Shown: positions 1 through 64,000 of the stretch, one piece after another | How the letters are laid out: every line of letters begins with the position of its first letter | Numbering within the stretch: position 1 is the stretch's first letter | Assembly: GCA_963707855.1 (NCBI GenBank) | Contig: CAVPRQ010000017.1 | Span: forward strand, 33,040-97,039 | Direction: 5' to 3' | Origin: an uncultured Thermoleophilia bacterium | GTDB taxonomy: Bacteria > Actinomycetota > Thermoleophilia > UBA2241 | DNA: 64,000 bases | Program-made: the position numbers and the translations under genes | Notes under the pieces: model-generated | The model's database searches: none | Told to the model about the DNA's origin: nothing | What the model saw: the letters and a program-made list of their open reading frames with translations, nothing else

Positions 1-247
1 CGTCCGGCTCGTAGACCCGCGTCACCGCGGCCGCGCCGGCCCGCTCGACCAGCGCCCCGACCGTCGCCTCCCTGCCCGCAGCGGGCAGCTCGAGCTCGTG
101 CCTCAGGACGAGGACACCGCTGTCCGAGACGCAGAGCGTGACCTCGCAGCCGTTGTCGGCCAGTGTCGCCAGCAGGCGCAGCGCGTAGACGGCGCCGCTG
201 GCGCCGGTGACGCCGAGGAAGACACGTTGTGGTGTCGCTGAAGACAT
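1..247 (-). CDS. ubiX: UbiX-family flavin prenyltransferase, N-terminal 82 codons (gene continues beyond window start)
   Basis: Open at the window edge, so absent from the ORF track. Manual translation from ATG (complement of 245-247) gives MSSATPQRVFLGVTGASGAVYALRLLATLADNGCEVTLCVSDSGVLVLRHELELP... This is the GxTGASG start typical of UbiX/Pad1. Confidence 0.75.
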   Translation of the reverse strand, partial: MSSATPQRVFLGVTGASGAVYALRLLATLADNGCEVTLCVSDSGVLVLRHELELPAAGREATVGALVERAGAAAVTRVYEPD

Positions 248-292
248 GGGTCGATTCTGCCCCGCAAGGGGCTGGTCGTCACAGACGGGGCT

Positions 293-1606
293 TCAGTCGC
301 CGATCGATCCGCTGTGGCAGTCGCCGCCGTAGCAGCCGCCGGGGCCGGCGCCGGCGTTGCCGTGGCACTTGACGCAGACGCCGCCGTTGGAGAACACCGC
401 GTCGGAGTGGTTCGCCTTGAAGGCGCCGCTGTGCGGGAGGCTGACGCCGTGGCAGTTCGAGCAGAAGGATGCGCTGTGGCACTTCGAGCAGACGCCGGGC
501 GAGGCGTAGTACGCCGAGGGGTGCGTCTGCTGGAAGCCGGCCGGGTGCGGCATGGTCAGGCCGTGGCACTTGGTGCAGCTGTTCTTGCCGTGGCACTTGA
601 CGCAGACCTGCTGGTCCTTGGCCGCTACGTTGTCGTGCCGCGCCTCCCAATCCGACGGGTGCGGCATCGCGACGCCGTGGCAGTCGATGCAGAACCTCGG
701 GTCGTCCTTGAGGTGACACGAGACGCAGATCGACTGGCCGCGGTCGAGCACGGTCCTGCCGTGGCGCCTGCTCCCAGCCCTTCGGGTGCGGCATCTGCAG
801 ACCCTGGTGGCAGTCGCTGCAGAACGCCTTGCCGCCGTGACAGCCGGCACACTGCTGCGGCGTCACCTGGACCGTCATCGGCGACCTTCTCGTACCCCGA
901 CGGGAGACCGCCGACGTGGCAGGTGTCGCAGTCGTCCGGGAGCTGCTCGCCGTCGTGGCACCGCGCGCACACCGACATGATCGTGTCCTGGGGCATGCGC
1001 GCCACCTCGAGCTGCGTGCCCGGATGCGAGATGTTCGCGTGACAGGTCAGGCACTGGTAGCCCTCTTCGCGCAGGCCGGTGTGGTTGACGCGGATGTTGC
1101 CGACGACGATGTCGCGCTCGATCTCCTCCTTGGGGTGGCACTGGATGCAGTTGTTGGCGCCCACGTACGTCGTGATGGGCTTCTGGTAGGTGTCCGAGAT
1201 GTAGTTGACGAGGTGCGTCACGCCCTGCAGGTTGCGCACGAAGTAGTTGAAGACGCCCGGCTTGGTGTGGCAGTCCTGGCACACCACGCCGGCGTCGTAG
1301 TGCGCCGTCTGCTTGTACGTGACGACCTCGTCCTTGATGACGTGGCACTGCGCGCACGTGTCCATGCGGTTGAGGGCCGCGAAGGCGACGACGGCGACCA
1401 CGAAGAGCAGGACAAGTGCGACGGTGACGCCGATGAGCCAGCGCCTTGGGGACCGTGACCTCGAGCAGGACGCGGCTGCGGGGTCGGCGACGGCGTGAGC
1501 CGTCGGTCGCGATGGCAGTCTCCTCGCCGCGACCCGCGCTCGCGCTCTCGTCCGCGACCGGCGGCGGCGCGTCCTGCGGGATGCTGGTGTTCGTCTCGTC
1601 GTCCAT
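293..1606 (-). CDS. Membrane-anchored NapC/NirT-type multihaem cytochrome c with C-terminal di-haem repeat extension (15 CxxCH + 1 CX4CH); frame broken about 3 times as assembled
   Basis: Frames 875..1606, 625..2160, 279..878 and 293..850 join into one protein. It runs MDDETNTS..., then TM helix LIGVTVALVLLFVVAVVAFAAL, then the NapC/NirT module TCAQCHVIKDEVVTYKQTAHYDAGVVCQDCHTKPG with CIQCH and CLTCH. These are followed by CARCH, CDTCH, CAGCH, CSDCH, CVSCH, CIDCH, CVKCH, CTKCH, CSKCH, CSNCH, CVKCH and CYGGDCH. Frame breaks lie near 1450-1500, 880 and 775. Confidence 0.8.
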
Positions 1607-1609
1607 GGC

Positions 1610-2160
1610 CTAGAGGCTCGTCTCGGGCGTCGGGCTCGGCGCCGGCGTGTACTCCTGCTCCTCGAACAGGTCGTGGGCGCGCGGGTCGCCCGACGCGTGG
1701 GCGTCGTGGCAGGCCTGGCAGTTGGCGACCTCATGGCAGTTGAAGCACGTCTGCCCGGCGCGTTCGCGCGGCGGCGGGATGCTTGACTACGAAGTTGCCC
1801 GGGTGCGGCATCTTCACCTGATGGCAGGTGTCGCAGTAGGTCTTCGTGTCGTGGCACTGGTCGCACGCCTTCTCGCCGACCTTTCGGTGCGGGGCGCCGT
1901 GCCGCGACAGCCAGTCCTCGGGATGCGGCATCTGCAGCCCGTTGTGACACGAGCTGCAGCTGTCCGGCTCGGTGTGGCAGGCGCTGCAGGTCGAGAGGAT
2001 GCCGACCGAGCCGTGCTCGTCGATCCCACGTCTCCTCGGTGTGCGACACCGGGGCGTCGTCGTAGTCCTTCTCGGCGTGGCAGAGGTCGCAGTCGGCGAC
2101 CGCGACCTTGCCGCCGGCCGTTTCGTAGTGGTTGTTGTGACACAGCAGACACTGGTCCAT
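1610..2160 (-). CDS. Octahaem cytochrome c domain protein (8 CxxCH), no signal peptide of its own; 2 frame breaks
   Basis: Manually joined from three pieces. MDQCLLCHNNHYETAGGKVAVADCDLCHAEKDYDDAPVSHTEETW / IDEHGSVGILSTCSACHTEPDSCSSCHNGLQMPHPEDWLSRHGAPHRKVGEKACDQCHDTKTYCDTCHQVKMPHPGNFVVKHPAAA / RERAGQTCFNCHEVANCQACHDAHASGDPRAHDLFEEQEYTPAPSPTPETSL. Stop TAG at 1610-1612. Breaks near 2020 and 1760. Its ATG is in frame with the upstream ORF across a single TAA. Confidence 0.7.
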
Positions 2161-2166
2161 CGACGG

Positions 2167-2634
2167 TTAGGTGCGCGAGCCCACCGGCACCGCCTCCGGG
2201 TGCCCGACCGTCGAGTGGCAGCGGATGCACAGGAAGCCCGCTTCGATGAGGTGCCGGTGCTCGACCCGGATGCCGTCGACGGTGATCACTCCGAAGAGGT
2301 CGTCGTTGACGTGGCACTGCCGGCACGACTGGTTGAGCACCGAGGCGAGGATGGGCTCCTCGTAGTCGCCGGTGATCTGGGCGATCGGCTGCTGCAGGGC
2401 CTCCATCTTGGCGGTGAGGAAGAAGAAGGGGCCCGGTTTCGAGTGACAGAGCTCGCAGTTGACGTCGCTGTGCCGAGCCGTGCGGTACGAGGCGACGATG
2501 GGCTCGTGGCTCTTGCACAGGCCGCAGAACGTCGGCGTCGAGGTGGCCGTCAGCGTCACCCCGACCACGACGACGGTGATCGTCAGGACGATGACCGCGA
2601 TGGTCAGCCCGCGCTGGGTGAGCCGGAACTTCAC
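2167..2634 (-). CDS. Membrane-anchored NapC/NirT/NrfH-like cytochrome c (3 CxxCH + 1 CxxCK)
   Basis: ORF 2167..2634. N-terminal TM helix LTIAVIVLTITVVVVGVTL, then FCGLCKSHEPIVASYRTARHSDVNCELCHSKPG, CRQCH and CIRCH. The layout matches the N-termini of the 293..1606 and 5662..6672 proteins. Confidence 0.8.
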   Translation of the reverse strand: MKFRLTQRGLTIAVIVLTITVVVVGVTLTATSTPTFCGLCKSHEPIVASYRTARHSDVNCELCHSKPGPFFFLTAKMEALQQPIAQITGDYEEPILASVLNQSCRQCHVNDDLFGVITVDGIRVEHRHLIEAGFLCIRCHSTVGHPEAVPVGSRT

Positions 2635-2710
2635 GCGCTCATGCCCTCGAGACCAGAGGCACGGTCATGGCCGGGAGTCGCCCGCATGGCGCCTGCGTGC
2701 CAAGTCCGCA

Positions 2711-3892
2711 TCACGGCGTCGGGTCGTGGACGACCGACTTGTGGCAGTGCACGCAGGGATACCCACCCGCGTGCGACCTCGCCGACGAGTGGCACCTCGT
2801 GCACGCCGAGCTGGCGACGGCGGCCTGTCCGGCATGGTACTTGCTCTTGTGGCACGACCGGCACGTGGTCGACGCTCCCCTGGACTTGGCGTGGAGCTTC
2901 TTGCTGTGGCAGCCACTGCAGACGAACTTCTTCGTCACTGTCGAGGAATGCTGCGCGCGCGGTTTGGCCGGCGGGGCGCTGCCCTTGTGGCAATCGGCGC
3001 AGCGCGAGCCGGACACCCTCGCGCCGGCGTGCTTCATGGCGTGACAGCTGCGGCAGCTCTTGACCGCCGGCGCAGCCGTCGCGTGGTGGAAGGCGGGCGC
3101 GTTCGTGTGACACTTGGTGCAGGACACGCCGCCGGCGTGCTTCTGGTAACCCTCGTCGTGGCACGACGTGCAGGCGCCGACGTCCGGCGCCGTGTTGTGG
3201 ATCTGGCCGGCGTGGCAGCTGCGGCAGTCGGCGGTGCCGAAGGTCGACGCGGCGTGACATGTCGTGCACGTCGCGGGGACGGCCGGCAGGTCCATGCCGT
3301 CGTGACAGTCCTCACACCCCGTCCCGTCGTGACTCACCTGGGCGGAGGCGTAGGTGCCGTCGTGACAGGCGGTGCAAGATGGCGGCGGTGAGGCGATGCC
3401 GTCGTGGTGCGGGCTGGCGCCTGGATCGGCGTACCCGAGGCTCGTCGAATGGCAATCGAGGCAGACGCCGTACGGCGGCTCGGCCCCGAGATGCGGCTCG
3501 GAGCCGTGACTGAAGGGGACCGAGTACGCGTTGGAGAAGGCGTTGTACAGATGGCAGTCCTGGCTGCAGTCCGCGCTCGTCGAGGAGAACTTGCCCGTGT
3601 CCTCGCCCGGCGCATGACACGACCAGCACGTCTGTGCGAAGCGGCCGTCGACGGTCGCGCCGGGCGTCACCTTGAAGCCGCGATGGCAGAGGCCCGTGCA
3701 TGAGGTGTCCGAGATGCCGTTGGCGTGACACAGGTCGCAGTTCTGCATGGCGGGTCCCGGAGGGATGCCGTCGTGGGCCCAGTTCGAGTACGCGGCGGCC
3801 GGCGCGGCGCACAGCGCCAGCAGGAGCGCCGCGCCGGCCGCCACGACGAGCGATTGGCGGACGATCCGCTTCAGTCCGGCTGCGGTCCCCAT
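2711..3892 (-). CDS. Secreted multihaem cytochrome c (15 CxxCH + 2 CX3CH)
   Basis: ORF 2711..3994. I moved the start to ATG 3892, which has the purine-rich GAGGGGAGGGG just upstream and a signal-like MGTAAGLKRIVRQSLVVAAGAALLLALCAAPAAAYS. Motifs: CDLCH, CWSCH, CLDCH, CTACH, CEDCH, CTTCH, CRSCH x3, CTSCH, CTKCH, CADCH, CSGCH, CTRCH, CVHCH, plus CTGLCH and CSQDCH. Confidence 0.85.
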   Translation of the reverse strand: MGTAAGLKRIVRQSLVVAAGAALLLALCAAPAAAYSNWAHDGIPPGPAMQNCDLCHANGISDTSCTGLCHRGFKVTPGATVDGRFAQTCWSCHAPGEDTGKFSSTSADCSQDCHLYNAFSNAYSVPFSHGSEPHLGAEPPYGVCLDCHSTSLGYADPGASPHHDGIASPPPSCTACHDGTYASAQVSHDGTGCEDCHDGMDLPAVPATCTTCHAASTFGTADCRSCHAGQIHNTAPDVGACTSCHDEGYQKHAGGVSCTKCHTNAPAFHHATAAPAVKSCRSCHAMKHAGARVSGSRCADCHKGSAPPAKPRAQHSSTVTKKFVCSGCHSKKLHAKSRGASTTCRSCHKSKYHAGQAAVASSACTRCHSSARSHAGGYPCVHCHKSVVHDPTP

Positions 3893-3918
3893 GGCCCCTC
3901 CCCTCGCGACGATGGTCC

Positions 3919-4792
3919 TCAATCGAACACCGTCCAGATGATGAACGCCGCCATCAGCACGGCCGCAAGACCGGCGACCGCGGTGAACGACCACCAGATC
4001 ACGTCACCCGCGTACGTGCGCCACGTGATGCGGCGCTCCACGAGGACCTCGTCGAGCGTCCCCTCACGCACGCGGCGAGCATACTCCAAGGGGCGCTCGG
4101 CCTTGTAGTGCTCGACCGGCAAGCGAGCCCGTGAAGATGACCTTGTCGAGCGGGAACGACTCGGGCCTGAGGTGGGCGCTGAAGAGGTGCACGAAGATGA
4201 AGATGACGCCCATCGCGAGGAGCGCCTCGTTGGAGTGGATGACGAGGGCGATATTGAGCACGATCCCCGGCGCGTACCTGGTGGTCTCGATGGGGAACCA
4301 CATCATGAAGCCGGTGAGTCCGATGATCACCGTGCCCACGACCAGCGAGGCGAAGTCGAACTTCTCCCAGTACGTGTAGCGGTCGAACTGCGGCTTGCCG
4401 CCCATACCGAGGAACCAGCGGAACATGCCGACGATGTCACGCAGGTCCTTGCCGCTGAACATCATAGAGCCAGGACCGAGGACTCCGCGGCCGCGGCGGC
4501 GCGCGATCACGACGATCATGTAGATGACCTCGGCCGTCCAGTAGATGACCGTGATGATCGCCGCGATGCGGTGGTAGACGCCGGCGGCGGTCACCCCGCC
4601 CGTCGCGTCCATGAACCACTGGGCCCACTCGGAGTCCTTGTACTTGAGCGGCATGCCCGTGAACACCAGCACGGTGAAGCTCACGAACACGAGGAAGTGC
4701 ATCCAGCGATGGAAGACGTTGAAGCGCAGGTACTCGACCCGCGTCCGGGGCTTGGGGCTTCGCTCAGTGGTGCTTGCGACCGTAGAGGCCAT
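3919..4792 (-). CDS. b-type cytochrome membrane subunit (HydC/FdnI, Ni/Fe-hydrogenase cytochrome b-like), 5 TM; 1 frame break
   Basis: ORF 4064..4975 read from ATG 4792 (MASTVASTTERSPKPRTRVEYLRFNVFHRWMHFLVFVSFTVLVFTGMPLKY...). Conserved His residues sit in TM helices (FHRWMHF, YHRI, VIHSNE, FVHLF). After LRPESFPLDKVIFTGS the protein continues in ORF 3919..4122 (PVEHYKAERPLEY...VIWWSFTAVAGLAAVLMAAFIIW). Break near 4120. Confidence 0.75.
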
Positions 4793-5660
4793 CCTTGATC
4801 CCCCGGTAGATGTACAGGGCGGTGTGGACCCCGCCGAACGTGAAGACGACGGCGATGAGCAGCACGTAGGCGAGCCAGAACAGGAAGACGGTGAAGGAGT
4901 CCGTCGGGTCCTTCGGGTCGATGTGGACCAGGAACCCGGCGAAGTTCTCGTTGGCGCCCGGGTGGCAGCCCGCACAGGTGGCGACCCGGTTCTCGTCCGA
5001 GATCGTGCTCTCGGGGTCTGACGCGGGCAGGATCCTGTGGCCGCCGTGGCAGTCGGGGCAGGTCGCGGCGTCGTCCTTGCCGAGCAGGAACGCCTTGCCG
5101 TGGTAGCTGTCGAGGTAGGTCTCGCTCTTCCCGCCGTGGCACTCCGAGCAGAGGTCGAGGGTGCTGCGCCGGAACTCGAGGCTCTGCGGCGCGACGATGT
5201 TGTGGGGCGTGTGGCAGTCGGCGCAGACGGGCGCGTCCGTGGACTGTTCGTCGAACACCAGGTCGCCGTGGAACGAGTCCTCGTACATGGCGAACTGGTC
5301 GGCGTGGCAGTTGCGGCACGACTTCAGCTTGGCGGTCTGGAGCCACCCCTCGGTCTGCTCCGCCGAGTGCGGGCCCTTCTCGAAGCCGATGTGGCAGCCG
5401 GTGCAGTCGAGCTGGCCGTGCAGCGACGCCTCATAGGCGTCCAGGTCGACGGCCAGCGGCTTGGCCACGCCGTCAACGGTGACCGTGCCCGGGTTATCAG
5501 CGTTGTGGCACTCTCCACACTCCCTGGCGCCGTCCGACAGCGCCGCGGCCCGCGGAGCGTGCGCCGCGGCGCCGACGACGAGAGCCACGGCGAGGAGCAG
5601 GACCAGCCCGAGCAGCCGGGCTGCGCCGCGTCGCGGTGCGACATCGCGACGGGGCGTCAT
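4764..5660 (-). CDS. Heptahaem cytochrome c with signal peptide and C-terminal TM helix (paired-CxxCH type)
   Basis: ORF 4764..5678. Start is likely ATG 5660, with AGGAAGG 7 nt upstream. Motifs CGECH, CTGCH, CRNCH, CADCH, CSECH, CPDCH, CAGCH with recurring S-x-HG (SLHG, SFHG, SYHG). C-terminal helix FTVFLFWLAYVLLIAVVFTFGGV. Confidence 0.85.
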   Translation of the reverse strand: MTPRRDVAPRRGAARLLGLVLLLAVALVVGAAAHAPRAAALSDGARECGECHNADNPGTVTVDGVAKPLAVDLDAYEASLHGQLDCTGCHIGFEKGPHSAEQTEGWLQTAKLKSCRNCHADQFAMYEDSFHGDLVFDEQSTDAPVCADCHTPHNIVAPQSLEFRRSTLDLCSECHGGKSETYLDSYHGKAFLLGKDDAATCPDCHGGHRILPASDPESTISDENRVATCAGCHPGANENFAGFLVHIDPKDPTDSFTVFLFWLAYVLLIAVVFTFGGVHTALYIYRGIKDGLYGRKHH

Positions 5661-5661
5661 C

Positions 5662-6672
5662 TCAGAGCCTTCCTGCATGACAGGCGTCGCACATCGACTG
5701 TGGGTGACAGGTCAGGCACGAGCCCCCGCCGTCCGCCACCGCGCGGTGGGACTGCAGCCAGTCCTCGGGGTGGCTCACGCGGTGGCACTGTTCGCAGAAG
5801 GTGTCTTCGTCATGACATCCCAGGCAGCCGTTGCGGTCCTGCTCGGCGACCGTCTTGTGAGTGTATCGCCAGGTTCCGGAGAAGTGGTCGGCGGTGGGTC
5901 GCGCGTGGCACTCGTCGCAAAAAGCCTCGGGGTTGTGATGACAGCGCAGGCAGGCGCTGTCGTCGGTGAGCGCCTCTTCGCCGTGCGTCTCGATGTAGTC
6001 GGCGGGGTGCGGGTCGGCGGGCGTCTGCGGCGTCAGGTGGCAGAAGTCGCACTGGTTGGCCGCCGTCTCCTGCTCGTGGCACATGCCGCAGACGCTCATC
6101 GAGACCTTGCCGGCCTCGGCGCGCTCGCCGTGCGAGACCTTGTCGTGGCAGTCGGCGCAGACGAGCCCGCTGATCCCCACGTGACGCTCGTGCGGCAGGC
6201 GGACCGTGTCGTGCTCGTCGCCGATCGCGCTCACGTCGTGGCACGGGGTGCAGTTCTCGTCGCCGGGGCGCTCGCCGGGTTGATCCGTCTGTGGCACGTT
6301 GAGGTAGTCGGCCCAGATGTTGAGCCACTCCTGCGTTCGCCACTTGATCTGGTTCCAGGCGCCGGGAGCGATGTGGCAGTCGACGCATTCGACGTCGGAA
6401 TGGACGGAGCCGGCCCAAGCTTCGGCGGCCGGCTCGGTCGCCTTGCAGGAGCCGCAGTAGGACGAGGACGAGGTGGCCGCCACGGGGACCCAGACGAGGA
6501 CGCCGACGATGATGATGATGACAATGACGACGAGGGTCGCGACCCACGGGGAGCGTCTCCGGCGCGGAGGAGGCCGATGCGGATGCTCGCTGCTGCCCTC
6601 GACGCTCACGTCGTCGGTCTTCCCCTCGGCTCCTGGTGGCGATGTCGTCGGCGGCAAGCCTACGGTCCCCAC
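5662..6672 (-). CDS. Membrane-anchored NapC/NirT-type multihaem cytochrome c with C-terminal extension (11 CxxCH + 1 CxxCK)
   Basis: ORF 5662..6672, GTG start. TM helix WVATLVVIVIIIIVGVLVWVPV, then YCGSCKATEPAAEAWAGSVHSDVECVDCHIAPG. Further motifs: CTPCH, CADCH, CGMCH, CDFCH, CLRCH, CDECH, CLGCH, CEQCH, CLTCH, CDACH. Confidence 0.85.
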   Translation of the reverse strand: MGTVGLPPTTSPPGAEGKTDDVSVEGSSEHPHRPPPRRRRSPWVATLVVIVIIIIVGVLVWVPVAATSSSSYCGSCKATEPAAEAWAGSVHSDVECVDCHIAPGAWNQIKWRTQEWLNIWADYLNVPQTDQPGERPGDENCTPCHDVSAIGDEHDTVRLPHERHVGISGLVCADCHDKVSHGERAEAGKVSMSVCGMCHEQETAANQCDFCHLTPQTPADPHPADYIETHGEEALTDDSACLRCHHNPEAFCDECHARPTADHFSGTWRYTHKTVAEQDRNGCLGCHDEDTFCEQCHRVSHPEDWLQSHRAVADGGGSCLTCHPQSMCDACHAGRL

Positions 6673-6759
6673 ACGGTGCCGCCGAACGCGGCGATTGTAC
6701 CATCCCGGGTATCGAGCGGCGAGCGCGACAAAACGCGGCGCCGGCGCCTGCCGCCGTGC

Positions 6760-7622
6760 CTAGAGCAGGAGCACGGCGACGATGACGACGGCGCCGTACA
6801 GCAGGCCCACGGCGCCGTTGAGGCTCATGAAGCCCATGCCGACCTCGTCAAGCCCGCGGCGAGCGATGTCGACATGCGACCACCCGAGCAGCGCGGCGAC
6901 GGCGAGGAGGCCGATCCAGTAGACCAGCCCGAGACCGAGGAGAGCCCCGACCGCGGCAAGCAGCGCGATCGCGGCGACGTGCGAGAGCAGGGCGACGAGC
7001 AGGGCCCGGCGCCAGCCGAGCGCCACGGCCACCGAGTGCAGGCCCTCGCGCCGGTCGAAGTCGAGGTCGAAGATGCCGTAGATGACGTCGAAGCCTCCGA
7101 CCCACAGGCAGACGGCGAGGAACAGCAGCACCGTCTCGAGCGCCACGCTGCCGGTCACGGCGACCCAGGCGGCGGCCGGGGCGAGCCCGAGCGTCAGGCC
7201 CAGGGCGTAGTGGCAGAGGGCCGTCACCCGCTTCGAGTAGGGGTACGCGACGAACGCCGCGAGAGGGATCGGCCAGAGATAGCGGCACGGCGGCGAGAGC
7301 TGGAACGCCGCGATCACCAGCAGGGCGACCGAGACGGTCGTGAAGAACCAGACGTCCTTGCGGCGCAGCTTGCCGGCTGGCAGCTCGCGCGCCGCCGTGC
7401 GCGGGTTGCGTGCGTCGATCCCGGCGTCGATGAGGCGGTTGAGCGCCATGGCGGAGCTGCGCGCGCCGACCATGGCGACGGTGATCCACAGAAGGTCCCA
7501 CCAGCCGGGGAAGCGCAGCTCCGCGAGAAACGCCCCCGCGAAGGCGAACGGCAGCGCGTAGACGCTGTGCTCGATCTTGATGAGGCGCGCGAAGAGCAGA
7601 GGACGCTCAGAAGGGGCGTCAC
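6760..7622 (-). CDS. UbiA-family aromatic polyprenyltransferase (menaquinone-type)
   Basis: ORF 6760..7473 plus manual upstream extension in the same frame: ERPLLFARLIKIEHSVYALPFAFAGAFLAELRFPGWWDLLWITVAMVGARSSAMALNRLIDAGIDARNPRT... Multi-TM. There is no in-frame ATG/GTG upstream of LIKIEHSV. The GTG at 7622 is one frame off, so the start is uncertain (1-nt indel or an unusual start). Confidence 0.8.
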
Positions 7623-7632
7623 CCGGTCGTGC

Positions 7633-7929
7633 TCACGGAACGGCGGCGGGCGTCAGACGTCGGCGGACGCGGATCGACGGGCCCGCAGGTGGCGCTGCCC
7701 GCGACTCGACGGAAGCAGTCTCCGGCTCGGTGCCGAAGTCGGCGAGGACGAAGGAAGTGATGGCGACGACGGCGGCGAAGAGCCCGATGACGAAGAGGAT
7801 CGCGTACACGAAGATGCTGGTCGGTACGGCGATCCCGAGGTAGGAGCTCAGGGTCCAGCAGGCGATGGCGATCGCCCAGTTGGCGATCGAGAGGATCAAC
7901 AAGTGACGATGGATGTTGCCGTGCAGCAC
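7633..7929 (-). CDS. Small two-TM membrane protein, unknown function
   Basis: C-terminal part of ORF 7633..8208. GTG at 7929 is preceded by GAGGAGG at 5-nt spacing. Sequence VLHGNIHRHLLILSIANWAIAIACWTLSSYLGIAVPTSIFVYAILFVIGLFAAVVAITSFVLADFG... G/C-rich third positions. Confidence 0.5.
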   Translation of the reverse strand: MLHGNIHRHLLILSIANWAIAIACWTLSSYLGIAVPTSIFVYAILFVIGLFAAVVAITSFVLADFGTEPETASVESRAAPPAGPSIRVRRRLTPAAVP

Positions 7930-8017
7930 CGCCGCCTCCTCACGTGTCGTCGCGCGGCCGCCTCGCGGCCCAGTGTAGGTCCCGTCCGTCCCGGCGTAAA
8001 GCGTCGTCGGGCGGCGC

Positions 8018-9466
8018 TCAGGCGAACGGCAGGCCGAACTCGGCCCACCGTTCGCTGACGCGCCGCACGACGTCCGGGTCCTGGGCGAGCTCGTCCGGCC
8101 ACTCGCGGCCGTGGCCCTCCTCGGGCCAGGTCTTCGTCGCGTCGATGCCCATCTTGGCCCCGTAGCGCGCGAACGGGCTCGAGTGGTCGAGCACGTCGAG
8201 GGGACCATCGACGATGAGGCAGTCGCGGCGCGGGTCGACGTTGTTGAACACGCGCCACGTCACCTCGCTGTAGTCGTGCACGTCGACGTGCTCGTCGACG
8301 ACGACGACGAACTTGGTGAACATCATCTGCCCCATCCCCCACACGGCGCTCATGATCTTGCGCGCCTGCCCGGGGTAGGTCTTGCGGATGGCGATGATGG
8401 CGCAATCGTGGAAGACGCCCTCGATCGGCAGGTCCATGTCGACGATCTCGGGCTGCACCAGTCTGAGCAGGGGCAGGAAGAGCCGTTCGGTCGCCTTGCC
8501 GAGGTAGGCGTCCTCCATCGGCGGACGGCCGACGATGGTCGCCGGGTAGATGGGGTCGCGCCGGTGCGACATCGCCGTCAGGTGGAAGACCGGGTACTGG
8601 TCGGCGAGCGAGTAGTACCCGGTATGGTCGCCGAAGGGTCCCTCGAGCCGCGTCTCGTCCTTCTCGACGTAGCCCTCGAGGACGATCTCGGCGTCGGCCG
8701 GCACCTCGAGATCGACCGTACTGCACGGGGCGAGCTCGACCGGCTCGCCGCGCAGGAACCCGGCGAACATGAACTCGCTGATGCCGGGCGGCAGCGGCGC
8801 CGTCGCGGCGTAGGTGATCGCCGGGTCCGTCCCCAGGGCGACGGCGACTTCGAGCCGGCCGTCGGCCTCGCGGAAGTTGGCGGCGCCGTCGTGATGGATG
8901 TGCCAGTGCATGCCGGTGGTCTGGCCGTCGTAGACCTGCAGCCGGTACATGCCGGCGTTGCGCCGCCCCTCGCGGTCCTTGGTGACCACGACGGGCAGCG
9001 TGATGAACGGGCCGCCGTCGCCCGGCCAGGTCGTCAAGACGGGCAGACGGGAGAGGTCGGGAGGTTCGACGACGACCTCGCGGAAGGCAGCCTTCTTCGC
9101 CATGCGCGGCCCGTAGGAGGCGAGCTCCTTGAGCTGGCCGAGCGCCTTGACCTTGCCGACGAGGCCGCTCGGCACCTGCAGCTCGAGCAGGCCGGCGATG
9201 CGCTGGGCGAGCTCGTCGAGCGGCGCGCCCAGCGCGAGCTCCAGCCGGCGGAGCGAGCCCAGCTGGTTCATGAGCACGGGGACGGCCGGCGCCCCGGGGC
9301 CGGCCTTGACCTTCGGCCGCTCGAAGAGCAGCGCCGGCCCGTGCGCCTTGCTCGTCCGGTCGGCGATCTCGGCCATCTCGAGGTAGGGGTCGACCTCGAC
9401 ACGCACCCGCGTCAGCTCGCCCTCGCGTTCGAGCAGCTCGATGAAACGACGCAGGTCCATGGTCAC
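8018..9466 (-). CDS. UbiD-family (prenylated-FMN dependent) decarboxylase, menaquinone biosynthesis type
   Basis: Uninterrupted 482-aa ORF. DLRRFIELLEREGELTRV..., GMYRLQVYDGQTTGMHWHIHHDG, GPFGDHTGYYS and IVGRPPMEDAYLGKATERLFLP are all typical of UbiD. GTG start overlaps the upstream stop (GTGA). Confidence 0.88.
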   Translation of the reverse strand: MTMDLRRFIELLEREGELTRVRVEVDPYLEMAEIADRTSKAHGPALLFERPKVKAGPGAPAVPVLMNQLGSLRRLELALGAPLDELAQRIAGLLELQVPSGLVGKVKALGQLKELASYGPRMAKKAAFREVVVEPPDLSRLPVLTTWPGDGGPFITLPVVVTKDREGRRNAGMYRLQVYDGQTTGMHWHIHHDGAANFREADGRLEVAVALGTDPAITYAATAPLPPGISEFMFAGFLRGEPVELAPCSTVDLEVPADAEIVLEGYVEKDETRLEGPFGDHTGYYSLADQYPVFHLTAMSHRRDPIYPATIVGRPPMEDAYLGKATERLFLPLLRLVQPEIVDMDLPIEGVFHDCAIIAIRKTYPGQARKIMSAVWGMGQMMFTKFVVVVDEHVDVHDYSEVTWRVFNNVDPRRDCLIVDGPLDVLDHSSPFARYGAKMGIDATKTWPEEGHGREWPDELAQDPDVVRRVSERWAEFGLPFA

Positions 9467-10083
9467 CTCACTGGGCCAGAGGGCGGTCGGGATCGCCGGC
9501 CGACGGCCGGTGTGGGAGGAAGGCAGCCGCGAGGGGCGCCGGGTCGGACAGGTGCAGGGCGGCCGCAGCCGCGGCCGCCCGCGCCGGTGCCGTCCGCCGG
9601 CGCCCCCTTGCCAAGCTCAGCGTCGATCTCGTCGAAGAACGCGCCGGCCTCAGCCGGCGGCACGCCGGCGCGCACGGCGGCCAGAGCCGCCATCGTGTAC
9701 GCCCAGAGGGCGTCGTCGACGGCGAAGGGCGCCGCCAGACTGCGCAGGCACGAGCACGCCGACATGAGGCGGGTGAGCAGGGCCACCGAGTGCACGTCAC
9801 CCCGGTTCGCGATCGTGCGCAGGCCGTGGGCGTAGAAGACGTCGCCGGCCAGCAGCGCCGTCTGCCTGTCGTCGGCGGCGATCATCGCGAGGCGGCCGGT
9901 CCGGTAGTGGACGAGATACCCCTCGTGGATCAGCTCGATCGCCTCGAGGAAGGCTTCGTCGTCCCGCTTGTCGAGCGCGGCGAAGAGCGGCCCCCAGCGA
10001 AGGTCGACCGGCGCGGCCGTCTCGACAAGAGCGAGGGGCGCCGCGACGGCGCGCAGGGCCGCCTCGACGGGGGTCGCGGTCAC
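9463..10083 (-). CDS. Hypothetical protein translationally coupled between rex and ubiD
   Basis: In-frame part of ORF 9463..10482, starting at GTG 10083, which overlaps the rex stop (GTGA). Sequence [25 protein letters not shown]...FLEAIELIHEGYLVHYRTGRL...DVFYAHGLRTIA. I recognise no family. The Gly/Arg/Pro-rich tail may reflect a frame error. Confidence 0.45.
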   Translation of the reverse strand: MTATPVEAALRAVAAPLALVETAAPVDLRWGPLFAALDKRDDEAFLEAIELIHEGYLVHYRTGRLAMIAADDRQTALLAGDVFYAHGLRTIANRGDVHSVALLTRLMSACSCLRSLAAPFAVDDALWAYTMAALAAVRAGVPPAEAGAFFDEIDAELGKGAPADGTGAGGRGCGRPAPVRPGAPRGCLPPTPAVGRRSRPPSGPVR

Positions 10084-10757
10084 GAGACCGGATCGCCCTC
10101 GTCGGTCGACCCGGCCAGGCAGAACGAGAGGAACATCAGCTCGCTCGAGAGGTCGACCGGCCGGACCGTGACGTGCGGCGGGGTCGTGACCTTGACCGGG
10201 GCGAAGTTGAGGATCGCCCGCACGCCCGCGGCCGCGAGACGGTCGACCGTCGCCTGGGCCTCGGCAGCAGGAACGGTGACGAGAGCGATGTCGACCGGGG
10301 TCTCGGCGCAGAAGCCCTCGAGCCCGTCGATCGAGCTCACGCGCCCGCTGCCGAAGCTCGCCCCGATCACGGTGGGCGAGCTGTCGAACATGCCGACGAG
10401 CTCGAAGCCTTGTTCGGCGAACCCCCGGTAGCGAGCCAGAGCCGTACCCAGCAAGCCGGCCCCGACGATGATCACGTTCCACGGGTGCTCAAGGCCGAGA
10501 GAGCGCGTGATCTCGGTGATCAGGCGCGACACCTCGTAGCCGACGCCGCGGGTGCCGAACTCGCCGAAGTACGAGAAGTCCTTGCGGATCTGCGCGGCGT
10601 TGAGACCGACCATCGCGGCGAGCTCCTTCGACGAGACGCGCTCGACGCCGCGTCCGCGCAGCTCACGCAGCTTGCGCAAGTACAGGGCGAGACGCGGGAC
10701 CGTGACCTCGGGGACGTGCCGCTTGCCGCCGTCGCGCATGGTCCCTCCTCGGGTCAT
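10080..10757 (-). CDS. rex: Redox-sensing transcriptional repressor Rex
   Basis: 225-aa ORF. wHTH region [55 protein letters not shown] followed by the Rossmann motif [18 protein letters not shown] overlaps the hemL stop (ATGA). Confidence 0.92.
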
Positions 10758-12037
10758 CCGGCGAAGAACGCCCGGGCGGCGGCCTCGGCGGTCGCCAGGT
10801 CGTCGTCGGTCAGCGCGAGCGAGACCATGGTGGCCTCGAACTGCGACGGGGCGAGGTAGATGCCGCGATCGAGCATGTGCCGGTGGTAGGCGGCGAACGC
10901 CTGCGTGTCGGCGCGCTTCGCGTCGGCGAAGCGGGCGACCGGGCCGTCGCAGAAGAACATCGTCATCATGGCTCCGACCTGGTTGAGCGTGACGGGGCGC
11001 TCGCCCTGGGCCGCCGCGGCGCGCAGCGCCGCGGCGAGCCGGTCGGCGAGCGCCTCCAGGCGTTCGTAGGTCCCGGGCTCGCTCAGCACGCTCAAGGTCG
11101 CCGCTCCGGCGGCCATCGCCAGCGGATTACCGGACAGGGTGCCGGCCTGGTACGTCGACCCCAGCGGCGCCACCGTCTCCATGAGCTCGCGGCGGCCGCC
11201 GAAGGCGCCGACCGGCAGGCCACCACCGATGATCTTGCCGAGCGTCGTCATGTCGGGGACGACGCCGAAGCGCTCCTGGGCGCCGCCCCAGGCGACGCGG
11301 AACCCGGTGATGACCTCGTCGAAGATGAGGACGGCCCCGTACTGGGTGCAGAGCTCGCGGGCGCGCTCGAGAAAGCCGGGCCCGGGCGGTACGACGCCCA
11401 TGTTGCCGGCGACGGGCTCGACGATGAGGGTGGCGATCTCCTCACCGCGCTTCTCGAACAGCGCCTCCATGGCCTCGATATCGTTGTACTCGAGCAGCAG
11501 GGTGTCGGCCGTGGTGGCCTTCGTGACCCCTGGGCTATCCGGCAGCGAGAGCGTGAGCACGCCGCTGCCGGCGGCGGCGAGGAAGGCGTCGGAGTGGCCG
11601 TGGTAGCAGCCGATGAACTTGACGATCTTGTCGCGCCCGGTGAAGCCGCGGGCGACCCTCACGGCGCTCATCGTCGCCTCTGTCCCCGAGTTGACCATGC
11701 GCACGAGCTCGATCGAGGGGACGGCGCCGCAGATGAGGCGCGCCAGCTCGACCTCGAGTGCCGTCGGCGCGCCGAAGCTCGTGCCCTCCTCGAGCACCTG
11801 ATGCAGGCGATCCAGGACCTGAGGATGTCCCCAGCCGAGGATCATCGGTCCCCACGACGAGACGAAGTCGACGAACTCGTTGCCGTCGGCGTCCCACACG
11901 TGGGCGCCGCGGGCGCGGGCGATGAACAGGGGGTGCGGCATGCCCACGCCCTTCATCGCCCGGACCGGCGAGTTGACGCCGCCGGGGATGTACTTGAGCG
12001 CCTCTTCGAACAGACGCTTGGACGTGCTGGTGTTCAC
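10754..12037 (-). CDS. hemL: Glutamate-1-semialdehyde 2,1-aminomutase
   Basis: Uninterrupted 427-aa [25 protein letters not shown]..., [32 protein letters not shown] and [17 protein letters not shown] (PLP lysine region). Confidence 0.93.
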
Positions 12038-12144
12038 GCTCTCCTCCGGACCGGTCGTGCGACGTGAGGTGGCGAATATACTACGCCCTCGCAGGGCAAA
12101 GCCCCCGATGCAGCAACGACCTCGGCTCGATGAAGGGGTGCGAG

Positions 12145-12603
12145 ATGGCCGAACCCAAAGGCGGCGATGTCGTGATCAGGGCGGCGACCGCGGCCGACGC
12201 GGCCGCGGTCGCCGCCCTGATCCGCCTGATGGCCGAGCAGTACGACGAGCACTCGCCGGTGACCACCGAGTGGGTCGCCGAGTGCCTCGGCGACGACAGC
12301 TTCTTCGCCGTCGTCGCCGACCTCGACGGCGACGTCGTCGGCGTCGTCACCTTCGTCCTCGTCCGCGGCCTGTTCCACGCGAAGCAGTCGGCCGTCATCC
12401 AGGAGGCCTCCGTCGCGCCCGCCCATCAGAACGAGGGCATCGGGCGGGCGCTGCTTGAAGAAGCCGTCGCCCGGATCAAGCAGCTCGACGTGGCCGAGAT
12501 CAGCATCTCGACCGGCTTCGAGAACGAGCGCGCCAAGTACCTCTACCGCTCGCTCGGGTTCGTCGAGGAGACGCTGATGCTCGAACAGCATCTGGGCGCC
12601 TGA
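12145..12603 (+). CDS. GNAT family N-acetyltransferase
   Basis: ORF 12064..12603, with the likely start at ATG 12145 (or 12130). [16 protein letters not shown]..., acetyl-CoA loop [15 protein letters not shown]-terminal YRSLGF. Confidence 0.8.
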
Positions 12604-12605
12604 GG

Positions 12606-13052
12606 ATGAGCGTGGAGATCCGCGACGCGACGCCCCTCGACGCCAGCGCCCTGCTCCCGCTCATCGTCGAGATGGGGGTCGGCTTCCACCGGCCCTCCGG
12701 AGCCGACGCGGCCTTCGTCGCGCGGTATCTCGAGCAGCCCGGCCAGGGCATCCTGCTCGCGCTCGTCGACGGGGCGCCCGTGGGCTTCCTCGCCCACGCG
12801 ACCACGCTCGACCTCTATCTGGGCGGACCGACCGGGGAGATCGTCGACCTGCTGGTGACCGAACGGGCGCGCGGCAGGGGCGTCGGCACGGCGCTCGTCG
12901 CCGAGGCGGTGCGGCGCTTCGACGAGGCCGGCTGCGGCGAGGTTCGGGTCGTCACCGACGCCGACAACCTCGCCGCCATACGGGCCTACGCGAAGGCGGG
13001 CATCGGCGGCGACCTCATCTGCCTTCACCGGCACTTCGGCGGCGAGGAGTGA
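12606..13052 (+). CDS. GNAT family N-acetyltransferase (second, tandem)
   Basis: 148-aa ORF. IRDATPLDASALLPLI..., RGRGVGTALVAEAVRRFDEAG, AIRAYAKAGI. Confidence 0.8.
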   Translation: MSVEIRDATPLDASALLPLIVEMGVGFHRPSGADAAFVARYLEQPGQGILLALVDGAPVGFLAHATTLDLYLGGPTGEIVDLLVTERARGRGVGTALVAEAVRRFDEAGCGEVRVVTDADNLAAIRAYAKAGIGGDLICLHRHFGGEE

Positions 13053-13067
13053 GATGTCTGACCGGCC

Positions 13068-14232
13068 TCAGGCCGGCGCGCACCAGCCCTTCGGCACGTA
13101 GGCGCAGTAGGGCTCCTCGGCCATGTAGTCGCCGGTCGCCTCGTAGGCGCGCGCCCGGCAGCCGCCGCAGACCCTCTTGAACTCGCAGGCGCCGCACTTG
13201 CCCTTGAGCCCGTCGAAGTCGCGCAGCTCGTTGAAGAGCGGCGAGTCGTTCCACACCTCGGGGAAGGGCTGCTCGCGGACGTTGCCGGCGATCTTGTCGA
13301 AGTAGCCGCAGCCCTGCACGTCCCCGCGGTGGCTGATGAAGCAGAAGCCTATGCCGGCGAGGCAGCCACGGCTGAGCGTGTTCATGCCGCCGTGGCTGTG
13401 CGGGTGCACCTCGAGCTTGCGCCCCTGCGCCTTGGCGCGCTGGCGCATGACGCGCCAGTAGTGCGGCACGTCGGTGGGCTTCATGAAGAGGTCGCTCTGC
13501 TGCTGCGCGTCGTACATCCACTCCAGGGCGCGCTCGTACTCCTCCGGCGGCAGCTCCTGCTCCTCGAGCTCCTTGCCGCGGCCGGTGGGAACGAGCATGA
13601 ACGGGTGGAACGAGACGGCGCCGAGGTCCTCGGAGAGCTTGAGCAGCGCCGGCAGGTGGTGCACGTTCAGCTTGGTGATCGTGCTGTTGATCTGCACCTC
13701 GACGCCGGCGTCGAGGCAGTTGCGCACGCCGCGCACGGCGCCGTCGAAGGCGCCGGGGACGCCGCGGAACTCGTCGTGCTCGGCGGCGCTCGGGAAGTCG
13801 ATGGAGATGCTGACGCGAGCGATGCCGACGTCGTGCATGCGACGCGCGACCTCCGGCGTGACCAGCGTGCCGTTCGGCGACATCACCGTGCGCAGCCCCT
13901 TGCCGATGGCGTACTCCGCGATGTCGAAGATGTCGGCGCGCATCAGCGGATCGCCGCCGGTGAGGATGAGGATGGGGTTCGCGAACGAGGCGATCTGGTC
14001 GACGAGGGTGAAGGCCTCGGCGGTGCTGAGCTCGCCCTCGTAGGGGCCGTGCACCGCCGAGGCGCGGCAGTGCACGCAGGCGAGGTTGCAGCTGCGCGTG
14101 ACCTCCCAGGCGATGACGCGCGGCGGCGCGACGCCGGCGGCGTCGCCGGGCCGCGCGCCGGTCCTGCGGAGTTTTCAGCGTGCGGATGGTGCAAACCGAC
14201 CTCAGTGTGCCAGACGGAGGGGGGCGCCGCAA
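13068..14232 (-). CDS. Radical SAM/SPASM protein of the AhbC/AhbD/NirJ (haem-modifying) type; 1 frame break near the 5' end
   Basis: ORF 13068..14075 extends upstream in frame to ...VIAWEVTRSCNLACVHCRAS (CxxxCxxC), then TGGDPLMRADI, with a C-terminal Cys-rich SPASM region GCLAGIGFCFISHRGDVQGCGY...GKCGACEFKRVCGGCRARA. No in-frame start follows the upstream stop. The likely start is 14232 in the frame of ORF 13015..14232, with an indel near 14160. Confidence 0.7.
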
Positions 14233-14284
14233 CGTCGCCTGCCCGTCGCGACAGGGACTGGCTTCGTCGCCCGGCCGCCGCCGC

Positions 14285-15051
14285 TCACACGTCCTTGCGC
14301 GCCTTCCAGATCTCCTCGCACGGCCAGCGCCGCGCCCATTCGAGCTCCACGATGCCCTCGAAGGTGGTGGTCGCGTCCGGCCCCGGCCGCACCTCGATCA
14401 GGTCCTCGACCTGGAACCCGTTGGCGCGCAGGAGCCTGACCCAGTCGCCGTAGCCGAGGTGGAACTCGATGGTGTCATCGTCAGGCCATTCGAAGCGGTG
14501 CATGCCGAAGTAGTCGCGCGCGAGCCGCTCACCCGCCGACGCGTCGGCGTCGTCCGACGTGCAGAGCATCATGAGCGTGCTGTTGGTGAGGAAGATGAGG
14601 CGGCCGCCGGGGCGAAGCAGGCGGGCCGCCTCCGGCACCCAGACGGTACGGGTCGGCCCAGAGGCACGCCCCGTACTCGCTGATCGCGAGGTCGAAGCTC
14701 GCGTCGGGTAGCGGCACGTGCTCGGCGTTGCCCTCGATGAGCGGGAACTCGAGACCGTGCTCGGCCTGGAGCCGGCGCGCCGTGGCGAGCTGGGCGCTCG
14801 AGAGGTCGATGCCCACCGGGCGTGCGCCGCGGCGCGCGAGCCAGGCCGAGACGTAGGCCGGTGCCACAGCCGAGCTCGATCGCGTCCAGCCCGTCGAGGT
14901 CGTCGGGCAGGACGTGAAGCTCGGCCTCGGGCACGCTCCAGATGCCCCAGCTCGGCTCGTCGTCCGCCCAGGCGCGCTCGCCAAAGGCGACGAAGTCCTT
15001 GGCGAGCTCGTTCCAGGCGGCGCGGTTGCGCTCGACGTGGTCGCCGGTCAT
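14285..15051 (-). CDS. Class I SAM-dependent methyltransferase; 2 frame breaks
   Basis: Join of ORFs 14569..15051 ([20 protein letters not shown]...[10 protein letters not shown]), 14529..14984 ([30 protein letters not shown]...[10 protein letters not shown]) and 14285..14638 ([18 protein letters not shown]...). ATG overlaps the hemB stop (ATGA). Confidence 0.75.
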
Positions 15052-16019
15052 CCCAGCCAGCGAACGACGTCCTTGGCGTGGTACGTGATGATCAGGTCGG
15101 CGCCGGCGCGCTTGATGCCGGTCATCGCCTCCATCACGGCACGCTCCTCATCGAGCCAGCCCTTCTCGGCCGCCGCCTTGAGCATCGCGTACTCGCCGCT
15201 CACGTTGTAGGCGGCGAGCGGGAACTTGGTCTCCTGCTTGATGGCGCGGATCACGTCGAGGTACGGCAGCGCCGGCTTCACCATGACGATGTCGGCGCCC
15301 TCCTCGATGTCGAGCAGGGCCTCGCGCACCGCTTCCTCCCCGTTCGGCGGGTCCATCTGGTAGGACTTGCGGTCGCCGAACGCCGGCGCCGACTCGGCCG
15401 CCTCGCGGAACGGCCCGTAGAAGGCCGAGGCGAACTTGGCCGAGTAGGCCATGATCGCGGTGTCGGTGAGGCCCTCGTCGTCGAGCGCGTTGCGGATCGC
15501 CGCCACGCGCCCGTCCATCATGTCGGACGGGGCGACGAAGTCGGCCCCCGCCTCGGCGTGGGTGACGGCCATCTTGGAGAGCAGTTCCAGCGTGACGTCG
15601 TTGAGCACCTCGCCGTCCTGCACGACCCCGCAGTGGCCGTGGTCCATGTACTCGCAGAGGCAGACGTCGGTGATCACGAGCAGCTCGGGGAACTCGTCCT
15701 TGATGGCGCGTACGGCGAGCTGGACCACGCCCTCGGAGTCGTAGGCCGTCGTCGCCGCCGAGTCCTTGTGGGCGGGGATGCCGAAGAGCAGGACGGCCGG
15801 GATGCCGAGGCCCGCCACCTCGCGGATCTCAGGCAGCAGGTTGCCGATCGAGAGCTGGAAGCACCCGGGCATCGAGCCGATGGGGTTCTTCACGTTCTCG
15901 CCGGCGATGACGAAGAGCGGGTAGATGAGGTCGTCGACGCTGAGCGTCGTCTCGCGCAGCATGCGGCGGATGGTGGGGGTGCGCCGCAGGCGCCTCATGC
16001 GGTAGCTCGGGTAGTACAT
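15048..16019 (-). CDS. hemB: Porphobilinogen synthase (delta-aminolevulinate dehydratase), Zn-type
   Basis: C-terminal 323 codons of ORF 15048..16994, from ATG 16019. [21 protein letters not shown]..., Cys-rich Zn site [27 protein letters not shown] and [12 protein letters not shown]. Confidence 0.92.
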
Positions 16020-16191
16020 GCGATCGCTTCCTTTCGGCGAAGGCGGCCCCGGCGGGCCGTGCGGCGCCTGGGCTGGGCGGCGCGCCGTGCCATCTTCCAC
16101 CTGCAACGGTCGGATTGACAAGTCGCGCCGCCGACCGCCGCCGCGTCGAGGACTCAGGAGCGGGCGCCGGCGGTCGCCGGCGGGCGAAGCC

Positions 16192-17471
16192 TCAGGAGGG
16201 AACGAGCTCGAGCGCCTTGGCGACGACGGCGAGCACCGAGTCGCGGTCGCGCAACTGACACGAGACGATGGGCGTCGAGCCGTTGAGCCCGAGCGCCTTC
16301 GCGACCTCGTCGACAGCGACCGGGTCGTCGCCCAACGACACGTACGTGGCGAGAACGGTGGGCACGTCGCCGAGGCGCGCGCACGAAGTCGAGGTCGCGA
16401 CGCGTGGCGCGCAGGCTGTCGACGTCGTTCGCGTTGGCGAGGAGCACGAAGGCCGAGCTGTCGCCGCCGAGCCGCTTCCACGCCTGCTCCGGCGACGAGG
16501 CGCTCGCCGTGAACACGAGCGCCTCGCTCTCGCCGCCGGCGGCGTGCTCGTCGGAGGCGGCCTTGCCGGCACCCGAAGCCAGCGGGACCATGCCGGCGAC
16601 GATCGGGATCTCGACCTCCTTGTCGTCGATGATCTCGACGCGCAGTTGCTTGGTGACGTTCGAGTCGGTGAGCGTCGTGAGGAAGATCTCGTTGTAGAGG
16701 TCGATCGGCCCACGGACGGCGACGCTGAGCCGCTGCCCGATGGCGTCGATCACGGCGTCGCTCACGGTGACGAGACCGCTCGAGTACAGGCTGTAGATGA
16801 CCTTGGCGCCGTGGAAGCGGTCGAGACCGCACTCGCGCAACACCGTGTTGATGTCGGCGTGCCCGTCGACGTGCACGATCACGCGCCACTCCTCGGCCGT
16901 GAACGTGACCTCGCCGCGCTCGTCGACGCGCTCGTCGTAGGCCAGGTGCGGGAGGCGCTCGAGCGAGCCGAGCTGCGCGAAGATGAGCTCCCACTCGTCG
17001 ATCCGGCGGCAGCCCTCCATGATCACGTTCTCGACGTTCATCTCGACGAGGATGTCCTGGTCGGTCACGACCTCGTCGGCGGTGAACTCGAACTCGCCGT
17101 CGAGCCAGGCGAAGAAGTTGAAGGCGGCGTCCTGGATCTGCTCGCGGACGATGGCTTCAAGGCCCTCGCGGTCGATGAAGCCGCAGCTCGAGGAGGATCG
17201 TGCCGATACGGCCCGCCTCGGGGGACTTCTTCTGCTCGGCGAGCGCCGCCTTGAGCTGCGCCGGCGTGATGCTCCCGGCGTTGACAAGGCGCTCGCCGAG
17301 GGGCAGCGACTGGGGCACGGAGAAGGCGTAGTGGATGAGGCCGTCCCTGAAGAAGATCTTGCCCCATTCCTTGTCGCGACGGATCGTGAGCGCCCCGGTC
17401 TTGGCGCTCATCTTCACGAGCTGGAAGATGTTCGGAAGGCTGAACTCCTTGAGGCTGCCCTGGAGGAGCAC
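16192..17471 (-). CDS. DUF4388 (PATAN-like) domain protein with C-terminal alpha/beta domain; 2 frame breaks
   Basis: Join of 17157..17471 (GTG start after GGAGAGAGG; [48 protein letters not shown]), 16154..17287 and 16192..16713 (C-terminus ...[30 protein letters not shown]...). Breaks near 17190 and 16390. Confidence 0.6.
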
Positions 17472-17548
17472 CTCTCACCTCTCTCCACGCTGTCGCGCAA
17501 TGCGGTCCGCCGCACGGGTCGCGAGCACGCCGCGACCGCCACTGCTCA

Positions 17549-18930
17549 TCATCGGAATCGCGCGGTGTTTTCTAAAGAGCCTACGTCGCGCTCGGCGCAG
17601 TCTACGTCGTGCGCGTCGCCGGCGCTCCCGCCGGCGGTCGCGGCGGCGGCCGAGGCCGAGGCCCCTCCGCCGAGCACGCTGTCGGGCTCGGGGTCGTCGG
17701 GCAGGCAGGCCGGCGCCTCGCAGGCGCCGGCCTGGATCTCCCGACGGCGCAGCGCCCAGAGGGCGCCGGCGGCGGTGGCCAGGGCGGCGACGCCGCCCAC
17801 CGCCACCGCCGCCCGCACCCCGAACTCGCGCGCGAGCAGCCCGGTGAGCGGCCCGCCGATCGGCGTGCTGCCGAGGAAGACGACCGCCCACAGGGCCATG
17901 ACGCGGCCACGCATCGCGTCCTCGGCGTTGAGCTGCAGCAGCGAGTTGGTCGTCGAGACGAAGAGCACGCCGGCGGCGCCCAGCGGCACGAGGAGGACGA
18001 GGCCGAGCGCGTAGCCCGGGGCCGCCGCAAGCAGCACGGTGAGGACGCCGAAGGTGAACGTGCTCACGACGAGGAGGCGGCGCGACGGGCGCGCCCGACT
18101 GGCCATGAGCAGGGCGCCCGCCAGGGCGCCGACGCCCATGGCCGCGAACAGCGCGCCGTAGGCGCCGCCCCCGCGCCCGTAGACCACCCGGGCGAGCAGC
18201 GGGAGGACCACGGAGAAGTTGTAGGCCAGGGTGCTCACGACGGCCATCATGACGAGCGGCACGCGCAGCGCCGGCGTGCGCCACACGTAGCGCAGGCCGG
18301 CGCGCACCTGGCCCGGCCGCCGCTGGACGCGGCCGCGCCGGTGAGGAGCTCGCCGCGGCGCATCGCCAGCAGCGCCGCGATGACGGCCACGAACGAGGCG
18401 GCGTTGAAGAAGAAGCACGCCGCCACCCCTACCGAGGCGATGAGCACGCCGCCGATCGCCGGCCCGATGATCCGCGACGAGTTGATGATCACGGCGTTCA
18501 GCCCGACGGCATTGGCGAGGTCGTCGGGTCCGACCATCTCGTAGACGAAGCTCTGGCGCGACGGCATGTCCAGGGCGACGGCGATACCGGTGAGCGTCGC
18601 GAGGACCCAGATCATCCAGATGGTGACGACGTCGGCGACGGTCAGCGCGCCGAGGACCAGCGCGAGAAGCGCCGCCGCCGTCTGCGTGACGACCAGCAGG
18701 CGGCGCTTGTCGACGCGGTCGGCGAGCGCGCCGGCCCAGGCCCCCAGCACCAGGATGGGGCCGAACGTCAGGCCGACGGTGACGCCCAGGTCGACGCTGC
18801 TGCCCGTGAGGTCGAGGACGAGCCATGCCAGCGCCACCGATTGCATCCAGGTGCCGCTCATGCTCACGATCTGGCTGAAGAAGAACAGGCGGTAGTTGTG
18901 GATGCGCAGCGCCCGGAAGGTGCGGCGCAC
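17549..18930 (-). CDS. MFS transporter (EntS/MFS_3-like); 1 frame break
   Basis: Join of 18247..18930 (MRRTFRALRIHNYRLFFFSQIVSMSGTWMQSVALAWLVL...) with 17549..18952 (...VRAGLRYVWRTPALRVPLVMMAVVSTLAYNF...). About 12 hydrophobic helices. Break near 18330. Confidence 0.78.
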
Positions 18931-19009
18931 GAGACTCGATCGGGCTGGTCATACGGGACGGCTCCGGCGGTCGGGCATCCGACGGGCATCGTCCGCGAGT
19001 CTATGCCCG

Positions 19010-20209
19010 TCACGCTGCCGCGTCGCTCACGGCGGGCGCCGCGACCGGCCGGGGCAGCCACGCGCCGAGCGCGGCAGCCAGCAGCGGAAGCGGCGCGACG
19101 GCGAGGAGCACGGCGGCGGCGCCGGCCTGGTCGCCGAGCACGCCGAGCGCGGCGACGAAGAGGCCGGCGACGCCGCTCGACAGGCCGACCGTCAGACCTG
19201 TGGCCAGGCCCATGTGCGTCGGGAGGTACTCCTGCGCCAGCACCAGCGTGACGCTCATGTACGCGCTCATGGCGAGGCCGGCGAGCGCGACGACCGGCAG
19301 CATGGCGCCGTAGCCGAGCGCGGGGAGCAGACGCGATGAGCGGGACGAGCGCCAGCTGCGGCACCACGAGGACGAAGCGCCGCCCGAAGCGCTCGGCGGC
19401 GAGGCCGCCGAGCAGCGTGCCGGCGGCGCCGGCGGCGAGGAGCACGCTCGTCGCGACGTTGCTGGCCGCCGGGCTCGTTCCGCGTTCCTCGACGAGGAAG
19501 AGGGGCAGGTAGGTGAGGAGGCCGTCGCCACCGCCGCGCCGACGCAGGTGAAGAGGAGAAGGCGCAGCGAACGGCCGCCACTGCGCCCCGGTGGCGCCGC
19601 GCCGCCGGCGCGACTCGGCGCCGACCGCCGGCGGACGGCGCGGTGGCGCAGCGCGAGGAGCAGGACTGCCGCGGCGGCGAAGGGCACGAGCGTGATGAGG
19701 AGCGTGCCGCGCAGCCCGAGCGGAGCAGGGCGCGGCGACCACGAGCGGGGCCCCAGGGCGTAGCCGACACTGCCGCCGAGCGAGAAGACGCCCATGTCGC
19801 TGCGTGACGCGCGCCCCGTCGAGACACGCCGCGCCCAGCGCGCGCCCTCAGGGTGGATAGGCGGCCACGCCGGCGCTGGCGAGGACGACCGCGGCCAGGG
19901 TCAGCGCGAAGTGCGTCGTCGACGCCCACGACGCCGATGCCGAGCCCAGCGAGGACCAGCCCGCCGGGCATCAGCCAGAAGCCGTCCCCCGGTCCCCCGG
20001 GCGCCGAGCAGGGGCTGCAGCACGGCGGCGGCGACGCTCACCGCAAGGGCGAAGACGCCGACCTCGGCGTAGGTGTAGTGGCGCTCGTCGACGAGGAAGG
20101 GCAGGACCGCCAGGAGGGCGGAGTTGCTGAGGTCGGCGCACCCGTGGCCGAGCGAGAGGGCGAGGAGCGGGAGGCGCCCGGTGGGCCGGGGGGCCGCGAC
20201 CATGCTCAT
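19010..20209 (-). CDS. MFS transporter (Fsr-like), at least 4 frame breaks (possible pseudogene)
   Basis: Pieces lie in four overlapping minus-strand ORFs. 19901..20209 gives MSMVAAPRPTGRLPLLALSLGHGCADLSNSALLAVLPFLVDERHYTYAEVGVFALA. The others are 19267..19971, 18864..19742, and 19010..19795 ending ...LATGLTVGLSSGVAGLFVAALGVLGDQAG.... Confidence 0.6.
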
Positions 20210-20442
20210 CTGTCCGCCGCGCCCCGCATCTCCTCCGCGACTCTAGCACCGGGGCGGCGCTGCAGGAGTCCGGCGCGGCCTGGGCGATGCCGCAGCCGTG
20301 ACCCCGAAGCTGCGGCGCTCGACGACGAGGAATGCAGGACGGCAGACAGGGAGGCGGCGCTGAGATCGGCGCAGCCGTGCCCCAGGGAGAGCGGGCACAC
20401 CAAGAGGCGCACGCGTGGCCGGGAGTCCGGGTCGCCGTTCAT
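20206..20442 (-). pseudogene. Truncated duplicate of the 5' end of the adjacent MFS gene
   Basis: From ATG 20442: MNGDPDSRPRVRLLVCPLSLGHGCADLSAASLSAVL... parallels the neighbour's ...GRLPLLALSLGHGCADLSNSALLAVLPFLV. With one frame shift it continues FLVVERRSFGV versus FLVDERHYTYAEVGV. The upstream leader is also similar (ctcgcgcgactctaccacccg versus ctccgcgactctagcaccgg). Confidence 0.55.
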
Positions 20443-20691
20443 TCGTCCGCCTCGGGTTGCATGTTCTCGCGCGACTCTACCACCCGCGACCTGACGGCTT
20501 CGCCCGGGTTGCATACTTCCAGCGCGTTGAGCGTGTTATCATGCGCCGCACCTCAGGCATGGACCGAGGAAAGGGGCCATCGCCGCGACGCATCGAGTCC
20601 GCCGTGTGGTGGTCGCTGAACAGCAGGCGCGCGCGGAGCGACTGAAGTCGCACTGCGGAGGGCGCCCACAGACCAGACGGAGGTAGGGATC

Positions 20692-21901
20692 ATGCGTGGA
20701 CGTATGCTGAGACTCACGATGGCGGTGCTGACGGCGGCGCTGGCGGTCTCGCTGGCCGTGTCGTTGCTCATGCCGCGGCTGCGGCGGGGACGACGACGGC
20801 AGGGCGACGGAGGGCGAGCGGCGAGCCGATCAAGATCGGCGCCATCGTGTCGCTCACGGGCCCGTACGCCGGCCTCGGCGAGCCCGAGAAGAACGTCCTC
20901 GAGATGGAGGTCAAGCGGATCAACGACGCCGGGCGGCGTCAACGGCCGGCCGATCGAGGTGATCATCGAGGACGACGCCACCGACGACGCCAAGGCGGTC
21001 GCCGCGGCGAGCAAGCTGATCGAGCAGGACGAGGTCGTCGCGATCATCGGCGCCACCGGGCACCGGCGCGACGATGGCGGTGCGCGGCGACATGCAGCGC
21101 GCCGGCATCCCGCAGGTCTCGATGGCCGGCGGCACCGTGATCGCCAACCCGGTCGACCCGCTCGTCTTCCAGACCCCGTGGTCGAACACGATCGTCGTGC
21201 CGTTCACGCTCGACTACATGAAGGCGCAGGGCATCACCAAGATCGGCCTGATCAGCGACACCGGCGGCTTCGGCGCCGACGGCAAGGCGGTCGTCGACCG
21301 AGATGGCGCCCGACGCCGGCATCGAGATCGTCTCGGACCAGACCTTCAACCCCGGCGACACCGACATGACGGCCCAGCTCACGAAGATCAAGAACTCCGA
21401 CGCCGAGGCGATCGTCATGTGGACGGCCGGCGCCGAGGCGGCGACCATCGCCAAGAACGTCAAGGACCTCGGCATCGACCTGCCGCTCTTCGGCAGCCAC
21501 GGCATCGCCCGCCGCGAGTTCATCGACGGCGCCGGCGACGCCGCCGAGGGCGTCAGGTTCGCCGCCGGCAAGGTCCTCATCCCCGAGGCCTACGGCGAGG
21601 GCACCGAGGCCTACACCGTGGCGACCGACTTCATCGACCGCTACACCGAGGCCTTCGGCGACGCGCCGAGCACGTTCGCCGGGCACGCCTACGACGCGCT
21701 CTACCTCATCGTCGAGGCGAGCGAAGCGCATCGACGGCGACATCACCCCCGAGGCGCTGCGCGACGAGATCGAGGCGACGTCCGGCTTCGTGGGCATCGG
21801 CGGCACGTTCAACTTCTCGCGCCGAGGACCACAACGGCATGACGGAGGACGACCTCACCATGTACGAGATCTCCGGCGGCGACTGGACGCTGGTCGAGTA
21901 G
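20692..21901 (+). CDS. ABC transporter substrate-binding protein, branched-chain amino acid (LivJ/K) family; about 6 frame breaks
   Basis: Join of 20692..21369, 20847..21140, 21074..21901, 21303..21842 and others. MRGRMLRLTMAVLTAALAVSLA..., PIKIGAIVSLTGPYAGLGEPEKNVLEMEVKRINDAGGVNGRPIEVIIEDDATD, ...VVAIIGATG..., ...FNFSAEDHNGMTEDDLTMYEISGGDWTLVE. Confidence 0.8.
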
Positions 21902-22071
21902 CGGCCGACGCAGCGGCGCTGACCGCGACCCCCGGGCCCGCATGCGGACCCGGGGGCCGCGCGCCCTCCGGACCGCGACGACGCGAGCCGGGGGCTCGTC
22001 GACTAGAATGACGCGGCGCCGCGCGACGGGCGCGGCCATGGACGGCGCGCCGCGTCACGGGACCGCACGAC

Positions 22072-22947
22072 TTGGACGAACTGCTGCAGTTCCTCATAGC
22101 GGGCCTCAAGAACGGCTCCATCTACGCGCTCGTCGCGCTCGGCTTCACGATCGTCTTCGCGGCGACCGGGGCGATCAACTTCGCCCAGGGCGAGTTCTTC
22201 ATGCTCGGCGGCATGCTGGGCGTCTTCTTCACCGAGCTCGGACTGCCGCTCGCCCTGGCGGCGCTGGCGGCGATCGCCGCCACCGCCGCCATCGGCGCCG
22301 TCTTCGAGCTCCTCGCCGTGCGCCCCATCGCGGGCGGCGACCCGCTGCGCATCATCATGGTCACGATCGGCGGCGCCGTCGTGCTGCGACAGCTCGCCCT
22401 GCACCTCTTCGGGCCCGACGAGCGCGCCCTGGCGCCGTTCACCGAGGGCGCCTCGCTCAAGGTGCTCGGCGCCGCGATCGAGCGCCAGACGGTGTGGATC
22501 TGGGCGCTCACCGCGCTCGCCGTCGTCGCCCTCGCCTTCCTGTATCGCAGGACGACGTTCGGCCGCGCGATGCGGGCCACGTCGATCCGGCGCGACGCCG
22601 CGCGCCTCGTCGGCGTCAACGCGACGCGCATGGTGACTGCGTCGTTCGCGCTCGCCGCCGCCCTCGGCGCGCGTCGGCGGCCTCGCCGTCGCGCCGCTCA
22701 CGCAGACCGCGTTCGGCGTCGGCGCCGGCATGGGCGTCAAGGGCTTCGCCGCCGCCATCCTCGGCGGCCTCGGGAACCCCGTCGCCGCCGTCGGCGGCGG
22801 CCTCATCCTCGGCGTCTGCTCGAGAGCCTGACCGCCGGCTACATCGACCCGACCTACAGGGACGCCGTCGCCGTCGTGGTCCTGCTCGTCGTCCTGTTCG
22901 TGCGTCCGCAGGGCCTGTTCGGCGGCTCGGGCCGGGTGAAGGTCTGA
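22072..22947 (+). CDS. livH: Branched-chain amino acid ABC transporter permease (LivH family); 2 frame breaks
   Basis: ORF 22072..22947. MDELLQFLIAGLKNGSIYALVALGFTIVFAATGAINFAQGEFFMLGGM... C-terminus ...GYIDPTYRDAVAVVVLLVVLFVRPQGLFG. The central part (VGGLAVAPLTQTAFGVGAGMGVKGFAAAILGGLGNP) lies in another frame. Confidence 0.82.
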   Translation: MDELLQFLIAGLKNGSIYALVALGFTIVFAATGAINFAQGEFFMLGGMLGVFFTELGLPLALAALAAIAATAAIGAVFELLAVRPIAGGDPLRIIMVTIGGAVVLRQLALHLFGPDERALAPFTEGASLKVLGAAIERQTVWIWALTALAVVALAFLYRRTTFGRAMRATSIRRDAARLVGVNATRMVTASFALAAALGARRRPRRRAAHADRVRRRRRHGRQGLRRRHPRRPREPRRRRRRRPHPRRLLESLTAGYIDPTYRDAVAVVVLLVVLFVRPQGLFGGSGRVKV

Positions 22948-23940
22948 TGAACGCCCGCACGCTGCGCGCGCTCGCGCCGCTCGTGGCCGTCGCCGTCGTG
23001 GCGCGCTGCTGCCGCTGCTGGTGACCGACCGCTTCCTGCTCAAGGTGTTCACCTTCGCCGGCATCAACGCCCTGGTCGTCGATCGGCCTCGCGCTGCTCT
23101 TCGGCCACGCCGGCCAGGTGTCGCTCGGCCACGCCGCCTTCGTCGGCATCGGCGCCTACACGTGCGCCGTGTGCACGGTCGAGCTCGGGTGGCCGTGGCT
23201 GCTCGGCCTTCGCCGCCTCCGGCGCGCGTCGCCGCGCCTCGGCGGGCTCGCTGCTCGCCCTGCCCAGCCTGCGCCTCAAGGGGCACTACCTGGCGATGGC
23301 GACGCTCGGGCTTCGGCGAGCTCATGACGCTCGCGTTCAGGGAGGCCGAACCGCGTCACCGGCGGCGTCGACGGGTTCGGCGGCATCCCCTTCCCCTCCC
23401 TGGGCCCGTTCGAGATCGACGAGGCCGCCTCGCTCTACTGGCTCGTCTGGGGGTCGCCGGCCTGGCGCTGCTCGCACGTCTACAACGTCACCTCGCAGCG
23501 GCCCGGCCGCGCGATGCGCGCCCTGCACGGCAGCGAGCTGGGCGCGCAGGCCTGCGGCGTCGACGTCGTCGGCGTGAAGGTGCGGACGTTCGTCGTCAGC
23601 GCCCTGCTCGCCGGCCTCGCCGGCGCCCTCTACGCGAGCGTCGTCGGCTTCGTCTCGCCGAGCGTGCTTCACGCTCGCCGCGTCGGTCACGTTCCTGGCC
23701 ATGGCCGTGCTCGGCGGCACCGGCTCGCTCGCCGGACCGATCGCCGCGGCGGTGCTGCTCACGCTGCTGCAGTACCTCGACGCGCTGATCCCGGGCATCC
23801 CGCGACGAGACGGCCGCAGACGATCCAGACCTACCAGGAGGACATCTACGGCCTCGCCATCGTCCTCGTCGTGATCTTCGCCCCCGGCGGGCTCGCCGGC
23901 CTGTGGCGCCGGCGGCGCGAGGGAGGCGACGGCGGCGTGA
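22947..23940 (+). CDS. livM: Branched-chain amino acid ABC transporter permease (LivM family); many frame breaks
   Basis: ATG 22947 overlaps the livH stop (TGATG). Pieces: [18 protein letters not shown]..., [40 protein letters not shown], and [44 protein letters not shown] ... [12 protein letters not shown]. The end is uncertain: as assembled it reads in frame into livG. Confidence 0.7.
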
Positions 23941-24776
23941 GCCTGCTCCAGGTGCGCAACGTCACCAAGCGCTTCGGCGGTCTGACCGCCGTCGACGACG
24001 TCTCCTTCGACGTCTTCGAAGGCACGATCAAGGCGCTCATCGGCCCCAACGGCGCCGGCAAGTCGACCCTGTTCAACGCGCTGACCGGGTTCGACCGGCC
24101 CGACGACGGGCTCGGTGCTGTTCGACGGCGTCGAGCTCGTCGGCCGGCGCCCGCGCGACACGGTGCGCGCCGGCGTGGCGCGCACCTTCCAGAACACCCA
24201 GCTCTTCGACGAGCTGACCGCCGGCGAGAACGTCATGGTCGGCCGGCAGGCGCACCAGCGCCGCGGCTTCACCGCGGCGATGCTGCGCCTGCCCGCCGTC
24301 GCTGGCCGAGGACCGCGAGGCGCGCGAGGAGGCCGGCCGGCTGCTGCGCCTCATCGGCATCGAGGAGTGGGTCGACACGCCGGCCGCGCGACCTGCCGGC
24401 CGGCATCCGCCGCCTGGTCGAGATCGCCCGCGCGCTGGCCACCGAGCCGCGTCTGCTGCTGCTCGACGAGCCGGCGGCGGGGCTCAACGCGACCGAGGCG
24501 CGCGAGCTCGTCCAGACGCTGTTCCGCGTGCGCGACGCCGGCATCACCGTCGTCATCGTCGAGCACCACATGGGGCTCGTCATGGACGTCTCCGACGAGA
24601 TCGTCGTGCTCGACCGGGGCGCCAAGATCGCCGAGGGACCGCCGCGGATGATCCAGAAGGACCCCGCCGTGATCGCCGCCTACCTCGGCGGGGAGGCGCG
24701 ACGACGATGGCTGAGACGGCGGCGCCGACGGGATGCGAACGCGGCGTCGCGCGGCGCCCTCCCCTGCTCGAGCTGA
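23937..24776 (+). CDS. livG: ABC transporter ATP-binding protein (LivG family); about 3 frame breaks
   Basis: From GTG 23937: [51 protein letters not shown] (Walker A), [12 protein letters not shown] (Walker B), [30 protein letters not shown]. The true stop may be the TGA near 24713. Confidence 0.8.
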
Positions 24777-25504
24777 GCGGCGTGCGCGCCGGCTACGGCC
24801 GCGTCGAGGTCCTGCACGGCGTCGACCTGACGGTCGGCGAAGGCGAGCTGGTCGCCGTGATCGGCGCCAACGGCGCCGGCAAGTCGACGCTGCTCAAGGC
24901 CGATCGTCGGGCTCGTCGAGCGTGCAGCGCGGGCGCGCTCGCCTACCGCGGCGCCCGCGTCGCCTCGCCGCGGCCCGAGCGGCTCGTGCGCGACGGGCTC
25001 GCGCTGGTGCCCGAGGGCCGGCTGCTGTTCGGCCCGATGAGCGTGCGCGAGAACCTCGACCTCGGCGCCTACGGCGCGGGGCGCGAGCGGCAAGGCGGCG
25101 ATCGCCGAGGGTCTCGAGCGCGTGCACGCGCTCTTCCCCGTCCTCGGGGAGCGCGCCGACCAGCCGGCCGAGACGCTCTCCGGGCGGCGAGCAGCAGATG
25201 CTGGCCGTCGCGCGGGCGCTCATGTCGCGCCCGCGCCTGCTGCTGCTCGACGAGCCGTCGCTCGGCCTCGCGCCCAAGGTCATCGCCGAGATCTTCGCGG
25301 TGCTCGACGAGCTGCGCGCCCAGGGCGTCACCATCCTGCTCGTCGAGCAGGACGCGCGCCTGGCGCTCAAGCACGCCGACCGCGGCTACGTCATGCGCAC
25401 CGGGCGCGTGGTCCTGCGAAGGGACGTCGGGCGACCTGCTCGCCGACGAGTCGGTGCGGGCCATCTACCTCGGCGCCTGGAGCGGTGAAGGAGAGGAACG
25501 ATGA
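24707..25504 (+). CDS. livF: ABC transporter ATP-binding protein (LivF family); about 3 frame breaks
   Basis: [79 protein letters not shown] (in frame 24733..25488/25122..), [27 protein letters not shown]. Confidence 0.8.
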
Positions 25505-26807
25505 TCTGGAACCCCGAGTACGAGTGCATGGACCGCGCGGCGCTGCACGAGCTGCAGCTGCGCCGCCTGCAGATGACGACGTCGTGGGCCTACGAGCGCG
25601 TCCCCTACTACCGCGCTCAGCATGGAGGAGCGCGGCGTGCGCCCGCGCGACATCCGCGGCCTCGACGACCTGCGCCGCCTGCCGTTCACCGACGAGAGCG
25701 CCCTGCGCGACACCTTCCCCTTCGGCATGTTCGCCCTGCCGCTCGACGAGGTCGTGCGCGTGCACTCCTCGTCGGGCGACGACCGGCAAGCCGGTCGTCG
25801 TCGGCTACTCGCGCGGCGACATCAACACGTGGACCGAGCTGACGGCGCGGGTCGCCGCCGCGGCCGGCGTGCAGCGCGGCGACCTCGTGCAGATGGCCTT
25901 CCCCTACGGCATGTCGACCGGCGGCTGGGGCCTGCACTACGGCATCGAGCGCATCGGCGCGACGATCATCCCCGCCGGCGGCGGGCAGACGGAGCGCCAG
26001 CTCGTGATGATGCGCGACTTCGGCACCACGGTGCTCGTCTCGACCCCGTCGTACGCGCTCTACCTCGCCGAGAAGGCCGAGGAGCTCGGCGTCGACCTCG
26101 CGTCGCTCAAGCTGCGCCTCGGCCTCTTCGGCGGCGAGCCCTGCTCGACCAGCATGAAGGCCGAGATCGAAGCCAAGCTCGGCATCCGCGCGACCGACAA
26201 CTACGGCCTCTCCGAGGTCATGGGCCCCGGCGTCGCCGGCGAGTGCGACTGCGCCTGCGGCCTGCACGTCAACGAGGACCACCTGCTGCTCGAGATCGTC
26301 GACCCCGCGAGCGGCGAGCCGCGCGCGTACGGCGAGGAGGGCGAACTGGTCATCACGACGCTGACCAAAGAGGCCTTCCCGCTGCTGCGCTACCGCACCC
26401 ACGACCTCACGGCGCTCGACCCGTCGCGCTGCGAGTGCGGGCGCACGCTGGTGCGCATGCAGAAGGTGCACGACAGCGCACCGACGACATGCTCATCGTG
26501 CGCGGCGTCAACGTCTATCCCAGCCAGATCGAGGACGTGCTCTTCCAGATCGAGGGCGTGCGCCCCCACTACCTCATCGTCGTCGACCGCAAGAAGAGCC
26601 TCGACGACCTCGAGATCCGCCTCGAGGTCGAGGAGAGCGTCTTCTCCGACGTGATGGGCGACATGGTCGCGTCTCCAGGCCTCGGTCGCCGACAAGCTCC
26701 AGTCGGCGCTCGGCCTGCGCGCCCGCGTCACGCTCGTCGAGCCGGGCACGATCGAGCGCACCGCCGGCAAGGCGAAGCGCGTGCTCGACCTGCGCGACGA
26801 CGAGTAG
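25501..26807 (+). CDS. paaK: Phenylacetate-CoA ligase family adenylating enzyme; about 4 frame breaks
   Basis: ATG overlaps the livF stop (ATGA). [44 protein letters not shown]-(T)[82 protein letters not shown]. Confidence 0.82.
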
Positions 26808-26880
26808 GCCTCGGCGGCGCCACACCCTGCCGTGAGCGAGCGACCCGTCGACGACGAACTGCGAGCGATACCTCGAGACC

Positions 26881-27417
26881 GTGACCCTCGGCGAGCTCGA
26901 GCGCCGGGCGGTCGAGGTCGTCGAGTACGACCCGTCCTGGGCCGACCGCTACGCCGCGGAGGCCGCGAGGATCCACGCGGCGCTGGACGGCCGCGAGCTC
27001 CTGCTCGAGCACATCGGCTCGACGGCCGTCCCCGGCCTCGCCGCCAAGCCGATCGTCGACATCCTCGTCGTCGTCGTCGACCCGGCCGACGAGGCCGCCT
27101 ACGTGCCGGCCCTCGAGGCGGCCGGCTACGAGCTGCGCATCCGCGAGCCGGCGTGGCACGAGCACCGCATGCTGCGCACGCCGGCCAAAGACGTCCACCT
27201 GCACGTGCTGCCGGCGGGATGCGCCGAGATCGAGCGCTACCTCCTGCTGCGCGACCGGCTGCGGACCGACGCGGCGGAGCGCGAGCTCTACGCGGCCACG
27301 AAGCGGCGGCTGGCGGCGCAGGCATGGCCCACGGTGCAGCACTATGCCGAGGCCAAGAGCGAGGTCGTCGAGGCGATCATCGCCCGCGCCCGCGAGGCGC
27401 GGGCCGGCGGAGCCTGA
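26881..27417 (+). CDS. GrpB family protein
   Basis: 178-aa [21 protein letters not shown]..., [28 protein letters not shown]..., [10 protein letters not shown]...YAATKRRLA. Confidence 0.85.
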
Positions 27418-27422
27418 CCGCC

Positions 27423-27758
27423 TCAGTCAGTGCGGCACTGCATCTTCTCGCAGCGGTCGAGCACGAAGCGACGGTACTTCTCGAGGTCGCGCTCCAGCGT
27501 CGCCTGGGCGCGCGCGACCTCCTCGTCCGCCGTCTCCTTCGTCCGCGGCTGCGTAGTCGAGCTCCACGGCGACTCTCACCAGGCGGTCGCCCTCCGTCGT
27601 GAGGTCGACCTTGCCGGCCTCCATGTCGTCCTGGTCGATCAGCGGCTCCACGTCGGTCAGACCCCGCGTGTAACCACTCATCAGTGACTTCAGCATGAAC
27701 TCGCTCCACTCGAGATCGGCGAACTCGAGCGGGACGTCGACCGTGATAGACGTCTGGA
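27423..27758 (-). CDS. Small protein, possibly SRPBCC/cyclase-like; 1 frame break
   Basis: ATG 27758 is preceded by GGAGG. MAVIQTSITVDVPLEFADLEWSEFMLKSLMSGYTRGLTDVEPLIDQDDMEAGKVDLTTEGDRLVRVAVELDYAAA, then after a shift near 27545 KETADEEVARAQATLERDLEKYRRFVLDRCEKMQCRTD*. The family assignment is weak. Confidence 0.4.
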
Positions 27759-27937
27759 TGACGGCCATGACGCCTCCCTCCATCGTGACTCGCCCCCACA
27801 CCTGCGCGGGGGCCGTGGCGTCAGTCTGCCCGTTCGGCGGTTTCCTACGACACGGCACGCCGGGCCGGTGGCGGAGCTCCTGTCGGGCCGCTGGTCGACG
27901 TCGCCCTGACTGCGGGAGGCGACTCGGACTCAGGTCG

Positions 27938-29738
27938 TCACTCCTCGACCTGCCGACGGCTGCGGCGGAGCAGCACGACGACCACGATCGCGACCACCAC
28001 CAGGACGGCCGCGACCAAGACATAGATCCAGCTCGTCGAGGCCGTCTCCTCCTCCACGGTCGCCGCGCTCGCCGGCTGCAGCCCCATCCACGAGTCGCGG
28101 TTGAACACGCCGCCGGGGTAGTCGGGGTAACCGCCGGGGGCCTGCACGTACCCCTCCCATGTGGCGCTGTCGTAGGCCTCCAGGAACTGGAAGTAGCCGA
28201 AGATCAGGTACGGCGATGACTCGTACGCGATCTCCTGCATGCGCTGGATCGCGGCGGTACGCGCCGCAGGGTCGACCGCGGTGCTCTGCTCCAGGTACAG
28301 CGCGTCGTACTCGGGGTCGACCCAGTTGGTGTCGCTCCATCCCTGGATCTGCGCCTCCGTGAGCAGGCTCAGGATGAACTGCGGGTCGGCATCGCCCTGC
28401 CACCACCAGAGGACCAGGTCGAAGTCGGGCGCGAACGTGTCGCCTTCGGTGTTGGATGTGGCGTCGATGATCGCGCCGGCGTCAAGGACCTGGAGGGCCA
28501 CCTTCACGCCGACGTCCCTGAACCAGCCCACGGCGAGCTTGCTCGTCGAGACGTTCTCCGGCGTCTCCGGAGTCGGTGTAGAGACGCAGCTTGAGCGGTT
28601 TGCCGTCCTTGGTCTCGCGGAAGCCGTCGCCGTCCACGTCCTTGTAGCCGGCGGCGTCGAGCATCTCCTGGGCCTTGGCCGGATCGTACGTGTAGGCCAC
28701 ATCGCTGGCGGGCTCCCAATAGTACGCGGAGTACGGCGGCAGCAGCGACGCCGCCGGGGTTCATATAGCCCGCTGTAGGCGGTCGTCGCGTTGCTCTCAC
28801 GGTCGAGGGCGTACTGCAGCGCCTGGCGGAAGGCCGGGTCGAGCAGCACCGGGTTGCCCTTCGAGTCGGGGCTGTCGTAGCAGTTGAAGGTGAGCTGCTC
28901 GAACGACCACGAGACGACCCCGGCGGTCGTGATGGTGTCCGAGGCGAGACCCGGGAACTGGGCCGGGGGGCACGCCGATGCAGCCGTCCAGCGCCCCCGA
29001 CTTGAGGTCCTGCACCATCGTGTCGGCGTTCTGGTAGGTGATGAGCAGGATCTCGTCCATGTTCGGCTTGCCACCCACGTAGTCGGGGTTGGCCACAAGG
29101 CGCGTGTAGTCGTTCTGCTTGTGCTCGACCACCTGCCAGGGACCGGAGCCGATGCACGGCGGGCCGTTGGTGAACGACCCCTCGGCGTCGGCTCGCCGAG
29201 ACCTTCGACCAGATGTGCTCCGGCAGGATCGGCACCTTCATCGAGAGGATGTCGCCCTTGGGCTTGCTGCACTCGAACTGCACGGTGAGGTCGTCGAGAG
29301 CGGTCACCTTCTCGATGAAGGTGGGGTAGGAGATGAAGTCGGCGAGCTCGTTCTCGATGATGTAGTTGAAGGTGAAGGCGACGTCGCGGGCGGTCGCCGG
29401 CTCGCCGTCCTGCCACGTCATGCCGGGACGGATCTTGAAGGTCCACGACGAGGCCGTCCGCCGAGTGGTCCAGCTCTCGGCGAACTCGGGCCGCGGCTGC
29501 AGCTTCTCGGGTTCGAACCCGACGAGGAAGTCGTAGTTCAGCTGGTAGATCATGTAGTCGACGCCGCTGTAGCCGATGAACGGGTTGAGGTTGTCGACGT
29601 ACTCGAGCGTGCCGTACGCGGTAGACGACTTGTCGGACGGCGCGCACGGCGCGGCGCGCGCGCCGGCGACGGCCACGCTCACGGCCACGGCCATGAGCGA
29701 GGCCGAGAGCAGTCGCTGCCGCGACTGGCAGTTCTCAT
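27938..29738 (-). CDS. ABC transporter substrate-binding protein, family 5 (peptide/nickel type) with C-terminal TM anchor; at least 5 frame breaks
   Basis: Start ATG 29738 (GGGGGAG upstream): MRTASRG.. then LLSASLMAVAVSVAVAGARAAPCAPSDK. Further pieces: YVDNLNPFIGYSGVDYMIYQLNYDFLVGFEP, FKIRPGMTWQDGEPATARDVAFTFNY, FNCYDSPDSKGNPVLLDPAFRQALQYALDRE. C-terminus ...TSWIYVLVAAVLVVVAIVVVVLLRRSRRQVEE*. Confidence 0.78.
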
Positions 29739-29950
29739 CGATCTCCCCCTGTCGGCCGGCGCCGCGGCGAATGCGCTCCGGATGCCCTCCGCGTCCGCCG
29801 CGACGAGCGTGCAGGTCGAGGTGCGTCGACTGCCGGTCGAGTAGGCGTCGTCGTGGGGCACGCTCCCGCCAGGGCTCGATCGGTGGACGACGCAGCCGCG
29901 ATCGTTCATGCTCGCCCCCTTCGTCCGCCATGTCCCCGTCGCCCGCCCGC

Positions 29951-30787
29951 CTAGAGGTAGCGCTCGACGATCCCCCTGATGAACGGGTTGAGGACGTCGT
30001 GCGTGTGGCCGTAGATCGAGCAGTGGCCCATGCCGGCGAACTCGTGGTAGTGGCCGTCGCCGGCAGCTCCGCCACTTCCATGTTGTCCTGCGGCACCGCC
30101 TGCACGTCCTGCTCGAAGGCGATGACGTGCATCGGCACCCGGCAGCCGGGCAGCCGCTCGGTCTGGTCGAAGGGCACGCACGGCAGCCACTGGGCGATCA
30201 GGGAGTCCTCCTCGCCGCCGGTCTCGTAGTACTCGATCAGGTCGTCGCGCAGCTTCGGCCAGAGCTCGCGGTCGCCCAGCACCTTCGCCGGGTAGTACAT
30301 CGCCGCGTAGTGCATGGCGGCCATCATCGCCGACGCAGGCCGGCGAAGCCGTGTCCCGCGCGCGCCACTCGATCTCGGCCATCTGGTAGTCCCAGGTCCA
30401 GCCGACGCTCCTCGCGCCGGTCCCCATCGGGATGGCGACGCGCACGAGGTCGGGGTGGTCGATCGCGACCTGCTGCACGATGCCGGCGCCGAAGGAGAGC
30501 CCGACGAGGGCGACGGGAGGGTCGCAGACGGCCTCGATCAGGTCGGCGATGTCCTGGGCGAAGCCCTCGATCGGCCACGGCTGGGGAGCGTCGCAGACCG
30601 TCGTGCCGACGCCGCGGGTGTCGGAGGTCGTGTTGCGGAACCCGTCCTGAAGTAGGGCAGCTGGTAGGCGTCCCAGGAACCGGCCGTCCCCCCGGCGCCC
30701 GAGACCCAGACGATGTCGGGCCCCTCGCCGACCTGCTCGTAGTGGATCGTCGCCTGCGAACCCTGGAGCGGCAGTGGTCTCCGGCAC
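29951..30787 (-). CDS. Alpha/beta hydrolase fold protein; at least 3 frame breaks
   Basis: Join of 29951..30787 and the N-terminal part of 28504..30327. ...ATIHYEQVGEGPDIVWVSGAGGTAGSWDAYQLPYF, FRNTTSDTRGVGTT, nucleophile elbow ALVGLSFGAGIVQ, C-terminus HYHEFAGMGHCSIYGHTHDVLNPFIRGIVERYL*. Confidence 0.7.
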   Translation of the reverse strand: MPETTAAPGFAGDDPLRAGRRGARHRLGLGRRGDGRFLGRLPAALLQDGFRNTTSDTRGVGTTVCDAPQPWPIEGFAQDIADLIEAVCDPPVALVGLSFGAGIVQQVAIDHPDLVRVAIPMGTGARSVGWTWDYQMAEIEWRARDTASPACVGDDGRHALRGDVLPGEGAGRPRALAEAARRPDRVLRDRRRGGLPDRPVAAVRALRPDRAAARLPGADARHRLRAGRAGGAAGQHGSGGAAGDGHYHEFAGMGHCSIYGHTHDVLNPFIRGIVERYL

Positions 30788-30928
30788 CTGGTCCCTCGCC
30801 TCGATCGGTCGCCGAAGATGCTTCAGTCTCGGCGAGGGCGACGCACGTCAACGGGTAGGATTCCATTGTGGAATCGCCGGTCGCGGAGGGCGGCGCGAGG
30901 TGACGCGTCCAAGCGATGCGGAGAGGTC

Positions 30929-31401
30929 GTGCACGGCGTGGCAGTCAAGCTCGACGACGTCGATCGCCGCATCATCCTGCTCCTCCAGGAAGACGGACGA
31001 TGTCGGCGCGCGAGATCAGCCGCCGGATGGGCGACATCGGTGACCGCGCCGTGCGCTACCGCATCGATCGCCTGCTGCGCTCGGGGGCGATCTCGATCAT
31101 CGCGGTCGTGAGCAGCAAGCAGATCGGCTACCCGGTGCTCGGCGACGTCATCCTCGAGGTGCCGCCGGCGAGCGTGCGCGAGGTTCTGGCGGCCCTGACC
31201 GACGATGAGCTCGTCTGCTACCTGGGAGCCGACCTCGAGCGCGGCACCGTCACACTCCAGATCGCGGCCCGGGACGAGTACGAGTTCCGGGCCTGGGTGA
31301 GCTCGCTGGTCAAGAGCATCGACGGCGCCGCGATAGTCAAGAGCACCCTGGTGCGACAGGTCACCAAGGGCTCCGACCAGTGGCCGCCGCCGCGGGACTG
31401 A
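30929..31401 (+). CDS. Lrp/AsnC family transcriptional regulator; 1 frame break
   Basis: GTG 30929/30938 after GGAGAGG: VHGVAVKLDDVDRRIILLLQEDGR (frame of 30818..31111). This joins SAREISRRMGDIGDRAVRYRIDRLLRSGAISIIAVVSSKQIGYPVLGDVILEV... (ORF 30916..31401). Confidence 0.72.
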
Positions 31402-31764
31402 GCGCGCGGCTCACCTGATACCCTCACCTGGCCGCGGCCACGAAGGCCTCGACGAGCTCGTCCATGACCTTCCTGACGTTCGCCGGCAGCGGCGCCGGCT
31501 CGTGGCTCCGCGCGCTCCCCCCGACGGGGTGCTTCAGCGGGCTGACCGGCTCGATGAGGCCAGCACTCGCCTGAGCCGCCTGAGTATTCACAGTCGGTCT
31601 GCGGACACAAGAGGCACGGGGCCCCGCGGCAGGCCGCGCCCAGACGACGCTCAGCCGTGACGACCGGCTCCCCTTCGTTGGGAGGCAGGGCCGATGATAG
31701 ACACCCCGTGCGGCCGGTTGATACGGTTGGAACGACCTTCCCGCCGATCCCGGAGACGCCCGTC

Positions 31765-33665
31765 ATGACACCGTCCGCGCCCCGTCCCAGGTCCTCCTCG
31801 GCCCGTCCCGCCGCAGCGGCGCGGGCTTCGACTGTGCCGGTCGACGTCGCCATGCTGCGGCGGGTGGTGGACACGATCTCGTCGGTCGGGTCTCATCCGC
31901 TGGGCTTCCGTGCGACCGGCACGCCGGAGGACCATGAGGTGACCGACTTCGTCGCCGCGGAGATGCGCGCCATCGGGCTGGCGAACGTCGGGTTCGAAGA
32001 CGTCCCGGTCGACGCGTGGCGGTTTCGGGGTGCGTCGGTCAGCGTCGAGGGCGGCAGCCGGTTCGAGTGCGCCTCCCTGGCGGGCGTGCCGGCGACGCCC
32101 GCGTGCCGGCGTGACCGGCGAGCTCGTGTTCGTCGGCGACGGGCGGCGCGATCGCCTCGACCGCCTGGACCTTGCCGGCAAGGTCGCGCTGGTCGACTGG
32201 CGACGCGCGTCGGTGTGGATCAGCGAGATCGGCCTCGAGCTCGGGATGCGCGGAGCGGCGGCGATCGTCGTCGCGTGCCTCGACGGAGGAGCGCGGTTCC
32301 AGGGCCCGGACGCGCTCGGCACGTCGGTGGCGCGATGGCACCCCGCCGCGCCGCCGCTGGTCACGATCCGCAAGGCCGACGGGCTCGAGCTCGTCGAGCT
32401 CTGCCGGTCCGGGACGCCCCGAGTCACCGTCGTCCTGGACGTCGAGATCGACCGCGAGGCGAGGGGGCGGAACGTCGTCGGCGTTCTCTCCCCCGAGAAG
32501 CGCGGCGCGCCGATCGTCGTCGGCGCGCATCACGACGGCTGGTTCTCCGGCGCGTTCGACAACGCCAGCGGCGTCGCCTCGATGCTCGCGATCGCCAAGG
32601 CGCTCGTCGAGGCGGACTGGCGGCCGAGCCGTCCCATCTGGTTCGTCTCCCACACCGCCGAGGAGTACGGCCGGCTCGACGACGACACGCCGTGGTGCTT
32701 CGGCGCGTGGCACCAGGTCGCGCGTCGCGCACCGCGAGTGGGGATCGGCGGTGCCGTTCTACCTCGACCTCGAGGCATCGGGCCGTCCCGAGTTCCCGCT
32801 CCTGGTCCTCGGTCCCGTCGAGCTGCGCCGCTTCGCCACTCGCTGGTGTCGCAGGGCCGAGCGGGAGGGGCTGCTGCCCCCAGGCTGGCGCTTCGCCGGT
32901 CCTTCCACAGGCACCCACCAGTGGCCGTTCCAGCTCGCGGGCGTTCCGGGACTGAGTCTCTTCAACTGGAACACGGTCTTCCAGCGCACCGACTACCACA
33001 CGACGAACGACACCATCGACAGGCTCGACTTCGCGCACCTGTCGAATCTCTCTCGCCTGCACGCCGCGCTGCTCGTCGCCGCCGAACGGTCGGTCGATGA
33101 GCACGCCCTGCTCGACTATCGGGCGCGCGCCCGCGACGTCGAGCGCGCCACGCGATCGCTCCCCGACCACGAACGGCTGGCGCGGGCGGCGGAGGAGTAC
33201 GCCCGGAACGGCTCGAGACGCTCGTTCGCGCGGCTTGCCCGGTCAGGGTTCACCGTCGACGCCCAGGGCGAGACCGGCTACGTGCACGAGCAGGCGCTGC
33301 GAGACGTCCGCCACCTCGACGCGGCGCTGGAACAGATCGATGCGGGCGATCTCCGCGCCGCCGCGCGCGCCGCTTCCCGGGTGGGAGCGAACGACCTCCA
33401 GCGCTGGGTCTCGCACGAGGTCCAGATCAGGACCGAGCAGCGTCGCCTCACGACCCGCGGCTCCTGGTCGGAGAAGAGCCATCCGACCCGCAGCCCGGAC
33501 CTGTGGGCGGAGATCGCCGCCTTGCGGGGGGAGCGCGGCGCGCGCCCGTTCGGGCCGTGGGTGAAGCGCTCGCTGGAACATCACCGAGTGCGCATGGACG
33601 CCGAGGTCGGTCGACGGACGGCCCGGCTGGCCTCCGCTTTGTCCCCGGGTGCAGAACCGCGATGA
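31765..33665 (+). CDS. M28-family metallopeptidase with PA domain and long helical C-terminal extension; about 3 frame breaks
   Basis: Join of 31657..32955 (from ATG 31765), 32030..33100 and 32172..33665. GTPEDHEVTDFVAAEMRAIGL, GELVFVGDG...LAGKVALVDW (PA-like), NVVGVLSPEKRGAPIVVGAHHDGWFSGAFDNASGVASMLAIAKAL, FVSHTAEEYG, DYHTTNDTIDRL. Confidence 0.68.
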
Positions 33666-33767
33666 GGCCGCCGCGAGAGGCGGAGGCGTGCAGCTCAGGC
33701 GAAGGTCAAGCCGCGTCCGCGACGGTCGCTTCTCTTGTTTGAAAGCATGGAGACTCCATGTCATCGG

Positions 33768-35195
33768 CTAGTCTGACCGTCTGGGGCGAGCGCGAGGGGG
33801 TTCGAACAGGTGACGTCGCAACGCGGCCGTCAACACGCGCACGTCGTCGAGCGCGGAGAGACTCTCGGCCAGTCCGCAGATCTCCTCGCTCGCCGGCTGT
33901 GTGAGGACCCGGCGCGTCGCCCAGTGGAACTTGTCTCTCATGCGTTCGGTGGTCCAGGACGACTCGTCGCCGCGCGCAAGCGACACGATCCCCGAGTCCA
34001 GCACCGTGCCGTCCTTGAGCTCGATGAGGACGCGTGCGCCCTCCCGCCCCTGCGGAGAGCCGGTCTCTGCCAGCCAGAACAGGCGATCCAGCTCGGCGGA
34101 CTCGAGCAACTCGACGCGAGCGGCGAGATCGCGGATGCCCTCGTCGGTCATCCGATCCTCGGCCACCTGCGCCGGGCTGACATCGCCGTCGACGATGAGG
34201 GCCGCTATCGGCCACGCCATGTTGAACTGCGCCTCCTCGGTGGTGACCGAGGACCTTGCCCCGAGAAGGCGCGAGTCGTGGTGCGCTTCGACGGCGATCC
34301 GGGACACTTCGTCGGCCGCGAAGGGCGTCGTGGCGATGATCGCCGCGACGGCGTCCAGCGCGGGATGAACCCACCAGCAGCACGCGTACCGCTTCCATTC
34401 CAGACCGCGACCCATGATGAGATAGCTGACGCCCAGGTCGTTGACGCGATCGGCCAGGCGCTCCAGCTCGAGCAGACTCGGGATACCCGTGAAGCCGCGC
34501 GCGGCCAAGCGGGCAGACATCACGCCCGTGAGCGCCGCCGGGCCATGCCCGTGCTTGACCATCGCCGGGTGCCGGACGTCCTGGAGCAGCTCGACATGGG
34601 GTGCGTGGTACTCAGCGATACCCAGGGCGTGGCATGTCTCGCTCTCGCCAAGCCCCGACAGCCGAGCGGCGACGGCGGCACAGGCCACTGCACCCCAGGC
34701 GCCGCAGCCACGATAGTCGCGATCTGGACTCACCGGCACGTCGGCGTACATGCCGATCCCCGTCAGCGCCGCGATCTCGTAGCCGACCAGCATCGCCGTC
34801 AGCAGGTCCTGCCCCGACGCGCCTACCTCCTCCGCCAGAGCCAGCGCCGTCGGGAAGACCTGAGCCCCCGCATGACCCCAGACGTGCACGCCGACGTCAT
34901 CGATGTCGTAGGCGTTGGCCGCCACAGCGTTGGCGAAGGCGCTGCCTTCGGCTGCGGTGCGCCGAGCATCGGCGACGAGGGTCGTGGCGCCCGCCGCGAA
35001 CGTGGCGGCCGCGTAGTCGGCGGCGATCCGCGAGGATCTCGCAGGCGCGCCGGAGAGCACAGCCGCGAGATCGTCGAGCGCGGCGAGCGATGTCTTGTGT
35101 CTGACGTCGTCCGGCACGTCATCCCACTGAAGCGAAGTGATGAACGAACTGAGGCGCTTTGCCTGTGTTGCAGATGGTTCGCCGCGCCGAGTCAT
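33768..35195 (-). CDS. MmgE/PrpD family protein (2-methylcitrate dehydratase-like)
   Basis: ORF 33768..35348 read from ATG 35195. MTRRGEPSATQAKRLSSFITSLQWDDVPDDVRHKTSLAALDDLAAVLSG..., ANAYDIDD, GHAGAQVFPTALALAE. Uninterrupted. Confidence 0.8.
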   Translation of the reverse strand: MTRRGEPSATQAKRLSSFITSLQWDDVPDDVRHKTSLAALDDLAAVLSGAPARSSRIAADYAAATFAAGATTLVADARRTAAEGSAFANAVAANAYDIDDVGVHVWGHAGAQVFPTALALAEEVGASGQDLLTAMLVGYEIAALTGIGMYADVPVSPDRDYRGCGAWGAVACAAVAARLSGLGESETCHALGIAEYHAPHVELLQDVRHPAMVKHGHGPAALTGVMSARLAARGFTGIPSLLELERLADRVNDLGVSYLIMGRGLEWKRYACCWWVHPALDAVAAIIATTPFAADEVSRIAVEAHHDSRLLGARSSVTTEEAQFNMAWPIAALIVDGDVSPAQVAEDRMTDEGIRDLAARVELLESAELDRLFWLAETGSPQGREGARVLIELKDGTVLDSGIVSLARGDESSWTTERMRDKFHWATRRVLTQPASEEICGLAESLSALDDVRVLTAALRRHLFEPPRARPRRSD

Positions 35196-35224
35196 GAGAC
35201 GCACCTCCATCGGCGATGGGCCGG

Positions 35225-35329
35225 TCAGTACCGGATCCGCGGGTTCAGGTAGGCGTAGACGATGTCCGCCGCCCGGTTGGAGAGCATGACGATCTCCACG
35301 ATGACCATCGTCGTTGCCTCGATGAGCGG
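35225..35329 (-). pseudogene. Remnant: last ~34 codons of a DppB/OppB-type ABC permease
   Basis: The end of ORF 35225..35422 reads ...LPLIEATTMVIVEIVMLSNRAADIVYAYLNPRIRY*. This is the characteristic C-terminus (D-x-x-Y-x-x-x-D/N-P-R-I-R-Y) of peptide ABC permeases. The upstream part of the ORF is non-homologous and Arg-rich, and no rest of the gene is present. Confidence 0.55.
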
Positions 35330-35592
35330 CAGATCGCGCCGCCCACACTCAATCGGTCTCCGACCCCAGTGGGGCCGACTAGGAAACCTAGCATACGCGC
35401 GCCGAGGGCGGGCGCCCGACAACGCTGCCCGATGACTCGCCGGCCGCTGCCGACCGGACCATCGGCGTTCGATGATGGCGCGGGGCCGGCTCTTCGCTAG
35501 CCGAAGGGATCCCGGGACTCCCCGCTCGCGCGAAGGTCGCCCGGCGAGGAGGCTCGAGGGGCGTGCTCCGTTCCGCCGTGTAGAGTAGGGCT

Positions 35593-36779
35593 GTGGACGC
35601 GACCGCGATCGACCTCTTCCAGCCCTACAGCCTCGGCCGCCTGAGGCTCCCCAACCGGTTCGTGCGCAGCGCGACGACGAGCGCGTACGCCGACGAGCGC
35701 GGCGTCGTACGGCCCGAGATGCTCCGGCGCTACGAGGAGCTTGCCCGAGGGAAGATCGGTCTGATCGTCAAGGGTCACCTCTACGTAGACCCAGCGGGGC
35801 AAAGCCCACGCCGGCATGGCGGGCGCCAGCGACGACGCGCACGTCCCCGGGCTCGCCCAGATCACCGCCGCCGTCCACCGCGAGGGCGGGCGGATCGTCG
35901 CGCAGATCAACCACGGCGGCTGCGAAGCGGAGGCGGGCGAGCGCATGGGCCCCAGCGACTTCCGGACAGCGACGTGGAGTGCCCGCGCCATGGACGGCGG
36001 CGAGATCCGCGACGTGATCCGGGCCTTCGGGGAGGCGGCGCGGCGCTGCCTGGACGCCGGCTTCGACGGCGTCCAGATCCACGCCGCGCACGGCTACCTC
36101 GTCAGCCAATTCCTGAGCGAGCTGGTCAACCGGCGCACCGACGAGTGGGGCGGGAGTCTGACGAACCGCCTGCGCCTCCTGCGCGAGATCTACCTCGAGC
36201 TGCGCGCGCGCCTCGGCGACCACGTGCCCATCGGCGTGAAGCTGAACTGCGATGACTTCAGCCCGAACGGCTTCACGGTCGAGGAAGCGGCCGCGGTCGC
36301 GGGCGAGCTGTCGCGGCTCGGTATCGACCTCATCGAGGTGAGCGGCGGCGGCCTCGGTGAGGAGGCGCGCCTCCGCACGCGGGCGCGCTCGGACGACCCC
36401 GCTCTCGCCGAGGCGAGCTTCGCCGGCCACTGTGCGAGGATCCGCGCGGCCACCGGGTCGACCCCGCTGGCCCTCGTTGACGGCCTGACGAGCCTGACGG
36501 GCATGCAGGCCATCGTCGACCAGGGTCTCGCCGACCTCGTCAGCCTTTGCCGGCCGTTCATCAGGGAGCCGGACCTCGTCAGGAAGCTCGCCGCCGGCCA
36601 GCCTGAGGCGACCTGTACGCGGTGCGACGGGTGCTTCGACACCTTCGGGGTGGTGATGCTGCGCTGCGTGCTGGATCGACCTCTCGCCAAGGCCGCGGGA
36701 CTCGCCGCTCTCGCTGACGACGACCGGACAGCCTTCGAGTGCCGCGGCAACCCGGGCATCGAGGGCGCGAGTGCACTAG
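35593..36779 (+). CDS. Old Yellow Enzyme-family FMN oxidoreductase with C-terminal CxxCxxCx10C motif (TMADH/2,4-dienoyl-CoA reductase N-domain type); 1 frame break, 3' end uncertain
   Basis: Join of 35593..36255 (GTG; MDATAIDLFQPYSLGRLRLPNRFVRSATTS...) and 35816..37444 (HAGMAG..., VAQINHGG, DGVQIHAAHGYLVSQFLSELVNRRTDEWGGSLTNR, CRPFIREPDLVRKL, ATCTRCDGCFDTFGVVMLRC). As assembled there is no stop before the MttB ATG at 36815. The TAG at 36777-36779 is in another frame. Confidence 0.72.
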
Positions 36780-36814
36780 ACTCCTTCCGGACGAGCTTCG
36801 AGCGGAGGACACAT

Positions 36815-38391
36815 ATGACCGCCACGCTGCAGCTGCTGACCGCCAACGACCGCGCCGAGCTGCACGAACGCTCGCTGCGCGTGCTCTCCACCGTGGGGAT
36901 GCGCGTCGACACCGACGCGGGCCGGCGCATCCTCAGGGATGCCGGGGCCCGCGTCGACGAGTCGACGCGCATCGTCCGCTTCCCTCCCGAGCTCGTCGAG
37001 CAGTCGCTCGCGCTCGCCCCGAAGCGCTTCTCGCTCGGCGGCCGCGATCCCGGCTTCGAGTTCCCCCTGAACACCGGGCAGGCGACGCTGCTCAACGGCG
37101 GCGGCGGCGAGCACGTCGTCGACTTCCGCAGCGGCGAGACTGCGCCTCGGCACGCAGGGAGGACTGGGCGAGATCACGCGCCTCATCGACGCGCTGCCCG
37201 AGATCGGCATCGGCTGGGTCGGCGCCGGCCGACTGGACCAGCCACGATGAGCCCACGCCGGCCATCGCCGTCGCCGAGACGGCCGAGGTCACGCGCCTCT
37301 TCTCGCGTCACCAGAACACGTCGTTCGACGAACCCGAGTTGGCGCCGTGGTGGCTCGAGACGCTGGCGATCGTCCACGGGGGTCGCGACGAGGTCGCCCG
37401 CCGCCATCCGGTCTCGTTCCTCTTCACGCCGGTCTCGCCGCTGATCGTCGAAGGTCCCTCGTTCGACACCTGGCTGGCGATGCGCGGCTGGGACATCCCG
37501 GTGATGGTCATGCCCATGCCGCTGATGGGCGCCACCTCGCCGGGCAGCCGTCTGGGGACCATCCTCTCGACCAACTGCGAAGTGCTCGGCATGCTCTGCC
37601 TGGTGCAGGCGGCCGAGCCCGGCACGCCTTTCGTCTACGCGCCGATCATCGCCTCGGTCGACCCGCGCAGCGGCCGCTACGCCGGCGGCGCGGCACTCAC
37701 CTCGCTGAGCTGCGGCGGCACCGAGATGGCGCGCCACTACGACCTGCCTGTCTGCAGCCACGCCTTCAGCTGCGACGCCTGGGTGCCCGGCACACAGGCC
37801 GCCTACGAGAAGGCCTTCGGCATGCTGCTCGCCGGGCTCTCGTGGCCCGACATCCTCGTCGGACCCGGCGTGCTGGCGGGGGGACTTTCGTTCGGCCTCG
37901 AGCAGCTCGTCATCGACGTCGAGATCTGGCGCATGTGCCGCGCGGCGCACGACGGCATCGCCACCGGCGCCGACCGCTGGCTCGAGGACGTGCTCGAGAG
38001 CGTCGGCCCCGGCGGCAACTTCGTGGGCGAGCGCTCGACGCGGAGCGGCATGCGCAGCGACGAGTGGTTCGTGCCGCGGCTCGGGACGCAGGACGCCCGC
38101 GAGGTCTGGGAGGCGGCCGGCCGGCCCGACGTCGTCGACGAGGCGCGGCAGAAGGTGGCGGACATCCTCGCCGCACACGAGGCGACGCCGTGGGACGAGG
38201 ACGTCGAACGCGCGCTGGCGGCCCTCGAGGCGCGCGGCGGCGCTGTAGTCGCGCGGTCCGTCTCTCTCGGCGCAGCGCAGGGAGAACTCGCCGGTCGTGC
38301 GGTCCAGACAGGCCGTCGGGCCGTCGATCAGCTGACGCGCGTCGTCAGACGGGCTCGCTCCGCCGCCCGGGCCGGGTCAGGCTATCCTTGA
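36815..38391 (+). CDS. MttB-superfamily (trimethylamine methyltransferase-like, non-pyrrolysine) protein; at least 2 frame breaks
   Basis: ATG 36815 with GGAGG 7 nt upstream. MTATLQLLTANDRAELHERSLRVLSTVGMRVDTDAGRRILRDAGARVDE... (frame 35816..37444), then ORF 36739..38391: ...SFLFTPVSPLIVEGPSFDTWLAMRGWDIPVMVMPMPLMGATSPGS..., GPGGNFVGERSTRSGMRSDEWF. Paralogous to 59158..60579. Confidence 0.78.
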
Positions 38392-38443
38392 GTCGCACGG
38401 CACAAGCGAGTCCGGTCTGATCGCCGGCGACGCGCGCCCCGCG

Positions 38444-38710
38444 TCACTCCTTCTTCGCGGAGCGTCGCCGGATCAGCAGCGCCGCCGTGGCAGCCGACAC
38501 GACGATCCCGGCGACGACGGGTCCGACCTTGGCCGCTTTCTTGCCCGCCTGCTTGACGCGCCGTTTGCCGGCGTCCAGGGCCTCATCGAGCTCGCCGCGC
38601 AGTGATTCGAACGAACTGTCCAGCCCGGCACGCTCGGTCTCGATGTCGGCGAGGATCTCGCCAGGCCGGCGTTCGGGGGCCTTGGCCTCGGTGTCGGGGA
38701 TGTCGCTCAT
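38444..38710 (-). CDS. DUF3618 domain protein (C-terminal TM helix)
   Basis: 88-aa ORF. PGEILADIETERAGLDSSFESLRGELDEALDAGKRRV...VGPVVAGIVVSAATAALLI. Confidence 0.7.
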   Translation of the reverse strand: MSDIPDTEAKAPERRPGEILADIETERAGLDSSFESLRGELDEALDAGKRRVKQAGKKAAKVGPVVAGIVVSAATAALLIRRRSAKKE

Positions 38711-38740
38711 GAGTCTCTCGCCTCCGCTTCGGATGGCGGC

Positions 38741-39247
38741 TCAGGGGGCTCGTCGCCCTGGCTCGGGGGCTCCGGCATCGGCGCGGGGGCCGGCGGTGCC
38801 GCAGGCGGCGCCCCCGGGCGTTCGCCGGGGCGCGACCCTGGCGCGCACGCCGGTCGCCGTCTCACGCACGTTCGCCTTCATCAGATCCGCCGTCTTCCTT
38901 GCCTCTGCCAGCGCCGTCTGCGACGCCTCCTGCTTGGCCTGTTGCACCTGGCCACGGCCGACGAGCGCCAAGATCGCCACGATGATGGAGAGGACCACCG
39001 TGACGATCAGCAGCGACAGCCACAACGGCAGCACCAGCGCCAGGGCGACGGCGATCGTCGCCAGGGCAAAGCCGAGCGCGTAGAGCGCGAGCACACCGGC
39101 GCCGACGAAGAGGGCGATCGCGGCGCCGAACCGGCGCCCCTTCTCCTTGAGCTCACTGACGAGCAGCTCGCGGTTGAGCCGCGCGAGGCGTTGCCCGCGA
39201 TCGCGGATGTCGGTGACGGAGGCCACCAGTCGTTCGCGCAATGTCAT
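38741..39247 (-). CDS. Actinobacterial holin-X (holin superfamily III-like) membrane protein
   Basis: ORF 38741..39388 read from ATG 39247 (GAGGGGG upstream). MTLRERLVASVTDIRDRGQRLARLNRELLVSELKEKGRRFGAAIALFVGAGVLALYALGFALATIAVALALVLPLWLSLLIVTVVLSIIVAILALVG... Confidence 0.7.
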   Translation of the reverse strand: MTLRERLVASVTDIRDRGQRLARLNRELLVSELKEKGRRFGAAIALFVGAGVLALYALGFALATIAVALALVLPLWLSLLIVTVVLSIIVAILALVGRGQVQQAKQEASQTALAEARKTADLMKANVRETATGVRARVAPRRTPGGAACGTAGPRADAGAPEPGRRAP

Positions 39248-39403
39248 GCTGCCCCCTCTCGCCCACTGATCGAGGGCTCGCGGCTCTGCACCATGCCGCA
39301 CCGAGACCTGAGTCGCCGCGAGCCTACCCACATGCCGAAGCCGGGCAAACCACTCCTGCGGCATGCGGGACGCGGCGGCGACCGGCACGACGAGACGGGA
39401 TAC

Positions 39404-39447
39404 TGGTGCTCCCGGCTGGATCCGAACCAGCTACACCGAGGTGGACG
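39404..39447 (-). other. tRNA 3'-half-like fragment (T-arm, acceptor 3' strand, encoded CCA); not a complete tRNA
   Basis: The minus strand reads ...GTGTA GCTGG TTCGGAT CCAGC CGGGAGC A CCA. That is a 5-bp T stem, a canonical 7-nt T-loop-like TTCGGAT, a 7-nt acceptor strand, a discriminator and CCA. The 50 nt upstream contain no complementary GCTCCCG and do not fold into D or anticodon arms. Confidence 0.45.
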
Positions 39448-39674
39448 AAGCGCGCGGCAAGCGTGACCGACCGCAGGGCATGATCTGCTCCTCCAGTCTC
39501 AGTCAAGGCACCTCGACGTCGGGGTTGACCGATGGCAGGAGTGCGATCCGTTCAGCTCCATCGAGGGCTTCCCCCACCCGTTGTGCCACCACTCGGCGCT
39601 CGGCGACTTGAGCCCGGCGGAGTTCCGCGCCAAGATGGGCGATGCTCAGGCGGCCGTCGCGGTCGAGGGAGGTC

Positions 39675-41075
39675 ATGCAGTTCACGAGCTACAGCTTCCT
39701 GTTCGTCTTTCTCCCGGTGACCCTGCTCGTCTACTGGCTCCTGCCACGCCCGGCCTGGCGCCTCGCCTTCCTGACGCTCGCCTCCTACGTCTTCCTCGGC
39801 TACTACGACTGGCGCTTCGTCCCACTCATGATCGTCGTCGGCACGATCGACTGGGTCGCCGGGCTGGCGATCGCGCGCACCGAGAGCCGGCGACGGCGGC
39901 GCTGGATCCTCGCCGCCGCCCTGTCCGCCAGCGTCGCCATGCTCGCCTACTTCAAGTACCGCGGCTTCTTCCTCGACTCCCTGAACGGCCTCGGCGACGT
40001 CTTCGGCCTGGCAACGGACCTGCCGGCGCTCAGCGTCCTTCTGCCGGTCGGCCTGTCCTTCTACACCTTCAGTGCGATGTCGTACGTCATCGACGTGTAC
40101 CGCGGCAGCGTCGTGGCCACGCACAGCATCATCAGCTACTCGGCGTTCATCGCCATGTTCCCGCGGCTGACGGCGGGACCCATCCTCCGCTTCGGCGAGG
40201 TCGAGGGGCAATTCCGCCGCCTGCCGAGGCGGCTCAGCTCACCGCTGGCTGCGACGGGCCTCTACTTCTTCGCCTGCGGTATGGCGAAGAAGCTCCTCGT
40301 CGCCGACCTCATACTGCCCCACGTCAACCGCCTCTTCGGGCAATCGTCGCACCTGGAGCTGTTCTCCGGCTGGGCGGCCGCGTTGGGCTACACGATGCAG
40401 CTGTACTTCGACTTCTCCGGCTATTCCGACATGGCCGTCGGCCTCGCCTTCCTGCTCGGCGTCCGCTTTCCGCAGAACTTCGACTCGCCCTACAAGGCGG
40501 AGAACCCGTCCCAGTTCTGGCGCCGCTGGCACATGACGCTCTCCTTCTGGCTGCGCGACTACGTCTACTTCCCGCTCGGCGGCTCCCGCCGGGGCCTCGC
40601 GACGACGGTCCGCAACCTCATGCTGACCTTCCTGATCGCCGGCATCTGGCACGGCGCCGGTTGGACGTTCATCGTCTGGGGGCTGCTGCACGGCACCTAT
40701 CAGTCGGTGCACGTGCTCGCACGCCACGCAGGCCTGACGCCGCGCAACGCGTGGGTCAATCGGCTGCTGACCTTCGTCGCCGTCGTCGTGGCGTGGGTGT
40801 TCTTCCGCGCGCCGAGCCTCGGCGTCGCCGTCAACGTCCTGAAGGCCATGGTCGGCCTGAACGGCGTCGAGTCCCTCTACCAAGCCAAGATGCTCATCGG
40901 CTGGAACCTCACCCTCCTCATCGCGGCCGCGTTCGTCTGGGTGAACGTCATGCCGAACACGTGGGAGATCAAGGTCCAGCCGCGGCTTCGCCACGGCCTC
41001 GTCTTCGGGCTCCTGCTGGGCGCGGCGATACTGGCGATCAGCAATCCCAAACCGTTCCTCTACCTGCAGTTCTGA
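39675..41075 (+). CDS. MBOAT family O-acyltransferase (AlgI/DltB/PatA-like)
   Basis: ORF 39642..41075 read from ATG 39675 (GGGAGG upstream). MQFTSYSFLFVFLPVTLLVYWLL..., LPVGLSFYTFSAMSYVIDVYRG, FWRRWHMTLSFWLRDYVYFPLGGSR, GIWHGAGWTFIVWGLLHG. Uninterrupted. Confidence 0.88.
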   Translation: MQFTSYSFLFVFLPVTLLVYWLLPRPAWRLAFLTLASYVFLGYYDWRFVPLMIVVGTIDWVAGLAIARTESRRRRRWILAAALSASVAMLAYFKYRGFFLDSLNGLGDVFGLATDLPALSVLLPVGLSFYTFSAMSYVIDVYRGSVVATHSIISYSAFIAMFPRLTAGPILRFGEVEGQFRRLPRRLSSPLAATGLYFFACGMAKKLLVADLILPHVNRLFGQSSHLELFSGWAAALGYTMQLYFDFSGYSDMAVGLAFLLGVRFPQNFDSPYKAENPSQFWRRWHMTLSFWLRDYVYFPLGGSRRGLATTVRNLMLTFLIAGIWHGAGWTFIVWGLLHGTYQSVHVLARHAGLTPRNAWVNRLLTFVAVVVAWVFFRAPSLGVAVNVLKAMVGLNGVESLYQAKMLIGWNLTLLIAAAFVWVNVMPNTWEIKVQPRLRHGLVFGLLLGAAILAISNPKPFLYLQF

Positions 41076-42214
41076 TGGTCGATCGCATCATCCAAGACGG
41101 CGAAGCAGCGCCCGTGGAGTCGCCGCAGATCATGCCGGCGAGCGCCGAAAGCTGGAGCACAGGGCGACGCGGCTCCCCCGGGACTGACGCCGCCGAGACC
41201 AGCCTCTCCAGCACCGGCCACCCGCGGCGCTTTCTCATCGCGCTCCTGGTCGCCGGGGCCGCGCTCATGCTGCTGGTCGCCGCCTTCAACCTGGTCACCG
41301 ATACGACCGGCTTGTTCGGCATTGGACTCTTTCCGCCCCGCGTCGCACAGGATCGCACCCTCAAAGCCGACCGGCTGGCGGCGCTGCCCGCCGCGCCCGA
41401 GCTCCTGATCTTCGGCTCGTCGCGCGGCTGGCAGGCGGAGGCCTCGTACGTACAGGGCCTTACCGGACGCCGCACCTTCAACGCCGCGGTCACCGCCGGG
41501 CGCGCCTCCGACGCCTACGTGTTCACGCGCCTGAACCGCGATCTCTGGCCCGGCACGCGCCCGGACTACCTCTGGTTGCTCGACGTCGAGGCCTTCCAAC
41601 GCGGCGCGCTGGCGCCATCGGTCCTCGCGGACGCACGCTTCAGAAGGTACCTGCCCGTGCGCACCCGCGCGGAGGAGATGCTCGGCCAGGCCGACCGGCT
41701 GTTCTCGTGGCGCGGCCTGAGGGAGTCCTTGTCGGTGTGGCGCACGCATCCCAGCTGGGAGAAGATCGAGGCGGGCTGGCGACAGCGCATGGCGGCCGAC
41801 GGCACCGTGACCGCCAAGGCGGACGCTGAGGCGCGCGTGACGCCCGAGAAGCTCTCAGTGTGGAGCGCGGCGGCGAGGAGACGGTATAGGCAGTTCGACA
41901 GCCTGAGCCCGGACGAGCAGCGCTACCTCGAGCAGACGCTGGCGTTGTTCGCCTCGTGGGGCGGTGATGGCGTCATCGTCCTCACGCCCACGCAGCCCCA
42001 GGTGCTGGCCGCGCTCAAGGAGGGCGACTGGCAGCAGCGGCACGACGACGTGCTGGCTCTGCTCGAACGGCTCGGTAGGCGCTACCACTTCACCGTGGTC
42101 GACCTTTCGAGCATCGAGTCGTTCGGGGGGTCGCCGGAGGGCTTCTTCGATCCCTTCCACATGACGCGCTCGAACCAGAGGCGCATGATCGAGGCCGCGC
42201 TGGCCGCCGAGTGA
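41075..42214 (+). CDS. DltD/AlgJ-like SGNH-type partner of the MBOAT (N-terminal TM anchor)
   Basis: ATG 41075 overlaps the MBOAT stop (TGATG); this is the C-terminal part of ORF 39581..42214. TM helix FLIALLVAGAALMLLVAAF, then ELLIFGSSRG (Ser nucleophile context) and C-terminal GFFDPFHMT (Asp-x-x-His). Confidence 0.62.
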   Translation: MVDRIIQDGEAAPVESPQIMPASAESWSTGRRGSPGTDAAETSLSSTGHPRRFLIALLVAGAALMLLVAAFNLVTDTTGLFGIGLFPPRVAQDRTLKADRLAALPAAPELLIFGSSRGWQAEASYVQGLTGRRTFNAAVTAGRASDAYVFTRLNRDLWPGTRPDYLWLLDVEAFQRGALAPSVLADARFRRYLPVRTRAEEMLGQADRLFSWRGLRESLSVWRTHPSWEKIEAGWRQRMAADGTVTAKADAEARVTPEKLSVWSAAARRRYRQFDSLSPDEQRYLEQTLALFASWGGDGVIVLTPTQPQVLAALKEGDWQQRHDDVLALLERLGRRYHFTVVDLSSIESFGGSPEGFFDPFHMTRSNQRRMIEAALAAE

Positions 42215-42430
42215 GTCGCGCTGGAGCTGGAGCTGGGCTTGGGCCTGACCCGCTCTCGTTGATCCCCTGCGACTGGACCGATCGTCGCTCAAGAGGCAGT
42301 CGACGTGGCGCACGCGGCGGAGTTCAGACCGGTCCGCCGCAAGGTCGCCGCCTCTGGACCCCAGGCGGAACCGCAGGTCATGCCCCAGAAGCGCGCGCCT
42401 TCCCGGCCGCGGTCACCGCCCGCGGCGGGC

Positions 42431-44270
42431 CTACTCCTCGATCCGATGGGCGCGGCGACGGCGCCACAGCATGATGAGCGCGATCACGAGCGCCGCCGCG
42501 GCGACACCGACGACCCCCCAGATCCACGGCGTGCCGGAGCTCGACGATGCCGTCGCCGCCGTCTTCGGCTGCAGGTCCTGGTAGGTCGTGCGGATCATGT
42601 TCCAGAACGGGGCCCCTTCCGGTCCGGGCGCGCTCACGTACCCCGACCACCGGTCGGTCCGGTAGGCCGCCAGGTTGACGTTGTACCAGAGCACGATGTC
42701 GGGGCAGTCGCGGTGGATGATCTCCTGCATCGCGAAGACGATCGCCTGCCGCTTGCTCAGGTCACTGGGGTTCGCGGGGTCGAGAGCCTGGGCCTGCTGG
42801 TCGTAGAGCGCGTCGTACTCGGGATTGGAGTACTGGTTCATGCTGTTGTTCATGATCTGCGTCGTGGTGTACGTGGAGAGCATGAACCCCGGGTCGATGT
42901 CGCCGCCCCAGCTCCAGATGAACAGGTCGTAGTTGGCGTTGTCGTAGAACTGGTCGTAGAAGGCGCCCTCCGCCATCTGGTCGAGCTTCAACTTGATGCC
43001 GACGTCGCGGCACCACCCCACGATCATCTTGGCGGCGCTGAGGTCCTCCGGATACTCGTTCAGGGCGACGAAGCGGAAGGCGAGCGGCTCGCCGCCCGGC
43101 GCCTCGCGCACGCCGTCGCCGTTGCTCGTCGACGTAGCCGGCCGCTTCGAGGATCTGCTTGGCCTTCTCGGGGTCGTAGCTGTAGGCCTGGTCGGCCGGC
43201 GGCGTCCACTGCCAGAAGGGCTGAGCCGGGCCGAACATCGCCGCGCCCGTCACGGAGAGCCCGCCCATCGAGATGGTGTTGATCTTCTCCCTGTCGATCG
43301 CCCAGGCGACCGCCTGGCGGATGTTCACGTCGCGCGTCAGCGGATTGCCCTTCGAATCGGGCGAATCCCAGCAGTTGAAGCTGAGCTGGTGGAAGCCGAT
43401 CGCCGGCCCGGCGTCGACGGCGGTGCCCGGCATGTCCTTGAGGGTCTCGTAGTCGAGGGCCGTGAACGAGCTGATGGCGTCGAGGGTGCCGGCCTTGTAG
43501 TCGGCGACCATGGTGTCGACGGTCTGGTAGATCTCGAAGCGCACGGTCTGGATGTTGGGCGGCCCGCCGAGCGCCTCGGGATAGTCCGGGTTGGCCTCGA
43601 GCGTCGTCCAGTGGCTCTTCTTGACCTCCGTCACGCGAAACGGGCCCGAGCCGACGAACGGCAGGTTCTTGAAGTAGTCGAGCTTGTCGGGATCGACCTT
43701 GCTCCAGACGTGCTCGGGCAGGATCGGGATGTACAGCGCCAGCATGCCGGAGTTGGGCTTCTCGGTCGCGATCACGACGGTGAGGTCGTCGGGCGCCGTC
43801 ACGCTGGTCACGCCCACCAGGTACTGGATGTACATCCAATGCTGCGTGTCGAGGATCAGGTTGTAGGTGAAAGCGACATCGCGCGCGGTCAGCGGCCGGC
43901 CGTCGCTCCACTTGAGGTCCGGGCGCAGGTGGAAGGTCCAGCGCAGGGCATCGGAGCTGACCTCCCAGCTCTCGGCGGCGTCGGGCACGGGCTTGTAGTC
44001 GCCGTCGTACCAGGTGAGGAAGTTGTAGCCGAGACGGAAGCTCTCCCACGCGATCGAGCTCTGGGAGCTGAAGGGGTTCATACCGTCGACGACGTCCTGG
44101 GCGATGCCGATGCGATAGACCAGCTCGCCGCTCGACGGCGACGCGGAGGGCGTCGGCGAGGCGCTCCAGGCGGCGCCCGCCGCTGCGCTCCCGATCACGA
44201 GACACACGAGCGAGGCGGCGACCGCCTTCAGCGGCAGCCTGAGAACCTGACGGAACGGATGCTCGAACAT
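42431..44270 (-). CDS. ABC transporter substrate-binding protein, family 5, with C-terminal TM anchor; 1 frame break
   Basis: Join of 42762..44312 (from ATG 44270) with 42431..43111. First piece: MFEHPFRQVLRLPLKAVAASLVCLVIGSAAAGAAWSASP..., LRPDLKWSDGRPLTARDVAFTYN, FNCWDSPDSKGNPLTRDVNIRQAVAWAIDRE. Second piece: ...WSWGGDIDPGFML... ending GTPWIWGVVGVAAAALVIALIMLWRRRRAHRIEE*. Break near 43110. Confidence 0.82.
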
Positions 44271-44654
44271 GGCCCCCCCTTGACTGGCATCACGTGACCC
44301 GGCGCTTCTCATGCTACTCCCGTCGACGACTGGTTGGCACGGGTCTTGGCTTGGTCGGCTCCCGTCCTCAAGACGGCTCTGAGTGATGGGGGCACCGCGT
44401 GTCGGTCATCGCCGTCGCGTCGATCATGTCGGAGCCACCGTCGCCCGGCAAGCGGAGCCGCGTCCTGAAGTGCCACGCACCTGCCGGAGCCGCAGTGGCA
44501 AGGATGTGCCGGAGCCGCACAGGGGTCTTGGGGACGCTGGGGCACGGCATCGAGTACACCTCGCCGACAGGCGAGGACAGAGTCGGTCGCCACCCGGGCC
44601 ACGGACGGGCACGGTCCATGCGGCTCGGCGCGCTCTCGGCGGGGATGAAGACGG

Positions 44655-44683
44655 TTGACAGTCGACAGTCACCCCCATAGCAT
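44655..44683 (+). promoter_or_regulatory. Sigma-70-like promoter (TTGACA-17 nt-TAGCAT) upstream of the saccharopine-dehydrogenase-like gene
   Basis: TTGACA at 44655-44660, a 17-nt spacer, and TAGCAT at 44678-44683, within a locally AT-richer stretch. This leaves a leader of about 135 nt containing a bulged hairpin, CTCCCG-A-CCCC-TCATC-GGGG-CA-CGGGAG, at 44710-44737. Confidence 0.45.
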
Positions 44684-44820
44684 CCCCGACGAAGGATGCA
44701 ACAGGGCCTCTCCCGACCCCTCATCGGGGCACGGGAGCGGAATCGTCCTGACTGTTCCTGCGCGACTGGCGGCACCTGCCCGGCTGGCGGTGGGAGTGGG
44801 GGACCGCAAGGGAGGAAGTC

Positions 44821-46056
44821 ATGAAAGTCCTCATCGTAGGCGCGGGAGCGCAGGGTCACGTCGTCACCTGGAACCTGGCCCGCTGTCCGGAGATCTCCAG
44901 GATCGTCCTCGGCGATGTCGACGAAGCGCGGGCGCGCGCGGTCGCCGACCAGGTGGGCGGCGGCAAGACCGAGGCGATCGCCCTCGACGCCTCCGACGTC
45001 GAGGCGGTCAAGAAGGCGGCGGCCGGCTGCAAGCTGGTGATGAACGCCACGATCCCCGAGTTCAACATGGCGATCGCCGAGGCTTGTCTGGCCGTCGGCG
45101 TCAGCTACCAGGACATGGCGACCGGCACGCTGATCGACAAGACGATCGACGAGGCCACACTGGCCCAGTTCGAGCTTGACGGCGAGTTCAAGAAGGCCGG
45201 CCTGACGATGCTCTCCTGCACCGGCATGGACCCCGGCGTCAGCAGCACCTTCGCCGGCAACGCCTACGAGGACCTCGACGTCTGCACCGACATCCACATC
45301 AGGGACTACGCGGTCCTCGAGAGCCCCGTGCCGCTGCAGATGTGGTCGGTGTGGACGTACTACACGGACTGCGCCACGCCGCCGCTGACCTTCCAGGACG
45401 GCAAGTACAAGCGCGAGCAGCCGTTCGGGCTGCGCGAGTACTACGAGTTCCCGGCGCCGTTCGGCCGCGGTTGCGTGATCGCGCACGACCACGAGGAGCT
45501 CTCGACGCTCCCGCGCTTCCTGCCCAGGCACTTCGGAGACAAGGGCCTGAAGAACGTCACCTTCAAGCTCGGCATGGACGAAGCGGCAGTCAACGCCGAC
45601 GAGGCGTTCGTGGCCAGCGGCATGGCGAGCAAGGAGCCCGTGCTGGTGAACGGGGTCATGGTCCGGCCCATCGACGTCTACTGCGCCACGCTGTCCCCGA
45701 ACCCCGCGCCGGCCGAGATGAAGCGCCTGGTCGAGGCCGGAGAGATCCAGGACTACGGCATCATCCTCTGCGACGCCTGGGGCGAGAAGGACGGCAAGCC
45801 GGCCAAGTGGAACTACTCCGTCTTCACGCCCACGATCCAGTGGATCACCGAGCGCATCCCCGGCGCCACGTCCGTCTCTTACGGGACCTCGACGCCGGCG
45901 TCGATCTACTCCGAGTTCATGGTCAAGGACATGGTCAAGCAGAAGGGCGTCGTCGTTCCCGAGATCCTCGATCGCCCGGTCCGCGACGCCTTCATCCAGG
46001 AACTCGGCAACCGCGGCCTGCGGGTCACCCGCAGCTTCGAGACGCAGATCAACTGA
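44821..46056 (+). CDS. Saccharopine dehydrogenase family NAD(P)-binding protein
   Basis: Uninterrupted 411-aa ORF with AAGGGAGGAAG upstream. MKVLIVGAGAQGHVVTWNLARCPEISRIVLGDVDEARARAVADQVG (Rossmann fold), NATIPEFNMAIAEACLAVGVSYQD. Confidence 0.82.
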   Translation: MKVLIVGAGAQGHVVTWNLARCPEISRIVLGDVDEARARAVADQVGGGKTEAIALDASDVEAVKKAAAGCKLVMNATIPEFNMAIAEACLAVGVSYQDMATGTLIDKTIDEATLAQFELDGEFKKAGLTMLSCTGMDPGVSSTFAGNAYEDLDVCTDIHIRDYAVLESPVPLQMWSVWTYYTDCATPPLTFQDGKYKREQPFGLREYYEFPAPFGRGCVIAHDHEELSTLPRFLPRHFGDKGLKNVTFKLGMDEAAVNADEAFVASGMASKEPVLVNGVMVRPIDVYCATLSPNPAPAEMKRLVEAGEIQDYGIILCDAWGEKDGKPAKWNYSVFTPTIQWITERIPGATSVSYGTSTPASIYSEFMVKDMVKQKGVVVPEILDRPVRDAFIQELGNRGLRVTRSFETQIN

Positions 46057-46133
46057 CACGGAATCACGGTCGTCAGGTGGTGGCCGTCCTACTTCCCTGC
46101 GACCGTGAGGGACAGGTCGTTGGAGGTGTGATG

Positions 46134-46170
46134 GACGTCGCCGCGAGCGCGCCGCGCTCGCGGCGACGTC
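46134..46170. terminator. Perfect 37-nt palindrome (18-bp arms) in the convergent intergenic region; hairpin/terminator-like
   Basis: gacgtcgccgcgagcgcg-c-cgcgctcgcggcgacgtc, followed by tt. It lies between the stop of 44821..46056 (+) and the stop of 46258..48381 (-). No long U tract. Confidence 0.5.
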
Positions 46171-46257
46171 TTGCCAGGCGGATCAGCCGTCCCTGACCGT
46201 CAGGCTCCTGCACCAGGCGGCCAACTGTTGGTGCAGCTTCAGACCGCGCCGCCGGTC

Positions 46258-48381
46258 TCACTCCGGTGAGACGACGACCGGCGTGCTCTCGGTACCCTCG
46301 ACCTCGCGTCGCCACGCGGCTCGCTTACCGACGCGCGCGCGCAGTTGCCAGCGCCGCGTCTTCTGCTCGTCCTCGATGGCCTCGAGGGCGGCCGTGACGC
46401 GCCCGTAGACGCGCGCGCGTTCCTCCTCCGAGAGGCCGTAGTCACCGAGCCAGTCCAGGACGATCCGCAGGTTCGTCGTGATGTCGGTGTAGAGGCCCCA
46501 GTCCGCGGCGCACACCTCGGCGAGGTAGGGGACGTAGATCGACAGGTCGTCGTCGATCTCGCGCAGGGGCAGATCCTTGAACAGGGCGATGATGTCGTGG
46601 ATGTCCTTCTGGTTGATCCTGCCGATCTGCGCCTTGGCGATGAGGGCGTCGACCGGCGAGATCGCGTACTCGTCGAGCTCCAGCCGGTCGCGGATGTCGA
46701 TGTCGTGGTCCATCCTCATGACGTCGAGGAAGACGTCGACATGGTCGACGAGGGACCTGGCGGACGCTCTCACGTCGTCGGGCGCCTCCACGCCGTCGGG
46801 CCCCGCGGCTTCCTCGGGCGCCGCCATTGCTTCGGGCGCCACCCCTTCGTCGGGCGCCTCCAGGCGTTCGGGCGGCGCGGCGCGAAGCGCCTCCTTCCTC
46901 ACGAACTGCAGCTGCGCCCCAACGGTCGCGTGGCTGACGTAGCGGTTCTCGACGTAGCCGAGATCGCTCATGACCCCAGACAGCGCCTCCCTCTGCTCCG
47001 AGAGGCCGATGAGGTCGACGTCCGAGTACTCGCGGTCCATGAACTCGAGGTCGATGCAGTGGCGGCGTATGGCGAGGCCGCCGGCGAGCCGTACGTCCAC
47101 GCCGGCGCGGTAGGCCGCGTCGATGATCGCCATGGCCTCGCTCATCAGGCGGTCGGCCCGGCGACCCGGCCTGTGATACCACCTGAGCCACGACTTCTGC
47201 GGCTCGCCCGCCGGCACCTCGTCGGCGCCGCCGACGATGGACTCGATGGGCTCCTCGATGGCGTCGAGGATGGACGGCGCCACCCAGAGACGAGGGCGGC
47301 TCGCGCCCGGTACCGGCACGAGCAGGCCGGCGTCCTTGAGCCGCGCCACGGCCCGCCGGGCCGCGCCGTCGCCCACCCTCAGCGTGCGCCGTGCCTCGGG
47401 CACCGACGTGTACGGCGACACGAAGAGCTCGTCCACGAGCTCGTGCAGCCTCTCGTCGCTCTGCACCCGGTAACGGGCGTACTCGCGGATCAGCGTGCGC
47501 GCCTGCGCGTAGGCGCGTTCCGCCGTCTCGCGCACCCCGTCGAGGAAGAAGAGCAGCCAGGGCAGCCACTCGCCGTGCGTGTGCACGCGCTGGAGCAGAG
47601 CGTAGTAGTCGCGACGATGCGCCTCGAGGTAGGCCGACAGGTACAGGAGTGGTTGAGAGAGCCGTCCGCGCTCGGCGAGGAAGAGCGCGATGATGATGCG
47701 GCCCAGCCGCCCGTTACCGCCGATGAACGGGTGGATGGACTCGAACTGCGCGTGGACCATCGCGCACTGCACGAGGTCGGGCAGCCGGCCACGCTCGCCC
47801 ATGAAGACGTCGAGCTGCCGCAGCCGGGCGTGCATCTGCGGGAGCGGCGGAGGCACGTAGGTGGCGTCGGCCAGGGTCGACCCAGGCGGCCCGATCCAGT
47901 TCTGCGTGGTCCTGAACTCGCCCGGCGCCGTGGCCGTGGCCGGCTCGCCGCGCGAGAGGCGCTCGTGCAGGCTGCGGATCAGATCCAGATCGAGCGGGTG
48001 CGAGACGAGAGACTCGATCCCGTACATGAGGGTCGCGAGCGCGTTCCACACGCGGTCGACCTGGATGAGGCGGGGGCCGGCGGGCGTCGCGGAGACCTCG
48101 CGGAGCAGCAGCTCCGTGAGGGTCACGTCGGCGCCCTCGATCCGCGAGCAGAACAGCGCCTCCTGGCGCAGGAACGGCGCCGTCAGCACCGCTGGATCGG
48201 GCAGACTGGCGCCGAGCCCGGAGAGCGCGCCCAGGGCGGCGTCGGCGCGCGACAACGCCACGACGAGCTCCCTCGTGAAGGTCAGCTTGGGCGGCAGCGG
48301 CGCCGGCACGAAGGCGGCGTGACCCTCGGGGCAGGTGACGACCCGCCCTGCCTTCGATGCCTTGAACTCGCTGGCGTCCAT
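46258..48381 (-). CDS. Fic-domain protein (Fic_N + Fic + wHTH) fused to a C-terminal nucleotidyltransferase-fold domain
   Basis: Uninterrupted 707-aa ORF. N-terminal helix ...RQEALFCSRIEGADVT, Fic motif HPFIGGNGRLGR (aa 217-228), wHTH-like ...[18 protein letters not shown] (aa ~340-360). Then comes VDVRLAGGLAIRRHCIDLEFMDREYSDVDLIGL (G-G ... D-x-D) and later HVDVFLD, consistent with a minimal NTase fold. Confidence 0.75.
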   Translation of the reverse strand: MDASEFKASKAGRVVTCPEGHAAFVPAPLPPKLTFTRELVVALSRADAALGALSGLGASLPDPAVLTAPFLRQEALFCSRIEGADVTLTELLLREVSATPAGPRLIQVDRVWNALATLMYGIESLVSHPLDLDLIRSLHERLSRGEPATATAPGEFRTTQNWIGPPGSTLADATYVPPPLPQMHARLRQLDVFMGERGRLPDLVQCAMVHAQFESIHPFIGGNGRLGRIIIALFLAERGRLSQPLLYLSAYLEAHRRDYYALLQRVHTHGEWLPWLLFFLDGVRETAERAYAQARTLIREYARYRVQSDERLHELVDELFVSPYTSVPEARRTLRVGDGAARRAVARLKDAGLLVPVPGASRPRLWVAPSILDAIEEPIESIVGGADEVPAGEPQKSWLRWYHRPGRRADRLMSEAMAIIDAAYRAGVDVRLAGGLAIRRHCIDLEFMDREYSDVDLIGLSEQREALSGVMSDLGYVENRYVSHATVGAQLQFVRKEALRAAPPERLEAPDEGVAPEAMAAPEEAAGPDGVEAPDDVRASARSLVDHVDVFLDVMRMDHDIDIRDRLELDEYAISPVDALIAKAQIGRINQKDIHDIIALFKDLPLREIDDDLSIYVPYLAEVCAADWGLYTDITTNLRIVLDWLGDYGLSEEERARVYGRVTAALEAIEDEQKTRRWQLRARVGKRAAWRREVEGTESTPVVVSPE

Positions 48382-48390
48382 CGCGCCGGG

Positions 48391-48543
48391 TCAGGCCCTC
48401 GTCCAAAGGCCGACCGCGGTGCCGAACTGCCGCCCCGTCTCCCTGAGTTCGCTGCTCAGCAGCTCGCGGTGGAGCTGCGCCAGACGCTGCCCTCGATGGC
48501 GGATGGCGGTGACGGAGGCGACCAGACGCTCACTCAGCCCCAC
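48391..48543 (-). pseudogene. Truncated 5' fragment of a holin-X paralogue
   Basis: GTG 48543 after GAGGGGGGAG. VGLSERLVASVTAIRHRGQRLAQLHRELLSSELRETGRQFGTAVGL aligns with MTLRERLVASVTDIRDRGQRLARLNRELLVSELKEKGRRFGAAIAL of 38741..39247. Similarity ends near 48405, before any TM helix, with a stop at 48391. The Fic ATG follows at 48381. Confidence 0.65.
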
Positions 48544-48687
48544 GCTCCCCCCTCTTCCCCGGCTGACTGGCATCTCACGGCGATCCACCGCGTCTGACCA
48601 GGACCTGCGGAGGTAGCACTCATGCATCGCGCCCCTCGTGAGACGGCCCTCGATCGCGCAGCGCCGCGCGACGGACGAGCGGCTCCA

Positions 48688-51600
48688 TCACCGGACTGTG
48701 AGCACCGTACTGAGCGGGGTCGTGTCTCCGGCCCACGTGGCCGTCGCGACCGTGTACGCCCTGAAGCGGTACTTGCCTTTCGTGATCAGCTTGACCTTCA
48801 CGGCGTACCTGGTGTTGCTGCCGCTGTCGGCGTTGGTGGCCGAGACCTGCTTGACGAAGACCCAGCGACGGTTCTTGTAGCGGTAGACCTTGACCTTGAC
48901 GGTCCTCTCGCCTGCCGGGAAGTGCGGCCTGAGCGTGCCGTACACGGTGAACGACCGCCGCGACCTCACCGACGACGGCACCTTGGGTACGCCCAGCAGC
49001 GGCCGCACGCCCACCCGCACCATGTAGCTGAGCGAGTCACCGTAGTTCGAGCCCGCTTCAGCCACGAAGCGCACCCGGTAGTAGATCGAGCTCGTCGGCG
49101 TGACGGTCAGACTGAAGGTGCCCACGGAGGCTATGTCCGCGCTGGTCGTCAGCGTCTGCAGGTCCACCCACGGTCCTGCGGTCGACGACGCTGACTGCAC
49201 CGTGACGGACCGGCCGCCCATGCCTACCTCGCCCAGAGGATCGCTGGAGTCCCACAGCACGCCGCGGAGCACGGTGGAGGCCCCGTAGTCGACGATGGTC
49301 TTCCTCGCGCTGACCTCGATCCTCGTCTGCACGCCCGCGCGAAGCTGGCGCTGATCGTGTGGCTGGCGGTGACGTTGGCTGAAGCTGTAGCTCGGGACTG
49401 GACCGATGGAGACGCCGTCGACGAGCACGTCGGCAATGTAGTAACCCTTCGCCGCTGTGATCGTGAAGGCCTGGGTGGCGCCGTAGTCCACGGTCTGCGC
49501 GCCCAGCGGGCTGATGCGTGCCGTGGGCCCCGGCGCTGGCGGTGATCGTGAAGGTGTCGATCGCGAAGGTGGCGCTGATCGTGTGGTCCGCGGTCACGTT
49601 GGTGAACGTGTAGGAGGTGCGGGCGCCGACCGAGACGCCGTCGACGAGCACGTCGGCGACGTGGTAGCCGGTCGCCGGGTCGATGGTGAAGGCCTGGCTC
49701 GGCGCCGTGGGTCGACGGTCTGCGCGCCCAGCGGGCTGATGGTGCCGTGGGCCCCGGCGCAGGAGGTGATCGTGTAGGTCAGGCGTCGCGAAGGTGGCGC
49801 TGACGGCGAGGTTCGCGGTGACGTTGCGTGTCGGTGCGCGTGGCGGTCGTCGACGCCGTCGCTCCAGCGCGGTGAAGCGGTAGCCGGTGTCGGGATCGGC
49901 GGTGACGGCGGTGCCGTCCTCGCCGTAGGCGACGGTCTGCGAGGTGTCGCCGGTGACGCTGCCGCCCGCGCCGGCGCTGTAGGTGAGGCGTGTAGGTCAG
50001 GCTCGCGAAGGTGGCGCTGACGGCGAGGTTCGCGGTGACGTTGGTGTCGGTGCGCGTGGCGGTCGTGACGCCGTCGCTCCAGCCGGTGAAGCGGTAGCCG
50101 GTGTCGGGATCGGCGGTGACGGCGGTGCCGTCCTCGCCGTAGGCGACGGTCTGCGAGGTGTCGCCGGTGAGCGCTGCCGCCCGCGCCGGCGCTGTAGGTG
50201 AGGCTGTAGGTCAGGCGCGCGAAGGTGGCGCTGACGGCGAGGTTCGCGGTGACGTTCGTGTCGGTGCGCGTGGCGGTCGTGACGCCGTCGCTCCAGGCGG
50301 TGAAGCGGTAGCCGGTGTCGGGATCGGCGGTGACGGCGGTGCCGTCCTCGCCGTAGGCGACGGTCTGCGAGGTGTCGCCGGTGACGCTGCCGCCCGCGCC
50401 GGCGCTGTAGGTGAGGCTGTAGGTCAGGCGCGCGAAGGCGGCGCTGACGGCGAGGTTCGCGGTGACGTTCGTGTCGGTGCGCGTGGCGGTCGTGACGCCG
50501 TCGCTCCAGCCGGTGAAGCGGTAGCCGGTGTCGGGATCGGCGGTGACGGCGGTGCCGTCCTCGCCGTAGGCGACGGTCTGCGAGGTGTCGCCGGTGACGC
50601 TGCCGCCCGCGCCGGCGCTGTAGGTGAGGCTGTAGGTCAGGCGCGCGAAGGCGGCGCTGACGGCGAGGTTCGCGGTGACGTTCGTGTCGGTGCGCGTGGC
50701 GGTCGTGACGCCGTCGCTCCAGCCGGTGAAGCGGTAGCCGGTGTCGGGATCGGCGGTGACGGCGGTGCCGTCCTCGCCGTAGGCGACGGTCTGCGAGGTG
50801 TCGCCGGTGAGCGCTGCCGCCCGCGCCGGCGCTGTAGGTGAGGCTGTAGGTCAGGCGCGCGAAGGAGGCGCTGACGGCGAGGTTCGCGGTGATGTTCGTG
50901 TCGGTGCGCGTGGCGGTCGTGACGCCGTCGCTCCAGGCGGTGAAGCGGTAGCCGGTGTCGGGATCGGCGGTGACGGCGGTGCCGTCCTCGCCGTAGGCGA
51001 CGGTCTGCGAGGTGTCGCCGGTGACGCTGCCGCCCGCGCCGGCGCTGTAGGTGAGGCTGTAGGTCAGGCGCGCGAAGGAGGCGCTGACGGCGAGGTTCGC
51101 GGTGACGTTCGTGTCGGTGCGCGTGGCGGTCGTGACGCCGTCGCTCCAGGCGGTGAAGCGGTAGCCGGTGTCGGGATCGGCGGTGACGGCGGTGCCGTCC
51201 TCGCCGTAGGCGACGGTCTGCGAGGTGTCGCCGGTGAGGCTGCCGCCCGCGCCGGCGCTGTAGGTGAGGCTGTAGGTCAGGCGCGCGAAGGCGGCGCTGA
51301 CGGCGAGGTTCGCGGTGACGTTGGTGTCGGTGCGCGTGGCGGTCGTGACGCCGTCGCTCCAGCCGGTGAAGCGGTAGCCGGTGTCGGGATCGGCGGTGAC
51401 GGCGGTGCCGTCCCCGCCGTAGGCGACGGTCTGCGAGGTGTCGCCGGTGAGCGCTGCCGCCCGCGCCGGCGCTGTAGGTGAGGCTGTAGGTCAGGCGCGC
51501 GAAGGCGGCGCTGACGGCGAGGTTCGCGGTGACGTTCGTGTCGGTGCGCGTGGCGGTCGTGACGCCGTCGCTCCAGGCGGTGAAGCGGTAGCCGGTGTCG

Positions 51601-52050
51601 GGATCGGCGGTGACGGCGGTGCCGTCCTCGCCGTAGGCGACGGTCTGCGAGGTGTCGCCGGTGAGCGCTGCCGCCCGCGCCGGCGCTGTAGGTGAGGCTG
51701 TAGGTCAGGCGCGCGAAGGAGGCGCTGATCGTGTGGTCCGCAGTGACGTTCGTGAACGTGTAGCTCGCCACCGCACCTTCCGAGGTGCCGTCAACGAGCA
51801 CGTCAGCGATCTCGTAGCCGGTGTTCGGGGAGATGGAGAACGTCTGGTCGGCTGACTCGACGACCGGGACATCGCCCGAAGGATCGATGTTGCCGCCCGG
51901 TCCGGCGCTCGCCGTGATGACCCAGGTGTCGCCGGGGGCGAGCGGGTCGGCCGCCATCACGAGACCAGCGCCGACGAGCACCAGCGCGACCGCCGTGGCA
52001 AGGACGAGCACGACGGTCACCAAGACCCGTAGGCTACGCAAGTTGCTCAC
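48688..52050 (-). CDS. Large secreted/surface repeat protein of about 1120 aa, multiply frame-broken: signal peptide, divergent InlB B-repeat domains, 9-10 Listeria-Bacteroides (Flg_new) repeats, two C-terminal Ig-like modules
   Basis: N-terminus is ORF 51277..52050: MSNLRSLRVLVTVVLVLATAVALVLVGAGLVMAADP..., then NTGYEIADVLVDGTSEGAVASYTFTNVTADHTISASFA. Manual translation of the repeats gives TYSAGAGGSVTGDTSQTVAYGEDGTAVTADPDTGYRFTGWSDGVTTATRTDTNVTANLAVSAAFARLTYSL. C-terminus comes from ORFs 49058..49651 and 48688..49491 (...YRVRFVAEAGSNYGDS...KVKVYRYKNRRWVFVKQVSA...TVLTVR*). No LPXTG motif seen. Confidence 0.75.
49777..51700. repeat. Tandem array of about 9 near-identical 213-bp (71-codon) units inside the surface protein gene
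   Basis: Unit consensus (+ strand): gtaggtcaggcgcgcgaagg[c/t/a]ggcgctgacggcgaggttcgcggtgacgtt[c/g]gtgtcggtgcgcgtggcggtcgtgacgccgtcgctccag[c/g]cggtgaagcggtagccggtgtcgggatcggcggtgacggcggtgccgtcctcgccgtaggcgacggtctgcgaggtgtcgccggtgacgctgccgcccgcgccggcgctgtaggtgaggct. Unit starts lie near 49777, 49989, 50206, 50419, 50632, 50846, 51059, 51272 and 51486. Confidence 0.9.
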
Positions 52051-52103
52051 CGGTACCTCCCCGCTCCCCGTGCGTTCAACGTGTCGCCGCTCAACCCCTC
52101 AGC

Positions 52104-53772
52104 TCAGCGGACCGTGATGGTCACGACTCGGCTCCGGGCCCCGCCGTGGGTGCTTGTGGCCCGCAGGCGCGCCTGCAGGTGATACGTCTCGGCCTTCGGT
52201 GTCCCGAACTGGCGACTCGCCCAGGTGCGCCCGTCTCGCAGACTGGCGGAACCTCCCAAGCTGACCGGTCGCCAGCTCCCGCCGCGATCGGTGTACAGGT
52301 ATACCGTCTCTCCGCGAAGCGTAGGTGTGACGGAGCCGGAGATCCGGTAGACGTCGCCGACGCGCAGACTCAAGCTCGCCGTGGTCGTGCTGATCTTCGG
52401 CGTGACGACGACCCTGGCTGGTCCGGTCAGTACTGCGGTGGTCTGCCCGTACTCGAAATCAAGACGGTACTCGTGCGTGAGTCGCGGCTTGAGGAGGAAC
52501 GACAGGCTTCGGCCCCAATCGCCCGACGTCCACGAGACCTTCTGCACCGTCGACCAGGAGCGGCCGGGAACGCGCTGGCGCAGGACGCACCACGCCCGGC
52601 GCGCCGACGCGCACCGTCGCTGTCAGGCGGGAGCTGGCTCCGACCAGGATGCGCGCGCGGCTGAGCCGAACGGTAGCGGGCTCTCGGCCGGCGCTCAACG
52701 TCCGGACGAGGCGGCTGTCGGTCCCGAGAACGTAGGCGACGCTCTGGCTCCCCGGAGCGACGGCGCACGCAGTGCCACTCAGTCCCGTGGACCCGCTCAG
52801 CCAGAGCTGGGTCACGGGCTCGAAGAAGCCGGTGTTGGGACTGCCGGCGAGGACGAGGGATCCGTCGGGCAAGCCCGGCCAGGCCATCGCCGGCCACGAC
52901 TGGGAGCTCAGGTCCGGCAGTCCCGGCAATGACGTGAACGTGAGCGCGTCGTCGCTGCCGAGGACGTCACCGCCGGTGGCCGCGAAGAGGTCGGGCTGAC
53001 CGTCGCCCCACGCCGGGTCGGTGGATGCGGAGACAGAAGTCACGCGTCCCGCCACGGTGCCGACGATCGCCCAGTCGCCGGCGCCGCCGACGAGGATCTC
53101 GCCGGCCGCGGAGCCGGCGACGGCCGTGCCGTCGCCGGCGATCGCCACCGAGGTGAGGGAGCTGGAGGTCGGCGAATCGGGCGTGCTCCACGTCGCGCCC
53201 GCGTCATCACTCGTCAAGATCAATCCGTCGTCGCCGACCGCCACGCCAAGGGAACCGCGCAGCGCGACGTCGTTGATCGCCTCCCTCGGGCTGGGCCCGT
53301 TGTAGGACGGCTTATGCCACGCGCTCGCCCAATCGTCCCTCACGCGCAGCAGGCCGCCCGACGCGACGACGCCGTGCCCGGAGCTGTCGACCGCGATCGC
53401 CGTGAGCACCGCCGACTCGAGACCGCCGGGCACGACCACGCTCCAGGAACCGCCGCCGTTGCGCGTGATGCCGATGTGGCCGTCGTCGCCGGCCGCGGCC
53501 AGGCCCGTGGCGCCGAAGGCGTAGACGTCGTTGACGGCCCACGACGAGCCCCACGGCGAGGCCACCGGCGACCACGGCGTCGTGGCGGCCTCCGCCGGGG
53601 TAGTGCCGACGCAGAGAAAGGCGAGGCCGAGCACGACGACGGGCCGCAGGGCGCGTGGCACGATCGACGAACGGTCCGGCAGCCGAGGAACGAGACGCCG
53701 GACGCAACGAAGCCGTTCTCGACCGGCTCCTCGCGAAGCGGGTCCGTGCTCGGATCGCACGGTGGTGCTCAT
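52104..53772 (-). CDS. Secreted BNR/Asp-box beta-propeller protein (Ycf48/sialidase-like fold) with two C-terminal Ig-like modules; 1 frame break
   Basis: ORF 52459..53844 read from ATG 53772. Signal-like ...RPVVVLGLAFLCVGTTPAEAATTP. Asp-box-like motifs ITRNGGGSWSV and TSDDAGATWST. It joins ORF 52104..52547 (QKVSWTSGDWGRSLSF...RVVTITVR*) near 52560. Confidence 0.65.
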
Positions 53773-53936
53773 GAATCTCGTCCCCTCATGGAAGGACGCG
53801 AGCATACCAGAGACCACATCCCGGATGCCTCGCCCCGTCCGCACACAACGATAGCGCCGGCGTGCCGAACGCGTTGTTCACACAGTAGCCCCGTCGCGGT
53901 CGCCCGACAACGTCGCGAAAGGGAATAGCCGCCGCC

Positions 53937-54983
53937 TCACGAGACAACGCGCGACGGCGGGCGGCGCGCGGTCTCGTTGACCAGCACGATGCGGTACCGC
54001 GCTTCGTTCTCCCTCAGGCGCTGGATGGCTTCGTTCACCTGCGACATGGGCATCAGCTCGATCTCGGGCGTGATGCCCCGGTCCTGCGCGAAGGCGAGCA
54101 TCTCGCGCATCGTGGCTCGATCGCCGAGGAAGGAGCCCGTGATGGTCAGCTCGCGGGCTACCAGATTGGTCGAGTTGAAGGCCACATCCGGGAAGCCGAC
54201 GAGCACCAGCTTGCCTCTCTTCCGCAAGGTCGCAAGCATCGCTTCCCAGTCCACCCCGCCGCCTGCCGTGCACAACGCAAGGTCGAAGCTGAGCGCGACC
54301 CGTCTCAGGCTCTCGCGGTCGTTCGAGTCGATGAAGCGGTCTGCACCGAACGCGAGCGCCTGTTCTTCCTTCTCCGGCTGGGAGGATACCGCCACGACCT
54401 CGTAGCCGAGGGCATGCGCGAATCGGATGGCCAGATGACCGAGGCCCCCACTCCGACGACGGCCACCGTCTGCGCGGACTCCGTCCGGTGCTGTGCTGAG
54501 CGGCCCGTAGACGGCGACGCCGGCGCACATGAGCACGGCGGCGACCTCGGAGGGCATGGTCTCAGGCAGTGGATACGCGAAGCCCCCGTCAACGACCACG
54601 GAGGACGAGAAGCCGCCGTAGGGCACCCATGTGCCTGACGGGACGATGTCCAGGCAGAGCTGTTCCTCCCCCTTGTGACACCACTCGCACTGCCCGCAGG
54701 ACCGGCCCTGCCAGCCGACGCCGACCCGGTCGCCTGGCTTCAGCCCGGAGACCGCGCGAGCGGCGGCCGACACGTGCTCGACGATCTCGTGCCCGGGCAC
54801 GAAGGGGTAGTCGGTGATCCCGTAGTAGTCGTCGACGGCGTGGATGTCGCTGTGACAGACGCCGCAGTGAGTGACGGAGATGCCGACGTCATGTTCTCCG
54901 AGCTCCGGCGGCTTGTACTCGAGGGGTTCAAGTGGCTGGCCCGCCGCCATCGCCGCATATCCCAGGATCCTCGACGCAGACAT
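53937..54983 (-). CDS. Zinc-dependent alcohol dehydrogenase (cinnamyl-alcohol dehydrogenase-like); two compensating indels
   Basis: ORF 53937..55187 read from ATG 54983 (GGGAGG upstream). GISVTHCGVCHSDIHAVDD, GHEIVEHV, structural Zn site CGQCEWCHKGEEQLC. The dinucleotide-binding loop reads GVRADGGRRRSGGLGHL in frame but AQTVAVVGVG in the +1 frame (54440-54475), so it should be ...TVAVVGVGGLGHLAIRFA. Confidence 0.82.
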   Translation of the reverse strand: MSASRILGYAAMAAGQPLEPLEYKPPELGEHDVGISVTHCGVCHSDIHAVDDYYGITDYPFVPGHEIVEHVSAAARAVSGLKPGDRVGVGWQGRSCGQCEWCHKGEEQLCLDIVPSGTWVPYGGFSSSVVVDGGFAYPLPETMPSEVAAVLMCAGVAVYGPLSTAPDGVRADGGRRRSGGLGHLAIRFAHALGYEVVAVSSQPEKEEQALAFGADRFIDSNDRESLRRVALSFDLALCTAGGGVDWEAMLATLRKRGKLVLVGFPDVAFNSTNLVARELTITGSFLGDRATMREMLAFAQDRGITPEIELMPMSQVNEAIQRLRENEARYRIVLVNETARRPPSRVVS

Positions 54984-55292
54984 CTGCCGTACCTCCCGTA
55001 GTGAGGAACGCGCTCCGCTGGGACAGCCGAGGATGCTGCCCGACTGCCAGTATGGCAGCGTGAGTCGCAGCCGACGTGGCATTCGCCGTTGTGCGCGCCG
55101 AGATCGGCCCCGGAGTCGACGACGCGCGGCGCTTGACACCGGATCCTGTGGGCAGATCGCCGGCGACTTCGCCGATTCGGACGACACCGGGCGAACGGCC
55201 GGATACCGAGGTCCCCCGAGCAGTAGCAGGCTGATGCAGCCGCAACCCCACCGCGCCGGATGCTGAAGGGGGCATCGCCAGGCGCGCGCACT

Positions 55293-56186
55293 CTACGGGG
55301 CGCCGCGCCACGAGTAGCCGGTTCTCGTGACGCTGACCCGGCCCAAGCCGGGGAAGGGGAAGTGGAAGGCGTGGACCAGGCAGACCTCGTCGGCGGCCTT
55401 CGCGAACAGAGTCCGCCGTGTCTGCGTGACGAGGACGGGGTCGGCGTCGAACACGGAGTGCCACTCTGGGTGCGCCACGTGCAGGGGGTGGAGGACCAGG
55501 TCCCCGATGACGAGGAGCCGCTCGCCGCGCGACGACAACTCCACGGCAAGGTGGCCGGGCGTATGACCAGGTGTTGGCCAATAGCGCACCCCGTTGATCG
55601 GTTCGCCTTCCTCGTCGACGAGCTCGAGGCAGTGCTCGAGCATGGGAAACGTCTGACGCGCGAGCTCGACGAGGAACGCCGCCGCATCGGCGGGCAACAC
55701 CCGATCAGCCTCGCCCTCCATCCAGAACCTCCACTCCCTTCTCGACAGGAGGACGCGGGCCGTCGGGAAGACGAGCGAACCGTCAGGACCGATCAGGCCG
55801 CCGACATGGTCCGGATGGCCGTGCGAAAGGATGACCATGTCGATGTCAGATGGGGCGACGCCGGCGTCGGCGAGGTTCTCGACGAGCCTTCCGGTCGCCG
55901 GGTCGAGCCCGCCGGCGCCGGCGTCAAGGAGGATCTTCTGCGCGCCGGTGTCGACCAGGAGACAGGTGATCTCCTCCGTCCACCGCGTCCACGGCGTCGA
56001 GCCGCCCGACTCACGGACGGCGGCGTCAAGATCGGCCGGTGGCGCATTGGCGAACAGTATCGGCCCAGGGGCCTCCGGCGGCTCGGACACCAGCGCCCCG
56101 TCGCTGATCGCAAGGCACTCAAAGCTCCCCACGCTGAAGCGGTAGTGTCGTGCGTCCACCGCCACGCCTCCTCGTCGTGCAGGCAT
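55293..56186 (-). CDS. MBL-fold metallo-hydrolase
   Basis: ORF 55293..56243, with the likely start at ATG 56186. ...ILLDAGAGG..., DMVILSHGHPDHVGGL (HxHxDH), TPGHTPGH, ...VHAFHFPFPGLG. Confidence 0.8.
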   Translation of the reverse strand: MPARRGGVAVDARHYRFSVGSFECLAISDGALVSEPPEAPGPILFANAPPADLDAAVRESGGSTPWTRWTEEITCLLVDTGAQKILLDAGAGGLDPATGRLVENLADAGVAPSDIDMVILSHGHPDHVGGLIGPDGSLVFPTARVLLSRREWRFWMEGEADRVLPADAAAFLVELARQTFPMLEHCLELVDEEGEPINGVRYWPTPGHTPGHLAVELSSRGERLLVIGDLVLHPLHVAHPEWHSVFDADPVLVTQTRRTLFAKAADEVCLVHAFHFPFPGLGRVSVTRTGYSWRGAP

Positions 56187-56286
56187 TGTAGCCCGCCGAC
56201 CGGTGTCCGAGGCTTCCCATCCGGACTGTGCCACGGCGGGCAACGTCGATGCACCGCCCGCGCGGCGTCGTTGGAGCCGCTGCGGA

Positions 56287-57750
56287 TCAGTCCATCCTGT
56301 CCCAACGCCAAAGCGTGACGCCCTTCGGCGTGGAGATGTCGAGGCAGCGCCGCAGCGCCCGCGACACCGGGTCGGGTCTGCGACCCTGGTCCTCCAGCAC
56401 CTCGCAGCGCTCGATGGCGCTGCGCACGACGCGCGCGCCGGCCGAGCGGACGGGCTCCGGTGGCAGGTAGGTCGGCGGCGCGGAGACCAGCGGCGACTGT
56501 GCGTAGTCGTCCTCGAGTCCCAAGGAGAGCGACGCCAGCGTCCGGCCGATCAGGTTGGACGACGTGACGCCGTTGCCGGCGTAGCCCATGCCGTAGTGGA
56601 TGTTGCGGTACTTGCCCAGGGTGCCGACCCAGGGGATGCCGTGCTGGGTGCGCTCCATGGGCCCGCCCCAGCGCCACTCCACCGCCAGCTCGCGCGTGGC
56701 CGGCAGCATGGCGCGCATGTCCGCGACGATCTCGGCGATCTCCCCGGCGTCGTGGTAGTGGGCCGCGATGACGCGGCCGCCGTACCCGAGGCGCCCGCCG
56801 CCGCGGCCGAAGACGACGCGGTCGTCTGAGGTGCGCTGCGCGTAGTGCACCGCGGTGCGTCCGTCGCCGAAGGGACGGCCGGCCGCCCAGCCGAGGCGGT
56901 CCAGCGCGTCCGGCGAGCTCGCCGTCGCGACGACGTGCGAGGGGATGATGAAGACGGTGCGGCGCAGCTCGGCGATGGCCGAGAGCCGGACGCCGGAGGC
57001 GAGGATGACCTTCTCGGCGGTCACGCTCCCGGTGGGGGTCGTGACGACGGCGGGCAGCGTGCGCTGCAGGCCGACCATCGGCGTGGCCTCGTAGACGCGC
57101 ACGCCGGCCGCGAGCGCCAGCCGGCGCAGCCCCTGGACCAGGAGCGCGGGCTGGACGCGGCCGGCCTGCGCGATCACCACGCCGGCCTCCGCCGCGGGCG
57201 CGCCCGACAGGTCGACCGCCTCGTCCTTGCTGAGGACGCGGAAGAGACCGTCGCGACCCAGCTCGCGCGCCAGGACCGCGGCCTCGAGGACGCCGTCGAT
57301 CTGGGCCGGGGAGAGCGCCACGACGAGGCCGCCCTCGAACGCCAGGTCGCAGTCGATGGCCTCGTCGCGCACGGTGTCACGGATGTCGTCGAGGCCGCGC
57401 TGGGAGGCATCGAGGAGCCATAGCGCGGCGTCCCGGCCAAAGTGGGCGACGAGTTTGGGCAGGGCGTCGTCCCAGCCGTTCACCCAGCCGCCGTTGCGGC
57501 CGCTGGCGCCGGCCCCGCAGTACTCCCGCTCGACGACCACGACGTCTGTCGCGGGCGCGAGACGCTTGATCGAGATCGCCGTCCAGAGGCCGGTGAACCC
57601 GCCGCCGACGATGCACACGTCGGCGCGCTCGGTGCTCGTCAGGGGCACCATGTCGCGCAGCTGCCAGCGCGGGTCGCCGCCCTGCCAATACACGGCCGCG
57701 CGCGTCGCGCCGCCGGGTTCCTCTTGCGCCTTGCTCCGCTGCTTCGCCAT
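56287..57750 (-). CDS. FAD-dependent oxidoreductase (DAO family, OrdL/PuuB-like amine oxidase type)
   Basis: Uninterrupted 487-aa ORF. ADVCIVGGGFTGLWTAISIKRL (dinucleotide fold), EREYCGAGASGRNGGWV, ...NIHYGMGYAGNGVTSSNLIGRTLA. Confidence 0.82.
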   Translation of the reverse strand: MAKQRSKAQEEPGGATRAAVYWQGGDPRWQLRDMVPLTSTERADVCIVGGGFTGLWTAISIKRLAPATDVVVVEREYCGAGASGRNGGWVNGWDDALPKLVAHFGRDAALWLLDASQRGLDDIRDTVRDEAIDCDLAFEGGLVVALSPAQIDGVLEAAVLARELGRDGLFRVLSKDEAVDLSGAPAAEAGVVIAQAGRVQPALLVQGLRRLALAAGVRVYEATPMVGLQRTLPAVVTTPTGSVTAEKVILASGVRLSAIAELRRTVFIIPSHVVATASSPDALDRLGWAAGRPFGDGRTAVHYAQRTSDDRVVFGRGGGRLGYGGRVIAAHYHDAGEIAEIVADMRAMLPATRELAVEWRWGGPMERTQHGIPWVGTLGKYRNIHYGMGYAGNGVTSSNLIGRTLASLSLGLEDDYAQSPLVSAPPTYLPPEPVRSAGARVVRSAIERCEVLEDQGRRPDPVSRALRRCLDISTPKGVTLWRWDRMD

Positions 57751-57989
57751 CCTCGCTCTCTCCTCCAGTCTGATCGCCGGCCGTCGCGCCGGCTTCTCGT
57801 CGAGGTAGCCCGCCCCGCCGAATCATCACTCTGCAGGCGTCTCCCCACCGCGTCGAGAGCCCTCGCAGCTCCCGGGACGACTCAAGGCTACACCCTCGAC
57901 CGCTCCGGCTGGTGCAGCCCAGGCTGCGAGTACGCTCGGGCGCGACCCCCAGGCCAAGGAGACGACCCAGCCGACTTCGTGCCGCCTCC

Positions 57990-58841
57990 CTACGAGACGG
58001 CGCCGAGCAGCGTGACGGCAGCGAGGGTGAGCACGATACCGAGCATCTGCGTGCGGCTGGGTCGCTCGCCGAGCAGCACCATGCCGAGCAAGACGGCCAT
58101 CGTGCCGGTCTGGGCGACGATGATGCCGACCACCGGCAGCGGACCGATGGCCGTCGCCGCGGCGAACGCGATGAGGGCTCCAGCGTCCATCAGCCCGCAG
58201 GCCCCCACGCGTCGACGGAACCGCACCGGCAGGCGCCACGCGCGCAGCGCCACCGCCAGCGGCACGGTCGCGAGAACCGTGGCCAGGCCCGCGAACAGCG
58301 CGACGGTGATCGGCGCCAGCGCCGAGGCCTCGCCGAAGAGGATGGTGACCACGCCGAAGACCGCGGCCGCCAGGACCGCCCACCCCGCGCCGGCGGCGGC
58401 CGACCGCGAACGGCTGCCGTCGTCGGCCGGCTCGAAGGAGGTGAGCGCGCCCCCCACCACGGCCAGCGGCAGCGCGACCCAGACGGCGCTCGACACGGAC
58501 TGCCCGATGATGAGGACGAAGACGACCGTGAAGGCACTCGAGATGGACCCGAGGGGGGAAACCACCGACAGCTGGCCGCGGCTGAGCGCCGTGAGCCACG
58601 CCAGGAAGGCCGCGACCTCGAAGACCCCGCCGAGGGCGGCGAAGCCGGCGGCACGCCATTCCTCGCCGCCCGATGGCAAGTCGCCGATGATCGCCGCGAC
58701 GGCCGCGACGGCGAGCACGGCTACGACCCTGATCCAGAGGACCCCCGCGATCACCGAGGCCGCACGCGCCACCGGCATCATCAGGTAGTCCTGCAGCGCG
58801 TAGCTGAGCGCAGTGGAGAGGCTGAGGATGATGGTGGTCAT
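57990..58841 (-). CDS. EamA/DMT-family transporter
   Basis: Uninterrupted 283-aa ORF with about 10 hydrophobic helices in two halves. MTTIILSLSTALSYALQDYLMM..., ...AQTGTMAVLLGMVLLGERPSRTQMLGIVLTLAAVTLL. Confidence 0.75.
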   Translation of the reverse strand: MTTIILSLSTALSYALQDYLMMPVARAASVIAGVLWIRVVAVLAVAAVAAIIGDLPSGGEEWRAAGFAALGGVFEVAAFLAWLTALSRGQLSVVSPLGSISSAFTVVFVLIIGQSVSSAVWVALPLAVVGGALTSFEPADDGSRSRSAAAGAGWAVLAAAVFGVVTILFGEASALAPITVALFAGLATVLATVPLAVALRAWRLPVRFRRRVGACGLMDAGALIAFAAATAIGPLPVVGIIVAQTGTMAVLLGMVLLGERPSRTQMLGIVLTLAAVTLLGAVS

Positions 58842-59157
58842 CGCTGCATTGCGGTGGCCTTCATGGGCGGCAGGGCGGCTGCGCGTGCACGATCACGCTG
58901 CGGGCGAGCCAGATCAGGCAGACCGTAGCACCACAAGCGGCCGCGTGTCACGAGCCGGCCGGACAGCTGTCTCCGATGATGAGCCCCCCTGCCCTGCCGC
59001 CAAAGCTGATGCTGCCCCATGGTCGGCCATGTCGTGCAGACACCGGGCGGCTCGTCCGGTCATGAAAACGGAACGGGAGGCCTTCGCACCCTGCAGCGCC
59101 GGCCGTAGGCTGGGTCTGCCGGGCCAGGGGCCCAAGCCCTCACCGATCCGCCCCGGC

Positions 59158-60579
59158 CTACGCCGTGCCGGCGGCCAGTCGCCGGTGGGTGGCGATGACC
59201 TCGTCGATGTGGCGATCGACGTCGTCGGGCAGCGGCAGGACCTCGTGCGTGGCCAGCAGCTCGCGCGCCCGCTCGAGCGCGTCCTGGACCAGCGTGCGGC
59301 CGCAAGACGCCTCGAACGTGCCGCGGCGCAGGACGGTGGGCTCCCAGACGTCGCGTGCGTGCTCTCGCGTGCTGCGCCGCCCAAGGTAGTGACCGCCCGA
59401 ACCCACGGCGCGGATGTCGTCGACAAGACAGCTGGCGGCATCGAACGATGTCCGCCGCACTCGCTCCTTCACCAGGCCGGCGGCGTCATGGTGCAGGACG
59501 ATCGTCGCCAGGCTGGTGGTCTGGGCGCCGTCGATGCAGCCCAGTCCGACGAGTGAGTCGGCGCCCAGAAGCGCATCGAGGACGCCCTTCGCTTCGATGC
59601 CGTCCTGAAAGTCGGGCGCCTTGGCGTCGCTGCCGATGCCGCCGCCCTGGGTGGGCAGGCCGTAGTGGCGCTTGCTCATCTCGATGCAGGCCAGTGAGGT
59701 GGCTTCGCCCTCAGGCGTGGCGCCGAGGTAGCGCCCGCTGCGGAGGTCGGCGGAGGCCGGCTCCGGCGAAGCGATCAGGGGGCACCCGGGCGCCGCCAGC
59801 TGGAGGAGCACCACCGCCGAGAGCAGCTCGGCCAGCGTGATGACGGTGACCCCGGCCACAGTCATCGGCGCCGTCGTGCCCATCAGCGGCATCGGCATGA
59901 TGGCGATCGGTACGCCGGCGCGGGCAAGGGCGATGCTCGCTTCCGTCATCGGGCCGTCGTGGGCGAGCGGCGCGACGGTGCAGTTGATCGTCGAGAAGAC
60001 CGGCCGCTCGGCGACCGGCGCGCCGGCCACCGCAGCGAACATCTCGAGCAGCGGCGCCACGTACTCGGGCCCGCGCACCTCGTCCTGCACATGCTTGGCG
60101 GACGAGCGGAACGCGATCGCTTCGATCTCCAGGTTGGCCGTCAGCGGGTCAAGGTCGCGGGCCGAGAGCGTGGGCCACACGTAGTCGGCGTCGGGCAGGG
60201 CGTCGAACAGGCGCATGATGGTGCGCAGGTCGTCGGCGCTGCCCTCGTGGCGCTCGCCGGTCTCATCGTCGAGGATGTACGTCGCCGTGCCGTCGGTCGT
60301 GACATTCAGGCTGCCGTCCCCCAGCCACACGTCGTGGGCGGGGTCGCGGGCGGCGAGCAGCACCTGGCTCGGCGTCGTCTCCAGGCAACGGCTGACCAGC
60401 TCCCGCGGCAGCCGCGCCGAGAGGCGCTCGCGGTCGAGCACGGCCCCCGTCCCCTCGAGCAGATCCATGGCCGCGGGCGTGTTGTAGGCGATGCCCACCT
60501 CCTCCAGCACGGTCAGCGTCTGCTCGTTGAGCGTCTCGCGCTCCGCCTCGTCGAGCAGTCTCGCCGTCAATCTCGCCAT
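59158..60579 (-). CDS. MttB-superfamily (trimethylamine methyltransferase-like, non-pyrrolysine) protein
   Basis: Uninterrupted 473-aa ORF. MARLTARLLDEAERETLNEQTLTVLEEVGIAYNTPAAMDLLEGTGAVLD..., GVPIAIMPMPLMGTTAPMTVAG, GSGGHYLGRRSTREHARDVWEP. No internal TAG. Confidence 0.85.
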   Translation of the reverse strand: MARLTARLLDEAERETLNEQTLTVLEEVGIAYNTPAAMDLLEGTGAVLDRERLSARLPRELVSRCLETTPSQVLLAARDPAHDVWLGDGSLNVTTDGTATYILDDETGERHEGSADDLRTIMRLFDALPDADYVWPTLSARDLDPLTANLEIEAIAFRSSAKHVQDEVRGPEYVAPLLEMFAAVAGAPVAERPVFSTINCTVAPLAHDGPMTEASIALARAGVPIAIMPMPLMGTTAPMTVAGVTVITLAELLSAVVLLQLAAPGCPLIASPEPASADLRSGRYLGATPEGEATSLACIEMSKRHYGLPTQGGGIGSDAKAPDFQDGIEAKGVLDALLGADSLVGLGCIDGAQTTSLATIVLHHDAAGLVKERVRRTSFDAASCLVDDIRAVGSGGHYLGRRSTREHARDVWEPTVLRRGTFEASCGRTLVQDALERARELLATHEVLPLPDDVDRHIDEVIATHRRLAAGTA

Positions 60580-60583
60580 GTGA

Positions 60584-61075
60584 TCAGCTCCCTGAGTCGG
60601 TCTCTTCCGCGCCCACCTTGGGCCGGCGCAGGCGCCGCAGGGCGGCGTGTGCGCTCCAGATGTCGCCTCGCTGCCGGTCGCGAGTGATCCTGCCCGCAGG
60701 CCCGCCGCCGGGCGTGCTTGCAGAGCTCGGTCCCGTCGGCCGTCCCGCCTGGCGAGACCGCTCGCCGAGGTCGATCTCCTCCTCGAGTCCGTCGTCGGCC
60801 GCCATGTCGAGGATGCCCCGGTCCGTCTCCTTCGTGGTCGCGAAGAACCCGCCGCTGTTGCTGTCGTGACTGGTGCGCGACAACACGGGGAACTGCGTGA
60901 GGACGTAGCCGACGTCGAACCGGTCCACCGGGCTCACCTCCAGGGCGGCGTCCTGCGCCTGCTGCCCAGAAGGCCGGCGATGCTCCCCGTGAGGGTCGAG
61001 CCCGTACGATCGCCGTCCGGGCGTCCGACGGACATGCGCGATCCTCGCCCCTGATCCGTGCATCCGCTCAGGCAT
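60584..61075 (-). CDS. Hypothetical protein tightly packed between the enolase-superfamily gene and MttB
   Basis: 163-aa ORF with G/C-rich third positions. It overlaps the upstream stop by 8 nt and ends 4 nt before the MttB ATG. Core ...ALEVSPVDRFDVGYVLTQFPVLSRTSHDSNSGGFFATTKETDRGILDMAADDGLEEEIDLG... No family recognised. The ends are Arg/Gly-rich and could reflect frame errors. Confidence 0.35.
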   Translation of the reverse strand: MPERMHGSGARIAHVRRTPGRRSYGLDPHGEHRRPSGQQAQDAALEVSPVDRFDVGYVLTQFPVLSRTSHDSNSGGFFATTKETDRGILDMAADDGLEEEIDLGERSRQAGRPTGPSSASTPGGGPAGRITRDRQRGDIWSAHAALRRLRRPKVGAEETDSGS

Positions 61076-62194
61076 GAACGGACTCGGGGCCGAGGCTGAT
61101 CTTGTAGCTGGTGATCGCCTCGATCGCGTCCCAGTCGATGACGACGCCGAGCCCGTCGCCGTCGGGCGCCCTCACCATCCCGTCCGCATCGGGCCGCACG
61201 GGGTTCACGGCGCCGTACTCCCACGGCTCGACCGGGTAGGCCAGCTCAAAGTAGCTGACGTTGGAGAAGGCCTGCGTCACGTGCAGGCCGGCCATGGCCA
61301 ACAGCGAGTGCCCGTAGGTGACCGGCTCGAGGTCCATGTCGAAGGCCTGCGCCAAGCCCATCATCTTGCACAGGGCGGTGATGCCGAGGGTCGAGATGAT
61401 CTCCGAGCGGCAGGCGTCCCACGGCGGGTCGCGCAGAGCGTCCGCGAGCTGACGCACATCCCACATGGCGTAGCCGGCCGGCAGCACGGGGACGTTCAGA
61501 CGCCGGCGCAGGTCGCGGTAGCCCTCGAGATCGAAGTCCGGCAGCGGAGCCTCGTACCAGCGGCAGCCCAGCTCGTCGAGCGCCGGCCCACCTTGAGCGC
61601 CTCGCGGTGGTCGTAGACGCTCTCGGCGTCGTGCATGAATGTCAGGTCGGGGTAGGTCTCCCGCAGGAGGGCGAACAGCGCGATGTCGCGGTCTGGTTCG
61701 CCGAAGGCGTGCAGCTTGACGGCCCGGATGCCGTCGGCCTGCGCCCTGCCGACCACGTCCACGTAGTCCGCCTCGGCCGGCATCGTCTCCAACGACGCGT
61801 AGGCGGGCAGCTGCTCCCGGGCTCCGCCGAGGAGCTTCCAGAGCGGGAGCCCGGCGTGCTTGGCGGCAAGATCCCACAGGGCGACGTCGACGAGCGCCAG
61901 CGGGGCCGTCGAAAACGGGAAGACGACGCCGACGCGCATGTCCTCCGCGAGCGCCTCGCGGCAGTCGATCGAGCGTCCCTCGAGCCAGGGCCACATCGAG
62001 CGAACGGCCTCGAGCGTGGAGCGGTCCGCACGCCCGAATGTGGAGCAGTCCGAGCCGGCGATGCCCTCCACGCCGTCGCTGTCGACCAGCCGCAGGATGG
62101 TGGTGCCGACGGCGCAGGATTCGGCGCGCTCTGTCCAACGCAAGGAGATCCCCGGATCTACGACGATGACGTCGGCTCGCCGAATGGTCGCCAT
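61068..62194 (-). CDS. Mandelate racemase/muconate lactonizing enzyme (enolase superfamily) protein; 1 frame break
   Basis: Join of 61496..62215 (from ATG 62194) with 61068..62138. First piece: MATIRRADVIVVDPGISL..., ALVDVALWDLAAKHAGLPLWKLLGG, AVKLHAFGEPDRDIAL. Second piece: ...LDELGCRWYEAPLPDFDLEGYRDLRRRLNVPVLPAG...DGLGVVIDWDAIE. Break near 61590. Confidence 0.78.
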
Positions 62195-62465
62195 CGCAAC
62201 CCCCTCCATCGCCACCTCACGACTGACCGCATGGCGCCGGCTCGGGACCCCTCAGCGACGACCCGCGTGAGCGATCCGCGTCGATGCACTGCGAATCCGC
62301 CCGCCATTCTACACGTGGGGTGGACGCAGTCGTGGACGCGTGGTGCCTCGCCGTGAGAGGGGCTCGGCGGTTCCTTCCCCGAAGCCGTTGATGGGACTAG
62401 GATGAAGGGCGGACCGATGAATCGGGTTTCGGGTCACTTGCGACACGCCGGAAAGGGGAGGGCAA

Positions 62466-64000
62466 GTGGAACGCAGTGAAGGTCGACGAGGTGTCGCGGT
62501 CAATGACGGCGTCTTCTGGCAGGGGGGTGATCCTCGGTGGGACGCAGTCCGCTCCATCACGCCCCTCACGCGGACCATCCGCGCGGACGTCTGCGTCGTA
62601 GGGGGTGGTTTCACGGGACTGTGGTCGGCTCTGTCGCTCAAGAAGCTGGCCAGCGAATTGGACGTCGTACTCCTCGAACAGACCTACTGCGGGCATGGGG
62701 CCTCGGGGAGAAACGGAGGCTGGCTCAACGCGTGGGACGACATTCTGCCGACGCTCATTGGATTGTACGGCCCCAGCGATGCCCTCGCCTTGCTCGACCT
62801 GTCGCATCGAAGTCTGAGCGACCTGACGCAGGTGGTCAGTGACGGGGCGATCGATTGTGACCTGGCGATGGGAGGAGGCTTGATCGTCGCGACGTCCGAG
62901 GCCCAACTCGGCGGTTTGCTGGAGACCGTGGCCGGCATGGAAGCGGCGGGGAGAGGGAGTCTGGTGAGGGTCCTCTCAGCCGAAGAGGCGAGGCAGATGT
63001 CGGGCATCTCCGAGGCCTCCGGCGGCTACCTCCTCGAGCACGCGGGCTCGGTCCAGCCGGCTCTCCTCGCTCAAGGCCTGAGACGCCTTGTGGAGGCCGC
63101 CGGAGTCCAGGTGTTCGAGGCGTCTCCCATGGTGAAGCTCCACCGCGAAGCACCCGCCGTGGTCGACACGCTCGCCGGCTCGGTCATCGCCGACCAGATC
63201 ATCCTCGCGTGCGGGTCGTGGCTTGCCCGCGTCTCCGAGCTGCGTCGCACCTTGTTCATCATCCCGACCCACGTCATCGCGACCGAGCCGCGCGAGGGCG
63301 ACCTCGATGCGCTCGGATGGACGCAAGGGCGCCCGTTCGCCGATGCACGGACGGCGGTCCACTACGGTCAGAGGACTGCCGATCACCGCATGGTCTTCGG
63401 CCGGGGGGGCGGGCGCCTCGGGTTTGCGGGGCACATCATCCCCGAGCACTTCCATGATCGTCGTGAGACACGGGAGATCGCGGCGGACATGCAGCGGATG
63501 ATGCCGACGATGAAGTCGGCTCGGATCGACTGGGCGTGGGGAGGGCCGATAGACCGGTCCCAGCACGGCATGCCGTGGGTCGGCGGCATCGGCCGGCACC
63601 GCAACATCCACTACGGCGTCGGCTATGCCGGCAACGGCGTCGTACCCTCACACGTGATCGGGCGCACCCTGGCTTCTGTGACGCTGGGCCTGGACGACGA
63701 CTACTCCCGATCTCCGCTTGTCTCCGACCCACCCTCGTATCTTCCGATCGAACCGATCAGATCCGCGGGTGCACGTCTCGTAAGGGGTGCCGTCATCAGG
63801 TGCGAGGAGCGAGAAGACGCCGGCCGCGCACCGGATCCAGCATCAAGGGTCCTGCGTCGAGCCCTCAGCCTTTCGATGCCCAAGGGGGTCCAGGTCGCTC
63901 CTTTGGCCGAACGCGTCACTCGCATGACCACCTTCGCTCGCCGGAGGGAAAGCGGAAGAGCCCAAGGAGCTGACGAACACGGACAGGCCTTCGACTCGAC
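62466..64000 (+). CDS. FAD-dependent oxidoreductase (DAO family), paralogue of 56287..57750; open at window end
   Basis: Not in the ORF track because there is no stop in the window. Manual translation from GTG 62466 (GGGGAGGG upstream): VERSEGRRGVAVNDGVFWQGGDPRWDAVRSITPLTRTIRADVCVVGGGFTGLWSALSLKKL...YCGHGASGRNGGWLNAWDD...NIHYGVGYAGNGVVPSHVIGRTLASVTLGLDDDYSRSPLV... It is uninterrupted for 511 codons to position 64000. Confidence 0.85.
   Translation, partial: MERSEGRRGVAVNDGVFWQGGDPRWDAVRSITPLTRTIRADVCVVGGGFTGLWSALSLKKLASELDVVLLEQTYCGHGASGRNGGWLNAWDDILPTLIGLYGPSDALALLDLSHRSLSDLTQVVSDGAIDCDLAMGGGLIVATSEAQLGGLLETVAGMEAAGRGSLVRVLSAEEARQMSGISEASGGYLLEHAGSVQPALLAQGLRRLVEAAGVQVFEASPMVKLHREAPAVVDTLAGSVIADQIILACGSWLARVSELRRTLFIIPTHVIATEPREGDLDALGWTQGRPFADARTAVHYGQRTADHRMVFGRGGGRLGFAGHIIPEHFHDRRETREIAADMQRMMPTMKSARIDWAWGGPIDRSQHGMPWVGGIGRHRNIHYGVGYAGNGVVPSHVIGRTLASVTLGLDDDYSRSPLVSDPPSYLPIEPIRSAGARLVRGAVIRCEEREDAGRAPDPASRVLRRALSLSMPKGVQVAPLAERVTRMTTFARRRESGRAQGADEHGQAFDS

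Follow-up and report, generated by a model that had tools for sequence, protein, structure and literature searches.

The window, by which we mean the whole 64-kb stretch of DNA analysed, comes from an uncultured actinobacterium of the class Thermoleophilia, in agreement with the actinobacterium-like host proposed in the preliminary description. Six membrane cytochrome genes, together encoding about 64 haem sites, occupy positions 293 to 6672 of its minus strand, with menaquinone genes on both sides:

1..247, minus strand: UbiX-type flavin prenyltransferase, truncated at the window edge after 82 codons; next gene downstream of the block
293..1606, minus strand: G7, cytochrome with 15 CxxCH and 1 CX4CH (16 haem sites)
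1610..2634, minus strand: G5/6, one gene of ~340 aa with 11 CxxCH and 1 CxxCK, earlier listed as two ORFs
2711..3892, minus strand: G4, 393 aa, signal peptide, 15 CxxCH and 2 CX3CH (17 haem sites)
3919..4792, minus strand: G3, 5-TM cytochrome b, PF01292, HydC/FdnI type
4764..5678, minus strand: G2, periplasmic domain with 7 haems between a signal peptide and a C-terminal TM helix that has a conserved His
5662..6672, minus strand: G1, 336 aa, 11 CxxCH and 1 CxxCK (12 haem sites), intact in the window
6760..7632, minus strand: UbiA-family prenyltransferase (MqnP type), immediately upstream of the block
7720..7929, minus strand: small conserved membrane protein of ~91-108 aa between UbiD and UbiA, no Pfam match
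8018..9466, minus strand: UbiD-family decarboxylase (MqnL type)

A motif count over the three minus-strand frames of the block gave 59 CxxCH (24+22+13), two CxxCK, two CX3CH and one CX4CH, the same totals as reported before. CxxCK is the first haem motif in both G1 and G5/6, both CX3CH lie in G4, and the CX4CH is at the C-terminus of G7. The rest of the window contains only four CxxCH over all six frames, a background rate at which about 0.2 motifs would be expected in 293..6672. Two of these four occur in one ORF with an alcohol-dehydrogenase-like zinc motif. The seven ORFs of the preliminary description had to be reduced to six genes, the number found in the blocks of relatives (designated by L numbers), with its '3-haem' (2167..2634) and '8-haem' ORFs being one gene. 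This gene, G5/6, forms one ORF of 340-344 aa in each of L002, L084 and L087, and its tblastn matches pass through three frames in order. With G5/6 joined and the insertions described below allowed for, the CxxCH numbers per gene are therefore 11, 7, 15, 11 and 15, the sixth gene being the cytochrome b. Of the five c-type proteins, four have a TM anchor. The block proteins have ~20-36 residues for each haem (20-25 when G2 is set aside), and their histidines outside the motifs are conserved.

Three of the cytochromes (G1, G5/6 and G7, with 12, 12 and 16 haem sites) resemble NrfH, CymA and NapC in having one N-terminal TM helix followed by a four-haem module, and matched PF03264 (NapC/NirT) with 40.8, 40.0 and 47.1 bits, respectively (cut-off 24.1). 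G7 scored 61.6 bits against the NrfH profile TIGR03153, under its cut-off of 134.2. In G1 (TM helix at residues 39-71) the NrfH/NapC-type module is followed by a C-terminal multihaem extension, and G5/6 has the same layout of helix, module and extension; in G7 a cytoplasmic N-terminal tail precedes the TM helix, which is followed by an NrfH-like module and then by four copies of a di-haem repeat (CxxCH-x5-9-CxxCH-G-x-x-[ML]-PH[PS]). In the AF2 model of G1 (pLDDT 77.5), residues ~40-180 match NrfH (2vr0_F/2j7a_C, target TM-score 0.57-0.66), giving a predicted NrfH fold for the N-terminal 140 residues that covers nearly the whole of NrfH. Pfam, TM helices and this fold agree with the earlier claim of three TM-anchored NapC/NirT-type modules. 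Paralogues in this family carry the NrfH-type CxxCHxM at haem 1. The block proteins differ from NrfH, CymA and NapC in the 8-12 extra haems fused C-terminally, in the CxxCK at haem 1 of G1 and G5/6, and in having no NrfA, NapAB or TorA partner gene in the block.

CbcL of Geobacter sulfurreducens (GSU0274) is an inner-membrane bc cytochrome that serves as menaquinol oxidase for low-potential extracellular acceptors. G2 (TM helix at residues 259-290; Pfam matches PF09699 and others) aligned over residues 53-302 with the haem segment preceding the b domain of 9-, 11-, 13- and 19-haem forms (E ~1e-40). G3 matched PF01292 with 35.9 bits (cut-off 30.1), as the preliminary family assignment had anticipated, and has invariant histidines at 28, 32, 74, 186, 202 and 207. 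An extra base near 4124, absent from L087, puts its last 55 residues out of frame; the frame-corrected C-terminus is identical to that of P0001, and G3 homologues have 290 aa. G2 and G3 have six TM helices in all, and their order of parts, a periplasmic multihaem c domain and then six TM helices, equals the published topology of CbcL (N-terminal periplasmic multihaem domain, six TM helices, two b haems). The b-haem histidines likewise lie in TM1-3 and TM5, the b domain is PF01292 in both, and G3 shares GM-RWF and KP-F-R-(T)YWEKFDF with the published G. sulfurreducens CbcL fragment. Counterparts of G2 and G3 are fused in L005, L007, L010 and L084. The pair aligns end to end with 9-, 11- and 19-haem fusions from other phyla, 9-haem fused homologues in Desulfobacterota MAGs being 41-42% identical, and a multihaem c domain is fused or immediately upstream in 80 of 80 cytochrome b homologue loci. 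Judged by these alignments, G2 and G3 are the c-type and b-type halves of a split CbcL-type bc cytochrome, which upholds the earlier comparison of the heptahaem protein and cytochrome b with CbcL. They differ from CbcL in having seven rather than nine haems, in being two genes split in the cytoplasmic loop after TM1 (a form shared by the window and single-module relatives such as L002, L004, L006, L008 and L087), in the NrfH-type 12-haem gene G1 that precedes and travels with them, and in the actinobacterial host.

Two other families were compared with this pair. CbcBA of G. sulfurreducens also combines a seven-haem c subunit bearing a His in its C-terminal TM helix with a separate adjacent b subunit, in the gene order c then b. 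However, CbcB has four TM helices and is reported to lack sequence homology to CbcL, whereas G3 belongs to the CbcL-type family. In a comparison made through candidate ORFs in Bacteroidota loci and the published description, the candidate CbcA-like 7-haem ORFs aligned with G2 at E values of only 1e-6 to 1e-8, while CbcL-type c domains reached 1e-40. FdnI and HydC share PF01292 with G3, whose homologues are named 'cytochrome b subunit of formate dehydrogenase' in the source databases. G3 nevertheless scores 35 against TIGR01583 (cut-off 116), has an extra C-terminal TM helix and a multihaem cytochrome as partner, and adjoins no FdnGH or hydrogenase genes.

G4, the secreted cytochrome, has no TM anchor beyond its signal peptide. 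Both CX3CH motifs and 13 non-motif histidines are invariant across 48 homologues. The family is small, with 149 matches, all unnamed, from Actinomycetes/Thermoleophilia MAGs. The structure model of G4 was of poor quality.

The block sits within a futalosine-pathway menaquinone operon. Its placement between ubiD-ubiA and ubiX, pointed out in the preliminary description, is conserved in 11 related Thermoleophilia loci (L002, L004-L010, L013, L084 and L087), where it runs from mqn/ubiD-ubiA to ubiX-menG. The order in all relatives found is ubiD/mqnL, small TM gene, ubiA/mqnP, block, ubiX, menG, polyprenyl synthase and mqnE/A/C. The window UbiD has PF01977 orthologues and 81-90% identity to those of relatives; the best matches of UbiA carry PF01040, and its orthologues hold an equal position. 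The small membrane protein, present in all relatives, has 86% identity to a 98-aa protein of L002 (tblastn), and UbiX shares 91% identity with the PF02441 protein of 205 aa in L084. Beyond ubiX, L087 encodes UbiE, a polyprenyl synthase and an MqnE-like gene. G1 orthologues are present in all relatives, and G1-G2-G3 is duplicated as a unit in five to six of them.

No catalytic reductase was found in the block or its flanks, in the window or the 11 relatives, flanks beyond the window edge included, so the earlier statement that the block has no catalytic subunit extends to the neighbourhood. No molybdopterin, Fe-S, copper or NrfA-like gene is adjacent in the 11 relatives, the block has no porin-like gene, and no cytochrome c maturation gene was found in the 64-kb window or the relatives' flanks. 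Distant G1-like genes, which stand alone or in small clusters and in unrelated contexts, are also without catalytic partners.

On balance, we favour the reading of the block as an electron-export module that oxidises menaquinol and has no dedicated catalytic subunit. This reading is based on the haem-motif density, the Pfam matches, the NrfH fold and the CbcL architecture, on the conserved block with its menaquinone flanks, the missing catalytic gene, a dN/dS of 0.19-0.37 and the duplication of G1-G2-G3, and on the distant G1-like genes that likewise have no catalytic partners. That the acceptor is insoluble or extracellular we infer from the anatomy of the block. An earlier FeGenie survey, which also favours it, had marked 8 of 19 Thermoleophilia MAGs as having CbcL homologues and multihaem cytochromes. 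In Desulfovibrio ferrophilus, Fe(III) oxide reduction was unimpaired after deletion of putative outer-surface multihaem cytochrome clusters, and electron export is therefore not proven by gene content alone. That the block has no porin-like gene, and the window and the relatives' flanks no maturation gene, also counts against export.

CymA/NapC-type proteins are general hubs. By analogy with CymA in Shewanella, the NrfH/NapC- and CbcL-type proteins could form a quinol-dehydrogenase hub feeding reductases or oxidases encoded elsewhere (for nitrite, nitrous oxide, sulfur compounds or oxygen), with nothing leaving the cell, an alternative we consider possible but unlikely. It is consistent with the NapC/NirT membership and the scattered distant G1-like genes, and since only 64 kb of the genome is in view, the true partners could be terminal reductases elsewhere. 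However, four haems suffice for a hub, whereas these proteins have 12-17 each and a secreted 17-haem protein is co-encoded; an adjacent reductase gene occurs in 0 of 11 relatives, and in Geobacter, where alone the CbcL-type unit has been studied, it is tied to electron export. An inward chain is less probable still: here electrons from extracellular donors such as Fe(II), reduced humics, cathodes or partner cells would reach the menaquinone pool or periplasmic acceptors. Multihaem chains are reversible in principle and the anatomy fits as well as for export, but it costs energy to reduce menaquinone with Fe(II), neither Cyc2 nor MtoA nor any further oxidative marker was observed, and NrfH/CymA/CbcL-type proteins are known as quinol oxidases.

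It is very improbable that any of the cytochromes acts as an enzyme in its own right, for instance with the CxxCK haems of G1 and G5/6 as NrfA-like sites for nitrite, hydroxylamine or sulfite. Although both motifs are conserved in orthologues, we rejected this assignment: they belong to the haem that directly follows the TM helix, the haem-1 (quinol-site) position of NrfH, where some paralogues have the NrfH-type CxxCHxM and others CxxCKxM or CxxCKSH. A profile search found no NrfA, HAO, Otr or MccA signature, and the conserved non-motif histidines of G4 about equal its haem number.

The relative L087 has 93% DNA identity. The window contains six single-base insertions in the block, near 4124 (G3), 2027 and 1766 (G5/6), and 1451, 883 and 766 (G7), besides an in-frame stop. 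Two of the features in G5/6 are:

2024..2030, minus strand: single-base insertion, GGG where L087 has GG; frame shifted
2167..2169, minus strand: in-frame TAA, replaced by GAA (Glu) in L087 and L002 and by Tyr in L084

The stop and the six frameshifts look like assembly errors rather than disruption, a choice the preliminary description had left open, because the same kind of error occurs window-wide and the errors of L087 differ. Across the window we counted 31 insertion-type frame junctions, and outside the block single-base-insertion frameshifts interrupt Pfam domains in transporters, in an AMP ligase, in an MFS protein and in a DUF4388 protein. L087 is intact at all seven sites and has different frameshifts in G1, G4, G7 and ubiX. 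Decay of the downstream half (cytochrome b tail, G5/6 and G7) into pseudogenes, to which seven lesions within 293..4130 might point, is hardly credible given these equal frameshifts in unrelated genes, the intact L087 sites and the dN/dS range.

The Gram-positive Thermincola potens reportedly has a proposed multihaem chain of membrane, wall and surface cytochromes, including OcwA (PDB 6I5B). The concept of a membrane quinol oxidase with wall-spanning cytochromes and no porin is shared, but the proteins, their numbers and their anchoring differ, and there is no significant sequence relation (G2 vs 6i5b, E=0.008). Electron export is a kind of system already known, and the present version is not known to have been described before. 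As an export system, the block would be a six-gene respiratory operon whose haem chains lead electrons from menaquinol outwards from the cytoplasmic membrane. Module 1 (G1-G2-G3) combines an NrfH-type 12-haem cytochrome with the split CbcL-type bc cytochrome, and module 2 (G4-G5/6-G7) the secreted 17-haem cytochrome with two NrfH-type proteins, each held by one TM helix. The NrfH-like modules would oxidise menaquinol at the outer membrane face and the CbcL-like unit via its b haems, providing parallel entry points that may differ in energy yield, like ImcH, CbcL and CbcBA in Geobacter. The electrons would then cross the wall zone by way of the long haem extensions and G4 and reach acceptors that are insoluble or macromolecular, with Fe(III)/Mn(IV) oxides, humics and partner cells as candidates. 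Placement in the menaquinone operon would allow the carrier and its oxidases to be inherited and expressed jointly.

Translation of window positions 1..7000 on the minus strand in three frames gave 24, 22 and 13 CxxCH motifs, and all 59 fell within 376..6387, inside the cytochrome block (293..6672, minus strand; genes G1, G2, G3, G4, G5/6 and G7 in transcription order). At the background rate of the window about 0.2 would be expected there, and the remainder of the 64-kb window holds four over all six frames. Further haem-type motifs were two CxxCK (G1 residue 73 and G5/6 residue 37), two CX3CH in G4 and one CX4CH at the C-terminus of G7, and the five c-type proteins together carry about 64 haem c sites. 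In Pfam searches, three block proteins scored above the gathering threshold for NapC/NirT (PF03264), the ORF without haem motifs matched Ni_hydr_CYTB (PF01292), and the protein with seven haems matched Paired_CXXCH_1. The preliminary description had reached the same motif counts and family assignments, and every one of them was recovered by translation and profile search, respectively. The sole other minus-strand CxxCH motifs, CEWCH and CGVCHSD at 54689 and 54866, are probably not haem sites, since the ORF around them reads as a zinc alcohol dehydrogenase (zinc motif CGVCHSD).

The number of genes had to be revised from the seven ORFs of that description to six, since its "3-haem" and "8-haem" ORFs are one gene. 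A related locus from a JGI metagenome (L002; cytochrome b 81% identical) carries six intact genes of 328, 297, 290, 394, 344 and 455 aa, and two other related loci, L084 and L087, likewise have six. The 3-haem ORF (2167..2634) and the 8-haem ORF are two parts of the 340-344-aa gene G5/6; both lie in one frame, divided by a TAA at 2167..2169, and the second part lacks a separate signal peptide. Downstream of 2160 the motifs of the block switch frame, and in tblastn with the proteins of the relatives G5/6 and G7 traversed frames -1, -2 and -3 in order and the cytochrome b traversed two frames, its frame-corrected C-terminus being identical to that of the homologue P0001.

Such interruptions could be read as gene decay. 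Every frameshift in the block, however, is a single extra base, and single Pfam domains (Peripla_BP_6, ABC_tran, SBP_bac_5, AMP-binding_C_2, DUF4388 and MFS) are split across frames elsewhere in the window, which has 31 frame junctions of the insertion type versus 12 of other type, most of them in the first 33 kb and few beyond. The decisive comparator was L087 (ENA ERZ25039503, contig_47610, 188 kb), with 93.2% DNA identity to window 1..17100 and equal gene order. Relative to L087, the window carries one extra base at 4124, 2027, 1766, 1451, 883 and 766, its TAA corresponds to GAA (Glu), and G3 (290 aa) and G5/6 (340 aa, 11 CxxCH plus the CxxCK) of L087 are intact. L087 has its own, different frameshifts in G1, G4, the N-terminus of G7 and ubiX; therefore each gene is intact in at least one of the two assemblies. 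The dN/dS between the window and its relatives was 0.19-0.37 for the cytochrome genes and 0.11 for UbiD. On the window-wide insertion-type junctions, the intact state of L087 at the affected sites and the dN/dS values, the pseudogene reading was rejected, and the frameshifts and the TAA of the block appear to be assembly errors. Split domains lie, for example, at 14285..15051, 16192..17471, 20808..21837, 23058..24309, 26465..26804 and 27426..29448, and the proteins split across frames, mainly in 1..33000, comprise a methyltransferase, a DUF4388 protein, an MFS protein, a LivK-like binding protein, an ABC ATPase, an AMP ligase and an SBP_bac_5 protein. Compared with L087, the window also lacks a 26-nt stretch at the end of a radical-SAM gene (13081) and differs by a 6-nt in-frame indel in UbiD (9313).

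G1, G5/6 and G7 share one layout, in which a single N-terminal TM helix is followed by a NapC/NirT module (PF03264 at 40.8, 40.0 and 47.1 bits, respectively; cut-off 24.1) and then by a further 8-12 haems, about one for every 22-25 residues. In the AF2 model of G1 (pLDDT 77.5), the only one of the three covered by this result, the N-terminal 140 residues matched almost all of Desulfovibrio NrfH (2vr0_F/2j7a_C), with a target TM-score of 0.57-0.66 at probability 1.0 and an alignment that takes in 140-144 of about 145 residues. No fold match in the PDB was found for the C-terminal half of this model, and PDB sequence searches with G7, G2 and the G1 N-terminus gave no significant relatives. The first haem motifs are CGSCKAT in G1, CGLCKSH in G5/6 and CAQCHVIK in G7, so that G1 and G5/6 have CxxCK where the canonical NapC/NirT motif is CxxCH (CxxCHxM in NrfH). 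This CxxCK is kept in the orthologues, always as CxxCKSH in those of G5/6, and paralogues in the relatives have the NrfH-type CxxCHxM, or CxxCKxM, at the first haem. As judged from sequence, the CxxCK of G1 and G5/6 occupies the NrfH haem-1 position, which we take to be the quinol site, where the motif His is presumably not the axial ligand. A CxxCK motif might also suggest a catalytic, NrfA-like cytochrome; because of its location at the haem-1 position, this reading was rejected. No catalytic reductase adjoins the block in the window or in 11 related Thermoleophilia loci, the possible partners NrfA, NapAB, TorA and NirS included, and NrfH, NapC and TorC equivalog scores were all far below their cut-offs. 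Distant G1-like genes (2027 clusters at E up to 1e-3) bear generic names only, and catalytic neighbours are absent there too.

G2 carries a signal peptide, seven CxxCH for seven haems and, at its C-terminus, a TM helix in which a His is conserved, and G3 has five TM helices with invariant His at 28, 32, 74, 186, 202 and 207. A scan with a cytochrome b alignment, in which each GTDB species was represented by a single genome, gave more than 596 loci, of which 80 were kept, and in 80/80 the b domain is fused to, or immediately 3' of, a multihaem c domain. Among these loci the c domain has seven haems in Thermoleophilia, nine in Nitrospirota and Desulfobacterota, and 11, 13 or 19 in Gammaproteobacteria, Bacteroidota, Calditrichota, Ignavibacteria and others. 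Four relatives (L005, L007, L010 and L084) encode the 7-haem and b domains in one ORF of 588-635 aa; G2+G3 align end to end with fused forms, the break falling in the cytoplasmic loop after TM1, and G2 residues 53-302 match the haem segment directly before the b domain (E ~1e-40).

In CbcL as published, a periplasmic domain with nine haems (residues 30-279) comes first and six TM helices follow; there are two b haems, with His in TM1-3 and two in TM5. The same order of a periplasmic multihaem c domain and a six-TM membrane domain is formed by G2 (TM1) and G3 (5 TM), and the b-haem His pattern is reproduced by the His of the G2 TM helix with H32, H74, H186, H202 and H207 of G3. The difference is that CbcL holds nine haems in one polypeptide with the b domain, whereas the window has seven CxxCH on a separate polypeptide. 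In the machine-read supplement alignment of G. sulfurreducens CbcL (...FGPDSLMPNFRDIKDVAGMVRWFLFRGPKPTFERW(T)YWEKFDFAVFWG...; G3: GPGSMMFSGKDLRDIVGMFRWFLGMGGKPQFDRYTYWEKFDFASLVVG), about half of about 47 aligned residues are identical to G3, including YWEKFDF, over the fragment compared. On these sequence grounds, G2 and G3 together form a CbcL-type cytochrome that is split in two. CbcBA is also encoded as two genes in a comparable arrangement and was reported not to be homologous to CbcL; G2+G3 resembles CbcA + CbcB in architecture, but G3 falls among the fusions of CbcL type, and candidate CbcA-like ORFs from Bacteroidota loci matched G2 weakly, so that CbcBA membership has no clear support. 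G3 also differs from FdnI, scoring 35.1 bits with TIGR01583 against a cut-off of 115.85, and fdnGH is not among the neighbours of the block.

The scan also revealed a large protein family that seems to have received little study (within L014..L083, e.g. L034 8015..10813). Its members, of about 930 aa, have 19 haems c fused to a G3-type cytochrome b domain and occur in Bacteroidota, Calditrichota, Ignavibacteria, Latescibacterota, Acidobacteriota and others, and their genes often adjoin further 6-, 13- and 17-haem genes. Two MAGs of other Actinomycetota (L011 and L012) have larger cytochrome islands outside a menaquinone-gene context, with two 7-haem + cytochrome b pairs, two NapC-like genes and four to five more 10-15-haem cytochromes.

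The remaining protein, G4, has a signal peptide, 15 CxxCH and two CX3CH, and neither the CX3CH motifs nor 13 of its non-motif His vary among 48 homologues. It belongs to a small, unnamed family (149 matches), and its AF2 model (pLDDT 59) was not good enough for a fold search.

The host is a Thermoleophilia bacterium whose closest species-level genomes are all MAGs (cytochrome b 72-78% identical). Gene order runs HemL, Rex, a 204-aa gene, UbiD, a small TM gene and UbiA up to the block, and UbiX, UbiE/MenG, polyprenyl synthase, MqnE, MqnA/D and MqnC after it; the genes immediately past the window edge are also menaquinone genes. Because this HemL-to-MqnC order recurs in 11 relatives (L002, L004-L010, L013, L084 and L087), the block lies inside a late-step futalosine/menaquinone operon across the lineage. 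No genome without the block was found among the best 120 UbiA matches, all at least 72% identical. The menaquinone/cytochrome operon is closely preceded, on its own strand, by genes for haem synthesis (window 10080..16019), and the order of hemL, radical-SAM gene, hemB and Rex is the same in L002 and L087. The features of this flank are as follows.

15048..~16019, block strand (minus): hemB/ALAD
13068..14075, block strand (minus): radical-SAM/SPASM gene, possibly AhbD/NirJ-like
10754..12037, block strand (minus): hemL
10080..10757: Rex
9463..10059: about 204-aa protein without a Pfam family, between Rex and UbiD, in every relative
7720..7929: about 91-108-aa membrane protein without a Pfam family, between UbiD and UbiA, in every relative

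No Rex operator (Streptomyces-type TTGTGAA-N4-TTCACAA, up to three mismatches) was found in the window, a scan of 1..12500 for sigma-70 promoters and intrinsic terminators returned none, and no Rfam family matched in the window. ARAGORN called an 89-nt tRNA-Ala(ggc) at 58205..58293 on the minus strand, which lies inside an apparent coding sequence and is probably a false call.

In five to six relatives another copy of G1-G2-G3 lies between UbiD and UbiA, and because the three genes are duplicated together, they behave as a unit. Compared with window 1..10915, L084 has 92% DNA identity in the Rex-UbiD flank and 65-83% in the cytochrome block; protein identity is 88-91% for G4, the C-terminal half of G7 and UbiX, and 48-64% for G1, G2 and G5/6. 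L084 also has an extra module, G1'-(fused G2'G3'), between UbiD and UbiA. The mosaic similarity and the extra module suggest that modules have been exchanged between lineages.

In the mechanism we propose, as many as four units, of which three are NrfH-like and the fourth is CbcL-like, would oxidise quinol, and the electrons would then travel along dense, mostly bis-His haem chains that are membrane-tethered, plus one secreted chain. An electron endpoint outside the cell is suggested by the haem numbers, by the missing catalytic partner and by what CbcL does in Geobacter, where it serves the reduction of low-potential extracellular acceptors. The block might instead be a general hub feeding reductases encoded elsewhere, or might serve inward electron uptake; a catalytic cytochrome and gene decay fare worse, given the motif position and the L087 comparison. 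Caution towards the export reading also comes from D. ferrophilus, in which deletion of clusters of putative outer-surface multihaem cytochromes left Fe(III) oxide reduction unaffected. The block differs from an MtrCAB-type conduit in that a beta-barrel porin gene is absent, the six block genes all being cytochromes and the flanks menaquinone genes, and in that the DmsE/MtrA model TIGR03508 scored far below its cut-off. The WWD motif of CcsA/CcmF is absent from the window and the flanks of the relatives, the two sets of stretches searched for it. We regard as possible, though rather doubtful, the full export reading, namely a new actinobacterial route that would take electrons from menaquinol across the wall with no porin, by way of membrane-tethered NrfH-fusion "wires" (12-16 haems), a minimal, split CbcL and a secreted protein with 17 haems. 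On this reading their genes, built into an operon for the biosynthesis of menaquinone (and, nearby, haem), would form a single heritable respiratory island whose modules are shuffled among lineages of Thermoleophilia.

Quinol-oxidising multihaem modules are already known as a kind, and the block is a variant thereof. In the literature searched, no paper was found on the operon, the split or fused 7-haem CbcL, the CxxCK NrfH fusions or the menaquinone-operon position; the sole mention was a brief remark in a FeGenie-based survey, which recorded CbcL homologues, DFE_0448-like proteins and outer-surface multihaem cytochromes in 8/19 Thermoleophilia MAGs. All related loci found here come from metagenomes or MAGs, and the samples with relatives include Danish soil, boreal lakes and tailings. 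To our knowledge, what is understood of electron export by multihaem cytochromes comes almost entirely from Proteobacteria, Desulfobacterota and a single Firmicute, and we know of no actinobacterial case studied by experiment. The minimal CbcL (seven haems, naturally split) and the Lys-at-haem-1 NrfH fusions would be useful for mechanism studies, and the fixed position in the menaquinone operon is an unusual and directly testable link between quinone making and quinone oxidising. Thermoleophilia are abundant in soils and sediments, and if the operon exports electrons, they would join the iron-, manganese- or humic-respiring organisms.

Follow-up and report, generated by a model that had tools for sequence, protein, structure and literature searches.

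Three NapC/NirT-like modules are encoded within a few kilobases of each other at the start of a 64,000-nucleotide stretch of DNA (the whole of which is called the window here) from an uncultured Thermoleophilia bacterium, and in two of them the first haem-binding motif, at the quinol site, reads CxxCK instead of CxxCH. The question raised by this locus is whether haem 1 is still attached at these sites and, if it is, which residue binds its iron. The initial annotation had placed CxxCK at 2512-2526 and 6442-6456 and CxxCH in the third paralogue, and direct translation gave exactly that arrangement. The three genes, named A, B and C, are all on the minus strand, and they and their haem-1 motifs are as follows.

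1610 to 2634, minus strand: paralogue A, in which a TM helix and a NapC/NirT module are followed by a multi-haem extension at the C-terminus; 11 CxxCH and one CxxCK once repaired.
2512 to 2526, minus strand: CGLCK, the haem-1 motif of paralogue A, by direct translation; the Lys codon is AAG at 2512-2514.
2506 to 2508, minus strand: His43 (CAC) of paralogue A, at +2 from the Lys and at the position of NrfH Met49.
293 to 1606, minus strand: paralogue B, with a TM helix, a NapC/NirT module and an extension; intact orthologues have 15 CxxCH.
1342 to 1356, minus strand: CAQCH, within TCAQCHVI, the canonical haem-1 motif of paralogue B; the His codon is CAC.
5662 to 6672, minus strand: paralogue C, an intact 336-residue TM-anchored 12-haem cytochrome with an N-terminal NapC/NirT module; 11 CxxCH and one CxxCK.
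6442 to 6456, minus strand: CGSCK, the haem-1 motif of paralogue C; the Lys codon is AAG at 6442-6444 and is followed by Ala-Thr.

Among the GC3-supported long ORFs of the window these are the only two CxxCK motifs, and they occupy the same aligned position in two paralogues. Taken with the presence of K in 76 of 120 relatives, this makes the motif more than a chance occurrence. All three modules score above the gathering cut-off of 24.1 bits for PF03264 (Cytochrom_NNT, NapC/NirT), with 51.6 bits for A, 46.5 for B and 40.8 for C. Each begins with basic residues and a hydrophobic helix, followed after approximately eight residues by the Cys pair, a topology of a single N-terminal TM helix with haem 1 directly on its outer side. 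Paralogue B and the H-form orthologues have four CxxCH in the NapC/NirT module, and A and C have three CxxCH and one CxxCK. Two spacings in the motif pattern first proposed for the modules had to be amended; the spacer between the K or H and the conserved His is 13 residues and not 15, and the stretch from the Asp to the next Cys, given as one to three residues, is two in A and C and four in B.

To correct the gene models, the three frames were translated, their GC3 signal was plotted and intact homologues were aligned to the DNA by tblastn. The protein of 155 residues assigned to 2167..2634 in the initial annotation is only the N-terminal part of a 12-haem gene of about 340 codons. This gene runs from 2634 to 1610; an in-frame TAA interrupts it at 2167-2169, and an extra base has been inserted near 2027 and another near 1766. 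At the TAA the sister genomes read GAA or TAC, the surrounding residues being GSRTEPSMDQC in two related loci (L001 and L002) and GSRTYPSMDQC in more distant orthologues. The reading of 293..1606 as one protein needs three single-base frame corrections, near 1451, near 883 and at 766-754, and the gene for a membrane cytochrome b is shifted near 4120. The GC3 coding signal is continuous across the frameshifts and tracks the minus-strand frames; the overlapping plus-strand ORFs are antisense artefacts in this 70% GC genome. In the related genomes L001-L004, L007 and L008 the A and B genes are intact, whereas in L002 the C gene is frameshifted; intact A orthologues of 344-350 residues were obtained from these six genomes (in L002 at 14032-15051) and also from P0122. 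Over the stretch compared, the sister MAG L002 shows 95.5% nucleotide identity. Elsewhere in the window the Pfam searches returned implausible fusions and truncations, and scrambled tails of a like kind are present in several database relatives. From these sequence comparisons the breaks in A and B are attributed to an indel-prone assembly and not to gene decay, because in L002 it is C that is broken while A and B are intact, the pattern expected of random error, and because the odd fusions and truncations extend over the window and the scrambled tails occur in relatives.

Two comparisons established that the Cys pair is positionally homologous to the haem-1 motif of NrfH and NapC. In a phmmer search of all PDB sequences the only meaningful match was NrfH from D. 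vulgaris (2J7A, chain C), with FCGLCKSHEP of A aligned over FCTSCHIMNP of NrfH, so that CGLCK lies opposite C43-H47. In this alignment K41 of A is paired with His47, H43 with Met49, H55 with His61 and K76 with Lys82, and the second motif with C66-H70. The AlphaFold model of C, which is without haem, has a pLDDT of 83-95 over the module and a helix at 42-67 followed by C73, and its top PDB fold match was again 2J7A chain C (probability 1.00, TM-score 0.51 when normalised to the target, 140 columns), although the Foldseek E-value was weak at 0.024. The residue opposite Lys82 (K76 in A) is kept across A orthologues; C has K110 and R112 near this position, where the alignment register is uncertain. 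In the helix that aligns with the distal pocket of NrfH (residues 71-95), where conserved Lys/Arg and acidic residues occur, A and C both lack His and B has one (VTHLVNY).

The homology brings with it what has been established for NrfH. Its haem 1 is high-spin, the quinol analogue HQNO binds beside it, and Asp89 lies on its distal side; the description of this haem in the initial annotation as an unusual one on the quinol side agrees with the literature. The proximal ligand is Met49 of the CXXCHXM motif, at +2, and the motif His47 is a non-ligand. This Met ligation was absent from the initial account of NrfH. A conserved Lys at the quinol site has been described both in NrfH (Lys82) and in CymA (Lys91).

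The resemblance of A and C to NrfH (2J7A/2VR0) extends to the single N-terminal TM helix with haem 1 directly after it at the membrane interface, the four-haem NapC/NirT fold, the distal-pocket helix without His and, in A, the Lys82 equivalent, K76. They differ in having Lys for the motif His and, at +2, His (A) or Thr (C) for the Met. Asp89 is not conserved, a fused part with eight more haems extends the module to a total of 12, and there is no nrfA partner. The score against the NCBIfam NrfH equivalog TIGR03153 was 38.5 bits compared to a cut-off of 134.2, and no NrfA-like gene was found in the cluster by Pfam or in the ORF survey. Judged by this sub-threshold score and by a cluster without nrfA, A and C are not NrfH proper. 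CymA, NapC, TorC and ImoA also belong to PF03264 and share the membrane topology, and in CymA and ImoA a high-spin haem 1 adjoins the quinol site. Their described members have four CxxCH, with none reported to have CxxCK, whereas A, B and C are 12- to 15-haem fusions in a monoderm actinobacterium. ImcH of Geobacter is an inner-membrane cytochrome related to NapC/NirT in which haem 1 is predicted to have His/Gln ligation. It provides a precedent both for variation of haem-1 coordination in the wider family and for coexisting quinol-oxidising cytochromes that serve acceptors of different potential, but it is a proteobacterial protein with seven haems and three TM helices, and its haem-1 motif is still CxxCH.

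With NrfA and the octahaem nitrite reductases A and C have in common the CxxCK motif and perhaps proximal Lys-Fe ligation with a five-coordinate haem. In those enzymes the motif is at the substrate-reducing active site, and in A and C it is at the membrane quinol site. No homology of A or C to NrfA was detected, there being no Pfam match to PF02335 (Cytochrom_C552), and the fold match of C to the octahaem nitrite reductase 2OT4 was insignificant (E = 4.9).

The initial annotation had looked to an alignment of the family for how widespread K is at this position. In the line of C, CxxCK is present at the first motif in 76 of 120 cluster representatives, together with exactly 11 further CxxCH, and the sister groups and the rest of the close family have 12 CxxCH, with CxxCHxM. 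In the line of A, a word-indexed search with the 155-residue ORF gave 14 matches, and when 1.84 billion representatives were searched exhaustively with HMMER, every full-length close relative read FCxxCKSH; in the wider A family CxxCH was found in 129 of 143 aligned matches. Assemblies with K forms are found in each of ENA, JGI, Logan and NCBI, the MAG UBA2241 among them, and K forms occur in many independent metagenomes. C73 and C76 are invariant in an alignment of 61 sequences in which K and H forms are mixed. The residue at +2 in the K forms (n = 94) is Thr in 59, Met in 19, His in 15 (all of line A, where every K-form orthologue reads CxxCKSH and so keeps His43) and Pro in one; in the H forms it is Met in 100 of 174. 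The H-form relatives of both A and C share the NrfH signature CxxCHxM.

In each of the seven loci in which the modules could be compared (the window, L001-L004, L007 and L008) both K-type and H-type modules are present, distributed as follows.

Window and L001-L004: C is of the K form, A of the K form and B of the H form.
L007: C is CGSCHSM, with an extra C-like copy that reads CTSCKSM; A is CGSCKSH; B is of the H form.
L008: C is CMSCKAT; A is CSACHNM; B is of the H form.

Since these syntenic orthologues differ in their H or K state, the alignments indicate that His and Lys have been switched independently in the two paralogue lines, at least twice. In line A the switch is a coupled one, from CxxCHxM to CxxCKSH, with Met changed to His at +2; this coupling was read from the one H-form orthologue (in L008) and from more distant outgroups. 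In line C the path runs from CxxCHxM through CxxCKxM to CxxCKAT, the early-branching K forms having retained the Met and the crown group, to which the window belongs, having CxxCKAT. Judged from its conservation, the CxxCK change is genuine and selectively maintained. A neighbour-joining tree of 279 modules, which gave eight parsimony changes, was not used, as that count was inflated by N-terminally truncated fragments. Covariation in the C family, where G133/Q133 and D122 track K or H, was set aside as confounded by phylogeny.

The sequences show the motif and its alignment with haem 1, the extent to which it is conserved, the separate switches in the two lines and the shared gene order. On this basis a proposal can be made for the retention of the haem, the identity of its ligand, its spin state and potential, and its physiological role. 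A and C are best regarded as variants of the NapC/NirT/NrfH type, ie putative menaquinol dehydrogenases, in which haem 1 is retained through CxxCK with a non-canonical proximal ligation, a reading to which we assign a probability of about 55%. Haem 1 would still be held covalently by the two invariant Cys, since these and the Lys have remained invariant over deep divergence. The ancestral site in both lines was probably NrfH-like, CxxCHxM, with the iron bound by the Met at +2. At such a site the motif His would already have been dispensable as a ligand and hence replaceable by Lys. In line A (CxxCKSH) the proximal ligand would then be either the +2 His or the Lys; the His is a serious alternative to Lys in paralogue A. 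In the crown group of line C (CxxCKAT) the Lys may be the only plausible proximal ligand, in the manner of NrfA, and Lys ligation in paralogue C is on the strength of the motif plausible. Haem 1 of A and C is probably five-coordinate or high-spin, as in NrfH, CymA and ImoA, since the helix of the distal pocket has no His, and haem 1 of B is likely to be bis-His, as in NapC. The H-type and K-type modules could serve as differently tuned points of entry or exit between the menaquinone pool and an extracytoplasmic conduit of about 60 haems. Counting of His was dropped as a means of deciding on the distal ligand of haem 1. For paralogue C, with 11 motif His and 11 other conserved His, the count looked clean, but comparison with A showed that in the N-terminal portion of the two proteins, which spans six haems, there are six conserved His outside the motifs and five canonical haems.

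The alternative that survives best, while still rather unlikely, is that haem 1 is retained and the Lys is never an iron ligand. The proximal ligand would be the Met or His at +2 or, in the CxxCKAT forms, the iron would be bound solely on its opposite face or by a residue in another part of the protein, leaving the Lys to a role such as pairing with a haem propionate, handling of protons from menaquinol or recognition during attachment. NrfH itself, with Met49 as the ligand and His47 not, is the precedent, and a Met or His aligned with Met49 is present at +2 in 34 of the 94 K forms; the Lys/Arg and acidic residues conserved in the distal helix are also consistent with this. Against it, Thr, which cannot ligate iron, is the +2 residue in 59 of the 94, where the K is nevertheless invariant, and Lys is the proximal ligand in every CxxCK cytochrome so far characterised (NrfA and octahaem nitrite reductase).

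Less probable again is loss of haem 1 from the K forms, which had been offered in the initial annotation as an alternative to a Lys-ligated or high-spin haem. The Cys pair would in that case form a disulfide or serve some other binding, A and C would be 11-haem wires with no direct reaction with quinol, and the quinol chemistry would fall to B and to a neighbouring pair of cytochrome b and heptahaem cytochrome. The attachment machinery makes this worth considering. System II haem lyases generally require the His of CxxCH, and CxxCK motifs are served by NrfEFG in System I or by NrfI in the System II of W. succinogenes, Shewanella being an exception; what the initial annotation had said of NrfA, CxxCK and dedicated lyases agrees with the literature. 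No lyase of the NrfEFG or NrfI type, and no extra one of the CcsBA or ResBC type, was found in the window or in any of the eight loci related to it. The CcsA WWD motif was absent from all six frames of the 64-kb window and of loci L001-L008, and Pfam gave no Ccm, Res or Ccs family among 20 further large ORFs of the window. The cluster also encodes other candidates for reaction with quinol, namely the FdnI-like cytochrome b and paralogue B. Loss of the haem is made unlikely, however, by the invariance of both Cys across K and H forms, and the Cys pair, the K and their spacing from the TM helix are fixed down to about 45% identity in two independent lines. A structural or disulfide-forming Cys has no need of an invariant Lys directly after it, and A has retained the Lys82 equivalent of the quinol site.

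An error of base-calling or assembly that turned CAC into AAG, or the decay of the genes into pseudogenes, might be suspected in a window rich in single-base indels, where A has an in-frame stop and A and B are frameshifted, but it is essentially refuted by K in some 90 independent cluster representatives, drawn from several sources, and by intact genes with K, in A or C, in the MAGs L001-L004, L007 and L008, as well as by the two substitutions needed, identical in two paralogues, the unbroken GC3 signal and the pattern of random error in L002.

The surroundings of the three genes bear on what the modules might do. The neighbouring genes are as follows.

2 to 292, minus strand: N-terminal part of a UbiX-type flavin prenyltransferase, the gene running out of the start of the window, directly downstream of B; the orthologue in L007 and L008 matches PF02441.
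2711 to 3994, minus strand: exported cytochrome c carrying 15 CxxCH, flanked by the cytochrome b gene and paralogue A.
3919 to 4792, minus strand: membrane cytochrome b of the FdnI/HydC type (PF01292), its C-terminal part in another frame after the shift near 4120; intact in L001 at 11857-12729.
4764 to 5678, minus strand: cytochrome c with seven haems and a TM helix at its C-terminus; it pairs with the cytochrome b next to it and is fused to it in L007 and L008.
6760 to 7632, minus strand: UbiA/MqnP-like menaquinone prenyltransferase, directly upstream of paralogue C.
8018 to 9466, minus strand: menaquinone biosynthesis decarboxylase of the UbiD family (mena_SCO4490; 611 bits compared to a cut-off of 496).

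The gene order, which is common to the Thermoleophilia MAGs L001-L004, L007 and L008, begins with Rex, the menaquinone decarboxylase, a small TM protein, the MqnP-like prenyltransferase and paralogue C. It continues with the seven-haem cytochrome, the FdnI-like cytochrome b, an exported cytochrome of 11 to 15 haems, A and B, and ends with UbiX, UbiE, a polyprenyl synthase, a radical SAM enzyme of the CofH_C type and a VitK2_biosynth protein. A futalosine menaquinone operon thus encloses about 61 c-type haems and one cytochrome b, and hemL and a gene for the haem b synthase AhbD adjoin it.

CbcL of Geobacter consists of a multi-haem c domain fused to a cytochrome b of the HydC/FdnI type. The seven-haem cytochrome and the FdnI-like cytochrome b, neighbours in the window and one fused protein in L007 and L008, may share this architecture; the number of haems differs, and the likeness concerns these neighbours and not the CxxCK modules. 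The presence inside a menaquinone operon of three NapC/NirT-type modules and of this CbcL-like pair suggests, from context, that in this monoderm cell the menaquinone pool is connected at several points, each tuned differently, to a long haem wire outside the cytoplasm.

A more far-reaching form of the preferred reading, that haem 1 is retained through CxxCK, can be put forward only tentatively. On at least two occasions in the Thermoleophilia there may have arisen a class of quinol-site haem c that has so far gone unrecognised, bound through CxxCK and ligated either by the Lys (CxxCKAT) or by a shifted His (CxxCKSH, in effect CxxCxxH). Its maturation would depend on a System II of undescribed specificity, and the K and H modules would act as redox 'gears' that differ in potential or direction and feed the conduit of about 60 haems to the outside of a monoderm cell.

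CxxCK is regarded as a very rare haem motif, essentially the hallmark of the catalytic haem of NrfA and ONR, and is said to need its own lyase. In the open-access full-text literature no description of CxxCK in NapC/NirT/NrfH proteins was found, and to that extent the suggestion in the initial annotation that a Lys at this haem was undescribed is upheld; such an absence is no proof, and we regard A and C as an apparently undescribed CxxCK variant of a known family. A CxxCK at the quinol-reactive haem would provide a second, independent natural context in which the effects of Lys ligation on haem c may be studied, and its occurrence in A and C raises the question of how the System II cytochrome c synthases of actinobacteria recognise their substrate. 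To our knowledge there is only one structure for enzymes of the NrfH/CymA type. The natural pairs of orthologues which differ in H or K, and in Met, His or Thr at +2, within an identical genomic context amount to ready-made 'mutants' for the tuning of haem 1 in menaquinol oxidation. Haem counts based on CxxCH are one too few for cytochromes of the A and C type, and pipelines that recognise CxxCH only may overlook a large menaquinone-linked multi-haem system of the abundant soil Thermoleophilia.

The entire multi-haem cytochrome cluster is housed within a futalosine-pathway menaquinone operon, seen at 2-9466 (minus strand) of the window and across the whole of L007 and L008, two related loci from Thermoleophilia MAGs. 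The menaquinone genes of the operon are UbiD/mena_SCO4490, an MqnP-like UbiA and UbiX, and in the relatives UbiX is followed by UbiE, a polyprenyl synthase, a CofH_C radical SAM gene and VitK2_biosynth. The arrangement of a multi-haem cluster inside a menaquinone operon is conserved across Thermoleophilia MAGs. In the window the seven-haem cytochrome (4764-5678, minus strand) and the FdnI/HydC-like cytochrome b (3919-4792, minus strand) are separate genes. The two are fused into one protein of about 600 amino acids at 6534-8333 in L007 and 4840-6660 in L008, giving a quinol oxidoreductase architecture like that of CbcL. Both fusion-bearing relatives have a second copy.

In L007 the syntenic paralogue C is of the H form (CGSCHSM), and an additional C-like paralogue upstream of UbiA (5590-6537) is of the K form with Met at the +2 position, two residues after the Lys (CTSCKSM). 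In paralogue A, the K-form orthologues have an H-x-H pair at residue 128, ahead of the fourth haem motif (about 2251-2253 in the window, 'EHRHLIE'). The corresponding site is H-x-Q in L008, the sole H-form orthologue, and only one His is present in paralogue B. An association of H-x-H with the K or H state of paralogue A might be read from these sequences, but with one H form it is unproven.

Paralogue A of the window is divided by an in-frame TAA at 2167-2169 (minus strand) into a 155-amino-acid ORF and a downstream ORF which begins six bases later. Close relatives have GAA (Glu) at this codon and more distant ones TAC (Tyr); the stop represents either a substitution error in the assembly or a genuine nonsense mutation. 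Frameshifts affect the cytochrome b gene and both paralogues, A and B; those in A and B are insertions relative to the sister MAG L002, several of them within runs of G or C. An MFS gene is truncated, and there are implausible domain fusions (permease with ABC ATPase; Oxidored_FMN with an MttB fragment). Many single-base indels were seen in the assembly, at 293-4800 and scattered elsewhere, eg 18250-18948, 23328-24773 and 35789-37441.

Further from the cytochromes, the following genes were annotated.

46261-48390, minus strand: 710-amino-acid protein, Fic_N and Fic in the N-terminal third, long C-terminal region unannotated
56290-57822: FAD-dependent DAO oxidoreductase
59161-60933: MttB-family methyltransferase
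62421-63998: second FAD-dependent DAO oxidoreductase
within 56290-63998: EamA transporter

Together, the genes of 56290-63998 resemble a cluster for the catabolism of methylated amines or betaine.

Two haem synthesis genes lie beside the cytochrome cluster and adjoin one another.

10754-12037, minus strand: hemL
13071-14174, minus strand: radical SAM/SPASM protein, AhbD haem b synthase equivalog

The 13071-14174 protein exceeds the AhbD equivalog cut-off (513 against 500 bits), which points to a putative siroheme-dependent route to haem, encoded next to the cytochrome cluster of this actinobacterium.

Follow-up and report, generated by a model that had tools for sequence, protein, structure and literature searches.

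A single gene on the minus strand of the window (the whole 64,000-nucleotide stretch of DNA that was analysed) encodes Fic, winged helix-turn-helix (wHTH), linker and nucleotidyltransferase (NTase) segments in one chain of 707 residues. Its features, all on the minus strand, are as follows.

46258..48381, minus: whole gene, stop codon included, for the 707-aa Fic-wHTH-linker-NTase fusion (ORF list; identical public protein P0121)
48010..48273, minus: Fic_N, aa 37-124, with the equivalent of the dimerisation helix and the inhibitory helix (Pfam Fic_N at aa 42-123, E 1.9e-15; alignment with the SoFic N-terminus)
48133..48150, minus: inhibitory motif CSRIEG, aa 78-83, of the class II (S/T)xxxE(G/N) type (translation)
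47677..47997, minus: Fic core domain, aa 129-235 (Pfam Fic, E 1.5e-14, 55.1 bits against a cutoff of 24)
47698..47733, minus: Fic signature HPFIGGNGRLGR, aa 217-228 (translation, SoFic alignment, clade site table)
47248..47460, minus: wHTH, aa 308-378, corresponding to the SoFic C-terminal domain (SoFic alignment to aa 372; helix-strand pattern of the model)
47161..47247, minus: disordered interdomain linker, aa 379-407 (pLDDT below 50 at aa 384-406)
47191..47196, minus: Lys396-Ser397, candidate acceptor or recognition site in cis (family alignment)
46261..47160, minus: NTase-fold domain, aa 408-707 (AF2 pLDDT 84.6, pTM 0.80; Foldseek; PF14907 in relatives)
47014..47082, minus: NTase motif GG(x18)DxD, Gly434-Gly435...Asp454, Asp456 (translation, alignment)
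46753..46893, minus: Ala/Pro/Glu-rich disordered insert between NTase beta-strands, aa 497-543 (pLDDT below 50 in both models)
46723..46743, minus: HVDVFLD, aa 547-553, with the third catalytic acidic residue of the NTase fold (beta-strand 547-552 in the model)

The gene is real, and its two halves were not joined by an assembly error. The start agrees with the homolog consensus MDPSEF..., a GAGGG Shine-Dalgarno-like element lies ~13 nt upstream and GC3 is 0.83-0.93 in the frame of every segment, including the linker. Sixty-six intact homologous ORFs from other genomes keep the reading frame across the domain junction and thus show that no stop or frameshift has been overlooked there. The single-polypeptide fusion of a Fic protein with an NTase-fold domain, as claimed in the first-pass annotation, is therefore borne out, and the alternative of two ordinary neighbouring genes is not. 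Frame errors do occur in this material: the window and many related MAGs contain indel-type frame breaks, an SBP_bac_5 ORF at 42762-44312 has a garbled C-terminus and the frame changes inside the fusion gene at 9 related loci. However, the in-frame junction recurs in independent assemblies, short-read ones among them, the linker is alignable residue by residue over the homologs with GC3 staying at ~0.9 throughout it, and the identical 707-aa protein has been recorded elsewhere. The chance that an indel in a noisy long-read assembly joined separate Fic and NTase genes is negligible, and an artefact of this kind is effectively refuted.

The motifs CSRIEG, HPFIGGNGRLGR and HVDVFLD are found in the translation where they had been reported, and the G-G...D-x-D part of the NTase pattern is located at GGLAIRR...DREYSDVD (aa 434-456). 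The Ala/Pro/Glu-rich insert, previously placed at aa ~485-525, is corrected to aa ~497-543. The remark that the gene sits at a rearrangement junction has a basis, in that homology with the 96%-identical ortholog L004 breaks off within 2-4 nt of either end of the ORF and the saccharopine dehydrogenase gene is found on the opposite side of the fusion.

Domain architecture and active sites

Residues 1-378 constitute a SoFic-type class II Fic protein with a dimerisation helix, Glu82, the His217 motif and a wHTH. Membership in the Fic/Fido superfamily (PF02661) is given by Pfam scores above the curated thresholds (Fic_N, 57.1 bits against a cutoff of 26.7) and by Foldseek matches to many Fic structures, with SoFic and 7cb8 at target-normalised TM values of 0.74-0.79. 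Residues 24-372 align to residues 14-359 of SoFic in the PDB (E 1.7e-36), the wHTH included, and the PADLOC SoFic model PDLC03963 matches over positions 7-359 of its 361 (E 8.4e-93, 309.6 bits). In the structure model, the Fic_N region forms helices at aa 37-57 and 68-80, and the wHTH region has a weak MarR_2 match at aa 325-359. The N-terminal half thus has the same architecture as SoFic (Shewanella oneidensis SO_4266; PDB 3eqx, 3zcn, 9tc4), EcSofic and the Mycobacterium marinum protein 7cb8, sharing with SoFic the N-terminal dimerisation helix, the class II inhibitory helix with its E-G pair, the Fic core His and the C-terminal wHTH. Unlike SoFic, the fusion protein shows only ~28% identity and scores 134.3 bits against the NCBIfam NF046030 equivalog cutoff of 550. 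In place of a single module of ~370 aa, it extends to 707 aa, with ~330 extra residues that contain a second catalytic domain.

The active site of the Fic half is conserved except at one position. The class II E82-G83 pair is kept in 65 of 66 fusions, the remaining one being an alignment gap, and Glu82 is, judging from its motif, the inhibitory and deAMPylation glutamate; residue 78 is Cys in the window protein and Ser in most family members. The catalytic residues His217, Asn223, Arg225 and Arg228 are invariant in 66/66 intact fusions. Measured against the canonical HxFx(D/E)GN(G/K)RxxR, the signature has the H, F, G, N, G, R and R, and position 5 is Gly221 in place of the Mg2+-binding Asp/Glu. 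Gly221 aligns with D202 of the SoFic motif IHPFIDGNGRTGR, the residue by which SoFic binds the Mg2+ bridging the alpha and beta phosphates (PMC3667792). Glycine occupies this position in 51/66 family members, clade E keeps Glu and a clade W subgroup has regained Asp (motif HPFVDSNGR). The first-pass description of a complete AMPylase holds for the Fic domains, SRIEG and the wHTH but fails at the Mg2+-coordinating acidic residue.

The C-terminal half has a predicted NTase fold, as had been suggested, and its catalytic signature is intact. It is laid out as an N-terminal helix, an NTase beta-sheet core, a helical subdomain and a basic tail. The Pol-beta-like pattern hG[GS]...[DE]h[DE]h...h[DE]h is present, with G434-G435, D454-V-D456 and D549/D553 on predicted strands. 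G434, G435, D454, D456, D549, D553 and K583 are invariant in 66/66 intact fusions, as are H547 and F551 of the HVDVFLD strand, and the GG...DxD motif is, like D549 and D553, also invariant in 46/46 C-domain relatives; the Ala/Pro/Glu-rich insert varies in length over the family alignment. The 12 best Foldseek matches are all NTase-fold proteins, including ANT(2'')-Ia, MenT1, LnuA and the NTase-like antigen 5uvd, and TM1012, FKRP and CCA-adding enzymes appear lower down. Probabilities reach 1.0, but the best E is only 1.3e-2 and the aligned cores span just 70-80 residues at 2.3-2.9 A.

To which NTase family does this domain belong? PF14907 (NTP_transf_5, an uncharacterised nucleotidyltransferase family) matches the window protein at 16.6 bits (E 0.006), below its gathering score of 31.2 bits, and matches 31/46 close relatives (E < 0.1) and 29/60 distant relatives (E < 0.01, best 1e-7). 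PF10706 (aminoglycoside 2''-adenylyltransferase) matches 6/46 C-domain relatives. By its PF14907 scores, the domain is a remote relative of that family rather than a member. It shares with PF14907, ANT(2'')-Ia and LnuA the beta-sheet core followed by a helical subdomain and the GG...DxD...D residues, with all of these matches below curated or significance thresholds; a PDB sequence-profile search with the C-domain alignment returned chance matches only, and a viral structure library gave nothing significant. The label MNT/AbiEii-like, used in the first-pass annotation, is rejected. Neither PF01909 (MNT) nor PF08843 (AbiEii/DUF1814) matches the window protein at E <= 1 or the 46 relatives at E <= 0.1, and no cognate HEPN or AbiEi partner gene adjoins the gene in the window or the stand-alone relatives; the nearest families are instead PF14907, ANT(2''), LnuA and MenT1, all weak matches. 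A HEPN-like Rx4-6H motif (R588...H595) in the helical subdomain was also rejected because position 588 is not conserved. The wider NTase family comprises at least 2,271 representative clusters at 50% identity and consists mostly of stand-alone proteins of ~255 aa in bacteria and archaea, found in housekeeping contexts. One further member is fused to a MarR-type wHTH.

The two halves are joined by a disordered linker of ~25 residues whose sequence is variable apart from a Lys-Ser pair. Position 396 is Lys in 65/66 fusions and position 397 is S in 62 and T in 4; the pair is missing from the stand-alone NTase relatives. In the full-length AF2 model, the linker is docked into neither active site, and the pTM of 0.55 together with the linker disorder makes this model uninformative on interdomain geometry.

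A Thermoleophilia family and its genomic setting

At least 120 protein clusters share the junction between the Fic half and the C-domain. Among 77 related loci, nearly all from uncultured Thermoleophilia, 72 carry it, the Fic half lying immediately 5' of the NTase half. In a protein search with 1,108 matches (E <= 1e-10), the best 120 are all family members, and 119 of these are 605-765 aa long with 54-100% identity to the window protein. The Fic half (53-75% identity to the window protein) and the NTase half (51-76%) have diverged at similar rates. Such conservation indicates that the fusion is real and under selection and that both active sites are maintained.

The fusions form a multi-paralog family of three clades that is confined essentially to uncultured soil actinobacteria of the Thermoleophilia, with several paralogs per genome. 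Clades G and E occupy a fixed syntenic position flanking an S9-peptidase/NlpC-P60 pair, which separates them where both are present, and wherever two fusions are neighbours, a non-canonical G copy is paired with a canonical E copy. The window protein belongs to clade W, whose contexts are variable. Its neighbours encode a saccharopine dehydrogenase, an ABC solute-binding protein, an MBOAT, an ADH and a repeat surface protein. Upstream of the window copy, we found no convincing inverted repeats and no convincing sigma-70-like promoter; a TANNNT-like -10 element, present in several clade W relatives, is missing there. The first-pass annotation knew of no characterised example, and a literature search likewise found no description of Fic-NTase fusions, of PF14907 function or of the 7cb8 protein. 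Databases name the fusion proteins only 'Fic family protein'.

A proposed self-regulated module and the competing readings

Is the fusion a defence or toxin module, as the first-pass annotation inferred? The fullest version of this idea is a double toxin for abortive infection, in which an EF-Tu-targeting SoFic AMPylase and a MenT/AbiEii-like NTase that blocks tRNA acceptor ends, both directed at translation, are held in one autoinhibited chain and freed on phage infection. The PADLOC SoFic match is strong (E 8e-93), EcSofic is toxic and defends by AMPylation (PMC12249575), and MenT1 is among the top Foldseek matches of the C-domain. The multiple paralogs per genome, the variable contexts of clade W and the synteny broken at both ORF ends relative to the 96% ortholog would also suit a defence gene. 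However, the PADLOC match is the sole datum in favour of defence and reflects Fic homology rather than function: the gene matches the HMM and lacks the association with defence genes or mobile elements. PADLOC found no defence match among 10 neighbouring ORFs. In contrast to SoFic, EcSofic and 7cb8, the fusion is not in a defence context and has no conserved small downstream AS1-like gene; neither a small AS1-like antitoxin ORF nor a conserved operator was found, and even the 96% ortholog does not share the flanks. The NTase C-domain family has 0 members in 50,697 phage records and 1 in 72,556 plasmid records. Its stand-alone relatives lie among housekeeping genes without antitoxin partners, and clades G and E keep a fixed chromosomal position, unlike mobile defence genes. 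The resemblance to MenT1 (Rv0078A) is one of NTase fold, with a Foldseek probability of up to 1.0 and a target-normalised TM of up to 0.56. Unlike the MenT/AbiEii toxins, the fusion has no cognate antitoxin gene and no AbiEii/DUF1814 or MNT Pfam match, and its NTase domain is very acidic (pI 4.7), with a net charge of about -17 that is unfavourable for tRNA binding. We therefore consider the double toxin unlikely.

The same acidity is compatible with a cationic small-molecule substrate. In this alternative, the C-domain would resemble ANT(2'')/Lnu in nucleotidylylating a small cation, either an antibiotic or a metabolite, and the Fic-wHTH half would act mainly as its transcriptional or nucleotide-sensing regulator in a one-component sensor-effector. 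ANT(2'')-Ia and LnuA, both small-molecule enzymes, are the best Foldseek matches, PF10706 detects 6/46 relatives, and aminoglycoside-modifying enzymes are likewise very acidic. The broad, stand-alone distribution of the NTase family in housekeeping contexts, the DNA binding of SoFic-type wHTH domains and the existence of another NTase-family member with a MarR-type wHTH point in the same direction. All of these matches are, however, below threshold (Foldseek E ~1e-2; PF14907 16.6 bits against 31.2), the invariant linker K-S/T is left unexplained, and a purely regulatory Fic half is hard to square with the strict invariance of its catalytic His, Asn, Arg and Glu, which speaks for an enzyme. This alternative is rather improbable. 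A further reading takes the Fic half of clades G and W to be catalytically inactive, with no role beyond binding nucleotide or target and bringing the NTase to that target, perhaps in a heterodimer with a canonical clade E paralog. The loss of the Mg2+-binding acidic residue in 51/54 clade G/W members, the constant pairing of a non-canonical G with a canonical E copy and the conservation of the N-terminal helix through which SoFic must dimerise for AMPylation are consistent with such a role. Yet His217, Asn223, Arg225, Arg228 and Glu82 are invariant in 54/54 clade G/W members, an uncommon pattern for a dead enzyme, Asp has reappeared at 221 in a clade W subgroup, and the 64-kb window holds no second copy of the gene; an inactive Fic half is thus very unlikely.

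We tentatively propose, as the likeliest reading but short of calling it probable, that the fusion is a self-contained, self-regulated protein-nucleotidylylation module and not a mobile defence toxin. SoFic provides the template for the Fic half: its AMPylation of EF-Tu at T65 depends on dimerisation, its deAMPylation is constitutive and requires H198 and E73, and it binds its own promoter (bioRxiv 10.64898/2026.07.09.737422). By this homology, the Fic half would dimerise, bind DNA to regulate its own expression and recognise a protein target, for which EF-Tu is the likeliest candidate, and would retain the His/Glu pair needed by SoFic for deAMPylation. Forward AMPylation is probably altered or weakened because the carboxylate that holds the Mg2+ of Mg-ATP is lost. 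Because Fic deAMPylation likewise relies on the acidic residue of the motif, Gly221 may impair both directions. The NTase half, with all metal ligands kept, would provide a second, Mg-dependent nucleotidyl transfer. Stand-alone members of its family do without a Fic partner, so neither the Fic half nor the target of that half has to be a substrate of the NTase.

How might the two activities be coupled? One of the two active sites may modify the conserved linker Ser/Thr in cis, and this modification would couple both activities, similar to the automodification that gates other Fic enzymes and to the gating of HEPN by MNT in FhepTA. Alternatively, the conserved K-S/T could have nothing to do with either domain and serve as a site for docking, phosphorylation or a protease. 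FhepTA is a fused MNT-HEPN type VII toxin-antitoxin whose NTase self-AMPylates the partner domain (PMC13000451). As in FhepTA, where the linker is functionally important, an NTase is linked in one polypeptide to a second, potentially toxic enzymatic domain. The likeness is one of logic only, given that the FhepTA partner is a HEPN RNase, its NTase is N-terminal and of the MNT family, and the gene is carried on mobile elements. NTase toxins of the MenT/AbiEii group are themselves regulated by post-translational modification, e.g. phospho-MenT1 (PDB 8rr5). GlnE combines opposing activities that add and remove AMP on a protein target in one protein using two NTase-type domains. FICD and EfFic are bifunctional Fic enzymes, and FICD and SoFic add and remove AMP with one Fic site, using the inhibitory Glu as a switch. 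Unlike GlnE and these Fic enzymes, the fusion pairs two unrelated folds, Fic and NTase, and opposing activities are hypothetical here. A more specific and quite unlikely extension of our proposal is an intramolecular circuit, in which one domain nucleotidylylates or phosphorylates the linker Ser/Thr and thereby switches the other, and in which Gly221 and Glu paralogs cooperate as heterodimers. The outcome would be a single-chain type-VII-like toxin-antitoxin or a writer-eraser pair on a translation factor.

Implications for Fic and NTase enzymes

Fic and NTase are both among the folds known to catalyse protein AMPylation. Their conserved natural fusion gives a defined setting in which to study how the two chemistries are coupled or divided, made tractable by three features: strict selection on both sites, the clade-specific loss of a metal ligand and a single conserved linker hydroxyl. 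Defence-system finders would call the fusion gene 'SoFic' on its HMM score alone. Two clades hold a conserved place in the chromosome and the defence context is absent, which makes such a call unsafe. The fusion also offers an initial lead on a large NTase family of bacteria and archaea that is still uncharacterised. If the intramolecular circuit is true, it would add a new regulatory logic to those described for Fic enzymes and give the first functional handle on an NTase family of >2,000 clusters.

Reality and distribution of the fusion

The first-pass annotation had claimed that a single polypeptide joins a Fic AMPylase-type protein to a nucleotidyltransferase (NTase)-fold domain, and the motifs that it quoted were all recovered in the translation at the residues it gave them. 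The reading frame (ORF list) and the elements in its translation, with the insert taken from the low-confidence stretch of the C-domain model, are as follows.

46258..48381, minus strand: fusion open reading frame, 707 aa
aa 78-83, minus strand: CSRIEG
aa 217-228, minus strand: Fic signature HPFIGGNGRLGR
aa 434-456, minus strand: NTase motif GGLAIRRHCIDLEFMDREYSDVD
aa 497-543, minus strand: Ala/Pro/Glu insert
aa 547-553, minus strand: HVDVFLD

From the Fic portion through linker and insert to the C-terminal portion, GC content at third codon positions of the fusion frame stays at 0.83-0.93. Public data already contain an identical 707-aa protein (record P0121). A search with the full-length protein gave 1,108 matches with E <= 1e-10; the best 120 of these are all family members, and 119 of the 120 are 605-765 aa long with 54-100% identity. 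Among the matches listed, the named ones carry the name 'Fic family protein' and nothing more. The family proteins are already public under this generic name, and the searchable literature yielded no description of a Fic-NTase fusion.

A scan with the C-domain against one genome per species yielded 125 relatives, from which 77 loci were kept. By tblastn, 72 of the 77 loci have the Fic half immediately 5' of the NTase half; two loci are cut by contig ends, and the NTase gene truly stands alone in only three (L068, L074 and L079). The junction frame is common to 66 intact fusion ORFs, including that of the window, with linkers that align position for position. Frame changes occur within the fusion gene in nine loci, mainly from long-read 'MFD' MAGs, and represent indel noise or pseudogenes that do not suggest two separate genes. 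Soil, peat and sediment are the sources of nearly all loci, which belong to uncultured Thermoleophilia or to other Actinomycetota; the closest is L004 (MAG MFD02979.bin.2.124, 96%). The public record, the 72 loci and the 66 intact frames bear out the single-polypeptide claim, and an assembly artefact has virtually no chance of being the explanation. The fusion is real, and its architecture is solid and suggestive.

Structural features of the two halves and the linker

The N-terminal half contains all elements of a SoFic-type class II Fic protein. Pfam matches above threshold are Fic_N at aa 42-123 and Fic at aa 129-235, SoFic structures align across aa 24-372 (E ~1e-36), and the window protein covers the PADLOC SoFic model end to end (E 8e-93). 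In the structure search, SoFic and the Mycobacterium marinum Fic protein 7cb8 rank highest, at target-normalised TM scores of 0.74-0.79; none of the matches is a solved structure spanning both fusion halves. The half probably works as SoFic does and is a divergent member of the SoFic structural group; the window protein misses the SoFic equivalog threshold (134 bits versus 550). His217, Asn223, Arg225, Arg228 and Gly83 are invariant across the 66 fusions, as is the inhibitory Glu82 save for one alignment gap. The departure from the canonical Fic motif is at one defining position, the fifth, which is residue 221 in the window protein and D202 in SoFic. D202 coordinates the Mg2+ that bridges the alpha and beta phosphates of ATP (PMC3667792). 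This position varies among the three clades resolved in the neighbour-joining tree of the fusion family.

Residue 221 by clade
Clade E: Glu in 12/12
Clade G: Gly in 42/42
Clade W, which includes the window protein: Gly in 9/12 and Asp in 3/12, the Asp trio having the variant HPFVDSNGR

With Gly at residue 221, the window protein therefore has the Fic AMPylase fold and most of the catalytic residues without the canonical metal ligand. The earlier description of a complete Fic AMPylase-type half holds for the fold and those residues and fails at the Mg2+ site.

The alignment-based AF2 model of the C-domain (pLDDT 84.6, pTM 0.80) is confident outside the Ala/Pro/Glu insert. It runs from a helix through a mixed beta-sheet that carries G434-G435, D454/D456 and D549/D553 to a helical subdomain. 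In a Foldseek search of the PDB, the top 12 matches, weak at E ~1e-2 at best, are all NTase-fold proteins (ANT(2'')-Ia, MenT1, LnuA and the NTase-like antigen 5uvd); TM1012, FKRP and CCA-adding enzymes follow further down. The NTase fold predicted for this half was supported, and its assignment as MNT/AbiEii-like was not. The window protein has a sub-threshold Pfam match to PF14907 (NTP_transf_5) at aa 386-481, and 46 close C-domain relatives match PF14907 in 31 cases and PF10706 (ANT(2'')) in six, with no match to MNT or AbiEii models. A C-domain sequence profile had no match in the PDB. No membership test that was run places the domain in MNT, AbiEii, MenT or ANT. We conclude that it is an NTase-fold domain with an intact catalytic signature that lies outside every characterised NTase family.

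With a pI of 4.7 and a net charge near -17 once the insert is excluded, the window C-domain is very acidic, and joined to it is a basic C-terminal tail (window 46261-46380, aa 668-707; K..RW.LRA.VG.R..WRRE, pI 10.7). The strong conservation of the tail extends to distant stand-alone relatives (K266, W270, R273 and W282, A1 numbering), and the tail could serve in substrate binding or pack back against the active-site side of the domain.

What could connect the two halves? In the full-length AF2 model (pLDDT 75.9, pTM 0.55), aa 384-406 have pLDDT < 50, and the halves are therefore predicted to be independent domains on a flexible tether. Lys396-Ser397 is the sole conserved part of this otherwise freely varying linker: 65 of 66 fusions have the Lys, and the hydroxyl position holds Ser in 62 and Thr in four. 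The motif is absent from the stand-alone NTase relatives compared. Because a hydroxyl is conserved, with Ser and Thr exchangeable, in a free linker between two transferase domains, the simplest reading of the sequences is that this residue may be an acceptor or recognition site.

Genomic context and the wider NTase family

Two or three fusion copies are frequent per genome, and resolved neighbouring pairs always match a clade G copy with one from clade E. In 38 loci, a gene for an S9 peptidase (PD40 propeller and Peptidase_S9) adjoins the fusion gene on the same strand; if the locus has a clade G copy, the peptidase gene begins ~20-70 nt past the stop codon of that copy. A YkfC-like NlpC/P60 gene follows in 27 loci, and then the clade E fusion where present. 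The one-strand Thermoleophilia array of G fusion, S9, NlpC/P60 and E fusion is seen in L038 (4777-11946) and about 30 other loci, such as L029, L033, L043 and L048, with the S9 gene beginning about 20 nt past the stop codon of the first fusion. The array may be an operon whose genes share a function or simple synteny. A position so constant from species to species resembles that of vertically inherited chromosomal genes and not that of mobile defence cargo. The clade W flanks mostly differ from locus to locus.

The window has one fusion copy and no S9 or NlpC homolog, and the -10-like element GCATATACTC of several clade W relatives is absent upstream of its fusion gene. Homology to the L004 ortholog is limited to window 46260-48385 (L004 4773-6898), the ORF +/- 2-4 nt. 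Relative to the fusion, the gene for saccharopine dehydrogenase (window 44821-46056) lies 3' in the window and 5' in L004. The earlier placement of the gene at a rearrangement junction agrees with these flanks; either a recent move of the fusion gene alone or an assembly chimera accounts for the break. An indel-rich window had also been noted, and a nearby SBP_bac_5 solute-binding protein ORF (42762-44312, minus) agrees with it: an Arg-rich nonsense C-terminus past ~aa 400 and a Pfam match that ends at model position 282/368 suggest a frameshift.

Directly upstream of the fusion gene, window 48688-52050 (minus) apparently encodes one large secreted repeat protein with a signal-peptide-like start at ~52050. 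A 213-nt unit (71 aa) is repeated 9.4 times in tandem at 97% identity (49754-51754), alongside 2.2 older 224-nt copies, and the repeats are of the 'GYxIADVLVDG...YTFTNVTADHTISA' type. The region has a strong GC skew, and its frame is split into several ORFs, which may reflect assembly indels within the repeats. Only 10 nt separate the Fic start codon from the end of an upstream 78-aa ORF (48391-48627, minus), which has no Pfam match and lies in a region not conserved in L004. This ORF probably exists by chance, as a product of high GC content, rather than as a partner gene.

An exhaustive profile search with the C-domain gave 2,271 representative clusters, of which 552 have E <= 1e-30. The clusters are almost all stand-alone hypothetical proteins of ~250-270 aa. 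Other fusions, to AhpC, a phosphoribosyltransferase or a MarR-type wHTH, occur in a few rare, distant members. Stand-alone members occur in Thermoleophilia, Promethearchaeota and one Halobellus megaplasmid, and all those examined have housekeeping contexts without partner genes. Some stand-alone relatives (L074 5779-6996; protein P0072) have a zinc-ribbon-like C-terminal extension (CxxC...CxxC). Some fusion genes have a diverged stand-alone paralog of the NTase domain close by (274 aa, 35-39% identity, no Pfam match): in L001 (7055-7879, minus) it is divergently adjacent to the fusion, 120 nt from its start, and further cases are L026 (~10589-11200) and L044 (~10474-11241).

Candidate mechanisms of the fusion protein

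Toxicity is documented for EcSofic, which a small downstream protein counters (PMC12249575), and no partner antitoxin was found for the fusion. The first-pass annotation had framed the protein as a defence or toxin module, a framing that the context does not support: PADLOC finds no defence genes among 10 neighbours in the window, no member of the NTase family turns up in 50,697 phage records and one does in 72,556 plasmid records, and the clade G/E position is fixed. A dual-toxin defence effector is unlikely, and the acidic C-domain (pI 4.7, about -17) is ill-suited to an RNA-binding toxin. A small-molecule NTase combined with a Fic-wHTH regulator is a quite unlikely reading of the fusion, and that the Fic half is a pseudo-enzyme adaptor is very improbable.

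Both catalytic domains are under strict purifying selection in the fusion family, and its loss of the Fic Mg2+ ligand is clade-specific. SoFic AMPylates EF-Tu switch I at T65 solely as a dimer, constitutively deAMPylates via H198 and E73, and uses its wHTH to bind its own promoter (bioRxiv 10.64898/2026.07.09.737422). In fused MNT-HEPN proteins, the NTase domain self-AMPylates its partner domain, and the linker is critical to this (PMC13000451). We tentatively propose that the window protein is a self-regulated protein-nucleotidylylation module in which linker Ser397 couples the halves. The Fic half would recognise the target, dimerise and bind DNA, and Gly221 would alter forward AMPylation at its His/Glu site; the NTase half would carry out Mg-dependent nucleotidyl transfer. 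Ser397 may act as the cis acceptor that joins the Fic and NTase activities.
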